A stretch of 24,000 bases of DNA from an uncultured Gammaproteobacteria bacterium (GTDB lineage Bacteria; Pseudomonadota; Gammaproteobacteria; Thiohalobacterales; Thiohalobacteraceae). The translations under genes were made by a program, and so were the position numbers. Positions 1 through 24,000 of the stretch are shown here, piece by piece (within the stretch, counting starts at the first letter, position 1; the number at the start of each line of letters is the position of its first letter). The notes below the pieces were generated by a model. The model was not told the DNA's origin, did no database searches, and saw nothing but the letters and a program-made list of their open reading frames with translations. The stretch lies in assembly GCA_963737555.1 (NCBI GenBank), contig CAVTTB010000008.1:341632-365631 (forward strand). Direction: 5' to 3'.

Positions 1-777
1 CGGGCAGTGCGGACTTCAATTACGGTGGCGCCGTCCTTGCCATTTTCTTCGCCGCGCTGCTGTGCGAGTTCGTCGACTCCAGTCTCGGCATGGGCTATGG
101 CACCACCCTCACGCCGCTGCTGTTGTTGTTCGGTTACGAGCCGTTGCAGATCGTGCCTGCGGTGCTGCTGAGCGAATTGATCACCGGCCTGGCCGCCGGC
201 GCCATGCACCAACGCGACGGCAACGTGGATTTCTTCCACGATGCCGCCGCGCGGCGCACCACGCTGTTGCTCGCATCGCTGAGCGCGGTCGGCGCGCTGG
301 CGGCGGTGGCGCTGGCCATCCAGATATCCAAATTCTGGTTGGGGATGTTCATCACCGGCATCGTCATATCCATGGGCGTGGTGATACTTGCCACGCGCCA
401 TCGGCAACTGCGTTACCGCACGGGCGGCATCGTCGCCATCGGCGCGGTGGCCGCGTTCAACAAAGGTTTGTCCGGCGGCGGCTACGGGCCGCTGGTGACC
501 GCGGGTCAAGTGGTGTCGGGATTGCCGGCCAAGCGCGCCGTTGCCGTGACCTCGGTGGCGGAGTCGGTGACCTGTCTGGTCGGTTTGCTCGGTTATCTCG
601 CTCGTCGGCAAAACCCTGGCGTGGGACCTTGCCGTGCCACTGACGATGGGCGCGTTGCTGTCGGTACCCATGGCCACCGTCACGATCCGTCATCTTCCCG
701 AGCATGTCGTGCGCGGCCTGGTCGGTACAGTCACGGTGGTGCTGGGTGTGGTGGCGTTGTTGAAACTGGTCAGTTAA
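1..777 (+). CDS. TauE/SafE-family anion (sulfite-exporter-like) membrane protein. The 5' end is cut by the window edge, and there is an apparent +1 frameshift near nt 598-607.
   Basis: From nt 3, the frame of ORF 90..989 reads ...AIFFAALLCEFVDSSLGMGYGTTLTPLLLLFGYEPLQIVPAVLLSELITG..., a hydrophobic multi-TM sequence. After about nt 600 this frame becomes Arg/Gly/Pro-rich nonsense. The next frame then reads GKTLAWDLAVPLTMGALLSVPMATVTIRHLPEHVVRGLVGTVTVVLGVVALLKLVS and stops at TAA 775-777. Confidence 0.6.
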
Positions 778-829
778 ATCGAATATCTAATCTAAGCGAA
801 TATATTTCTGGAAGAGAGGAGTCAGCACG

Positions 830-1501
830 ATGGACGCACTATGGGCAACCAATATCACCTGGCACGAAGGGCACGTCAAACGCGAGGATCGCGAGCAACT
901 GCTCGCCCAGACCGGCGCGACCGTCTGGTTCACCGGACTCAGCGGCTCCGGCAAGAGCACCATCGCCTTCACGCTCGAACACGCGTTGATCGAACGCGGT
1001 CGTCTGGCCTATGTGCTCGACGGCGACAATATCCGTCACGGCCTGAACAAGAACCTGGGCTTCAGCGCCGTCGATCGCGAAGAGAATATCCGTCGCATCG
1101 GCGAAGTCGCCAGACTGTTCGCGGATACCGGCGTGATCGCACTCACCAGCTTCATCAGCCCGTACCGCCAGGACCGCGATCTGGTGCGCCAGATGCATCG
1201 GCAGGACGGACTGCCCTTCATCGAAGTGCTGGTCGATGTCCCCATCGAGATCTGCGAAACGCGCGATCCCAAAGGCTTGTACAAAAAGGCGCGCGCCGCC
1301 TTGGCCGAAGGCAAGGGTATGGGCTTCACCGGCGTGGACGATCCGTACGAGCAGCCGCTGTCGGCCGAGATCGTCATCCGCAATGATCGGACCACGCCTC
1401 AGGAGGCCGCCGCGCAAGTGATCGCGTATATGGAGTCGCGGGGCATGTTGCCCGCCGTGTCGCGCGGCTTGGATACACCCAGAAGACACCAGAGCGTGTA
1501 G
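830..1501 (+). CDS. cysC: Adenylyl-sulfate (APS) kinase
   Basis: 223-aa ORF with P-loop GLSGSGKST and the motifs YVLDGDNIRHGLNKNLGFS, DREENIRRIGEVA, ISPYRQDR and DPKGLYKKAR. GAGGAG Shine-Dalgarno sequence a few nt upstream of the ATG. Confidence 0.93.
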   Translation: MDALWATNITWHEGHVKREDREQLLAQTGATVWFTGLSGSGKSTIAFTLEHALIERGRLAYVLDGDNIRHGLNKNLGFSAVDREENIRRIGEVARLFADTGVIALTSFISPYRQDRDLVRQMHRQDGLPFIEVLVDVPIEICETRDPKGLYKKARAALAEGKGMGFTGVDDPYEQPLSAEIVIRNDRTTPQEAAAQVIAYMESRGMLPAVSRGLDTPRRHQSV

Positions 1502-1570
1502 TAACAGTTATGCATAAAAGCCGGGGGGCAGTCGGAGATCAATATGATCGGCTGAGATGCTCCCCGTTTC

Positions 1571-1604
1571 ACCGGCACCGTCAGAGTCAGATGACGGTGC
1601 CGGT
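1571..1604 (+). terminator. Perfect 13-bp stem / 8-nt loop hairpin downstream of cysC. Candidate terminator or regulatory structure; no U-tract follows.
   Basis: ACCGGCACCGTCA (1571-1583), loop gagtcaga, TGACGGTGCCGGT (1592-1604). The arms are exact reverse complements. Confidence 0.35.
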
Positions 1605-1605
1605 C

Positions 1606-1652
1606 AGTCCGCATTATCCGGACTGGACGTCCTCGCTGCAGTTCATTATAAG
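1606..1652 (+). promoter_or_regulatory. Candidate promoter region for the LCIB-like gene: an inverted repeat abutting sigma70-like -35/-10 hexamers.
   Basis: Inverted repeat AGTCCG-N7-CGGACT at 1606-1624. It is followed by TGGACG (1624-1629), 17 nt, then TATAAG (1647-1652). A GAGGGGG ribosome-binding site lies just upstream of ATG 1684. Motif-level reading only. Confidence 0.25.
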
Positions 1653-1683
1653 TATCGCATAACAAAAGCGAGGGGGTTGAGTC

Positions 1684-2839
1684 ATGTATTCCAACAGTAT
1701 CAATACGCGTTCCATGCTCGCCGATTATCATATCGAGGGCATGATGCTGCGTTATAGCGTATTCATCCCCAAACTCTATAACTTCTGTAAGTCGCTCGGT
1801 TTCGAGCCGGGGCGCATCATGCCGTCGCGCGCCTTCTGTTCCGATGAAAGTCAGGGCTTCCCGATCATCCTGATCACCAAGCACTTTGGAACCTTCCCGT
1901 TCAATCATGGCCAAGTGGGTGGCGTCATCGCCACCGATCGTCACGGTCCGCATGCGGAACATGGCAAGGATATGGTGATCATCCAGGCCAGCCATGTCGG
2001 CTATGATCCGGAAACGAAAACCTTCGGCACTTATCGGCGTCTGCAATGCGAGCAACATGATATGTCCGCCAATTGCGGCAAGATCGTGGCCGTGTTGGAC
2101 TGGTACCAGCAGGAGTATCGCTTCGCGCAGGAAAATATTTATCTTGAATCCCATGACGGGGGGTTCTATCTGATCATCGACAATCAGCTGCTCAACAATT
2201 CCCGACCCGAAGGTCTGTTCCTGAATATCGAGCGCATGGTGCAGCCGGACCTGGACGGCACCTTGCGCCCGACGCAATCCTTCAGCACCTCCAAATGCTA
2301 TCCCGCGTCCACTCAATTGAAGGAGCTGTTCGGCGTGGATGCCTGGCAGAAAAATGCCCGCACGGAGATCGGCGCGCATTTGCTGCCGGAGTTGTTCTGG
2401 TTCAAGCGTGAAGTAACGGGTGACGAGGAGGGCAAGGAACATCTGGAGCGTAATCTTCTCAAGCCGATGCCGTGGATCGTGACATCCGTTGCGCCGTTGC
2501 TGACGGCGGCTCAGGTCAATACGCAGGTCGAGTTCGATCGCACCTTCCGCACCATCGTCAAAGACCACAGTTATCGCGGCAAGAACGTGGTCTATCTGGC
2601 CGGACTCAATATCGACATCTCGCCGCAGCCCGGTCAATTGTTTCCGCTTGACCAAGTTCGTGCCGTGGGCGGCCTATATACAAGAGGCCAATGGCCACCA
2701 TTACACGCTGGAACAGGCGGAGCTGATGGACCGGCTCAAGGCGCAGAGCGACGAAAATCCTGATCAGATCGATCTGGAAAAGGCCATTACCGAAATGCGC
2801 CTGGCCGAGGAGATTCGCATCGCGCTGGCAGCGCCTTAG
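1684..2839 (+). CDS. LCIB-family-like / beta-carbonic-anhydrase-fold candidate protein (~384 aa). Apparent +1 frameshift near nt 2640-2651.
   Basis: ORF 1684..2763 continues in the next frame as ORF 2648..2839: ...ISPQPGQLFPL|TKFVPWAAYIQEANGHHYTLEQAELMDRL...AAP*. The candidate Zn site is FCSDESQG (Cys52-x-Asp54, nt 1837-1845), ASHVGYD (His104, nt 1993-1995) and ANCGK (Cys131, nt 2074-2076). This order and spacing match what I recall for the Cys/His/Cys site of LCIB-family proteins. The family assignment is from memory and has not been searched. Confidence 0.55.
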
Positions 2840-2860
2840 GCGCGTATGCGGTGCGTCCGT

Positions 2861-2908
2861 GTTCGAGATGTTGCGCATTGCATCTGTTCGCGATGTTGCG
2901 CATTGCAT
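2861..2908. repeat. Tandem direct repeat, 2 x 23 bp with 1 mismatch, in the spacer between the LCIB-like gene and the hyfB-like gene.
   Basis: GTTCGAGATGTTGCGCATTGCAT (2861-2883), ct, GTTCGCGATGTTGCGCATTGCAT (2886-2908), followed by a T6 run. Each unit contains the TGCGCA palindrome. Confidence 0.85.
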
Positions 2909-3033
2909 TTTTTAGCGATCCTGCGAGGGGTGATCTGAATAGACTGATGTGGCATAAATCCGTACAATCGCGGCTTCATCGCGTGTCCCCAGAAGTCAAT
3001 AATATCTTACCAAATTATCATCAGGATAATTAC

Positions 3034-5058
3034 GTGCCGCTGGCCTTAGTCGAATTTGCCGTTGCCGCCGCGCTCTGCTCCGGGCTGCTCGCGCTGGTCC
3101 TGTACCGGTTCACCTCATTACAAAAGTATGTTGCCTTCGGCTTGCTTGGCATCTCGGGTTTGTCTGCCCTGCTCGGCGGCATTCAGGTCCTGCTCGCCAA
3201 ATCGGTGCTGGTCGATGTCCTCATGATCGGTCTGCCGTGGCTGCACTGGCATCTGCGGCTGGATCCGCTGTCCGGTTTTTTCCTCGCCATCATCGGCATC
3301 GTCACGGTGGCCGTGTCCATCTATGGTCCCGCCTATGTGCGTGAATATGAGCACGGCAAACAGCCGCTGGCGGTACTGTCTTTGTTCACCGGGTTGTTTA
3401 TCGCCGGCATGATGCTGGTGGTGTTGGCCGATGACGCGTACGCGTTCATGGTCGCCTGGGAATTGATGTCGCTGTCGAGTTACTTCCTGGTGTCCTATCA
3501 ACACCAGCACGCGGCCAACCGGCGTGCTGCCTACCTTTATCTATTGATGGCGCATGTCGGCGGGCTGACCATCATGCTCGGTTTCGGCGTGTTGGCGGCC
3601 TTCGGCGGCGGCTTGACCTTCGACATCATGCGCAGCGCCGAGCTGTCGCTGTTCTGGTCCTCGACGGCTTTCTGTCTGGCGTTGTTCGGTTTCGGCATGA
3701 AGGCGGGGCTGGTGCCGGTGCACGCGTGGCTGCCCGAGGCGCACCCGGTCGCGCCCTCGCATATCTCGGCGTTGATGAGTGGCGTGATGTTGAAGATCGC
3801 CCTCTATGGTCTGATCCGGTTTAGCTACGATCTGATCGGCGAGGTCCACTGGGGCTGGGGCTTCGGCATGCTGATGCTGGGCGTGGCCTCCGGTCTGCTG
3901 GGCGTGCTGTACGCGATTGTGCAGACCGATCTGAAGCGGCTGCTGGCCTATTCGTCGGTGGAAAATATCGGCATCATTTTTATCGGCCTGGGCCTGTCGA
4001 TGATTTTCGTCGGCTCTGGCCACCAGGAACTGGGTGCGCTGGGCCTGATTGCATCCCTCTATCACATTCTCAATCACGCCTTGTTCAAGAGCCTGTTGTT
4101 CCTCGGCGCGGGTGCCGTGTTGCAAAGCACCCATGAAGGCAATCTGGAACAGATGGGCGGGCTGATTCATCGCATGCCGGTCACGGCCGTGTTGTTCCTG
4201 GTGGGGTGTATCAGTATCGCGGGCCTGCCGCCGTTCAATGGCTTCGTCTCCGAATGGCTGAGTTTCCAGACGGCACTTCAGGCGCCGATTCTGCAAGATG
4301 GCGTGTTGCGCGCCTTCATCCCGGTGGCTGCCGCAGCCTTGGCCTTGACCGGTGCGTTGGCGGCAGCGGCGTTCGTGAAGACCTTCGGCGTGGCATTCCT
4401 GGGTGTGGCGCGCAGCCGGCATGCGCGTCAGGCGCACGAGGTTGCGCGCAGCATGCAGGTCGGCATGGGACTGTTGGCGGCGCTGTGTCTGCTGTTCGGT
4501 ATCTTCCCCACGACCACCATCGGCGTGATCGATGCCATCCCAGAGTTGTTATTCAATAAGGGTCTGCCCAGCGCGTCCGCCGAAGGCTGGCTGTGGCTGA
4601 CGCCGATCGCACCGGAAGTTTCTTCCTACTCCGCACCGTTGGTCTTGATCGGTATCGCCCTGGCGTGGGGGCTCGGTTATGCGTTGCTGCACCCGCGTCG
4701 ACGCGAGCACCCGGTGCGGCGCAGCGCGCCTTGGGATTGCGGCTTCGGTCCGGTCAACCCGCGCATGCAATACACCTCGACCGCGTTCTCGATGCCGATT
4801 CGACGCATCTTCAAGCCGGTCTGGGATGTGCAAGAGCCGGTCGAGGAAACCCGCGATGCCAAACAGCCGCTGTTGCTGACCGGCATCCGCCACCAGATGC
4901 AGATCGGTGATCGCTCCTGGCCGGTCCTGTATGAACCTATTGCCCATTGGGTGCTGGTCGCGGCGCGCAAGATCGGCGGCATCCAGACCGGCAGTATCCG
5001 TACCTATCTGGCCTATTCGTTCTTCACGTTGCTGGTGTTGTTATGGCTGATTACCTAA
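3034..5058 (+). CDS. hyfB: Hydrogenase-4 subunit B-like, NuoL/antiporter-like membrane subunit (Ehr-type complex)
   Basis: 674 aa from GTG 3034, with AGGA 7 nt upstream. The ORF-track start at 2851 would translate the tandem repeat. Motifs: WELMSLSSYFLV, GLVPVHAWLPEAHPVAPSHISALMSGVMLKIALYG, LLAYSSVENIGII and a C-terminal PWDCGFG domain. The length matches HyfB-type proteins. Confidence 0.88.
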   Translation: MPLALVEFAVAAALCSGLLALVLYRFTSLQKYVAFGLLGISGLSALLGGIQVLLAKSVLVDVLMIGLPWLHWHLRLDPLSGFFLAIIGIVTVAVSIYGPAYVREYEHGKQPLAVLSLFTGLFIAGMMLVVLADDAYAFMVAWELMSLSSYFLVSYQHQHAANRRAAYLYLLMAHVGGLTIMLGFGVLAAFGGGLTFDIMRSAELSLFWSSTAFCLALFGFGMKAGLVPVHAWLPEAHPVAPSHISALMSGVMLKIALYGLIRFSYDLIGEVHWGWGFGMLMLGVASGLLGVLYAIVQTDLKRLLAYSSVENIGIIFIGLGLSMIFVGSGHQELGALGLIASLYHILNHALFKSLLFLGAGAVLQSTHEGNLEQMGGLIHRMPVTAVLFLVGCISIAGLPPFNGFVSEWLSFQTALQAPILQDGVLRAFIPVAAAALALTGALAAAAFVKTFGVAFLGVARSRHARQAHEVARSMQVGMGLLAALCLLFGIFPTTTIGVIDAIPELLFNKGLPSASAEGWLWLTPIAPEVSSYSAPLVLIGIALAWGLGYALLHPRRREHPVRRSAPWDCGFGPVNPRMQYTSTAFSMPIRRIFKPVWDVQEPVEETRDAKQPLLLTGIRHQMQIGDRSWPVLYEPIAHWVLVAARKIGGIQTGSIRTYLAYSFFTLLVLLWLIT

Positions 5059-5999
5059 ACGCCTGGCTGCTGGCGCTGTTGCAGACGCTGCTGTTCGTCG
5101 CCAGCGCACCGTTGCTGGCGGGTTGGATCAAGGTCGTCAAATGCCGCTTGCAGAACCGCACGGCGCCGTCGCTGTTGCAGCCGTATGCGGATCTGCGCAA
5201 GCTGTTCTCGAAGAATCTGGTGATGGCCGAAAACGCCTCGTGGATCTTCCGCGCCGCCCCCTATATTTTGCTGGGTTCGACCATTCTCGCCGCGGCGGTG
5301 GTCCCGTTGGTCGCCGTGCGACTGCCGACGGCGGCGATCGCCGACGTGATCGTGCTGGTCGGTTTTTTTGCGTTGGGGCGTTTCTTTCTGGCCCTGGCCG
5401 CGATGGATATCGGCACCGCCTTCGGCGGCATGGGCTCGTCGCGTGATATGACCGTCGCCTCGCTGGCGGAGCCGGCGATGCTGATGGCGGTGTTTACCCT
5501 GGCCATGACCGCGAACAGCACCAATCTGTCGACCGCCGTGCAGTTCACGCTGGAAAGTGGTTTGGTGTTGCGACCGTCCTTCATCTTCATCACTGTTGGA
5601 TTGATGATGGTAGCAGTGGCGGAGACCGGCCGTATCCCGATCGACAACCCGACCACCCATCTCGAATTGACCATGCTGCACGAGGCGATGATCCTCGAAT
5701 ACAGCGCCCGTCACTTGGCCTTGATCGAGTGGGCGGCGCAGATCAAGTTCATGGTCTTCGGTGTGTTGATCGCCAATATCTTCCTGCCCTGGGGCATTGC
5801 CACCGAATTCACGCCGCTGGCGCTGGCAACCGGCGCCTTCGCGATTGCACTGAAACTGCTGGTGCTGGTGGTCATACTGGCCATCTCCGAGACCATCGTC
5901 GCCAAGATGCGCCTGTTCAAAGCGCCTGAATATCTCAACATCGCCTATCTGCTGTGCCTGCTCGGCATGCTCAGCCACGTGATTCTGGAAGTGGGTTGA
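5043..5999 (+). CDS. hyfC: HyfC/HycD-like, NuoH-like membrane subunit
   Basis: 318 aa from ATG 5043, overlapping the hyfB stop. Motifs: LLQPYADLRKLF and ETGRIPIDNPTTHLELTMLHEAMILEYS (NuoH/HycD signature). Multi-TM. Confidence 0.88.
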   Translation: MADYLNAWLLALLQTLLFVASAPLLAGWIKVVKCRLQNRTAPSLLQPYADLRKLFSKNLVMAENASWIFRAAPYILLGSTILAAAVVPLVAVRLPTAAIADVIVLVGFFALGRFFLALAAMDIGTAFGGMGSSRDMTVASLAEPAMLMAVFTLAMTANSTNLSTAVQFTLESGLVLRPSFIFITVGLMMVAVAETGRIPIDNPTTHLELTMLHEAMILEYSARHLALIEWAAQIKFMVFGVLIANIFLPWGIATEFTPLALATGAFAIALKLLVLVVILAISETIVAKMRLFKAPEYLNIAYLLCLLGMLSHVILEVG

Positions 6000-6047
6000 G
6001 ACGATGATGCGTATGCAACCGGTCAGATCAGTAAGGCATAACCGTTC

Positions 6048-6728
6048 ATGAATAGCTTCGCGAATCTTAGCCTGTACGAACAGGCCATCATGATGCTGTC
6101 GGCCTTGGTGCTGTTCACCTCGTTCGCACTGCTGGCGCAGTCGCGCATGCTCAATATGATCAATGTGTTCGCTTGGCAGGGCGTGCTGCTGTCGGCCACC
6201 ACGGCGTTGGTCGCCTTGGTCTCCGGCCAGCATCATCTGTATACCTCCGCGCTGCTCACCATGGTGCTCAAGGCCATGTTGATCCCTTATATACTGCGCC
6301 ATCTCGTCATCCGTCTGGACATACACAGGGAAGTGGAGTCGGTGGTGCGCCCGGCCGTGGTGCTCATGTCCGGGGCCTCGCTGGTGGTGTTTTCCTACTG
6401 GGTCGCCTTGCCGATCGTACATTTGTCCACACTCATCACCCGCAACACGATCGCCGTGAGCATCGCCATCGTGCTGTTGGGCATGTTGATGATCATTACC
6501 CGCAGCAAGGCGGTCTCGCAGGTGGTGGGTTTCATGTCCATGGAGAACGGCCTGTTCTTCGCCGCGGTGGTGTCCACCTACGGCATGCCGATGGTGGTTG
6601 AGCTGGGCGTTGCGTTCGACGTGCTGGTGGCCGCCATTCTGTTCGGTGTGTTCTTCTTCCAAATCCGCGCCTCGATCGACTCACTGGACGTGGACCGTCT
6701 CAATCGCCTGACGGAGACGGATAAGTGA
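6048..6728 (+). CDS. hyfE: Hydrogenase-4 component E-like membrane subunit
   Basis: 226 aa, multi-TM. The C-terminal part, VVGFMSMENGLFFAAVV...VELGVAFDVLVAAILFGVFF...LDVDRLNRLTE, parallels E. coli HyfE (…LMENG…VEIGIATD…LDVNNLTALKG). Confidence 0.85.
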   Translation: MNSFANLSLYEQAIMMLSALVLFTSFALLAQSRMLNMINVFAWQGVLLSATTALVALVSGQHHLYTSALLTMVLKAMLIPYILRHLVIRLDIHREVESVVRPAVVLMSGASLVVFSYWVALPIVHLSTLITRNTIAVSIAIVLLGMLMIITRSKAVSQVVGFMSMENGLFFAAVVSTYGMPMVVELGVAFDVLVAAILFGVFFFQIRASIDSLDVDRLNRLTETDK

Positions 6729-8194
6729 ATTTTGCCTTGGAATTTATGCTGGGGTTGCCGCTGTTCGGCGCCATCCTGCTGGGCGCGTTGGGCCACAGCC
6801 GTAAGGCCGGCTGGATAAATATTGGTTTCTGCGCCGCGAGCTTTGTCGCAACCGTGCTGCTGGCCTTGGATGTGCTGGATCATGGCCCGCAGTTATTTCA
6901 TGATCGGCTGTTCTATGTCGACGCCTTCAACGTCTACCTGCTGGTGTTGACCGCGTTTGTCGGCATGACCACGGCGATTTTTTCGCGCCCGTACATGGAA
7001 CATGAGAAACAACGTGGTCGCCTGAACAACCGACGCATGCAGTTGTATCACTCGATGTACCAGGGCTTTCTGTTCGCCATGCTGTTGTGCTTGTCCACCA
7101 ACAATCTGGGCTTGCTGTGGGTGGCGATGGAGGGTGCGACCCTCGCCACGGTGTTATTGGTATCGCTGTACCGCACCCCCGAGGCGGTCGAGGCGGCGTG
7201 GAAATATTTTATCCTCTGCGGCGTCGGTATCGCCCAGGCGCTGTTCGGCACGGTGCTGTTGTTCTTCGCCGCCGAGCGCATCATCGAGCATCGCGACGAC
7301 GCCCTGCTGTGGAATGTATTGCACGAGAATGCGCACCTGATGGACCCGACGGTATTGTCGCTGGCGTTCGTGTTCCTGCTGGTGGGTTACGGTACCAAGG
7401 TGGGTCTGGTGCCCTTGCACAACTGGTTGCCGGATGCGCATTCCGAAGGTCCGACACCGATGTCGGCGGTGCTGTCGGGTCTGCTGTTGAACGTCGCCCT
7501 GTATGCCTTGGTGCGGGTGAAGATGTTGGTCGATGGTTCCTTGGATACCGAACTGGCCGGCCAGCTGATGATGGGTTTCGGCATGGCGTCGTTCCTGGTC
7601 GCGAGTCTGTTCTTGCATCGGCAACGCGACATCAAACGCATGTTCAGTTACTCCTCCATTGAACACATGGGACTGATGACCTTTGCCTTCGGCCTCGGCG
7701 GTCCACTGGCGACCTTCGGCGCGCTGTTGCACATGACCGTGCATTCGCTGACCAAGTCGGCGATCTTCGTCACCGTCGGTCATGCCGCACATATCGCCGG
7801 TACGCAATCCATCGAGAAGATTCGCGGTCTGATCCACACGCAGCCCACGGTCGGCTGGGGCCTGTTGATCGGCACCACGGCCATCGCCGGCTTTCCACCC
7901 TTCGGACTTTTCACCAGCGAGTTCCTGTTGCTCACCGCGACCATGAAGAGCTGGCCCTGGCTGACCTTGCCCCTGCTGGTCGGCCTGGTGGTTGCCTTTG
8001 CCGGCCTGTTCCGGCATCTGCATCCGATGGTTTATGGTGACAAGCCGGAAGGTCAGCTGGCCGTCAAAGCCAATATGTGGCCGGTGGCGATCCACCTGGC
8101 GCTGGTGTTGTGGCTGGGCCTGTCGATTCCTGAGTTCTTATCGCGCTGGTTTGATCAGGCAACGCTGTTGATCTCCGGCAGTTCATGGTTGTGA
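6725..8194 (+). CDS. hyfF: Hydrogenase-4 subunit F-like, NuoN/NuoM antiporter-like membrane subunit
   Basis: 489 aa. GTG 6725 overlaps the hyfE stop. Motifs: GTKVGLVPLHNWLPDAHSEGPTPMSAVLSGLLLNVALYAL, MFSYSSIEHMG and IAGFPPFGLFTSEF. Confidence 0.88.
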   Translation: MNFALEFMLGLPLFGAILLGALGHSRKAGWINIGFCAASFVATVLLALDVLDHGPQLFHDRLFYVDAFNVYLLVLTAFVGMTTAIFSRPYMEHEKQRGRLNNRRMQLYHSMYQGFLFAMLLCLSTNNLGLLWVAMEGATLATVLLVSLYRTPEAVEAAWKYFILCGVGIAQALFGTVLLFFAAERIIEHRDDALLWNVLHENAHLMDPTVLSLAFVFLLVGYGTKVGLVPLHNWLPDAHSEGPTPMSAVLSGLLLNVALYALVRVKMLVDGSLDTELAGQLMMGFGMASFLVASLFLHRQRDIKRMFSYSSIEHMGLMTFAFGLGGPLATFGALLHMTVHSLTKSAIFVTVGHAAHIAGTQSIEKIRGLIHTQPTVGWGLLIGTTAIAGFPPFGLFTSEFLLLTATMKSWPWLTLPLLVGLVVAFAGLFRHLHPMVYGDKPEGQLAVKANMWPVAIHLALVLWLGLSIPEFLSRWFDQATLLISGSSWL

Positions 8195-9814
8195 GCATGG
8201 AAACTGAAACCACGAGCATCGCAGCGCCGTTCGCCTGGCTGCCCAAGTTCCGGGAAACGCTGCAGAGCGAACACGTGCTGCTGCACCCCGACGCGGAGCA
8301 GACGCTCCATCCGGCGCGCACCATGGCCGCCGATCACGAAGACTGGGGGCGCATCGCGCAACAGGCGGCGAAATTCAAATTACGCTGGTGTGCCGGCTGG
8401 GCACAGGATGTGGGTGAGCAGATCCAGATCAACACCTGCTTCGTCTATCAGGGCGATTATCTGGTGCTGCGCACGGCTGTCGACAAGTCTACGTCGATTA
8501 TGCCCTCACAGACACCGGCCTACATCGCGGCGGACCGGCCCGAGCGGCATATGCAGGATATGTTCGGCATCGTCTTTACCGATCACCCGGACAGCCGCCG
8601 TTGGACGCGACACATGGCCTGGGGCGACGGCGATTTTCCGCTGCGCAAGAGTTTCCCGGTTGCAGGTCATCCGCCGGCGATCACCCCGCCCAACAATGAA
8701 TATAAATTCCTGACAGCACAGGGTCCGGGCGTATACGAGATTCCGGTCGGGCCGGTGCATGCCGGCATCATCGAACCCGGACACTTCCGCTTTCAGGCCG
8801 TCGGCGAGACGGTGCTGAATCTGGAAGAACATCTCGGCTATGTGCACAAGGGCATCGAGAAGATCGCCGAAGGGCGCGATCCCGCGGGGCTTGCGCGTCT
8901 GGCCGGTCGTGTCTCCGGTGATACCACGGTCGCGCACACCTGGGCCGCCTGCATGGCGATGGAGCGCGCCGCCGGCATCGAAGTGCCGCCGCGTGCGTTG
9001 CTGCTGCGCGCGGTGATGGCCGAGAGTGAACGCATCGTCAATCACCTGTGGGATCTCGCCATGGTGTGCAACGATGTGGCGTTCGCCTTTCCGTTTTATC
9101 AATTCAGTCGCCTGCGCGAGCAATGGCTGCGCGTGTTGGCGGCCGGCTTTGGTCACCGTCTGATGATGGACCGCATCGTGCCTGGTGGTGTCGCGACCGA
9201 TATCACGGCGGCGGCGGCCGAGCAACTGAATACGCTGTGTGTCGAGGTCCGCAAGGAGCTCGACGGCATGATGCACGTCTTCGACGACAACGCCTCGTTC
9301 CAGGATCGCGTGGTCACCACCGGCATCCTCAGTCCGGAATTGGCGCAGCTCTACGGCACTGTCGGTTATGTCGGCAAGGCCAGCGGCCTGTGTTTCGACG
9401 TGCGTCAGGATGCGCCTTATTCACCCTATGATCGCTTCAAAGTTGTAGCCCCGTGTTACAGCGCACGGCGATGTCGATGCTCGTGTCAGGGTGCGCATCG
9501 ATGAGATCAATGCCTCATCAGAGCTGTTGCAGCGCTTGTTGAACGAGCGGGGCCTGACCGCGGATACGCTTGCCGCGCCTTGGTCCGCGCCGGCAGACGG
9601 AGCGGAAGGTGTCGGCATGGTCGACGGTTGGCGCGGCGAGATTTTCGCCTATGTGAGTTTCGCGGCCGACAATCGCATTGCGCGTTTTTTCCCGCGCGAT
9701 CCGAGCTGGACCACCTGGCCGGCGTTGGAAAAACTCATTCGCGGCAATATCGTGCCGGACTTTCCGGTGTGCAATAAATCCGTCAACGGTTCGTATTCCG
9801 GTCATGATCTTTAA
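8185..9814 (+). CDS. NuoC-NuoD-like 'large subunit' homologous to HyfG/HycE but lacking all four NiFe cysteine ligands (Ehr-type, non-hydrogenase). Apparent +1 frameshift in the C-run at 9449-9452.
   Basis: Conserved core motifs: VGPVHAGIIEPGHFRF and EEHLGYVHKGIEK. The L1 site reads RVSGDTTVAH (nt 8908-8937) where RxCGxCxxxH is expected. The C-terminal site reads NGSYSGHDL* (nt 9785-9814) where DPCxxCxDR is expected. ORF 8185..9504 continues as ORF 9491..9814 one frame over: ...PYDRFKVVA|RVTAHGDVDARVRVRIDEINASSELL... ATG 8197 is an alternative start. Confidence 0.85.
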
Positions 9815-9893
9815 TACACTTTTATCCAGCCGAGGACGTGCAGTCGGCGGCTTGAATGCCGCGGACTCGCAGCTGCATGCACAAGGTCATCCC

Positions 9894-10403
9894 ATGCTGA
9901 GAATCCTCAATAAGATCCTCAAGACTGGCAACCTCACCGAGGCCCTGCCCGAAGACGAGCGCAAGGTACTCGAAGAGATCGGTGCGCAGGTCAAGGCCGG
10001 CATCGGCAAACGCTTTGCCGGCAGTCTGGCGATCCGCGCCGTGGATGCCGGTTCCTGCAACGGCTGCGAACTGGAAATTCACGCGCTCAACAATGCCATC
10101 TACAATCTGGAACGCTTCGGTATTCACTTCGTTGCCTCGCCGCGGCATGCCGATATGCTGTTGGTGACCGGTCCCGTGTCGCGGCATATGCAGACCGCGT
10201 TGATCCGCACCTACGAGGCCACGCCCGAACCCAAGCTGGTGATCGCCGTCGGTGAGTGCGGTGCCAATGGCGGCGAATTCGGCGTGAGCTATGCCTCCTG
10301 CGGTGCCGTGAGCAATGTCATCCCCGTCGATGCTGTCATCCGTGGCTGCCCACCCACCCCGTTAGACCTGATGCGCGGCATCCTGCAGGCCATCGGCGAC
10401 TGA
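9894..10403 (+). CDS. NuoB/HycG/HyfI-like small subunit with intact [4Fe-4S] ligand set
   Basis: 169 aa from ATG 9894. The ORF-track start at 9678 overlaps the large-subunit 3' end. Motifs: GSCNGCELE, VASPRHADMLLVTGPVS, VAVGECG and IRGCPPTP. Confidence 0.88.
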   Translation: MLRILNKILKTGNLTEALPEDERKVLEEIGAQVKAGIGKRFAGSLAIRAVDAGSCNGCELEIHALNNAIYNLERFGIHFVASPRHADMLLVTGPVSRHMQTALIRTYEATPEPKLVIAVGECGANGGEFGVSYASCGAVSNVIPVDAVIRGCPPTPLDLMRGILQAIGD

Positions 10404-10625
10404 TTGCCACCTGCACCCAACGCCGCGTTGGGCGGACACGGCGGGCGCAGTGCAATTGCTGATTGAGTTACCGCCGGCCGGTTAGGATTGATTGGCGGTG
10501 CAAGATCGTTTGGCGCGCACCACGCAGCGGGCTGATATCGATTTGGTGTAGTACTTGCCTGGATTGAGGGGGTGCTTCCCGCTAAGCGTGAACATGCCAT
10601 ATTGAGATTTTAGGAAGTTGAGATA

Positions 10626-11078
10626 TCAATCTCCAGTCTGGTGCAGGCATTTTTCGATCACGTGCTGCAAATCATCCAACACGGAACCCATGATGAGGCC
10701 GGCGCAGTGATGGTATAAAGAAAGCTCGCACGTGATCGGCTCATATAAATTATCACGTCCGTGAATTTGGAAATCTCGCCAAGCAAGTACTAACTGATCA
10801 TCTGCACAGCTATCGATGCAGAACCAAGCCTCATCGTACAAAATAATATCCAGGCCGCGATGTTGTTCCATGCTTAGACGCAATGGATTCTCCAGCCGCA
10901 ATAAGGCCAGGCGCACTCGGTTATAACATGCTGCTTCGATGTGCTTTGGCACACTTCGTAATGGCAATGTATCCAAGGTAGGCTTCATGTATTTACCGCA
11001 TCTGGACCATGATTGAAATATTGATTTCCTCAGTCGCGTTGGTAAGCGTGGTGCGAGTGTTGATCTTTGGTATGCCAT
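10626..11078 (-). CDS. Hypothetical protein (120-150 aa) immediately downstream of cbbX, with low G+C
   Basis: 150-aa ORF starting 5 nt after the cbbX stop, with an alternative start at ATG 10988 (MKPTLDTLPL...). I recognise no family. A hand count over 10621-10860 gives about 47% G+C, against about 58-67% in the flanking lines I counted. Confidence 0.45.
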   Translation of the reverse strand: MAYQRSTLAPRLPTRLRKSIFQSWSRCGKYMKPTLDTLPLRSVPKHIEAACYNRVRLALLRLENPLRLSMEQHRGLDIILYDEAWFCIDSCADDQLVLAWRDFQIHGRDNLYEPITCELSLYHHCAGLIMGSVLDDLQHVIEKCLHQTGD

Positions 11079-11082
11079 GCCC

Positions 11083-12018
11083 TCAACTATCTTCGCTATC
11101 GAGTTTGCCTTCTATAAAAACCCGGCTGGCCAGAATATCTTCGGCTTCGATGGTCATCAGGTCGACTTTGCTAAGTGATTTTTGTGCGTTGGCAAAGAGT
11201 CGATTGGCCTGACGCAGACGCGCGCGATCCAGAGCATTGCGCACCGAGCGCGCGTTGGCGAAATGTGCCAGCTTCATGCGTAGCGTGATGTACTCGAAGA
11301 AGGCCTTTTCAGCATCGGGGCTGAAGCGATAGTTTTGCGCCGCCAACATCAGCCTGGCGATGTGCAGCAATTCTTCTGCGCTGTAATCTGGGAAATCGAT
11401 GTGGTGCGCGATGCGCGAGCGCATACCGGGATTGCTGTGGAAGAATTTGTCCATGCGATCTTTGTAACCGGCCAGAATCACCACCAGATCGTCGCGGTTG
11501 TTTTCCATGACCTGGAGTAGAATCTCGATCGACTCGGCACCGTAGTCGCGCTCGTTTTCGGGCTTATAGAGATAATAGGCTTCGTCGATGAACAGCACGC
11601 CACCCATGGCTTTCTTGATCACTTCCTTGGTTTTCGGCGCGGTGTGGCCGATGTATTGGCCCACCAGATCGTCACGCGTGACGGAGACCAGATGGCCTTC
11701 GCGCACATAGCCCAGACGATGCAGGATCTCGGCCATACGCATGGCTACAGTGGTCTTGCCGGTACCGGGGTTGCCGGTAAAATTCATATGCAGTGTCGGT
11801 GTCTCGGAGGTCAGCGCAAATTGCTTGCGCAGACGATCCACCAATAGCAGAGCCGCAATTTCCCGAATACGGGTTTTGACGGGCACTAAGCCAATCAATT
11901 CGCGGTCGAGTTTGTCGAGAACTTCTTTTACATTCGAGGCTTCAAATTCGGTTTCAAGATTGACAGGGGTATCATCCGCCAAGATGGCATCACCCTGTGG
12001 GTTTTCTGAATTATTCAT
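11083..12018 (-). CDS. cbbX: CbbX, AAA+ red-type RuBisCO activase
   Basis: 311 aa from ATG 12018 (MNNSENPQ...). Motifs: Walker [75 protein letters not shown] and [17 protein letters not shown]. Confidence 0.93.
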
Positions 12019-12059
12019 ATAATTTTCCAACAACGCCGATAGTCGCGGGTTAGTAAAGT

Positions 12060-12083
12060 GGCGGGTGAAAGAGTTCACCCGCC
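12060..12083 (-). other. Intercistronic 10-bp perfect stem-loop between cbbS and cbbX
   Basis: GGCGGGTGAA (12060-12069), loop agag, TTCACCCGCC (12074-12083). No clear U-tract follows on the transcribed strand. Confidence 0.5.
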
Positions 12084-12102
12084 AGCACGTCAACTTACTC
12101 GA

Positions 12103-12537
12103 TCAGTAACGCTCGCCTTCCGATTTGTCAGTAGCATAGGAGTGGATGCTGTAACGCATAGTGCGCCCCTCAGTTTCCTGACGCACCAGGCCAAAGCCCG
12201 GCTCCTTCTTGGGCCGATTGACAAGGTACGACATGCACACGCTCTCTACACCGCGCACAGCGCTGAATGCGCTGACACGGATGTAATGATTCGGGAATGT
12301 CTTACGACAATTGTTTACTTCCAGCAGGATTCCGGCTGGATCTTTAAGATCGAACATCGGATTGCCAAACATTTCCCAATAGGTGTTGCGTGGGTGCGGG
12401 TCGTCGGTGTATTCGACGCTCAGCGCCCAGCCCTTGCCCAGTGCATATTTGATTTGCGCAGTGATTTGCACATCGGTCAGATCAGGCAGAAAGGAAAACT
12501 GTCCTTGGGTAATGCGATTGCCGAGATTGGTCATCAT
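12103..12537 (-). CDS. cbbS: RuBisCO small subunit (red-type, with C-terminal extension)
   Basis: 144 aa. Motifs: [50 protein letters not shown] and [13 protein letters not shown] ribosome-binding site upstream. Lies 20 nt after the cbbL stop. Confidence 0.95.
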
Positions 12538-12557
12538 AATCAGATTCTCCTTAATGA

Positions 12558-14223
<1,666 letters not shown>

Positions 14224-15213
14224 ATGCGCCATTCTACATTCCGCCAATTAGAGGTCTTTGAGGCCCTTGCCCGCCTCGGCAGTTTCACGCGCGCGGCAGA
14301 GGAGCTGTTCCTCACTCAGCCTACCGCGAGCATGCAGATCAAGAAGCTCACCGATACGGTAGGTCTGCCGCTCTACGAACAAATCGGTAAACGAATTTTT
14401 CTTACCGATGCCGGCCGGGCGTTGCATGCCACCTGTCGTGAGATCTTCGGTGCCCTGGACAGTTTCGAAATGCAGGCCGCTGATATGAAGGGATTGAAAC
14501 AGGGTAAGCTGCGGCTGTCGGTCGTCAGTACGGCAAAGTATTTTGCGCCACGCCTGCTGGGTAGTTTCTGCTTGAAATATCCCGGTATTGAGGTGTCGCT
14601 CAAAGTGAGCAACCGCGAACGGATTCTGGAACGACTGAACGACAATCAGGACGATCTGTATATTCTGGGGCTACCGCCGGACGGTCTGGATGCGATCGCC
14701 GAACCGTTCATGGAAAATTTGCTGGTTGTGTTGGCGCCCATTCATCATCCGCTGGCCGGCGAACGCAACATTACGCTGGCACGCATCGCCAAGGAGCCGT
14801 TCCTCGTTCGTGAACCCGGTTCCGGTACACGGATAGCGGTGGAGCGCCTGTTCAAGGAACAAGGGTTGTCCATCAATGTGCGCATGGAGCTCGGCAGTAA
14901 CGAAGCGATCAAACAGTCCATCGTCGGCGGTTTAGGCATTTCTGTGTTGTCGCGACACACGCTGGCACTGGATGCCGCGATGGGACAACTTACGATTCTC
15001 GATGTGCAAAATTTTCCAATCAAACGCCAGTGGCATGTTGCCTATCCCACAGGCAAGCAACTGACCACCGTTGCCCAGACCTTTCTTGAGTATCTGCGCC
15101 ATGCAGCAGAGGTGGTGCAGGACATTCCCTGCCACCATGCCGAACAGGCCGGCGGCTGCCCGTTGATCACGATACCGGTTAAAACCGCTAAACGTAAGTC
15201 GCGCGGTAATTAG
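14224..15213 (+). CDS. cbbR: LysR-family transcriptional regulator CbbR (RuBisCO operon activator)
   Basis: 329 aa. N-terminal helix-turn-helix FRQLEVFEALARLGSFTRAAEELFLTQPTASMQIKKLTDTVGLPLYEQIGKRIFLTDAG. Divergent from cbbL. Confidence 0.88.
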   Translation: MRHSTFRQLEVFEALARLGSFTRAAEELFLTQPTASMQIKKLTDTVGLPLYEQIGKRIFLTDAGRALHATCREIFGALDSFEMQAADMKGLKQGKLRLSVVSTAKYFAPRLLGSFCLKYPGIEVSLKVSNRERILERLNDNQDDLYILGLPPDGLDAIAEPFMENLLVVLAPIHHPLAGERNITLARIAKEPFLVREPGSGTRIAVERLFKEQGLSINVRMELGSNEAIKQSIVGGLGISVLSRHTLALDAAMGQLTILDVQNFPIKRQWHVAYPTGKQLTTVAQTFLEYLRHAAEVVQDIPCHHAEQAGGCPLITIPVKTAKRKSRGN

Positions 15214-15464
15214 CACAGACGTATTCGAGAATTGGTCGGAACACAGTACGGTTTGCGGTCCGCCCGATCCGGCGCAGAAGAATTCCACGGACATGCGTTT
15301 TGGATGTGCGATGTCTGTCGTATTTTCGAAACGCGTCTTAACGATTGGATTGGCCAAGTGCGTATCAACCGCATCGCTTGAATGCAGCTACGGTCCCAGC
15401 GTCGCTTGCGCGTGGTTCTTTATAAGGTTAGCTTATTGCTCATTACCAGATGCGTGACAGGTTT

Positions 15465-15532
15465 TGTAGGAGCGGCCTATGGCTTCGAACCGTTGCTGGC
15501 AGTTATGTTCGCGGTCATAGGCCGCTCCTACA
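15465..15532. repeat. REP-like extragenic palindrome (copy 1 of a family)
   Basis: TGTAGGAGCGGCCTATG (15465-15481) and CATAGGCCGCTCCTACA (15516-15532) are perfect 17-nt inverted arms. The inner pair is CGAAC...GTTCG. The outer TGTAGGAGCGGC / GCCGCTCCTACA arms recur at 19437-19508. Confidence 0.85.
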
Positions 15533-15591
15533 GATGCCATATTTTTATGCAATCCTCAATATGCAAGCTAGCCTGACACATAAGCGGACTC

Positions 15592-16503
15592 ATGAATATT
15601 ACCCTCCGTCAATTGAACATCTTCGAAGCCGTCGCGCGGCACCTGAATTTCACCAAAGCGGCCGAGGAACTGCATCTGACCCAGCCGGCCGTGTCCATGC
15701 AGATAAAACAGTTGGAACAGGCTATCGAGCTGCCGTTGTTCGATCAGGTCGGCAAGCGGATTTCGCTGACCGAGGCCGGCGAGGAATTGCAACGCTACAG
15801 CCGACAGATATCCACGCTGTTACTGGAAGCCGAGCAGGTCATTGCGGAATTGAAAGGCATCCAGCGCGGTCGCTTGAACATCACCGTGGCGAGCACCGCG
15901 AATTATTTCGTGCCGCGTTTGTGGGCGACTTTTCGAATGCAGCATCCCGGGGTCATGGTCAGTCTCAACGTGACCAACCGTGAAGGACTGATTCGCGCGT
16001 TGGCCGAGAATGAGGCCGATCTGGTGATCATGGGACAGCCACCGGAAGATATGGACTTGGTGGCCGAATCCTTCATGCCCAATCCGTTGGTGGTGATCGC
16101 GCCGCCCAGTCACCCCTTGTGCGATGCGCGTCATATTCCCCTGCAGCGCATGAAGGCGGAAACCTTTCTGGTGCGCGAACAAGGTTCCGGCACGCGCTCG
16201 CTGATGGAGCGGGTGTTTGCGGAGAAGGGTTTGGAGCCCTCGACGCCGATCGAAATGAGCAGCACCGAGGCGATCAAACAGGGTGTAGAGGCGGGTTTGG
16301 GGTTGGCGCTGTTGTCCGTGCATACCTTAGAAATGGAATTGGCGTTGAAGCGTCTCGTGGTGCTGGATGTTGATGGTTTTCCGGTGCTGCGCGATTGGTA
16401 CATCGTACACCGCGCCGGCAAGCGCTTGTCCGCGGTCGCGCAGGCGTTCCGCGATTTCATGCTGCAAGAGACGCCCGCCATCGTGCATGTACCCGAGGTT
16501 TAA
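15592..16503 (+). CDS. Second LysR-family regulator, CbbR paralog
   Basis: 303 aa. LRQLNIFEAVARHLNFTKAAEELHLTQPAVSMQIKQLEQAIELPLFDQVGKRISLTEAG. Collinear similarity to the upstream CbbR along its whole length (e.g. FLVREQGSGTR, EAIKQGVEAGLG). Confidence 0.85.
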   Translation: MNITLRQLNIFEAVARHLNFTKAAEELHLTQPAVSMQIKQLEQAIELPLFDQVGKRISLTEAGEELQRYSRQISTLLLEAEQVIAELKGIQRGRLNITVASTANYFVPRLWATFRMQHPGVMVSLNVTNREGLIRALAENEADLVIMGQPPEDMDLVAESFMPNPLVVIAPPSHPLCDARHIPLQRMKAETFLVREQGSGTRSLMERVFAEKGLEPSTPIEMSSTEAIKQGVEAGLGLALLSVHTLEMELALKRLVVLDVDGFPVLRDWYIVHRAGKRLSAVAQAFRDFMLQETPAIVHVPEV

Positions 16504-16555
16504 GCGTGCGAGTCAGGCATAAGCCGAATGTTTTCACCCTGCGGATGATGTAACG

Positions 16556-17641
16556 ATGGATGCCATGGTGGTCGCAACCTTCATCTTGGGATTGGTGCTG
16601 CTGGTCGGCGGCGCCGAGGTTTTGGTGCGCGGCGCTTCGCGTCTTGCGGTGGCGATTGGTGTGTCGCCACTCATCATCGGACTAACTGTCGTCGCTTTCG
16701 GTACGAGTGCGCCAGAAATGGCCGTGAGCGTGCGCTCTGCGCTTAGCGGCCAGGCGGGTGCGGACATCGCTATTGGTAATGTGGTTGGCAGCAATATCTT
16801 TAATGTACTGTTCATTCTTGGATTATCTGCGGCGATTGCGCCGCTGGTGGTGTCGCAGCGCCTGGTGCGCATAGACGTGCCGCTGATGATTGGCGCATCG
16901 GTGCTCATGTTGTTGCTTTCCCTGGATGGCAAGCTGGGTCGTTTGGATGGCGGGTTGTTATTCGCGGGCATACTCGCCTACACGGTGTTTGCCATTCTGG
17001 ACGGACGCAGAGAATCGCAAGCTGTTGCGGCGGAATATGCTGAGGAATTTTCGAAAAGCCCGCGCACGCCGCTGGGCTATCTTATCAATCTGCTGTACAT
17101 CGTCGGCGGTCTGGCCTTGCTGGTGTTGGGTGCACATTGGCTGGTCGACGCTGCTGTGATCATTGCGCGTGCACTGGGCGTGAGTGAGTTGGTGATCGGA
17201 CTGACCATTGTTTCCGTCGGCACTTCACTGCCGGAAGTGGCGACGTCGGTGATGGCAAGCATCAAGGGCGAGCGTGACATTGCTGTTGGCAACGTCGTTG
17301 GCAGCAACATTTTCAATATCCTCGCGGTGCTCGGGCTGGCCGCGTTGGTCGCGCCCGCCGGCGTTAATGTTGCGCCATCCGTATTGAGTTTCGACATGCC
17401 GATCATGATCGCCGTGGCGATTGCCTGCCTGCCGATCTTTTTCACGGGCTACACCATTGCCCGCTGGGACGGTTTCGTGTTTCTGATGTACTACGTGTTG
17501 TACCTCGCCTTTCTGGTCGGATCGGCGGCGGGTTATACCGGGTTGGTGAGTTTCAGTGTGGGTATGCTCACCTTCGTCGTTCCGCTCACCTTGATCACGA
17601 TCAGCATTGCGCTCTGGCGTCAATGGCGAAACAAAATATAG
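16556..17641 (+). CDS. CaCA-family Ca2+/cation (Na+) antiporter, YrbG-like
   Basis: 361 aa, multi-TM, with two alpha-repeats: GLTVVAFGTSAPEMAVS...GNVVGSNIFNVL and GLTIVSVGTSLPEVATS...GNVVGSNIFNIL. Confidence 0.88.
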   Translation: MDAMVVATFILGLVLLVGGAEVLVRGASRLAVAIGVSPLIIGLTVVAFGTSAPEMAVSVRSALSGQAGADIAIGNVVGSNIFNVLFILGLSAAIAPLVVSQRLVRIDVPLMIGASVLMLLLSLDGKLGRLDGGLLFAGILAYTVFAILDGRRESQAVAAEYAEEFSKSPRTPLGYLINLLYIVGGLALLVLGAHWLVDAAVIIARALGVSELVIGLTIVSVGTSLPEVATSVMASIKGERDIAVGNVVGSNIFNILAVLGLAALVAPAGVNVAPSVLSFDMPIMIAVAIACLPIFFTGYTIARWDGFVFLMYYVLYLAFLVGSAAGYTGLVSFSVGMLTFVVPLTLITISIALWRQWRNKI

Positions 17642-17688
17642 GGCGTAACCATCGCAGCGAATTGCGCCGGTTGTTATCGGTGTCTTTT

Positions 17689-18849
17689 CTACGGTGATGA
17701 CAGCGTCACGAATAATTCATTGGCAAGTTCAAAGCTCGCATCGGCGTTTTCACTCAGCACATTGATGTGCCCCATCTTGCGGCCGGGCCGCGCCTCGCGT
17801 TTGCCGTATAGATGCAGCTTGGCTTCGGCATGGCTGAACACCTGTTGCCAATCCGGCTGGCTGTCACCCCACACATCGCCGAGCAGATTCAGCATCGTCA
17901 CGGGCGAGAGTAACCGCGTCGAGCCTAACGGCAGACCACACAACGCGCGCACCTGCTGCTCGAACTGCGAGCTCGCACAGGCGTCCAGCGTGTAATGACC
18001 GCTGTTGTGCGGACGTGGCGCGATTTCATTGATCAGCAACTCACCGTCGGTGGTGAAGAAGAATTCCACCGCCAGCACGCCGACGTAGTCCAACTCTGCG
18101 GCGACGCGCTGTGCCATGCCGACGGCGAGTTCTGCGACGCCCGCGGCGATGCAGCCCGGCACGCGCGTGGTGTGCAGAATGCCGTTGCGGTGGATGTTTT
18201 CACCGACCGGGTAGACGGCGGTTTCACCGTCCGTGCCACGCGCCAGCACGACGGATAACTCCTGCGCGAGCTTGACCTTCTCTTCCAGCACACACGGATA
18301 ATGGCCCAGTTGCGCGAAGGCGGCGCGCGCTTGCGCTACGTTGTCCACGGGTAACTGTCCCTTGCCGTCATATCCGAGCGTTGCCGTCTTGAGCAGGGCT
18401 GGCAGACGTAAGCTCGTGACAGCAGCGGCAAGATCGTCTTCGTGTTGGATGGCAAAGAACGGTGCCGTGGCCAGCCCTAAATCGCGTAAGAAGGTTTTTT
18501 CGAGAATCCGGTCGCGCGCGACGGCGACGGCCGCGGCGCTCGGGCGCACCGGGCAGTGTGCGGTCAGGGTTTCCAGTGTCGTGGCGGGGACGCTTTCCCA
18601 CTCGGTCGTGATGGCGGCGCATTCGGCACCCATGCGGGCGAGCGCAGCGGCATCGGTGTAATCGGCGCACAGATGCATATCGGCGACGGCGCCGGCGGGA
18701 CTGTTGGGATCGGGATCAAGCACCAGCACGCGATAGCCGAGCGTGCGCGCCGCGAGGGTGAACAGGCGGCCGAGTTGTCCACCGCCGAGAACACCCAGCG
18801 TTGCGCCTGGCAAAATTGGGCCGAGGCTATGCGCGTCGCTTCGGTTCAC
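17689..18849 (-). CDS. purK: N5-carboxyaminoimidazole ribonucleotide synthase (ATP-grasp)
   Basis: About 386 aa from GTG 18849, which overlaps the purE stop as GTGA. Motifs: [52 protein letters not shown] and GRKMGHINV. Confidence 0.88.
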
Positions 18850-19359
18850 GGTAAATGCGAATCGGATTGCGGTGGCAGGCGCATAGCCAGCACCGCCTGT
18901 TCCTGCTCTTTGCGCAGGCGATCCAAGTGCGCGGCGAGCGCCGGATCGGACAACGGCGAGAATACTGGCCGCGTACAGGGCCGCGTTGGCGGCGCCCGCC
19001 TCACCGATGGCAAAGGTCGCGACCGGCACGCCTTTGGGCATTTGCACAATCGACAGCAACGAGTCCATGCCTTTCAGATATTTCGACGGCACCGGCACAC
19101 CGAGCACCGGCACGGTGGTCTTGGCCGCCAACATGCCGGGCAGATGCGCCGCGCCGCCGGCGCCGGCGATGATGCAGGCGATGCCGCGGCTGCGGGCGGT
19201 CACGGCATAGTCGAACAATAGATCGGGGGTGCGGTGTGCGGAGACGACCCGGGCCTCATAGGCGATGCCGAGTTGTTCGAGCATGCTGGCGGCATGCTGC
19301 ATGATGTCCCAGTCACTGCTGCTGCCCATGACCAGGCCGATGCGGGGTGTTTCGCTCAT
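18846..19359 (-). CDS. purE: N5-CAIR mutase. Apparent +1 frameshift near 18951-18954.
   Basis: From ATG 19359: [23 protein letters not shown]...SAHRTPDL...[24 protein letters not shown]...[10 protein letters not shown]. The native-looking C-terminus [34 protein letters not shown] continues one frame over (ORF 18846..19049). Confidence 0.85.
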
Positions 19360-19436
19360 GTTCGTGGTGCCCTTGTAGACGGACCCAAAACCCGGGAAAC
19401 GCCGCATTCTAACAGATTGGGATCGGGGGCCAGCAT

Positions 19437-19508
19437 TGTAGGAGCGGCCTGCGGCCGCGAATAGCGGGTTCGGAGCTGAACCGTTCGCGGCCGCAAGCCG
19501 CTCCTACA
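19437..19508. repeat. REP-like extragenic palindrome (copy 2), in the purE/purC divergent spacer
   Basis: TGTAGGAGCGGCCTGCGGCCGCGAA (19437-19461) and TTCGCGGCCGCAAGCCGCTCCTACA (19484-19508) are 25-nt inverted arms with 1 mismatch. Confidence 0.85.
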
Positions 19509-19578
19509 AAAGGCCCTGAACCCAGGACCTGCCACCCAGGTACAATACCCCGCTTTCACACCCAGCCCGGAGCGCGCC

Positions 19579-20466
19579 ATGCAAGCGTCCCTGTACGAAT
19601 CCGATCTGAAGAGCCTGCCCCTGATTTATCGCGGCAAGGTGCGCGACGTATATGGGGTGGATGACGACACCTTGCTGATCGTGACCACCGACCGCTTGTC
19701 GGCCTTCGACGTGATCCTGCCCGAGCCGATACCGGGCAAGGGCGCGGTGCTCACGGCGGTGTCGAATTTCTGGTTCGAGCGTATGCGCAGCATCATCCCC
19801 AATCACCTCGCCGATCTGACGCTCGAACAGGTGCTGCCCGACGCGTCCGAACGCGCCCAGGTCGAGGGCCGTGCCGTGGTCGCGCGCAAACTGAAGGCTC
19901 TGCCGGTCGAGGCCATCGTGCGCGGTTATCTCATCGGCACCGGTTGGAAGGATTATCAGAACAGCGGCGCGGTCTGCGGCATTGCACTGCCCGCCGGTCT
20001 GCGCATGGCCGATCGTTTGCCCGAGCCGATCTTCACGCCCTCGACCAAGGCCGCCGTCGGTATCCACGATGAGAACATCGACTTTGCTCAAGCCGAAAAA
20101 ATTCTCGGCAAGGATATCGCCGCGCAAGTGCGCGATGTGAGTCTGCGCATTTATAAAGAGGCGGCCGCTTATGCGTTGGAGCGCGGCATTATCATCGCCG
20201 ACACCAAATTCGAATTCGGTCTGGATGAAAACGGCACGCTGGTGCTGATCGACGAAGCGCTCACACCGGATTCGTCACGTTTCTGGCCGGTCGATGAATA
20301 TCAGCCCGGCGTGAGTCCGCCGAGTTTCGACAAACAGTTCGTGCGCGACTATCTGGAAACGCTGGACTGGAACAAGACCGCGCCCGGCCCGAAGCTGCCG
20401 CAGGAAGTTATCGCCAAGACCGCCGAGAAATACCGCGAGGCACAACGGCGACTGACAGGTCAGTAA
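19579..20466 (+). CDS. purC: SAICAR synthetase
   Basis: 295 aa. Motifs: [68 protein letters not shown] and [11 protein letters not shown]. Confidence 0.95.
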
Positions 20467-20479
20467 TGCGGATCGGTAT

Positions 20480-20520
20480 GTCCCGCGCCAGCAAGTCCGG
20501 CGCGGACGCTGTCTTTAATA
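20480..20520 (+). terminator. Candidate purC terminator hairpin
   Basis: CCGCGCC (20483-20489), 9-nt loop, GGCGCGG (20499-20505). The stem can be extended with one bulge. It is followed by a short T-containing tract (gctgtcttta). Confidence 0.3.
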
Positions 20521-20655
20521 TCTCGCAAGATTACCCATAAAATAAATCCCCCCACTTCTGCCCGCCCATTTCCAGCGCGGCATCTTGTGTCCAAGAAATA
20601 CACCCGTCTTTGTGTGCGAATTGAAAGTCGCGTGTGTGCTTGATTTCGTGCGCAG

Positions 20656-20679
20656 CTGTACTAAATAGTACCTATACAG
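20656..20679. promoter_or_regulatory. Nested palindrome, candidate Rrf2-regulator operator upstream of the suf operon
   Basis: GTACTA-aa-TAGTAC is a perfect palindrome (20658-20671), nested in CTGTA...TACAG (20656-20660 / 20675-20679). Lies about 30-50 nt upstream of ATG 20710. Confidence 0.4.
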
Positions 20680-20709
20680 TCTTAATTATCACGCTTCGCG
20701 AGGATCCTC

Positions 20710-21156
20710 ATGCTGCGGATTTCCAAATTGACCGACTACGCCACCCTGCTGATGACGCGGCTTGCCCGTGAGCCGGGGAGTTGTTTCAGTGCGGCGCAAC
20801 TGGCGGACGCGTTGGGTGTGCCGCTGCCCACGGTGGCCAAGCTGCTGAAGCGCTTGTTGCAGGCGGAGCTGTTGGTCAGTGTGCGCGGCGCGGGTGGCGG
20901 TTACCTTCTCGCCTATGCGCCGCGGGCGATTTCGGTGGCCGATGTGGTGAGTGCCATCGAAGGTCCGGTCGCGCTGACGGAATGCGTACATGGGCCGGGC
21001 GGCTGCGCAATTGAAGATGGCTGCGCGACACGCGCCAACTGGCATGTCATCAGTCGCGCGGTGCGCACGGCGCTGGAGGGCGTGAGTCTGGCCGACATGG
21101 CGCTGCCGCGTCTGCGTACGATCCCGCTGCAACGCATGGCGGTGAAGGAGAAATGA
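20710..21156 (+). CDS. Rrf2-family Fe-S cluster assembly transcriptional regulator (IscR/SUF-regulator type)
   Basis: 148 aa. [19 protein letters not shown]...[38 protein letters not shown]. Three-Cys cluster motif: [15 protein letters not shown]. Lies directly upstream of sufB. Confidence 0.85.
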
Positions 21157-21157
21157 G

Positions 21158-22613
21158 ATGGCCTATCCTGAAGTGCGCAATCCCGAAGTTGAAAAGCGCG
21201 TCGCCGACGAATACCGCTGGGGCTTTGTCACCGACATCGAACAGGAGACGGTGCCCAAAGGGCTGAACGAAGACGTCATCCGGCTGATATCGGCCAAGAA
21301 GAACGAGCCGGAGTTCATGCTCGACTGGCGCTTGCAGGCCTATCGCCACTGGCTGATGCAGACCGAGCCGACCTGGTCGTCAGTGCATCATCCGCCTATC
21401 GATTACCAGGACATACATTACTACTCTGCGCCGAAGACGCGCACGCAGCCGAAGGATTTGTCCGAGGTCGATCCGGAACTGTTGCGCACCTACGAGAAAC
21501 TCGGCATCCCATTACAGGAGCGCGAGGCACTGGCGGGTGTGGCGGTGGACGCGGTGTTCGATTCGGTATCGGTCGCCACCACGTTCAAGGACAAGCTGGA
21601 GAGTCTCGGCATTATTTTCTGTTCCTTCTCCGAAGCGGTGCAGAAACATCCAGAACTGGTGCGCCAATACCTCGGTTCGGTCGTGCCCTACACCGACAAT
21701 TATTTCGCCACGCTCAACTCGGCGGTGTTCACCGATGGCTCGTTCGTCTACGTGCCGAAAGGCGTGCGTTGCCCGATGGAGCTGTCGACCTATTTCCGCA
21801 TCAATGCCAAGAACAGTGGCCAGTTCGAGCGCACCCTGATTATCGCCGATGAAGGCGCGTACTGTGAGCTATCTGGAAGGCTGCACCGCGCCGATGCGCG
21901 ACGAGAATCAGTTGCATGCGGCGGTGGTGGAACTCATCGCCCTGGCAGACGCCCGCATCAAATATTCCACCGTGCAGAACTGGTATCCCGGCGACCGCGA
22001 AGGTCGCGGCGGTATCTACAATTTCGTCACCAAACGCGGCGACTGTCGCGGCGATCGTTCGCACATCTCCTGGACTCAGGTCGAGACCGGTTCGGCCATC
22101 ACCTGGAAATATCCGAGCTGCATCCTGCGTGGCGACGACAGCGTCGGCGAGTTTTATTCCGTGGCGCTGACCAACCATCACCAGCAGGCCGACACCGGCA
22201 CCAAGATGATTCACATCGGCCGCAACAGCCGCAGCACCATCGTCTCGAAAGGCATTTCCGCCGGCTTCGGCAGCAATGCCTATCGGGGTCTGGTGAAGGT
22301 TCTGCCGACGGCAGCGAATGCGCGCAACCACACACAATGCGATTCGCTGCTGATGAGCGACCATTGTGCCGCGCATACCTTCCCGTATATCGAGGTGAAG
22401 AACCCGACTGCGACAGTGGAGCACGAAGCCACCACCAGCAAGATCGGCGACGACCAGCTGTTCTATCTGCGCAGTCGCGGCTTGAGCGGGGAAGACGCGG
22501 TGAACCTGATCGTCAACGGTTTCTGCAAGGAAGTGTTCAAGGAACTGCCGATGGAGTTCGCGGTGGAAGCGCAGAAACTGCTCGCGGTGAGCCTGGAAGG
22601 CGCAGTGGGGTAA
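21158..22613 (+). CDS. sufB: Fe-S cluster assembly scaffold SufB. Apparent +1 frameshift at about 21863.
   Basis: ORF 21158.. reads ...[13 protein letters not shown] and then goes to nonsense. ORF 21849..22613 reads (V)[23 protein letters not shown]...[10 protein letters not shown]...[20 protein letters not shown]...[17 protein letters not shown]. Skipping t21863 joins them as ADEGAY|[10 protein letters not shown], a canonical SufB sequence. Confidence 0.9.
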
Positions 22614-22623
22614 GGAGAGCATC

Positions 22624-23394
22624 ATGCTGCATATCGAAAACCTGCACGTTTCCATCGGCGACAAACCCATCCTCGCCGGCATCGATCTCGCGGTGAAGGC
22701 GGGCGAGGTGCACGCCATCATGGGTCCGAACGGTTCGGGCAAGAGCACGCTCGCCCAGGTGCTGGCCGGGCGCGAGGGCTACACGGTGACCGCCGGCAGC
22801 GTGCGCTATCAGGATCAGGATCTGCTGGCGCTGGAACCGGAACAGCGCGCCCGCGCCGGCGTGTTCCTCGCCTTTCAATATCCGCTGGAGATTCCCGGCG
22901 TGGCCAATGTGCAATTGCTGCGCACCGCGCTCAACAGCATGCGGCTGGCGCGCGGCGAGAACGAACTCGACGCGATCGATTTTCTCGACACGGTGAAAGA
23001 CAAGCTGACGTTGCTGGGCATGGACGAGAGCTTTCTCTATCGCGCCGTCAACGAGGGCTTTTCCGGTGGCGAGAAGAAGCGCAACGAGATTCTGCAAATG
23101 GCGGTGCTGGAACCGCGGCTAGCCATCCTCGACGAGACCGATTCCGGGCTCGATATCGACGCGTTGAAAACCGTGGCGCAGGGGGTGAATGCACTGAAGA
23201 GTCCGGAGCGTGCAATTATCCTGGTCACACATTACCAGCGCTTGTTGAACTACATCGTCCCCGATCAGGTGCATGTGCTGTCGGGTGGACGGATTGTGCG
23301 TTCCGGCGATGCCGGTCTGGCGTTGGAGCTGGAAGAAAAGGGCTATGGCTGGCTTGCCCCGGAAGCACGGGTAGAAGTACAGGTGAGGGTGTAG
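22624..23394 (+). CDS. sufC: Fe-S cluster assembly ATPase SufC
   Basis: 256 aa. Motifs: Walker [56 protein letters not shown] and LVTHYQRLL. Confidence 0.95.
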
Positions 23395-23396
23395 CT

Positions 23397-24000
23397 ATGA
23401 ATCCTCTCACCCTCTCGCAGGCACTCGCCAGCACCGGTGGTTCACCACGTCTCATGTCGGCACGACAGGCGGCGCTGGAGAAATTTATCGCGCACGGTTT
23501 GCCGACGTCGCACGAGGAAGACTGGAAATACACCTCGCTGAAACTGCTGGAACAGACCGAATGGCACACACCGGAAGACGCGGCGATCGTACCCATCGCC
23601 GAAGAATATCCGGGCGGAGTTATGCATTTCAGCAATGGCCGCCTGACCGAGATCAGCCCGCAGGTGCGTCATGCGTTCAGTCTTGCCGTCCATGCCGACA
23701 GCGCGTTCGTGGTGCAACACCTCGGCACACTGGCGAGCGCTGCGGTATTGGCCCAGCTCAACAGCGCGTTGTGGACGGATGGTCTGCTGCTGCATGTCCC
23801 CGCCGGGCATAAGTCGGTAGCGCCGCTGTTCGCGGTGCACAGCGTCGGCGAAGCCGATGCCATGCTGCACACGCGCAACCTCATCGTGGTGGAGGCCGGT
23901 GCCGAGATGGTACTGGTGGAACATTACCGGGGCCTGCCCAATCTCCCGTACTGGAACAATCTGATTACCGAGATCGTGCTGGGCGAAGGCGCGCGGCTGA
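23397..24000 (+). CDS. sufD: Fe-S cluster assembly protein SufD (3' end beyond the window)
   Basis: My own translation from ATG 23397, 2 nt after the sufC stop: MNPLTLSQALASTGGSPRLMSARQAALEKFIAHGLPTSHEEDWKYTSLKLL...LNSALWTDGLLLHVPAGHKSVAPLFAVH...HTRNLIVVEAGAEMVLVEHY... The frame stays open to the window end, which is why it is absent from the ORF track. Confidence 0.85.
   Translation, partial: MNPLTLSQALASTGGSPRLMSARQAALEKFIAHGLPTSHEEDWKYTSLKLLEQTEWHTPEDAAIVPIAEEYPGGVMHFSNGRLTEISPQVRHAFSLAVHADSAFVVQHLGTLASAAVLAQLNSALWTDGLLLHVPAGHKSVAPLFAVHSVGEADAMLHTRNLIVVEAGAEMVLVEHYRGLPNLPYWNNLITEIVLGEGARL

What the first reader, a model, noticed from the sequence alone, without database searches (positions are those of the whole stretch)
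1684..10403. Candidate undescribed inorganic-carbon system: LCIB-like carbonic-anhydrase-fold protein plus a NiFe-less, complex-I-like (Ehr-type) membrane complex, beside RuBisCO and two CbbR regulators
Seen in the sequence: seven same-strand genes. The first encodes a soluble ~384-aa protein with a Cys-x-Asp ... His ... Cys arrangement. The other six encode two antiporter-like proton-pumping-type subunits (NuoL-like, NuoN-like), a NuoH-like subunit, HyfE, a NuoCD-like subunit without a NiFe site, and a NuoB-like subunit. The block is convergent on cbbL-cbbS-cbbX, and two LysR/CbbR-type regulators lie just beyond the RuBisCO operon. Established knowledge: both known vectorial CO2-hydration systems pair a CA-like protein with complex-I antiporter-like subunits. 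These are cyanobacterial NDH-1 with CupA/CupB on NdhD3/F3 or NdhD4/F4, and DabA/DabB in chemoautotrophs. Hydrogenase-related complexes that have lost the NiFe site (described in the literature as Ehr, energy-converting hydrogenase-related) have no assigned function. Inference: this locus may be a third solution, in which an Ehr-type module energises CO2-to-bicarbonate conversion by the LCIB-like protein to feed the adjacent RuBisCO. Caveats: the CA assignment is from memory of the family. A 194-bp spacer containing a tandem repeat separates the CA-like gene from the six-gene block, so co-transcription is unproven. No carboxysome genes are in the window, and a red-type form I RuBisCO is not normally carboxysomal.
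Basis: partly seen in the sequence, partly recalled or inferred. Interest (0 to 1): 0.88.

Follow-up and report, generated by a model that had tools for sequence, protein, structure and literature searches.

The report
LCIB-like carbonic anhydrase beside Ehr complex
Next to its RuBisCO genes, this bacterium carries an uncharacterised relative of the algal LCIB carbonic anhydrases and a nickel-free, complex-I-like membrane complex (Ehr) of unknown function. Comparison with other genomes links both to inorganic-carbon and anion uptake, but does not show that they form a single CO2-pumping machine.

Summary
Seven same-strand genes lie at 1684-10403, convergent on cbbL-cbbS-cbbX, with two CbbR-type regulators beyond. 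Two of the seven carry single frameshifts in this assembly.

Gene 1 is a distant LCIB-family member:
- Pfam PF18599 scores 25.2 bits against a cut-off of 25.
- The eight best Foldseek PDB hits are all LCIB, LCIC or PtLCIB4.
- C52, D54, H104 and C131 are invariant in 31 homologues.

The other six genes are a textbook ehrABCDLS cluster. It lacks the NiFe cysteines and keeps the small-subunit FeS cysteines.

The proposed CA-Ehr machine is only partly supported.
- For: the two are adjacent in three phyla with different gene orders (this gammaproteobacterial lineage, Nitrospirales, one Desulfobacterales MAG).
- For: in Nitrospirales the gene follows ehrS by 40 bp and is followed by a canonical LCIB gene.
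- Against: none of 42 informative loci of the closest Ehr relatives carries it or RuBisCO. Six carry a SulP transporter instead.
- Against: only 5 of 80 species loci of the CA-like gene have an Ehr-type cluster. SulP, CitMHS, DAB, Mrp, CbbR and RuBisCO are its other neighbours.

Best reading: a free LCIB-type carbonic anhydrase from the inorganic-carbon toolkit, next to an Ehr module linked to anion or bicarbonate uptake. A dedicated vectorial complex remains possible (about 0.2).

The parts
1684..2839 (+). CA-like gene ('CAL'): a 384-aa LCIB-family (theta/beta-CA fold) protein with a C52-S53-D54 ... H104 ... C131 motif. The frame is broken by a 1-bp insertion near 2640-2650 in this assembly.
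   Evidence: Pfam PF18599 scores 25.2 bits against a cut-off of 25. Foldseek's top 8 PDB hits are all LCIB-family, E 1e-6 to 1e-3. The motif residues are invariant in 31 homologues. The gene is intact in the 96%-identical L172.
2840..3033 (+). Spacer between CAL and ehrA. It holds a 25-bp tandem repeat (2860-2919), a terminator-like hairpin with a T-run (2890-2906) and a sigma-70-like site (2940-2968).
   Evidence: The repeat segment is not conserved in the 96%-identical relative L172.
3034..5058 (+). ehrA: HyfB/NuoL-like antiporter-like subunit, 674 aa.
   Evidence: PF00361 at 195 bits; NF005086 at 844 bits. It keeps the GxKxGxxPxHxWLPxAH and HxxxKS motifs.
5055..5999 (+). ehrB: HyfC/NuoH-like subunit.
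   Evidence: PF00146 at 125 bits.
6048..6728 (+). ehrC: HyfE-like membrane subunit.
   Evidence: NF008556 at 86 bits; PF00420 weak.
6725..8194 (+). ehrD: HyfF/NuoN/M-like antiporter-like subunit, 489 aa.
   Evidence: PF00361 at 182 bits; NF005045 at 778 bits. The Lys/His motifs are retained.
8185..9814 (+). ehrL: fused NuoC/NuoD-like large subunit without NiFe ligands. It has a frameshift in a C-run near 9455 in this assembly.
   Evidence: PF00329, PF00346 and the N-terminal part of PF00374. The motif RVSGDTTVAH / DFPVCNKSVNGSYSGHDL is shared by 80 of 80 relatives.
9894..10403 (+). ehrS: NuoB-like small subunit with C55, C58, C122 and C152 (CxxC...C...CPP).
   Evidence: PF01058 at 102 bits. 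Cysteine positions.
10626..11078 (-). orf150: unannotated 150-aa ORF at the end of the cbb operon.
   Evidence: No Pfam hit. ORF listed.
11083..12018 (-). cbbX: red-type RuBisCO activase.
   Evidence: TIGR02880 at 535 bits, cut-off 459.
12103..12537 (-). cbbS: RuBisCO small subunit.
   Evidence: An exact-sequence cluster is named ribulose-bisphosphate carboxylase small chain.
12558..14033 (-). cbbL: form I RuBisCO large subunit.
   Evidence: NF003252 at 762 bits.
14224..15213 (+). cbbR1: LysR/CbbR-type regulator, divergent from cbbL.
   Evidence: The best NCBIfam hit is CbbR at 246 bits, below its equivalog cut-off. A cluster member is named low CO2-responsive regulator.
15592..16503 (+). cbbR2: second LysR/CbbR-type regulator, 48% identical to cbbR1.

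Best explanation
The region is a genuine inorganic-carbon and energy gene island made of two separable units next to a red-type, CbbX-dependent, apparently non-carboxysomal RuBisCO operon and two CbbR regulators.

Unit 1 is a cytoplasmic zinc enzyme of the LCIB family, a long bacterial/algal subfamily of about 380 aa. Most likely it acts as a free, reversible carbonic anhydrase. It would equilibrate CO2 and bicarbonate for RuBisCO and for bicarbonate-using carboxylases, working with whichever inorganic-carbon transporter a genome has.

Unit 2 is an ehrABCDLS complex. It has a NuoB-type FeS subunit, a NiFe-less NuoCD-like subunit, and NuoH-, HyfE- and two NuoL/N-like ion-translocating subunits. 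It has no NuoI/HyfH-like or other electron-input subunit encoded in the cluster.

Its most likely role here is ion translocation (H+ or Na+) tied to the uptake of an inorganic anion, probably bicarbonate. In the closest relatives the slot next to ehrA holds a SulP transporter. In this lineage it holds the CA-like gene.

The two units are therefore linked at the level of the pathway, not necessarily as one holoenzyme.

Shown here: gene content, fold, conserved residues, loss of the NiFe site, and the neighbourhood statistics.

Inferred, not shown: CA activity, the ion pumped, bicarbonate as the SulP substrate, and regulation by CbbR.
For: The CA-like protein belongs to the LCIB family:
- Pfam PF18599 scores 25.2 bits against a cut-off of 25, covering residues 27-145.
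- The AF2 model has pTM 0.81. Its eight best PDB matches are all LCIB, LCIC, PtLCIB4 or 6kfs, with E down to 1e-6 and TM about 0.7 normalised by target. The next hit has E 0.2.
- C52, D54, H104 and C131 are invariant in 31 homologues.
- C52 and H104 align with the Cys and His of a canonical 241-aa bacterial LCIB.
- Algal members exist in Paulinella, Polarella and Hemiselmis.

Neighbours of the CA-like gene in 80 species loci:
- Genes within 3 kb of it, counted over all loci: SulP 12, CitMHS/DASS 7, RuBisCO L 5, LysR/CbbR 5.
- DabA in 4 loci within 10 kb.
- PF00361 proteins in 11 loci within 10 kb.
- Any of the tested families in 30 of 80 loci.
- A recurrent cbbL <- -> cbbR -> CA-like arrangement in L003, L028, L051, L076 and L171.

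Such varied partners fit a free enzyme.

Ehr side:
- The six-gene order is conserved in the metagenome loci that span the cluster, and all 80 lack the NiFe cysteines.
- A single coherent SulP clade (52-93% identical) sits directly upstream of ehrA in L083, L085, L086 and L089, and inside the operon in L084. L148 has a more distant SulP (23-27% identical to that clade) immediately after ehrS.

Links between Ehr and the CA-like gene:
- This window and L172.
- L169: CA-like - Na/H exchanger - ehrA - ehrB.
- Nitrospirales L045: ehrL - ehrS - 40 bp - CA-like - canonical LCIB. L031, L038 and L040 also include SulP.
- Desulfobacterales L077.

Precedent: a CO2-responsive bicA-nhaS3 operon pairs a SulP transporter with a cation/proton antiporter under a LysR regulator (PMC4419860).
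Against: - No SulP, DAB or other recognised inorganic-carbon transporter lies in this window. The bicarbonate-uptake partner for Ehr is therefore missing locally.
- Most Ehr loci have neither SulP nor the CA-like gene. 36 of the 42 informative loci lack SulP and all 42 lack the CA-like gene.
- Ehr also occurs in Geobacter, where it is more abundant on formate (PMC7894505). A redox role is plausible.
- The substrate of the Ehr-linked SulP clade is unknown.
- The LCIB assignment rests on a threshold-level Pfam score and a model with low confidence around residues 52-55 and 73-92.
- Chlamydomonas LCIB/LCIC itself lacks CA activity in vitro (my recollection of Jin et al. 2016; that paper is not held).
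- Very high conservation of the CA-like protein across phyla (57-72% identity) could reflect binding partners.
Confidence: 0.45

Rival explanations
1. The CA-like protein docks on an antiporter-like subunit of Ehr (EhrA or EhrD). Ehr then removes the proton released by CO2 hydration, driven by PMF or by an unknown redox donor. This would make a third type of vectorial (one-way) carbonic anhydrase, analogous to CupA on NDH-1MS and to DabA/DabB.
For: - Adjacency on the same strand here and in L172.
- Adjacency in L169.
- A 40-bp gap after ehrS in Nitrospirales L045, with a second, canonical LCIB gene downstream that recalls the LCIB/LCIC pair.
- Adjacency in L077.
- The window's EhrL is closer to Ehrs with no adjacent CA-like gene (up to 61% identity) than to the Nitrospirales Ehr (38%). 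Juxtaposition therefore arose more than once.
- The CA-like gene also sits beside other complex-I/Mrp-type modules: DAB in 4 loci and Mrp-like clusters in about 6.
- Both antiporter-like subunits keep their conserved Lys/His motifs.
- The CA-like protein is unusually conserved.
- Both known vectorial CAs use a beta-CA-like or CA-like subunit on a PF00361 subunit (PMC13144422).
Against: - None of 42 informative loci of the nearest Ehr relatives has the CA-like gene.
- About 70 of 80 CA-like loci have no Ehr, and about 50 have none of the tested partner or inorganic-carbon gene families within 10 kb.
- Where the CA-like gene is next to DAB, DabA already supplies the CA subunit.
- A terminator-like and a promoter-like site separate the CA-like gene from ehrA.
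- There are no carboxysome genes here. A one-way bicarbonate pump would not feed a cytosolic RuBisCO unless a second CA is present.
- No interaction data exist, and multimer modelling was not possible with these tools.
Confidence: 0.2
2. The adjacency has no functional meaning. Ehr is a redox-driven or ion-homeostasis complex unrelated to carbon, for example ferredoxin-, formate- or quinone-linked as proposed for other Ehr complexes. It merely lies between a stand-alone carbonic anhydrase gene and the cbb operon.
For: - Neither Ehr nor the CA-like gene usually has the other as a neighbour.
- Ehr is found in non-CBB organisms. In Geobacter it responds to formate, and an FDH-Ehr complex has been hypothesised in Margulisbacteria.
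- The spacer may carry its own terminator and promoter.
- The genes flanking Ehr are otherwise unconserved.
Against: - Adjacency recurs in three phyla with three different gene orders.
- SulP transporters are frequent neighbours of both Ehr and the CA-like gene, though of different SulP clades.
- By rough genome-average expectation (my estimate), finding Ehr within 10 kb of a given gene in 5 of 80 species is far above chance. Four of those five loci are from one order, however.
Confidence: 0.25
3. The CA-like protein is not a carbonic anhydrase. It would use the beta-CA/LCIB fold for another small-molecule reaction such as COS or CS2 hydrolysis, or for a sulfur-related role. The SulP ('sulfate permease') neighbours and the upstream cysC and TauE-like genes would suggest this.
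For: - cysC (830-1501) and a TauE-like gene lie immediately upstream.
- SulP is the commonest neighbour.
- MsrA is a neighbour in 7 loci.
- Beta-CA-fold COS and CS2 hydrolases exist (my knowledge).
- The match to LCIB is remote, at 12-13% identity.
Against: - Repeated linkage to RuBisCO, CbbR, CbbO and DabA.
- Homologues in photosynthetic eukaryotes, one of which UniRef names an LCIB-domain protein.
- A canonical LCIB paralogue lies next to it in Nitrospirales.
- The Cys/Asp/His/Cys set is the CA-type zinc site.
Confidence: 0.07

Closest known systems
LCIB/LCIC of Chlamydomonas and PtLCIB3/4 of Phaeodactylum (theta-CA; structurally a beta-CA subgroup; Pfam PF18599)
   Same: Same fold: the eight best PDB matches belong to this family. 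There is a Pfam hit at threshold. The Cys-x-Asp ... His ... Cys arrangement is conserved. The family is associated with autotrophy and CO2 limitation. In Nitrospirales a long and a short paralogue lie side by side, which recalls the LCIB/LCIC pair.
   Different: Only 12-13% identity. About 140 extra residues (384 aa against a core of about 225-240 aa). No profile-level sequence hit to the PDB chains. It forms its own tight subfamily, named 'hypothetical protein' wherever a source names it in the listing. Activity is untested.
Ehr complex (EhrA, B, C, D, L, S) of Geobacter sulfurreducens GSU0739-45 and of Nitrospira, as defined for energy-converting hydrogenase-related complexes
   Same: Same six subunit types, matching the subunit names given for Geobacter (EhrA NuoL-like, EhrC HyfE-like, EhrL large, EhrS small). 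No NiFe CxxC motifs. The NuoB-type cluster cysteines are retained. No function is assigned.
   Different: Here and in a few lineages it lies next to an LCIB-like gene and RuBisCO. In the nearest relatives it lies next to a specific SulP clade. I found neither association described in the literature.
DAB (DabA/DabB; MpsAB), the PMF-driven vectorial carbonic anhydrase
   Same: A beta-CA-fold protein gene next to a PF00361 antiporter-like subunit gene, in chemolithoautotrophs, near RuBisCO. The CA-like gene is itself a neighbour of dabAB in 4 loci.
   Different: The CA-like protein has no DabA (PF10070) similarity and no transmembrane helix is evident. The partner would be a six-subunit complex with an FeS subunit, not a single DabB. 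The linkage is facultative, whereas dabA-dabB is obligate.
Cyanobacterial NDH-1MS / NDH-1MS' (CupA/CupS or CupB on NdhD3/F3 or NdhD4/F4)
   Same: A complex-I-type membrane arm plus NuoB/D/H-type subunits with a peripheral CO2-hydrating protein.
   Different: The CA-like protein shows no ChpXY/CupA Pfam hit. Ehr lacks the NdhI/NuoI-type ferredoxin-accepting subunit and has only two antiporter-like subunits. The electron donor is unknown.
E. coli hydrogenase-4 (hyfABCDEFGHIJR-focB), group 4 [NiFe]-hydrogenases
   Same: HyfB, C, E, F, G and I are the best-scoring NCBIfam families for the six genes. The hyf operon also carries an anion channel gene, focB (my knowledge), a parallel to SulP in ehr operons.
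   Different: No NiFe ligands. No HyfA, D or H in the cluster, and no hyp maturation genes in the window. It is not a hydrogenase.
bicA-nhaS3 type operons of cyanobacteria
   Same: A SulP bicarbonate transporter co-transcribed with a cation/proton antiporter, controlled by a LysR regulator and low CO2 (PMC4419860). This resembles SulP-ehr, and the CA-like - Na/H exchanger - ehr arrangement of L169.
   Different: The antiporter there is a single CPA-type protein, not a complex-I-like assembly. No CA gene is in that operon.

Membership tests
LCIB family (PF18599, theta/beta-CA) | Significant match to the family profile | tested here: met
   PF18599 scores 25.2 bits against a gathering cut-off of 25, E 1.1e-5. 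Only residues 27-145 match profile positions 7-126 of 223. The precomputed PF18599 flag appears on about half of the listed homologues. This is a borderline pass.
LCIB family (PF18599, theta/beta-CA) | LCIB-type fold | tested here: met
   AF2 model: pLDDT 78, pTM 0.81. Foldseek against the PDB: ranks 1-8 are all LCIB, LCIC, PtLCIB4 or 6kfs, E 1.3e-6 to 1.2e-3, TM normalised by target 0.55-0.73. Rank 9 has E 0.2.
LCIB family (PF18599, theta/beta-CA) | Zinc ligands Cys, His, Cys plus the catalytic Asp after the first Cys | tested here: inconclusive
   C52, D54, H104 and C131 are invariant in 31 sequences. C52 and H104 align to the Cys and His of a canonical LCIB, but that alignment is weak (E 0.14) and stops before C131. 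The model is low-confidence at residues 52-55. No metal or geometry test was possible.
LCIB family (PF18599, theta/beta-CA) | Carbonic anhydrase activity | not testable with these tools
   Needs an enzyme assay or complementation.
Ehr (energy-converting hydrogenase-related complex) | Group-4-hydrogenase/complex-I-type subunit set: NuoL/N-like, NuoH-like, HyfE-like, NuoCD-like and NuoB-like | tested here: met
   Pfam and NCBIfam hits for all six genes. The same six-gene order occurs in the related loci that span the cluster.
Ehr (energy-converting hydrogenase-related complex) | Large subunit lacks the two CxxC NiFe-binding motifs | tested here: met
   RVSGDTTVAH and DFPVCNKSVNGSYSGHDL are found instead. 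The same replacements occur in 80 of 80 (N-terminal motif) and 77 of 77 (C-terminal motif) relatives.
Ehr (energy-converting hydrogenase-related complex) | Small subunit keeps the cysteines of the proximal [4Fe-4S] cluster | tested here: met
   C55, C58, C122 and C152 in the CxxC ... GxC ... GCPP context.
Group 4 [NiFe]-hydrogenase (Hyf/Hyc type) | NiFe-ligating cysteines in the large subunit | tested here: not met
   One of the four cysteines remains. It is not a hydrogenase.
Vectorial carbonic anhydrases (DAB; NDH-1MS/CupA) | CA-like subunit homologous to DabA or CupA/ChpX | tested here: not met
   The Pfam scan of the CA-like protein returns only LCIB_C_CA, with no DabA or ChpXY hit at E <= 0.01.
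Vectorial carbonic anhydrases (DAB; NDH-1MS/CupA) | Obligate genetic linkage of the CA-like gene with its antiporter-like partner | tested here: not met
   None of 42 informative Ehr loci has the CA-like gene. 11 of 80 CA-like loci have any PF00361 gene within 10 kb, and 5 have an Ehr-type cluster.
Vectorial carbonic anhydrases (DAB; NDH-1MS/CupA) | Physical attachment of the CA-like subunit to a PF00361 subunit, and energy-coupled one-way CO2 hydration | not testable with these tools
   No multimer prediction or biochemistry was available.

The most novel reading that the evidence does not exclude
Ehr complexes, orphan relatives of complex I for over a decade, are energy-coupling modules for inorganic-carbon acquisition. 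In some lineages they would work with a SulP bicarbonate transporter. In this lineage, Nitrospirales and one Desulfobacterales MAG they would work with a long-form LCIB-type carbonic anhydrase bound to an antiporter-like subunit. That would be a third, independently evolved vectorial CO2-hydration machine, found in autotrophs that use different carbon-fixation pathways.
Probability: 0.2. Interest if true: 0.88.

Novelty: new variant of a known kind. Interest (0 to 1): 0.6.

Why it matters
Three points make this worth following up.

1. The work defines a large, tightly conserved and uncharacterised LCIB-like family. It has more than 2,600 database proteins and is present in at least 537 GTDB species, plus dinoflagellate, cryptophyte and Paulinella homologues. 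Its gene neighbours are RuBisCO, CbbR, DAB, SulP and other anion transporters. It is therefore a strong candidate for a missing carbonic anhydrase in the inorganic-carbon toolkits of chemolithoautotrophs.

2. It gives the orphan Ehr complex its first concrete, testable functional context. The recurrent partners are a SulP transporter clade, once encoded inside the operon, and LCIB-type proteins.

3. If the holoenzyme version were true, it would be a third solution to energised CO2 capture. That would matter for the evolution of complex I, for carbon budgets of nitrite and sulfur oxidisers, and for engineering CO2-concentrating mechanisms.

Tried and rejected
- A profile search of the CA-like alignment against PDB sequences found no LCIB chain, only a spurious hexon hit at E 0.45. 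The relationship is visible only through Pfam and fold comparison.
- hhalign of the CA-like profile against one canonical bacterial LCIB was weak (E 0.14, 85 columns). I used it only for residue correspondence.
- NCBIfam has no model for the CA-like protein.
- The primary LCIB structure paper (PMC5187666) is not held. The ligand numbering of PtLCIB4 could not be checked and is not relied on.
- Literature searches for any Ehr/LCIB/CO2 link returned nothing relevant. PMC7895386 reports enrichment of true hydrogenases in CBB genomes, not of Ehr.
- Single-linkage clustering of ORFs in the Ehr loci merged everything into one cluster because of fused ORFs. I replaced it with phmmer family scans.
- Pseudogenisation of the locus is considered unlikely. 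Housekeeping genes in the window (sufB) also carry frameshifts, one shift lies in a C homopolymer, and a 96%-identical relative has the intact frame.
- L064 (Sedimenticola endophacoides) was first counted as an Ehr case. It has a different NuoD-like cluster on the opposite strand, so I do not count it.

Full report
**1. What is in the window**

On the + strand:
- a 384-aa soluble protein (1684-2839), here called CAL
- a HyfB/NuoL-like subunit (3034-5058)
- a NuoH-like subunit (5055-5999)
- a HyfE-like subunit (6048-6728)
- a HyfF/NuoN-like subunit (6725-8194)
- a fused NuoC/NuoD-like subunit (8185-9814)
- a NuoB-like subunit (9894-10403)

On the minus strand, convergent with these:
- cbbL (12558-14033), cbbS and cbbX (TIGR02880, 535 bits)
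- an unannotated orf150

Two CbbR-type LysR genes follow at 14224-15213 and 15592-16503.

Two of the seven genes are broken by one frameshift each. CAL is broken near 2640-2650.

The corrected CAL is 99% identical over its full length to a database protein. A 96%-identical contig from another sample has the intact frame, and the window carries one extra base relative to it.

sufB and a TauE-like gene in the window are also frameshifted. The window comes from a 594-kb contig. I therefore treat the frameshifts as probable assembly indels, but this is not proven.

**2. The CA-like protein is a remote LCIB-family member**

- Pfam gives PF18599 (LCIB_C_CA) at 25.2 bits, just above the cut-off of 25, over residues 27-145 only. 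NCBIfam has nothing.
- An AlphaFold2 model built on 31 homologues has pTM 0.81. It is weak around residues 52-55 and 73-92.
- Its eight best Foldseek matches in the PDB are all LCIB-family structures: 6kfs, PtLCIB4, LCIB and LCIC. E-values run from 1e-6 to 1e-3 and TM is about 0.7 per target length. The next hit has E 0.2.
- C52, D54, H104 and C131 are invariant in the alignment, as are H87, H90 and H93.
- In a weak profile alignment, C52 and H104 fall on the Cys and His of a canonical 241-aa bacterial LCIB.

The family is large and tight:
- 2,610 database proteins, nearly all 57-72% identical, and named 'hypothetical protein' wherever a source names them in the listing
- at least 537 GTDB species, mostly Gammaproteobacteria (Competibacteraceae, Thiogranum, Sedimenticola, Thiohalomonadaceae), plus Nitrospirales and Nitrospina

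An exhaustive profile search adds more divergent members with N-terminal extensions. Some of these come from Paulinella micropora, the dinoflagellate Polarella glacialis (named by UniRef as an LCIB-domain protein) and the cryptophyte Hemiselmis.

A family shared by chemolithoautotrophs and algae fits a role in carbon acquisition.

**3. The six-gene block is an Ehr complex**

The subunit set matches the EhrA-D, EhrL and EhrS nomenclature used for Geobacter sulfurreducens GSU0739-45.

- The large subunit has RVSGDTTVAH where hydrogenases have RxCGxCxxxH.
- It has DFPVCNKSVNGSYSGHDL where they have DPCxxCxxR.
- All 80 nearest metagenomic relatives share these replacements.
- The small subunit keeps the four cluster cysteines. 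Both antiporter-like subunits keep the conserved Lys/His motifs.
- No NuoI/HyfH-type subunit or other electron-input subunit is encoded in the cluster.

The papers I could read state that Ehr function is unknown. They speculate about formate- or ferredoxin-linked roles.

**4. Are the two units linked?**

*Survey from the CAL side.* I examined 80 species loci with flanks of up to 10 kb.

The neighbourhood is variable, but it is enriched for inorganic-carbon and ion-transport genes.

| Neighbour | Count |
|---|---|
| SulP transporters | 12 genes within 3 kb |
| CitMHS/DASS transporters | 7 genes within 3 kb |
| RuBisCO large subunit | 5 genes within 3 kb |
| CbbR-type regulators | 5 genes within 3 kb |
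| DabA | 4 loci within 10 kb |
| PF00361 proteins | 11 loci within 10 kb |
| Any of the tested families | 30 of 80 loci (22 of 53 loci of at least 10 kb) |

- The PF00361 neighbours are DabB, Mrp-type clusters confirmed by Pfam, or Ehr.
- The arrangement cbbL <- -> cbbR -> CAL recurs in L003, L028, L051, L076 and L171.
- Ehr-type clusters accompany CAL in four Nitrospirales loci and one Desulfobacterales locus.
- In L045 the order is ehrL - ehrS - 40 bp - CAL, followed by a canonical LCIB gene (PF18599, 119 bits).
- In L038 and L040 the order is ehr - periplasmic protein - SulP - CAL.
- Among closer relatives, L172 (96% nt identity) keeps CAL then ehrA. L169 (72% aa identity) has CAL - Na/H exchanger - ehrA - ehrB.
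- Two other relatives place CAL after argF, or after cbbR, with no Ehr.

*Survey from the Ehr side.* I examined 80 metagenome loci with EhrL 41-61% identical to the window's.

- The six-gene order is conserved wherever the contig spans the cluster.
- None of the 42 loci with informative flanks carries CAL or RuBisCO.
- Five carry a SulP transporter of one coherent clade (52-93% identical). In L083, L085, L086 and L089 it sits directly upstream of ehrA, the position CAL occupies here. In L084 it sits inside the operon, between ehrD and ehrL.
- A sixth locus, L148, has a more distant SulP (23-27% identical to that clade) immediately after ehrS.

**5. Interpretation**

The three associations form a triangle: Ehr with SulP, CAL with SulP, and Ehr with CAL.

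The Ehr-CAL edge arose more than once. The window's EhrL is closer to Ehrs without an adjacent CAL than to the Nitrospirales Ehr, and the gene order differs between lineages. This argues that Ehr has something to do with the uptake of an inorganic anion, most plausibly bicarbonate/CO2.

There is a precedent in cyanobacterial bicA-nhaS3 operons. These pair a SulP bicarbonate transporter with a cation/proton antiporter under a LysR regulator.

CAL's varied partners (SulP, CitMHS, DAB, Mrp, Ehr, or simply cbbR-cbbL) are what one expects of a free cytoplasmic carbonic anhydrase. They are not what one expects of a dedicated subunit.

The absence of CAL from the nearest Ehr loci shows that Ehr does not need it.

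In this window a terminator-like hairpin (2890-2906) and a promoter-like site (2940-2968) lie between CAL and ehrA. They sit within a spacer whose 25-bp repeat is not conserved in the close relative.

On physiological grounds, a one-way CO2-to-bicarbonate pump would not by itself feed a red-type RuBisCO without carboxysomes. A reversible CA would.

My ranking is therefore:
- pathway-level association, best explanation (0.45)
- coincidental adjacency (0.25)
- CAL-Ehr holoenzyme acting as a vectorial carbonic anhydrase (0.2)
- a non-CA chemistry for CAL (0.07)

**6. Comparison with known systems, and novelty**

- CAL passes the fold and profile tests for the LCIB family, the profile one only barely. 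It is a distinct, longer subfamily with no tested activity.
- The membrane block passes every test for Ehr and fails the defining test for a [NiFe]-hydrogenase.
- The pair is not a member of the DAB or CupA/NDH-1MS families. There is no DabA or ChpXY homology and no obligate linkage.
- Whether it works like them could not be tested.
- I found no paper that links Ehr to LCIB-type proteins, SulP or CO2.

I rate the finding as a new variant of a known kind, with interest 0.6. It is clearly above ordinary because it gives an orphan complex-I relative and a large unannotated CA-like family a shared hypothesis that can be tested directly.

Noticed in passing
L083 2725-4704; L085 2653-4338; L086 1152-4524; L089 123-1412; L084 about 8230-9900: One coherent SulP/STAS transporter clade (52-93% identical) lies directly upstream of ehrA in four metagenome loci. 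In L084 it is encoded inside the ehr operon, between ehrD and ehrL. I found no description of an Ehr-SulP association.
   Followed up: partly
L045 3765-4490; L031 7966-8685: In Nitrospirales the long CA-like gene is immediately followed by a canonical short LCIB gene (241 aa, PF18599 at 119 bits). Both lie downstream of ehrS. The long/short paralogue pair recalls algal LCIB/LCIC.
   Followed up: partly
L051 175-7586; L035 1-8572; also L025, L034, L063, L080: Mrp-type antiporter clusters (MrpE, F, G, B, C plus three MrpD-like genes) lie next to cbbR and the CA-like gene, or next to DabA. In L035 dabA sits within the run MrpD x3 - DabA - DabB, which suggests Mrp/DAB hybrids.
   Followed up: partly
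L025, L053, L057, L068, L070, L077, L079 (within 3 kb of the CA-like gene): CitMHS/DASS-type anion transporters are recurrent neighbours of the CA-like gene. As far as I know this family is not among the described inorganic-carbon transporters.
   Followed up: no
P0186, P0200, P0205 (and probably P0192, P0194, P0208, P0213): The CA-like family has eukaryotic members with N-terminal extensions in Paulinella micropora, Polarella glacialis and Hemiselmis tepida. P0181 is a bacterial member that carries about 110 extra C-terminal residues resembling a response-regulator receiver domain (not profile-tested).
   Followed up: partly
window 90-989; 2640-2650; about 9455; 21158-22696 and 21849-22613; 17689-19407: There are several frameshifts in 24 kb: the TauE-like gene, the CA-like gene, ehrL and sufB, and an apparent purE-purK fusion ORF. 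Together with the 594-kb source contig, this suggests uncorrected long-read indel errors rather than gene decay.
   Followed up: partly
window 10626-11078 (minus strand): orf150 follows cbbX at the end of the cbb operon. It has no Pfam hit, and its conservation was not examined.
   Followed up: no
L161-L166 and L171 (downstream of the CA-like gene): In several relatives the CA-like gene is followed by a radical-SAM gene and two peptidase-U32 genes, and in some it is preceded by argD-argF (ornithine carbamoyltransferase). The meaning is unknown.
   Followed up: no
window 2860-2919: A 25-bp tandem repeat (2.0-2.4 copies) overlaps a terminator-like hairpin. The segment is replaced by a shorter, unalignable stretch in the 96%-identical relative L172.
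   Followed up: partly
window 8185-9814 and L081-L160: The former NiFe pocket of EhrL carries its own strongly conserved motifs: R-[VI]-S-G-D-[ST]-T-V-A-[HYF] and D-F-P-x-x-N-K-S-x-N-x-S-Y-S-G-x-D-L. This suggests a conserved new site rather than simple decay.
   Followed up: partly

What the first reader, a model, noticed from the sequence alone, without database searches (positions are those of the whole stretch)
1684..2839. Bacterial LCIB-family-like protein with a Cys-x-Asp / His / Cys candidate zinc site
The N-terminal half reads ...RAFCSDESQGFPIILITKHFGTFPFNHGQVGG...MVIIQASHVGYDPETKTFGTYRRLQCEQHDMSANCGKIVAVLDW... The order is Cys52-x-Asp54, then His104, then Cys131. The spacing is about 52 and 27 residues. 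Both resemble what I recall for the zinc ligands of the algal/diatom LCIB family, a divergent beta-CA fold involved in CO2 recapture. Cys122 is an alternative third ligand. A bacterial member placed at the head of a complex-I-like gene cluster would be functionally informative for the whole family. The protein also has an acidic C-terminal helical tail (…LEQAELMDRLKAQSDENPDQIDLEKAITEMRLAEEIRIAL), which could be a docking element.
Basis: partly seen in the sequence, partly recalled or inferred. Interest (0 to 1): 0.66.

Follow-up and report, generated by a model that had tools for sequence, protein, structure and literature searches.

The report
Bacterial LCIB-like candidate carbonic anhydrase
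The gene encodes an uncharacterised, enlarged bacterial relative of the algal LCIB carbonic-anhydrase family with a fully conserved Cys/His/Cys zinc site, common in CO2-fixing bacteria, but in this window it is broken by a one-base frameshift that is probably an assembly error, and its link to the neighbouring complex-I-like genes holds only in some lineages.

Summary
A gene starts at 1684. Its N-terminal 120 residues are homologous to the LCIB family: Pfam PF18599 scores 25.1 bits against a cutoff of 25, hhalign gives 93.8%, and the seven best Foldseek PDB hits are all LCIB structures. Cys52, His104 and Cys131 align with the family's zinc ligands. They are 3 of only 8 invariant columns across 29 homologs reaching down to 28% identity. 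Asp54 is at least 90% conserved; Cys122 is not conserved.

The span 1684-2839 is not one ORF. One extra base at 2646-2650 shifts the frame, and the quoted tail lies in the next frame. SufB and the HyfG-like gene in the window are also frameshifted, and corrected dN/dS is 0.06, so an assembly error is likelier than decay.

The protein is about 384 aa, soluble, and belongs to a long-form subfamily found in at least 578 species genomes, mostly chemolithoautotrophs, and in some algae. I found no paper characterising it.

Adjacency to the HyfBCEFGI-type cluster, which lacks NiFe cysteines, recurs in this lineage and in Nitrospirales. It is absent from the other 75 of 80 genome loci and from 80 related clusters. 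The best reading is a stand-alone cytosolic CO2/bicarbonate enzyme; coupling to the membrane complex is speculative.

The parts
1684..2839 (+). Long-form LCIB-like gene (384 aa once corrected). In the window it is interrupted by a +1 frameshift: frame 1 runs 1684-2763, and the true C-terminus is read in frame 2 up to the stop at 2837-2839.
   Evidence: Homologs are 379-384 aa. Pfam PF18599 hit. Fold match to LCIB structures.
1670..1676 (+). Shine-Dalgarno-like GAGGGGG, 7 nt upstream of the ATG at 1684.
   Evidence: Read directly from the sequence. The start position agrees with all homologs, which begin MYS/MYT....
1837..1845 (+). Codons for Cys52-Ser53-Asp54: the first candidate zinc ligand and the catalytic-type Asp.
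   Evidence: C52 is invariant and D54 at least 90% conserved in A2. They align to CSDE of PtLCIB4 and CRDE of bacterial short LCIBs.
1993..1995 (+). Codon for His104, in the motif ASHVG: the second candidate zinc ligand.
   Evidence: Invariant. Aligns to GSHVG of PtLCIB4 and PHI(A/G) of the short forms.
2074..2076 (+). Codon for Cys131, in the motif NCGK: the third candidate zinc ligand.
   Evidence: Invariant. Aligns to the second Cys of CCG in PtLCIB4 and to ACG of the short forms.
2646..2650 (+). Site of the single extra base (GCTTG) that causes the frameshift.
   Evidence: Alignment to L091. Deleting any one of these bases restores QLFPLTKFVPWAA.
1571..1604 (+). Perfect 13-nt inverted repeat (hairpin) between the APS-kinase gene and the LCIB-like gene.
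   Evidence: I1. Its function was not tested.
2860..2916 (+). 25-nt tandem duplication (2860-2884 and 2885-2909). The second copy forms a terminator-like hairpin (2890-2906) followed by a T-run.
   Evidence: Consensus matches only. The window segment ~2847-2913, which holds the repeat, has no aligned counterpart in L091.
2940..2968 (+). Sigma-70-like promoter match (TAGACT-17-TACAAT) ahead of the HyfB-like gene.
   Evidence: This is a weak consensus match, within what shuffled sequence gives by chance.
3034..10403 (+). Context: a HyfBCEFGI-type complex-I-like cluster. Genes: HyfB-like 3034-5058, HyfC/NuoH-like 5043-5999, HyfE-like 6048-6728, HyfF-like 6725-8194, HyfG/NuoCD-like 8185-9814 (frameshifted at ~9444-9458), HyfI/NuoB-like 9894-10403. 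The large subunit lacks the NiFe cysteines.
   Evidence: The large subunit is intact at 540 aa in relatives L092 and L093.
11083..14033 (-). Context: cbbX (from 11083; the start codon was not pinned down and lies at about 12010-12036), RuBisCO small subunit (12103-12537) and form I large subunit (12558-14033), convergent with the Hyf-like cluster.
   Evidence: ORF translations. Cluster names. The same genes are annotated with Pfam families in L092.

Best explanation
The gene encodes a soluble, cytoplasmic, roughly 384-residue protein. It is an enlarged ('long-form') member of the LCIB / theta-carbonic-anhydrase superfamily.

Shown here:
- Its N-terminal ~140 residues carry a Cys52 / His104 / Cys131 site, with Asp54 two residues after the first Cys.
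- This is the same arrangement as the zinc site in LCIB-family structures and in beta-CA-like enzymes.

Inferred:
- The protein binds zinc and interconverts CO2 and bicarbonate in the cytoplasm.
- This would equilibrate imported bicarbonate (SulP-type transporters are its commonest neighbours) with the CO2 needed by non-carboxysomal form I RuBisCO. In Nitrospira and Nitrospina it would serve the CO2- and HCO3-using enzymes of the reductive TCA cycle.
- It acts as a stand-alone enzyme. In this lineage the gene has simply settled in a carbon-fixation island (cbb genes plus a non-hydrogenase Hyf-like complex).
- The one-base frameshift in the window is most likely an assembly indel, so the organism probably makes the full-length protein.
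For: Homology and active site:
- Pfam PF18599: E=1.3e-5, at the gathering threshold.
- Profile A2 finds only LCIB-family PDB chains and puts C52/H104/C131 on chain positions C61/H117/C141 of PtLCIB4. That equals C46/H102/C126 with an offset of 15. The offset is checked by the H88A entry 5b5z.
- hhalign against 27 canonical bacterial LCIB_C_CA proteins: 93.8%, E=1.7e-7, matching C45/H104/C128.
- AlphaFold model: pLDDT 82.7, pTM 0.83.
- Foldseek: the top 7 PDB hits are all LCIB, LCIC or PtLCIB4, with probability 1.00 and target-normalised TM 0.58-0.72.
- The three candidate ligands are 3 of 8 invariant columns in 29 diverse sequences.

Soluble: there is no TM segment.

Selection: dN/dS is 0.059 and 0.063 against intact relatives.

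Assembly error is plausible:
- SufB is split between two frames.
- The HyfG-like gene is split at 9444-9458 but intact in relatives.
- The window comes from a 593,769-bp contig.

Carbon link:
- At least 578 species genomes carry the gene. The best 80 are mostly sulfur or iron oxidisers, Nitrospirales and Nitrospina.
- Within 10 kb in those 80 genome loci: SulP in 13, RuBisCO or CbbQ/O genes in about 8.
- Neighbourhoods include CbbQ-CbbO-LysR-...-SulP next to the gene and CbbQ-CbbO-FBA-PsiE-LCIB-like-Hyf.

Stand-alone behaviour: the 146 immediate neighbours fall into 145 different Pfam families.
Against: - No activity or metal data exist for any member.
- From memory, recombinant Chlamydomonas LCIB/LCIC showed no CA activity in vitro while the diatom homologs did (Jin et al. 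2016, PNAS; the paper was not readable here). Family membership therefore does not guarantee catalysis.
- The Arg of the beta-CA Cys-x-Asp-x-Arg dyad is absent; position 56 is Ser.
- Only the N-terminal ~120 residues align by sequence. The remaining ~250 residues are related only through the predicted fold.
- The Pfam score is marginal, and the 89%-identical relative L093 scores 22.9, below the cutoff.
- hhalign against a single short LCIB sequence was not significant.
- Some hosts (Competibacteraceae) are not classical autotrophs; there the gene sits beside hypCDE.
- A close relative (L092) carries a clearly decayed copy, so real pseudogenisation in this window cannot be excluded.
Confidence: 0.6

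Rival explanations
1. The LCIB-like protein is the CO2-hydrating peripheral subunit of the adjacent non-hydrogenase Hyf-like (Ehr-type) membrane complex. Ion or proton translocation by the complex-I-like antiporter subunits would drive one-way CO2-to-bicarbonate conversion. This would be analogous to CupA/B on cyanobacterial NDH-1 and to DabA on DabB.
For: - The gene sits directly upstream of the HyfB-like gene (PF00361) in the window and in three relatives: L086, L091, L093.
- In Nitrospirales it sits downstream of HyfI on the same strand. It is 41 nt away in L060 and comes after SulP in L049, L052 and L055. This holds in 5 of 5 Nitrospirales loci with enough flank.
- The two arrangements differ, and the Nitrospirales Hyf proteins are not the closest relatives of the window's (38-50% identity against 52-77% for other clusters). 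The adjacency therefore probably arose twice.
- In this lineage the Hyf cluster lies beside cbb genes in three different layouts.
- The large subunit has lost its NiFe cysteines, so the complex is not a hydrogenase.
- DabA uses the same Cys2His plus Asp chemistry on a PF00361 partner (PMC13144422).
Against: - None of 80 related Hyf-like clusters from metagenomes has an LCIB-like gene in its flanks.
- 75 of the 80 genome loci carrying the LCIB-like gene have no co-linear Hyf-type cluster nearby. L082 has only weak Hyf-like hits (28-35% identity) on the opposite strand, and the immediate neighbours are very diverse.
- L092 keeps an intact Hyf cluster behind a decayed LCIB-like gene.
- In the window, a 194-nt spacer with a terminator-like hairpin and a promoter-like site separates the two genes.
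- The protein has no membrane-inserting helices like the DabA finger.
- The C-terminal acidic helices are conserved in members that have no Hyf neighbour.
Confidence: 0.12
2. The protein binds CO2, bicarbonate or a metal but is not catalytic. It acts as a sensor or regulator of inorganic-carbon status.
For: - Both the long and the short bacterial LCIB forms occur fused to response-regulator receiver domains: P0121, and P0366/P0371 with PF00072.
- From memory, Chlamydomonas LCIB/LCIC lacked in-vitro activity.
- The beta-CA dyad Arg is absent.
- Two LysR regulators, one in a cluster named 'low CO2-responsive transcriptional regulator', lie in the same window.
Against: - The full Cys/His/Cys plus Asp set is invariant or nearly so. 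This is what a catalytic site predicts.
- Receiver fusions are rare: 3 were seen among thousands of members.
- Receiver fusions are equally compatible with a regulated enzyme.
Confidence: 0.12
3. It is a zinc hydrolase of the beta-CA type acting on a sulfur analogue of CO2, such as a carbonyl sulfide or CS2 hydrolase, or it has some other role in sulfur metabolism.
For: - Many hosts are sulfur oxidisers.
- In the window the upstream genes are a TauE sulfite exporter and APS kinase.
- Frequent neighbours are SulP 'sulfate permeases' and MsrA.
- From established knowledge: COS and CS2 hydrolases are beta-CA-fold enzymes.
Against: - The family is also present in nitrite oxidisers (Nitrospira, Nitrospina) and in photosynthetic eukaryotes: Paulinella, dinoflagellates and a cryptophyte. 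What these share is carbon fixation, not sulfur oxidation.
- Every structural match is to CCM proteins.
- There are repeated links to cbb genes.
Confidence: 0.06
4. In this particular organism the gene is a recent, real pseudogene. The family's function is unaffected by this.
For: - The frameshift is present in the window sequence.
- Three substitutions cluster within ~12 nt of the indel.
- A second gene of the same cluster, the HyfG-like gene, is also frameshifted.
- A close relative has a decayed copy at the same position.
Against: - SufB is also frameshifted in the window. SufB is normally indispensable where SUF is the Fe-S assembly system. This argues for assembly indels across the contig.
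- dN/dS is 0.06.
- The 62 codons after the shift differ from P0001 only in the last three residues, with no further lesion.
Confidence: 0.15

Closest known systems
LCIB/LCIC of Chlamydomonas and PtLCIB3/4 and theta-CA of diatoms (Pfam PF18599 LCIB_C_CA; PDB 5k5w, 5b5x, 5b5y, 6kfs)
   Same: - The Cys-(x)-Asp ... His ... Cys ligand order is the same, and the local motifs match (CSDE, SHVG, CG). Spacing is similar: 52/27 here, 56/24 in PtLCIB4 and 59/24 in bacterial short forms.
- These are the best and only convincing structural matches.
- It is found in CO2-fixing organisms and next to inorganic-carbon genes.
   Different: - About 384 aa against a ~225-240-aa domain. Only residues ~19-137 align by sequence.
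- The Pfam score sits at the threshold.
- It forms a separate, well-conserved clade (bacterial members at least 59% identical among the top 120 hits) that coexists with canonical short LCIB genes in the same Nitrospirales loci.
- No activity, oligomer or localisation data exist.
DabA/DabB (DAB, PF10070 + PF00361), the PMF-coupled vectorial carbonic anhydrase of chemolithoautotrophs
   Same: - A beta-CA-like Cys2His zinc site with an adjacent Asp.
- The gene sits next to a PF00361 complex-I-type antiporter subunit.
- It occurs in chemolithoautotrophs.
   Different: - No PF10070 match.
- No Arg in the dyad.
- No transmembrane finger helices (compared with PMC13144422).
- The partner would be a six-subunit Hyf-like complex and not a single DabB.
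- Adjacency is the exception in this family, not the rule.
CupA/CupB (ChpY/ChpX) on cyanobacterial NDH-1MS/MS'
   Same: The concept only: a soluble CO2-hydrating protein attached to a complex-I-type membrane arm (recalled knowledge).
   Different: - No sequence or fold match was found here.
- From memory, the Cup proteins have different zinc ligation.
- Association with the complex is not shown for this protein.
Classical beta-carbonic anhydrases (PF00484) and SulP-CA pairs or fusions
   Same: - Cys/His/Cys plus Asp chemistry.
- Repeated adjacency to SulP-family anion transporters. From recalled knowledge, SulP-CA fusions are known.
   Different: - No PF00484 hit.
- No CxDxR Arg, and no HxxC spacing (H104 to C131 is 27 residues).
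- No classical beta-CA among the 50 Foldseek hits listed.
Ehr-type 'energy-converting hydrogenase related' complexes (the neighbouring cluster, not the finding itself)
   Same: - Six genes, HyfB/C/E/F/G/I-like.
- The large subunit has RVSGDTTVAH and DFPVCNKS where NiFe hydrogenases have their Cys motifs.
- The equivalent A. ferrooxidans cluster was judged non-hydrogenase (PMC7735108).
   Different: The function of these complexes is unknown. Here the cluster sits among cbb genes and beside an LCIB-like gene. I did not find this described in the searchable literature.

Membership tests
LCIB/LCIC family (Pfam PF18599, LCIB_C_CA; theta-CA) | Match to the family HMM above its curated threshold | tested here: inconclusive
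   The corrected window protein scores 25.1 bits against a cutoff of 25 (E=1.3e-5) and covers only profile positions 7-126 of 223. The 89%-identical L093 protein scores 22.9, below the cutoff. Roughly half of the homologs carry a precomputed PF18599 hit.
LCIB/LCIC family (Pfam PF18599, LCIB_C_CA; theta-CA) | Profile-level homology to bona fide members | tested here: met
   hhalign of A2 against 27 canonical bacterial LCIB_C_CA proteins gives 93.8%, E=1.7e-7, over 115 columns. hmmsearch of A2 against the PDB returns only LCIB-family chains; the best is 5b5y at E=0.0026. Negative controls of weaker design: phmmer, profile A1, and hhalign against a single sequence found nothing significant.
LCIB/LCIC family (Pfam PF18599, LCIB_C_CA; theta-CA) | LCIB-type fold | tested here: met
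   The AF2 model (pLDDT 82.7) has 5b5y, 6kfs, 5b5z, 5k5w and 5b5x as its top 7 Foldseek hits. E ranges from 5.7e-7 to 1.3e-3, probability is 1.00, and target-normalised TM is 0.58-0.72. The next hit has E=0.12. This rests on a predicted model, not an experimental structure.
LCIB/LCIC family (Pfam PF18599, LCIB_C_CA; theta-CA) | Cys / His / Cys zinc ligands, with Asp two residues after the first Cys, at the homologous positions | tested here: met
   C52/H104/C131 align to PtLCIB4 chain positions C61/H117/C141 and to C45/H104/C128 of the short bacterial forms. They are invariant in A1 and A2, and D54 is at least 90% conserved. The identity of the PtLCIB4 ligands (C46/H102/C126) is recalled from Jin et al. 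2016; that paper was not readable here.
LCIB/LCIC family (Pfam PF18599, LCIB_C_CA; theta-CA) | Single compact domain of ~220-240 residues | tested here: not met
   The protein is 384 aa. The C-terminal ~250 residues do not align to the family by sequence. Canonical 237-241-aa forms exist as separate genes next to it in L039 and L060. It is therefore a distinct long-form subfamily.
LCIB/LCIC family (Pfam PF18599, LCIB_C_CA; theta-CA) | Zinc content and CO2 hydration activity | not testable with these tools
   This needs purified protein, with ICP-MS and MIMS or stopped-flow measurements.
Classical beta-carbonic anhydrase (PF00484) | CxDxR and HxxC motifs, and a PF00484 match | tested here: not met
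   There is no PF00484 hit at E<=1. The motif is C52-S-D54-E-S56, so there is no Arg. H104 and C131 are 27 residues apart. No classical beta-CA appears among the 50 Foldseek hits listed.
DabA (PF10070) of DAB inorganic-carbon pumps | PF10070 match, membrane-inserting helices, and obligate pairing with a PF00361 partner | tested here: not met
   No PF10070 hit. The maximum 19-residue hydropathy is 1.24, so there is no TM helix. A PF00361 gene is an immediate neighbour in only 3 of 146 flanking ORFs, and none of 80 related Hyf-like clusters carries the gene.
Group 4 [NiFe] hydrogenase (for the neighbouring HyfG-like large subunit) | N-terminal RxCGxCxxxH and C-terminal DPCxxC nickel-binding cysteines | tested here: not met
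   The sequence has RVSGDTTVAH and DFPVCNKS instead, both in this lineage and in Nitrospirales. This fits the Ehr-type or non-hydrogenase class (PMC7735108).

The most novel reading that the evidence does not exclude
The long-form LCIB-like protein, a SulP-type anion transporter and the non-hydrogenase Hyf-like (Ehr-type) complex together form a previously unrecognised energy-coupled inorganic-carbon uptake module in non-carboxysomal chemolithoautotrophs.

In this reading the complex-I-like membrane arm makes CO2 hydration by the LCIB-like subunit one-directional. That would be a third, independent invention of the NDH-1/CupA and DabAB principle, and it would finally give Ehr complexes a function.

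The evidence does not exclude it:
- The three gene types are linked pairwise. SulP is the commonest neighbour both of LCIB-like genes and of Hyf-like clusters.
- All three are co-linear in Nitrospirales.
- In this lineage the cluster sits among cbb genes.
Probability: 0.1. Interest if true: 0.9.

Novelty: new variant of a known kind. Interest (0 to 1): 0.55.

Why it matters
LCIB is central to the algal CO2-concentrating mechanism, yet its in-vivo chemistry and regulation remain debated.

- **A tractable model.** This is a large, highly conserved bacterial sister clade carrying the same metal site. It is found in at least 578 species genomes of sulfur, iron and nitrite oxidisers, and also in dinoflagellates, a cryptophyte and Paulinella. 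That offers a bacterial system in which to test what this site does.
- **A possibly overlooked enzyme.** It points to a carbonic-anhydrase-type protein that may be missing from carbon budgets of non-carboxysomal chemolithoautotrophs and nitrite oxidisers.
- **A testable lead on Ehr complexes.** Its recurrent, though not universal, neighbourhood with SulP transporters, cbb genes and non-hydrogenase Hyf-like complexes gives a concrete hypothesis for those enigmatic complexes.
- **Limits.** The family resemblance itself is already picked up by automatic Pfam/UniRef annotation for some members. What is new is the subfamily, its distribution and its genomic context, not a new kind of protein.

Tried and rejected
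- **Single-sequence searches of the PDB.** phmmer with P0001 and a profile of close homologs (A1) found no LCIB or CA. Only the broader profile A2 reached them.
- **Single-sequence AlphaFold.** The model was useless at pLDDT 34. The alignment-based run was used instead.
- **hhalign of A2 against one short LCIB sequence.** Not significant, probability 0.8%. It needed a 27-sequence alignment.
- **NCBIfam.** No family for the protein.
- **Cys122 as alternative ligand.** Rejected because it is not conserved.
- **Obligate operon with the Hyf-like cluster.** Rejected on four grounds: none of 80 related clusters carries the gene; the immediate neighbours are diverse; L092 has a decayed copy beside an intact cluster; and the spacer contains terminator-like and promoter-like sites.
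- **A true [NiFe] hydrogenase next door.** Rejected because the nickel-binding cysteines are absent.
- **Programmed frameshifting.** Considered and dismissed. Intact relatives encode the protein in one frame, and unrelated genes in the window (SufB, the HyfG-like gene) carry similar breaks.
- **Literature.** Eight full-text searches were run. Seven found no paper on bacterial LCIB-like proteins or on an LCIB-Hyf/Ehr link. The eighth was swamped by unrelated 'Ehr...' terms. The key LCIB structure paper (PMC5187666) and the theta-CA paper (PMC5024579) are not held, so ligand numbering and activity statements from them are from memory.
- **Zinc-site geometry.** It could not be measured because model coordinates are not exposed.
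Full report
**1. The observation**

An ORF begins at ATG 1684, preceded by GAGGGGG at 1670-1676.

The stated span 1684-2839 is 1156 nt and is not a single reading frame.
- The frame opened at 1684 stops at 2763, giving 359 aa.
- The quoted acidic tail is read in the next frame and ends at 2837-2839.
- A 96%-identical metagenomic relative (L091) encodes an uninterrupted 384-aa protein, P0001. Against it the window has one extra base.
- blastx against all relatives shows the frame switch at 2630-2655.
- Deleting any one base of 2646-2650 restores the family-wide ...QLFPLTKFVPWAAY... and gives a protein with 6 differences from P0001.

**2. Is the frameshift real?**

Evidence that it is an assembly error:
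- The frame-corrected gene has dN/dS of 0.059 against L091 and 0.063 against L093.
- After the shift there is no further lesion.
- The HyfG-like gene changes frame at 9444-9458, although it is an intact 540-aa gene in relatives.
- SufB is split, with SufBD_N in one ORF and SUFBD_core in an overlapping ORF in another frame.
- The window comes from a 593,769-bp contig.

Indel errors across the assembly are the simplest explanation. Against this, a close relative (L092) carries a truly decayed copy at the same position, with stops and a large internal deletion. I therefore keep real pseudogenisation at about 15%.

**3. What the protein is**

Sequence evidence:
- Pfam gives one hit, PF18599 LCIB_C_CA: E=1.3e-5, 25.1 bits against a cutoff of 25, residues 27-145 on profile positions 7-126 of 223.
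- NCBIfam gives nothing.
- phmmer and a close-homolog profile find nothing in the PDB.
- A profile of 29 diverse homologs (A2, down to 28% identity) retrieves only LCIB-family chains: 5b5y, 5b5z, 6kfs, 5k5w, 9vzj/9w05 and 5b5x. The best E-value is 0.0026.
- A profile-profile comparison with 27 canonical short bacterial LCIB_C_CA proteins gives 93.8% probability and E=1.7e-7 over residues 19-137.

Structural evidence:
- An alignment-based AlphaFold model is confident, with pLDDT 82.7 and pTM 0.83.
- Its seven best Foldseek matches in the PDB are all LCIB, LCIC or PtLCIB4 structures. Probability is 1.00 and target-normalised TM is 0.58-0.72. The eighth hit has E=0.12.
- No classical beta-CA appears among the 50 hits listed.

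**4. The candidate zinc site**

- In the HMMER alignment, C52 (FCSDE), H104 (ASHVG) and C131 (NCGK) fall on LCSDE, GSHVG and CCG of PtLCIB4, at chain positions 61, 117 and 141.
- The H88A mutant entry 5b5z fixes the numbering offset at 15. These positions are therefore C46, H102 and C126, which I recall as the zinc ligands reported by Jin et al. 2016. That paper is not held here.
- The same three positions are C45, H104 and C128 in the short bacterial forms, and they are invariant there too.
- Within the long-form family, only 8 columns are invariant across A2. C52, H104 and C131 are three of them, and D54 is at least 90% conserved.
- Cys122 is not conserved.
- The Arg of the beta-CA CxDxR dyad is missing; position 56 is Ser.
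- PtLCIB4 His88 aligns with H90, inside a low-confidence, His-rich loop (residues 76-88 have pLDDT below 50).

**5. A distinct long-form subfamily**

- Members are 376-414 aa (most 379-384) against ~240 aa for the canonical domain. Only the first ~140 residues align by sequence.
- The protein has no transmembrane segment.
- The C-terminal helices with the NPDQIDLE motif are conserved family-wide and are predicted as part of the fold.
- The family is large: 2599 hits at 90% clustering, 406 clusters at 50% identity, and at least 578 species genomes.
- All members with a name are called 'hypothetical protein', apart from automatic LCIB-domain labels.
- The hosts listed are mostly chemolithoautotrophs: Acidiferrobacterales, Chromatiales, Thiogranum, Thiohalomonadales, Sedimenticola, Nitrospirales and Nitrospina. 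Competibacteraceae also carry it.
- Longer versions with N-terminal extensions come from Paulinella micropora, two dinoflagellates and a cryptophyte.
- A few members are fused to receiver domains.

**6. Genomic context**

In the window, the order is:
1. TauE and APS kinase, upstream.
2. A hairpin at 1571-1604.
3. The LCIB-like gene.
4. A 194-nt spacer. It holds a 25-nt tandem repeat, a terminator-like hairpin with a T-run (2890-2916) and a weak promoter-like site (2940-2968).
5. A HyfBCEFGI-type cluster at 3034-10403.
6. cbbX and the genes for the RuBisCO small and large subunits (cbbS, cbbL), convergent.
7. Two LysR genes.

The HyfG-like large subunit has RVSGDTTVAH and DFPVCNKS where a hydrogenase has its nickel-binding cysteines. 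The complex is therefore not a hydrogenase. The A. ferrooxidans hyfBCEFGI cluster was judged the same way (PMC7735108).

Close relatives keep the LCIB-like gene in front of the cluster:
- L091: directly upstream of the HyfB-like gene.
- L086: with a Na+/H+ exchanger gene in between.
- L093: preceded by CbbQ-CbbO-FBA-PsiE.

In L092 the gene is a wreck while the cluster is intact.

Nitrospirales show a different arrangement on one strand:
- Hyf - (a CarboxypepD_reg-like gene) - SulP - long LCIB-like in L049, L052 and L055.
- Hyf - long LCIB-like - short canonical LCIB in L039 and L060.

Elsewhere the link disappears:
- The 146 immediate neighbours in 75 genomes fall into 145 Pfam families. SulP/STAS (5-6) and MsrA (5) lead.
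- Within 10 kb in the 80 genome loci, SulP occurs in 13 and cbb genes in about 8.
- From the other side, 80 related Hyf-like clusters from metagenomes contain no LCIB-like gene and no RuBisCO. SulP is again their commonest neighbour, in 8 of 140 flanking ORFs. It sits directly upstream of HyfB in several of the closest relatives.

**7. Interpretation**

The best-supported reading is a soluble LCIB-type, beta-CA-like zinc enzyme that interconverts CO2 and bicarbonate in the cytoplasm of CO2-fixing bacteria.
- Shown: homology, fold, conserved ligands, purifying selection, and enrichment near inorganic-carbon and cbb genes.
- Inferred: zinc binding, catalysis and physiological direction.

The attractive alternative is that the protein is the hydrating head of the Hyf-like complex, in the manner of DabA on DabB (PMC13144422) or CupA on NDH-1.
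- For it: two apparently independent adjacencies, and the cbb setting.
- Against it: the many solitary copies, the 0-of-80 result, the L092 pseudogene, the lack of membrane helices, and the terminator-like and promoter-like sites in the spacer.
- I put it at roughly 10-12%.

Sensor and sulfur-hydrolase readings are minor rivals.

**8. Novelty and score**

I found no paper on bacterial LCIB-like proteins or on an LCIB-Hyf/Ehr link. Automatic annotation already labels some members as LCIB-domain proteins.

This is a new, uncharacterised variant of a known kind. It has a useful distribution and a testable context, and it deserves moderate interest, scored 0.55.

Noticed in passing
window 8185-9814 (frame change at ~9444-9458): The HyfG/NuoCD-like large-subunit gene is frameshifted in the window. 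It is an intact 540-aa gene in close relatives L092 and L093.
   Followed up: yes
window 21158-22696 and 21849-22613: SufB is split between two overlapping reading frames: SufBD_N in the first ORF and SUFBD_core in the second. This suggests indel errors are spread across the contig.
   Followed up: partly
window 17689-19407 (-) and 90-989 (+): PurE and PurK read as one 572-aa ORF with an odd-looking linker. The TauE-like ORF loses its Pfam match after residue ~171. Both may be further frame errors.
   Followed up: no
window 3034-10403; also L092, L093, L039-L060: The HyfBCEFGI-type cluster lacks the NiFe-binding cysteines (RVSGDTTVAH and DFPVCNKS), so it is not a hydrogenase. In this lineage it lies beside cbb genes in three different layouts: cbbLSX convergent in the window, cbbLSX-FBA upstream in L092, and cbbQO-FBA upstream in L093.
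   Followed up: partly
L096, L097, L099, L100, L098, L111, L160; L049/L052/L055; L004/L017: SulP-family transporters are the single most frequent neighbour both of Hyf-like (Ehr-type) clusters and of long LCIB-like genes. In several of the closest relatives of the window's cluster, SulP sits directly upstream of HyfB, in the place where the LCIB-like gene sits here.
   Followed up: partly
L039:7966-8685 and L060:3765-4490: In two Nitrospirales loci a canonical short LCIB_C_CA gene (PF18599, E=5.5e-31 and 2.6e-34) lies immediately downstream of the long-form gene. This gives a long/short pair reminiscent of LCIB/LCIC.
   Followed up: partly
L092:5465-6006: A decayed remnant of the LCIB-like gene, with in-frame stops and residues ~172-336 deleted, lies between FBA and an intact Hyf-like cluster in a close relative.
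   Followed up: yes
P0124, P0139, P0140, P0141 (also P0131, P0135, P0153): The long-form family has eukaryotic members with N-terminal extensions. P0124 is from Paulinella micropora, P0139 from Togula jolla, P0141 from Polarella glacialis and P0140 from Hemiselmis tepida. They are 42-49% identical to the bacterial proteins. This points to transfer between bacteria and algae.
   Followed up: partly
P0121; P0366, P0371: Both long and short bacterial LCIB-family proteins occur fused to a C-terminal response-regulator receiver domain.
   Followed up: no
window 2860-2909: A perfect-register 25-nt tandem duplication (TGTTCG[A/C]GATGTTGCGCATTGCAT[C/T]) lies in the spacer between the LCIB-like and HyfB-like genes. 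The window segment ~2847-2913 that holds it has no aligned counterpart in the 96%-identical relative L091.
   Followed up: partly
window 14224-15213 and 15592-16503: Two LysR-type regulators lie in tandem, divergent from cbbL. Members of the first one's 90% cluster are annotated 'low CO2-responsive transcriptional regulator'.
   Followed up: no
L001/L013/L016 (Competibacter): In Competibacter the LCIB-like gene is divergently adjacent to the hydrogenase maturation genes hypC-hypD-hypE.
   Followed up: no
L043:~12080-12350 and L051:~11460-11730: Short fragments of a second LCIB-like copy (partial duplicates or pseudogene pieces) lie downstream of the full-length gene.
   Followed up: no

Follow-up and report, generated by a model that had tools for sequence, protein, structure and literature searches.

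What does a protein built like the large subunit of a group 4 [NiFe]-hydrogenase do when every cysteine that would hold the metal has been replaced? The question arises from a 24,000-nucleotide stretch of gammaproteobacterial DNA (the window), in which a first-pass annotation, aligning motifs by eye, had described such a protein and had suggested that it was kept under selection for another task. Probably (about 0.8), the gene is ehrL and its product the cap subunit, similar to NuoCD and HycE, of an Ehr (energy-converting hydrogenase-related) membrane complex with six subunits that would serve as a generic energy converter; this estimate covers identity and generic mechanism, and a role in carbon acquisition is weighed separately below.

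The former metal site of EhrL

8185–9814, forward strand: ehrL, large subunit in which a NuoC-like and a HycE/NuoD-like part are fused; 542 amino acids after the inserted base at 9463 is dropped
8908–8937, forward strand: former L1 motif of the NiFe site, reading R-V-S-G-D-T-T-V-A-H, with Ser for Cys1 and Thr for Cys2
9785–9811, forward strand: former L2 NiFe motif, now N-G-S-Y-S-G-H-D-L (Cys3 to Ser, Cys4 to Gly), followed by TAA at 9812–9814 and so without a HycI-type tail
9463, forward strand: single inserted G causing a +1 frameshift in ehrL, located by blastn against the related locus L081 and by comparison with the proteins P0001 and P0002

In homology and fold, EhrL is a group 4 [NiFe]-hydrogenase large subunit. 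Pfam recognises the domains Complex1_30kDa, NiFeSe_Hases and Complex1_49kDa, and the best solved relative is HycE, both by sequence (E 1e-59; 25% identity) and by fold (TM 0.81/0.83); an Ehr entry was not seen among the top PDB fold matches. The two stretches cited earlier as signs of a conserved fold, VGPVHAGIIEPGHFRF and EEHLGYVHKGIEK, are both present in EhrL and are indeed conserved.

The metal site is a different matter. Against the solved E. coli HycE (7z0s_E; E 1e-59), HMMER sets RVSGDTTVAH opposite RVCGICGFAH and NGSYSG opposite DPCYSC, and the identical L1 and L2 register emerges when MAFFT aligns EhrL with HycE, HyfG and NuoCD of E. coli; the formal alignments with HycE/HyfG set NGSYSGHDL opposite DPCYSCTDR. 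The first-pass reading of both motifs therefore stands, coordinates included: the replacements are Ser/Thr and Ser/Gly, no Cys occupies any of the four ligand columns when NuoD (as NuoCD) is aligned alongside HycE and HyfG, and repair of the frameshift uncovers no other C-terminus. The metal-ligand cysteines of group 4 L1 (RxCGxCxxxH) and L2 (DPCxxCxx(H/R)) are absent from EhrL in every formal alignment, which upholds the view that it is not a hydrogenase; judged by its sequence, EhrL cannot bind a NiFe centre.

These replacements are not accidental, being shared throughout the family. Among 121 sequences (the query and 120 homologues of 58–88% identity), the Cys1, Cys3 and Cys4 columns hold Ser, Ser and Gly without exception, and the Cys2 column holds Ser or Thr in 120. 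The Ser, Gly, Asp and His of L1 are invariant across the EhrL family, and all of these but the Gly are invariant in the Nitrospira-type subfamily too; the invariance of the motif thus spans Ehr subfamilies only 35% identical.

The C-terminus agrees with the earlier claim that the stop follows L2 directly and leaves no tail to cleave. In the MAFFT alignment EhrL ends in the same column as NuoCD and mature HycE, stopping at the point beyond which HycE and HyfG run on for 32 residues after ...TDR, and none of the 121 sequences carries a C-terminal extension. HycI-type processing is not needed by EhrL. The missing tail is not in itself distinctive, because the nearest true four-cysteine group 4 relatives also lack one. 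In the AF2 model, pLDDT falls below 50 at the β1-β2 loop (residues 159–218) and in the last 22 C-terminal residues, and for this reason the geometry of the remodelled pocket is unreadable from it.

A broken reading frame together with lost ligands could be taken as two signs of decay, that is, of a hydrogenase pseudogene. The gene is indeed interrupted at 9463, giving one open reading frame at 8185–9504 (439 amino acids) and a second at 9491–9814 in the +1 frame. At 9460–9469 the window has AGC-G-CAC-GGC against AGCAG-CGGC in the intact relative L081, and P0001 and P0002 read ...APCYS[S/H]GDVDARV across the site. A repair that drops one C of the CCCC tract (9449–9452) was rejected, the relatives placing the extra base at 9463. 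The frameshift is probably an artefact, because it is one of four single-base insertions in the window, the others lying in an LCIB-like gene, in purE and in the essential gene sufB; a 98%-identical relative of the LCIB-like gene (P0121) is intact. Furthermore, dN/dS of ehrL against the 88%-identical L081 is 0.075 overall and, once the frame is corrected, 0.11 on the 3′ side of the frameshift, and the same substitutions recur in hundreds of intact homologues. Decay is thus very improbable. ehrL is under strong purifying selection and its replacement residues are near-invariant, as expected of the maintained protein that had been proposed.

A six-gene Ehr cluster

3034–5058, forward strand: ehrA, NuoL/HyfB-like antiporter-type subunit (674 amino acids; Pfam Proton_antipo_M)
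5043–5999, forward strand: ehrB, NuoH/HyfC/HycD-like subunit (Pfam NADHdh, E 4e-36; syntenic in 65 of 80 loci)
6048–6728, forward strand: ehrC, HyfE-like subunit with a NuoK-like C-terminus (weak Pfam Oxidored_q2 match; syntenic)
6725–8194, forward strand: ehrD, NuoM/N/HyfF-like antiporter-type subunit (Pfam Proton_antipo_M)
9894–10403, forward strand: ehrS, NuoB/HycG-like small subunit (Pfam Oxidored_q6)

Together with ehrL these genes form the cluster ehrA-B-C-D-L-S, spanning 3034–10403; the GTG start of ehrA at 3034 was inferred from synteny with L081. Where contigs reach, the order is kept across 80 loci (large subunit in 80, EhrA and EhrD in 76 each, EhrS in 75, EhrC in 67 and EhrB in 65), and six-gene synteny extends to Nitrospira-type loci and to a distant cluster, L124. 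EhrS retains the four cysteines of a [4Fe-4S] cluster (SCNGCE, GECG, GCPP), which are at least 95% conserved among 65 family members aligned with HycG, HyfI and NuoB. The Glu/Lys relay of complex I and Mrp ion channels is kept in both antiporter-type subunits: the TM5 Glu, TM7 Lys, TM8 Lys and TM12 Glu of EhrA are conserved in 40 of 40 sequences, and the channel residues of EhrD are conserved as well.

Ehr is defined by a group 4 large-subunit homologue without both CxxC motifs (PMC10284858, PMC4378227, PMC6349859), encoded among six syntenic genes (PMC4378227), and its subunits have been named EhrA-D, EhrL and EhrS (PMC7894505). It has already been described in Geobacter, Nitrospira, Sulfobacillus and ammonia-oxidising archaea (PMC7894505, PMC4378227, PMC10284858, PMC6349859, PMC10432482). 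Like these systems, which include G. sulfurreducens GSU0739-45 and that of comammox Nitrospira, the window cluster combines a CxxC-less large subunit with NuoL-, NuoH-, HyfE- and NuoM/N-like membrane subunits and a NuoB-like small subunit. A neighbour-joining tree of 101 sequences, crude and built with no bootstrap, places EhrL and a Nitrospira sequence (P0338) in a single Cys-less clade beside the four-cysteine group 4 hydrogenases, the phylogenetic position that the first-pass annotation had left to be determined; this large clade is sister to tail-less group 4 hydrogenases. EhrL is therefore not new and belongs to an already-described class, and what is new is its genomic context. The Gamma- and Betaproteobacterial subfamily is, however, only 35–39% identical to the Nitrospira type.

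Two better-known families share much with this cluster. With HycE/HyfG (group 4a; PDB 7Z0S) EhrL has in common an N-terminal NuoC-like domain fused to the rest of the protein and a β1-β2 loop of HycE type (EPGHFR), and the ehr genes follow an order similar to hyfB-C-(D)-E-F-G-(H)-I. It differs from them in its four replaced ligands and in lacking the 32-residue tail cleaved by HycI. In contrast to formate hydrogenlyase and hydrogenase-4, the cluster has no HyfD and none of the ferredoxin subunits HyfA, HyfH, HycB and HycF. There are no hyp or hycI genes in the window, and neither the cluster nor the window contains a 2x[4Fe-4S] subunit of NuoI/HycF/EchF type.

With NuoD/NuoCD, EhrL shares the absence of a NiFe site, the NuoC-NuoD fusion found in E. 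coli and the C-terminal column, and as in complex I it has NuoB-, NuoH- and NuoL/M/N-like partners. We take the ligands of the quinone headgroup in NuoD to be the Tyr of R-x-D/E-Y and the His of the β1-β2 loop. On the question raised in the first-pass annotation, whether such quinone-pocket residues are present, the answer is negative: Gly245 of EhrL stands opposite the Tyr of R-x-[DE]-Y, and the loop is HycE-like. The NCBIfam NuoD score is 192 against a cut-off of 360, and genes for NuoA, E, F, G, I and J are absent from cluster and window.

The RuBisCO and LCIB-type neighbourhood

1684–2839, forward strand: gene of LCIB type (beta-carbonic-anhydrase-like), lying 194 bp before ehrA and carrying an inserted G at 2650
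11083–14087, reverse strand: cbbX, rbcS and rbcL (form I RuBisCO and activase), convergent with ehrS
14224–15213 and 15592–16503, forward strand: two CbbR-like LysR regulators, CbbR being the best NCBIfam match of both, under cut-off

The cluster in the window lineage, unlike the Ehr clusters of the literature searched, lies within a locus for RuBisCO and an LCIB-type carbonic anhydrase. NCBIfam identifies CbbX (equivalog, 535 bits) and the RuBisCO large subunit (762 bits). Pfam LCIB_C_CA scores 24.2 bits on the LCIB-like gene, under its 25-bit cut-off, and a sequence-profile search of the family against the PDB gave no match; LCIB was recovered only by fold comparison, in which the top eight PDB matches of the AF2 model are all LCIB, LCIC or PtLCIB4. 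Cys52, Asp54, His104 and Cys131 are invariant in the family. The 194-bp gap before ehrA holds a terminator-like and a promoter-like match, both at the frequency expected by chance, as were all matches in the promoter and terminator scans; Rfam found no RNA family in the window.

Neither gene group is a constant companion of ehr. RuBisCO adjoins it only in the window lineage and in L029; in L081, rbcL-rbcS-cbbX-x-x-cbbA lies directly upstream on the same strand. The LCIB-like gene adjoins ehr in only two of some 120 loci examined (79 of 80 genome loci lack this adjacency), namely the window and L124, where EhrL is 39% identical, the LCIB-like gene lies 41 nt after ehrS and NhaD lies directly upstream. 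In L081 it is a degraded remnant beside an intact ehr. Such genes usually lie away from ehr, and elsewhere sit with BicA-like SulP, CbbR-like LysR and RbcS-domain genes. The two were accordingly rejected as family-wide neighbours, tblastn hits being confined to the window lineage, L029 and L124.

Neighbouring reading frames in this GC-rich DNA were chosen by a codon-usage score trained on the ehr genes of each locus; a greedy choice by length was rejected, since antisense frames won. SulP precedes ehrA in 15 of 54 loci (about 28%), again unlike the clusters of the literature searched, and CNNM-CBS-CorC neighbours ehr in 9–11 of 54. The SulP beside ehr belongs to the generic sulfate-permease type TIGR00815 and shares only about 24% identity with the BicA-like SulP that neighbours LCIB-like genes. 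No gene family recurs downstream of Ehr clusters, and no electron donor or acceptor gene recurs among 227 neighbouring genes. Nitrospira-type clusters have no carbon or transport genes among their neighbours, and the Geobacter cluster has no LCIB-like or RuBisCO context. Neither the RuBisCO/LCIB nor the SulP context was found in the Ehr literature searched, which also held no link between Ehr and a CO2-concentrating mechanism or carbonic anhydrase and no solved Ehr structure. The family occurs chiefly in methanotrophs and in autotrophs that oxidise sulfur, iron or hydrogen.

Possible functions and current annotation

We propose that Ehr would act as a minimal complex-I-like energy converter: EhrA-D would pass H+ or Na+ in a process coupled to changes of charge or redox state at two places, the EhrS cluster and the remodelled pocket of EhrL. 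The pocket would comprise the invariant Ser, Asp and His of the former L1 and the Ser-Tyr-x-Gly-x-Asp-Leu-COO- of the C-terminus. This proposal must accommodate the missing NuoI/HycF-type subunit and the lack of a recurring electron donor or acceptor gene.

The same observations bear on the possibility that Ehr is a redox enzyme proper, either a minimal ion-pumping oxidoreductase linked to ferredoxin or another carrier, or a device for uphill electron transfer driven by the proton-motive force, a mode that could furnish aerobic lithoautotrophs with low-potential reductant. Descent from redox-driven group 4 hydrogenases, intact NuoH-like and antiporter-like modules and the conserved EhrS cysteines all point in this direction, and published speculation favours electron transfer (PMC6349859, PMC10432482). 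Against it, there is no wire of NuoI/HycF/HycB type and no NuoEFG, no redox partner recurs nearby, Gly245 stands opposite the quinone tyrosine of NuoD, the β1-β2 loop is of HycE and not NuoD type, and Ser, Thr and Gly line the former active site; we hold this reading to be possible though rather doubtful.

Recurrent transporter neighbours (SulP, CNNM-CBS-CorC), NhaD in L124, a Ca2+/Na+ antiporter gene in the window at 16556–17641 and the retained Mrp-type channel residues would suit a secondary cation/proton antiporter resembling Mrp, its cap structural or regulatory, that keeps up Na+ or H+ gradients for co-encoded transporters. Strictly conserved FeS cysteines and a remodelled EhrL pocket are hard to square with a passive cap, and true Mrp operons, to our knowledge, lack homologues of NuoB, NuoD and NuoH. 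Such an antiporter seems unlikely.

For the energy converter, the position of the cluster between the LCIB-type gene and the RuBisCO, CbbX and CbbR genes suggests a carbon role: in this lineage Ehr may supply ion-motive work for inorganic-carbon acquisition, in our view its most likely physiological use, put forward tentatively. Further points in its favour are the RuBisCO genes directly upstream of ehr in L081, the LCIB-like gene and NhaD around the L124 cluster, the SulP genes before ehrA, the BicA-like SulP, CbbR-like LysR and RbcS-domain genes that accompany LCIB-like genes elsewhere, and the many autotrophs in the family. The rarity of the LCIB-like adjacency and its degradation in L081, the 194-bp gap, the restriction of RuBisCO adjacency to the window lineage and L029, the Nitrospira-type clusters with no carbon neighbours and a SulP that is not BicA-like all count against it. 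In a broader version, Ehr complexes would provide chemolithoautotrophs with the ion-motive drive to acquire inorganic carbon or anions, and in this lineage Ehr would form with an LCIB-type carbonic anhydrase (elsewhere with SulP) a third complex-I-derived CO2-uptake system, independently evolved beside NDH-1MS/CupA and DabAB; this version is improbable.

A more specific mechanism would be vectorial CO2 hydration, with an LCIB-type carbonic anhydrase docked on an antiporter-like Ehr subunit so that ion flow pulls CO2 to HCO3- off equilibrium, a third solution beside cyanobacterial NDH-1MS/CupA and DabAB. Subunits of the same NuoL type serve in the known analogues (PMC13144422, PMC6981117). As with NDH-1MS (CupA on NdhD3/F3) and DabAB, a carbonic-anhydrase-type gene in the window lies beside genes for NuoL/M-type ion-translocating subunits, near RuBisCO, in an autotroph; in contrast to them, the protein is LCIB-type where theirs are CupA and DabA, and its linkage is rare and not obligatory. 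The confirmed LCIB fold, adjacent RuBisCO and CbbR genes, an autotroph-rich family and two apparently independent juxtapositions (upstream in the window, downstream in L124) speak for this mechanism. It leaves the conserved EhrS FeS cluster unexplained, and the LCIB-like gene is usually elsewhere, is degraded in L081 and has no counterpart beside Nitrospira and Geobacter Ehr clusters; we regard vectorial hydration as doubtful.

The context nevertheless suggests a concrete, testable role for an orphan complex. Were the carbon link true, Ehr would gain a function, and bacterial CO2-concentrating mechanisms a new module relevant to carbon-fixation engineering.

As it stands, the main value of these results is a warning about annotation: autotroph genomes hold thousands of such clusters under the labels hydrogenase 3/4 or NADH-quinone oxidoreductase subunit C, and such labels inflate inferred H2 metabolism. 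The prediction that pipelines would mislabel this cluster came true: EhrA scores 844 bits with the NCBIfam equivalog 'hydrogenase 4 subunit B' (cut-off 667) and EhrD scores 778 with 'hydrogenase 4 subunit F' (cut-off 543), while EhrC matches 'hydrogenase 4 membrane subunit' under cut-off. Homologues of EhrL are named 'Ni,Fe-hydrogenase III large subunit' by JGI and 'NADH-quinone oxidoreductase subunit C' by NCBI.

Ehr cluster and ligand positions of its large subunit

Annotation with Pfam and NCBIfam resolves the cluster into six genes, which, judged by sequence, have the published architecture of Ehr, the energy-converting hydrogenase-related membrane complex.

Genes of the Ehr cluster in the window (Pfam and NCBIfam annotation)
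3034-5058, NuoL/HyfB-like subunit (EhrA)
5043-5999, NuoH/HyfC-like subunit
6048-6728, HyfE-like subunit
6725-8194, NuoM/N/HyfF-like subunit (EhrD)
8185-9814, large subunit (EhrL)
9894-10403, NuoB/HycG-like small subunit (EhrS)

In 80 related genome loci, the six genes keep their order as far as the contig reaches (large subunit in 80, EhrA and EhrD in 76 each, EhrS in 75, EhrC in 67 and EhrB in 65), and the same order is found in Nitrospira-type loci and in L124, a metagenome locus with a distant Ehr cluster. The subunit names EhrA, EhrC, EhrL and EhrS have been used in Geobacter (PMC7894505). In Sulfobacillus, Ehr was described as 'six syntenic genes' whose large subunit is without the motifs RxCGxCxxxH and DPCxxCxxH/R, and its 'function remains unknown' (PMC4378227); similar statements have been made for comammox Nitrospira (PMC10284858), ammonia-oxidising archaea (PMC10432482) and relatives of Cyanobacteria (PMC6349859). 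A cysteine-less, tail-less large subunit is a textbook Ehr feature and no surprise to a hydrogenase specialist. The first-pass annotation had warned that automated labels would probably present such a cluster as a hydrogenase, and both the NCBIfam labels and the names of homologs bear this out. In some Betaproteobacterial loci, an additional, paralogous Ehr cluster is present in part and in tandem, upstream of ehrA (L046, L064, L068) or downstream (L032, L055); the extra large-subunit copies read in the former three are also Cys-less (RVSGDSTVAY ... NLSYSGHDL).

The large subunit is encoded by one gene split by a frameshift, with an ORF at 8185..9504 (439 aa) and a +1-frame continuation at 9491..9814. 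ORF layout and translation reproduce exactly the positions and residues that had been read by eye for L1 and L2, the former N- and C-terminal NiFe-ligand motifs: nt 8908-8937 encode R-V-S-G-D-T-T-V-A-H, and nt 9785-9811 encode N-G-S-Y-S-G-H-D-L, followed by TAA. HMMER pairs these motifs with RVCGICGFAH and DPCYSC of the solved E. coli HycE (7z0s_E, E 1e-59). The register is identical in a MAFFT alignment with E. coli HycE, HyfG and NuoCD, where Ser244, Thr247, Ser536 and Gly539 occupy the four ligand-cysteine positions. HycE and HyfG continue for 32 residues beyond ...TDR, whereas EhrL lacks such an extension and ends in the same alignment column as NuoCD. The original claim holds: all four ligand cysteines are replaced and the C-terminal tail is missing. 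With the cysteines replaced in formal alignments, a true hydrogenase is essentially excluded. The column of the NuoD quinone tyrosine holds Gly245, and the beta1-beta2 loop is HycE-like (VGPVHAGIIEPGHFRF versus IGPLHVTSDEPGHFRL), unlike that of NuoD.

An AF2 model of EhrL (pLDDT 80, pTM 0.85) has HycE as its best fold match (TM 0.81/0.83, 25% identity), followed by NuoCD, and no Ehr entry is among its top PDB matches. In this monomer the two most conserved motifs are the least confident, namely the beta1-beta2 loop (159-218) and the C-terminal SYSGHDL (519-540; numbering of P0001, a close homolog), which is consistent with their folding only against EhrS and EhrB. Since the pocket-forming loop and C-terminus are of low confidence, the geometry of the pocket is unreadable from the monomer model.

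Among the other subunits, the four [4Fe-4S] cysteines of EhrS (SCNGCE, GECG, GCPP) are conserved to 95% or more among 65 aligned family members. EhrA and EhrD share with the antiporter-like subunits of complex I a Glu in TM5, a Lys in TM7 and a Glu in TM12 (40/40 sequences); the TM8 Lys is kept in EhrA in this alignment, and EhrD has Asn at that position, as does HyfF. No ferredoxin subunit of the NuoI/HycF/HycB type was found in the cluster by Pfam and NCBIfam annotation. Taking identity and generic mechanism together, we give a probability of about 0.8 that the protein is EhrL and belongs to an Ehr complex that contains FeS, translocates ions and is no hydrogenase.

Conservation, selection and descent of EhrL

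A search of 5.8 billion proteins returned at least 8000 EhrL homologs, of which the best 120 were analysed (58-88% identity, 506-548 aa). Aligned with the query, these have Ser, Ser and Gly in the Cys1, Cys3 and Cys4 columns in 121/121 sequences, and Ser or Thr in the Cys2 column in 120/121. In this alignment L1 further has an invariant flanking Gly-Asp and an invariant His, and the C-terminal Asp-Leu is almost as constant; none of the 121 has a C-terminal extension. Compared with L081, an 88%-identical relative, ehrL has a dN/dS of 0.075 (dS 0.83), and 0.11 3' of the frameshift in the corrected frame. The ligand replacement is neither chance nor decay. A pseudogene is essentially excluded, given this dN/dS of 0.075 and the near-invariance of the replacement residues in homologs. 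Ser242, Asp244 and His249 of L1, and C-terminal Ser534, Tyr535, Gly537, Asp539 and Leu540 (P0001 numbering), are invariant across subfamilies only 35% identical, and the old NiFe pocket has therefore been rebuilt and fixed rather than abandoned.

A full-library phmmer search of 1.84 billion representatives gave 6623 matches at E <= 1e-3 (899 at E <= 1e-30), and the best 140 were aligned with references for a neighbour-joining tree. About 100 of these 140 show the Cys-less pattern R-[VI]-S-G-D-x ... N-L-S-Y-[SA]-G-x-D-L-stop; another 21 keep all four cysteines and likewise lack the tail. Every Cys-less sequence falls within one clade, comprising the window family, the tandem paralogue family and the Nitrospira/L124 family. 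Its sister is the tail-less four-cysteine group, with HycE and HyfG outside and NuoCD as outgroup. The first-pass annotation had proposed a phylogeny set against group-4 hydrogenases, Ehr-type proteins and NuoD; in this tree the protein falls among the Ehr-type proteins. Because the four-cysteine sister group is also tail-less, the missing tail is not special to EhrL and was inherited from tail-less hydrogenase relatives.

The frameshift in ehrL is one extra base (AGC-G-CAC-GGC in the window, AGCAG-CGGC in L081); the close homologs P0001 and P0002 read APCYS[S/H]GDVDARV at this site. It is one of four such insertions.

Inserted bases in the window
2650, G, LCIB-like gene (beta-carbonic-anhydrase-like), intact in a 98%-identical relative
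9463, G, ehrL, by comparison with L081 and P0001/P0002
~18950, minus strand, G, purE, fused to purK
21863, T, sufB, split into profile positions 9-236 and 235-484

All four are apparently single-base, placed exactly at codon boundaries and in otherwise conserved genes. This suggests a technical or artificial origin more than mutation, and we read the four insertions as probable technical artefacts, not biology. A 299-aa ORF at 90-989, with a membrane-protein-like start, a low-complexity end overlapping cysC (830-1501) and no family match, may be another frameshifted gene.

Gene neighbourhood and candidate roles

The LCIB-like ORF (1684-2839) lies 194 bp upstream of ehrA and has a sub-threshold Pfam LCIB_C_CA match. 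Its family (2575 matches, ~380 aa, labelled 'hypothetical protein' where named) has invariant Cys52, Asp54, His104 and Cys131. The top eight PDB matches of its AF2 model (pLDDT 80.5) are all LCIB, LCIC or PtLCIB4 (E down to 4e-7, target TM 0.64-0.74), with a cliff after them. This large bacterial family is thus predicted to have the fold of LCIB, the beta-carbonic anhydrase of the algal CO2-concentrating mechanism.

Downstream of ehr, and convergent with it, lie cbbX, rbcS and rbcL, followed by two CbbR-like regulators. This LysR pair stands in tandem (14224-15213 and 15592-16503), adjoining the divergently transcribed rbcL, and precedes a Ca2+/Na+ antiporter gene (16556-17641). In L081, ehr is immediately preceded, on its own strand, by a cbb operon (rbcL-rbcS-cbbX-x-x-cbbA), and the two layouts are related by one inversion. 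Metagenomes were scanned with the LCIB-like profile, and of the 40 loci examined, none shorter than 6 kb, a single one, L124, has a complete Ehr cluster of a distant type (EhrL 39% identical; RISGDTTVGH ... NLSYAGNDL-stop). There the LCIB-like gene follows ehrS at a distance of 41 nt, and a gene for an NhaD Na+/H+ antiporter (411-1826) lies 94 nt upstream of the cluster. Other LCIB-like loci often have BicA-like SulP, CbbR-like LysR and RbcS-domain genes (e.g. L145, 8468-13132).

This context points towards ion and inorganic-carbon handling, and Ehr never has a redox partner encoded with it. By rough estimate, chance would place two given single-copy genes side by side on the same strand in roughly 0.1 of 120 loci, so the two LCIB-like/Ehr adjacencies, in different gene orders, are more than chance, in what is a post hoc test. 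Ehr as an energiser of inorganic-carbon acquisition in the window lineage we rank second among specific roles and hold to be doubtful; a strict LCIB-docked CO2-hydration machine is unlikely. Against a carbon role, the LCIB-like gene adjoins Ehr in only ~2/120 loci, and in L081 the copy upstream of ehrA (3998-4533) is decaying, with three fragments left that make up about 535 of 1150 bp, at a locus where ehr itself is intact and still under selection. Moreover, Nitrospira Ehr clusters stand alone, and the ehr-adjacent SulP is of the generic TIGR00815 type, only ~24% identical to BicA-like SulP. The strictly conserved FeS cluster of EhrS also counts against it and argues for some redox involvement. 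A redox or reverse-electron-transport enzyme comes first among the specific roles, if only tentatively. An Mrp-like cation/proton antiporter ranks third and seems rather improbable.

Across 54 loci of the window's Ehr family, the sole recurrent neighbours are upstream and co-oriented, namely SulP (15/54) and CNNM-CBS-CorC (9-11/54); no gene family recurs downstream. SulP and CNNM-CBS-CorC (Mg2+/Co2+ efflux-type) often stand together, co-oriented, directly before ehrA (L009, L010, L022, L026, L028 and others), a pairing seen in Acidiferrobacterales and Muproteobacteria MAGs. The titles of Ehr locus records point mostly to methanotrophs and to oxidisers of sulfur, iron and hydrogen; cultured carriers among these taxa include Thiohalomonas denitrificans, Thiomonas intermedia and Ferrigenium sp. 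UT4. In the literature searched, no paper connects Ehr with carbonic anhydrase, SulP or RuBisCO, which lends the locus some value for approaching the old open question of Ehr function.

Between ehrS and cbbX, a 150-aa ORF on the minus strand (10626-11078) has a low coding score under the codon model and no Pfam or NCBIfam match; the two small ORFs after cbbX in L081 are unrelated to it. In metagenome loci (L092-L171), msrA is found beside LCIB-like genes.
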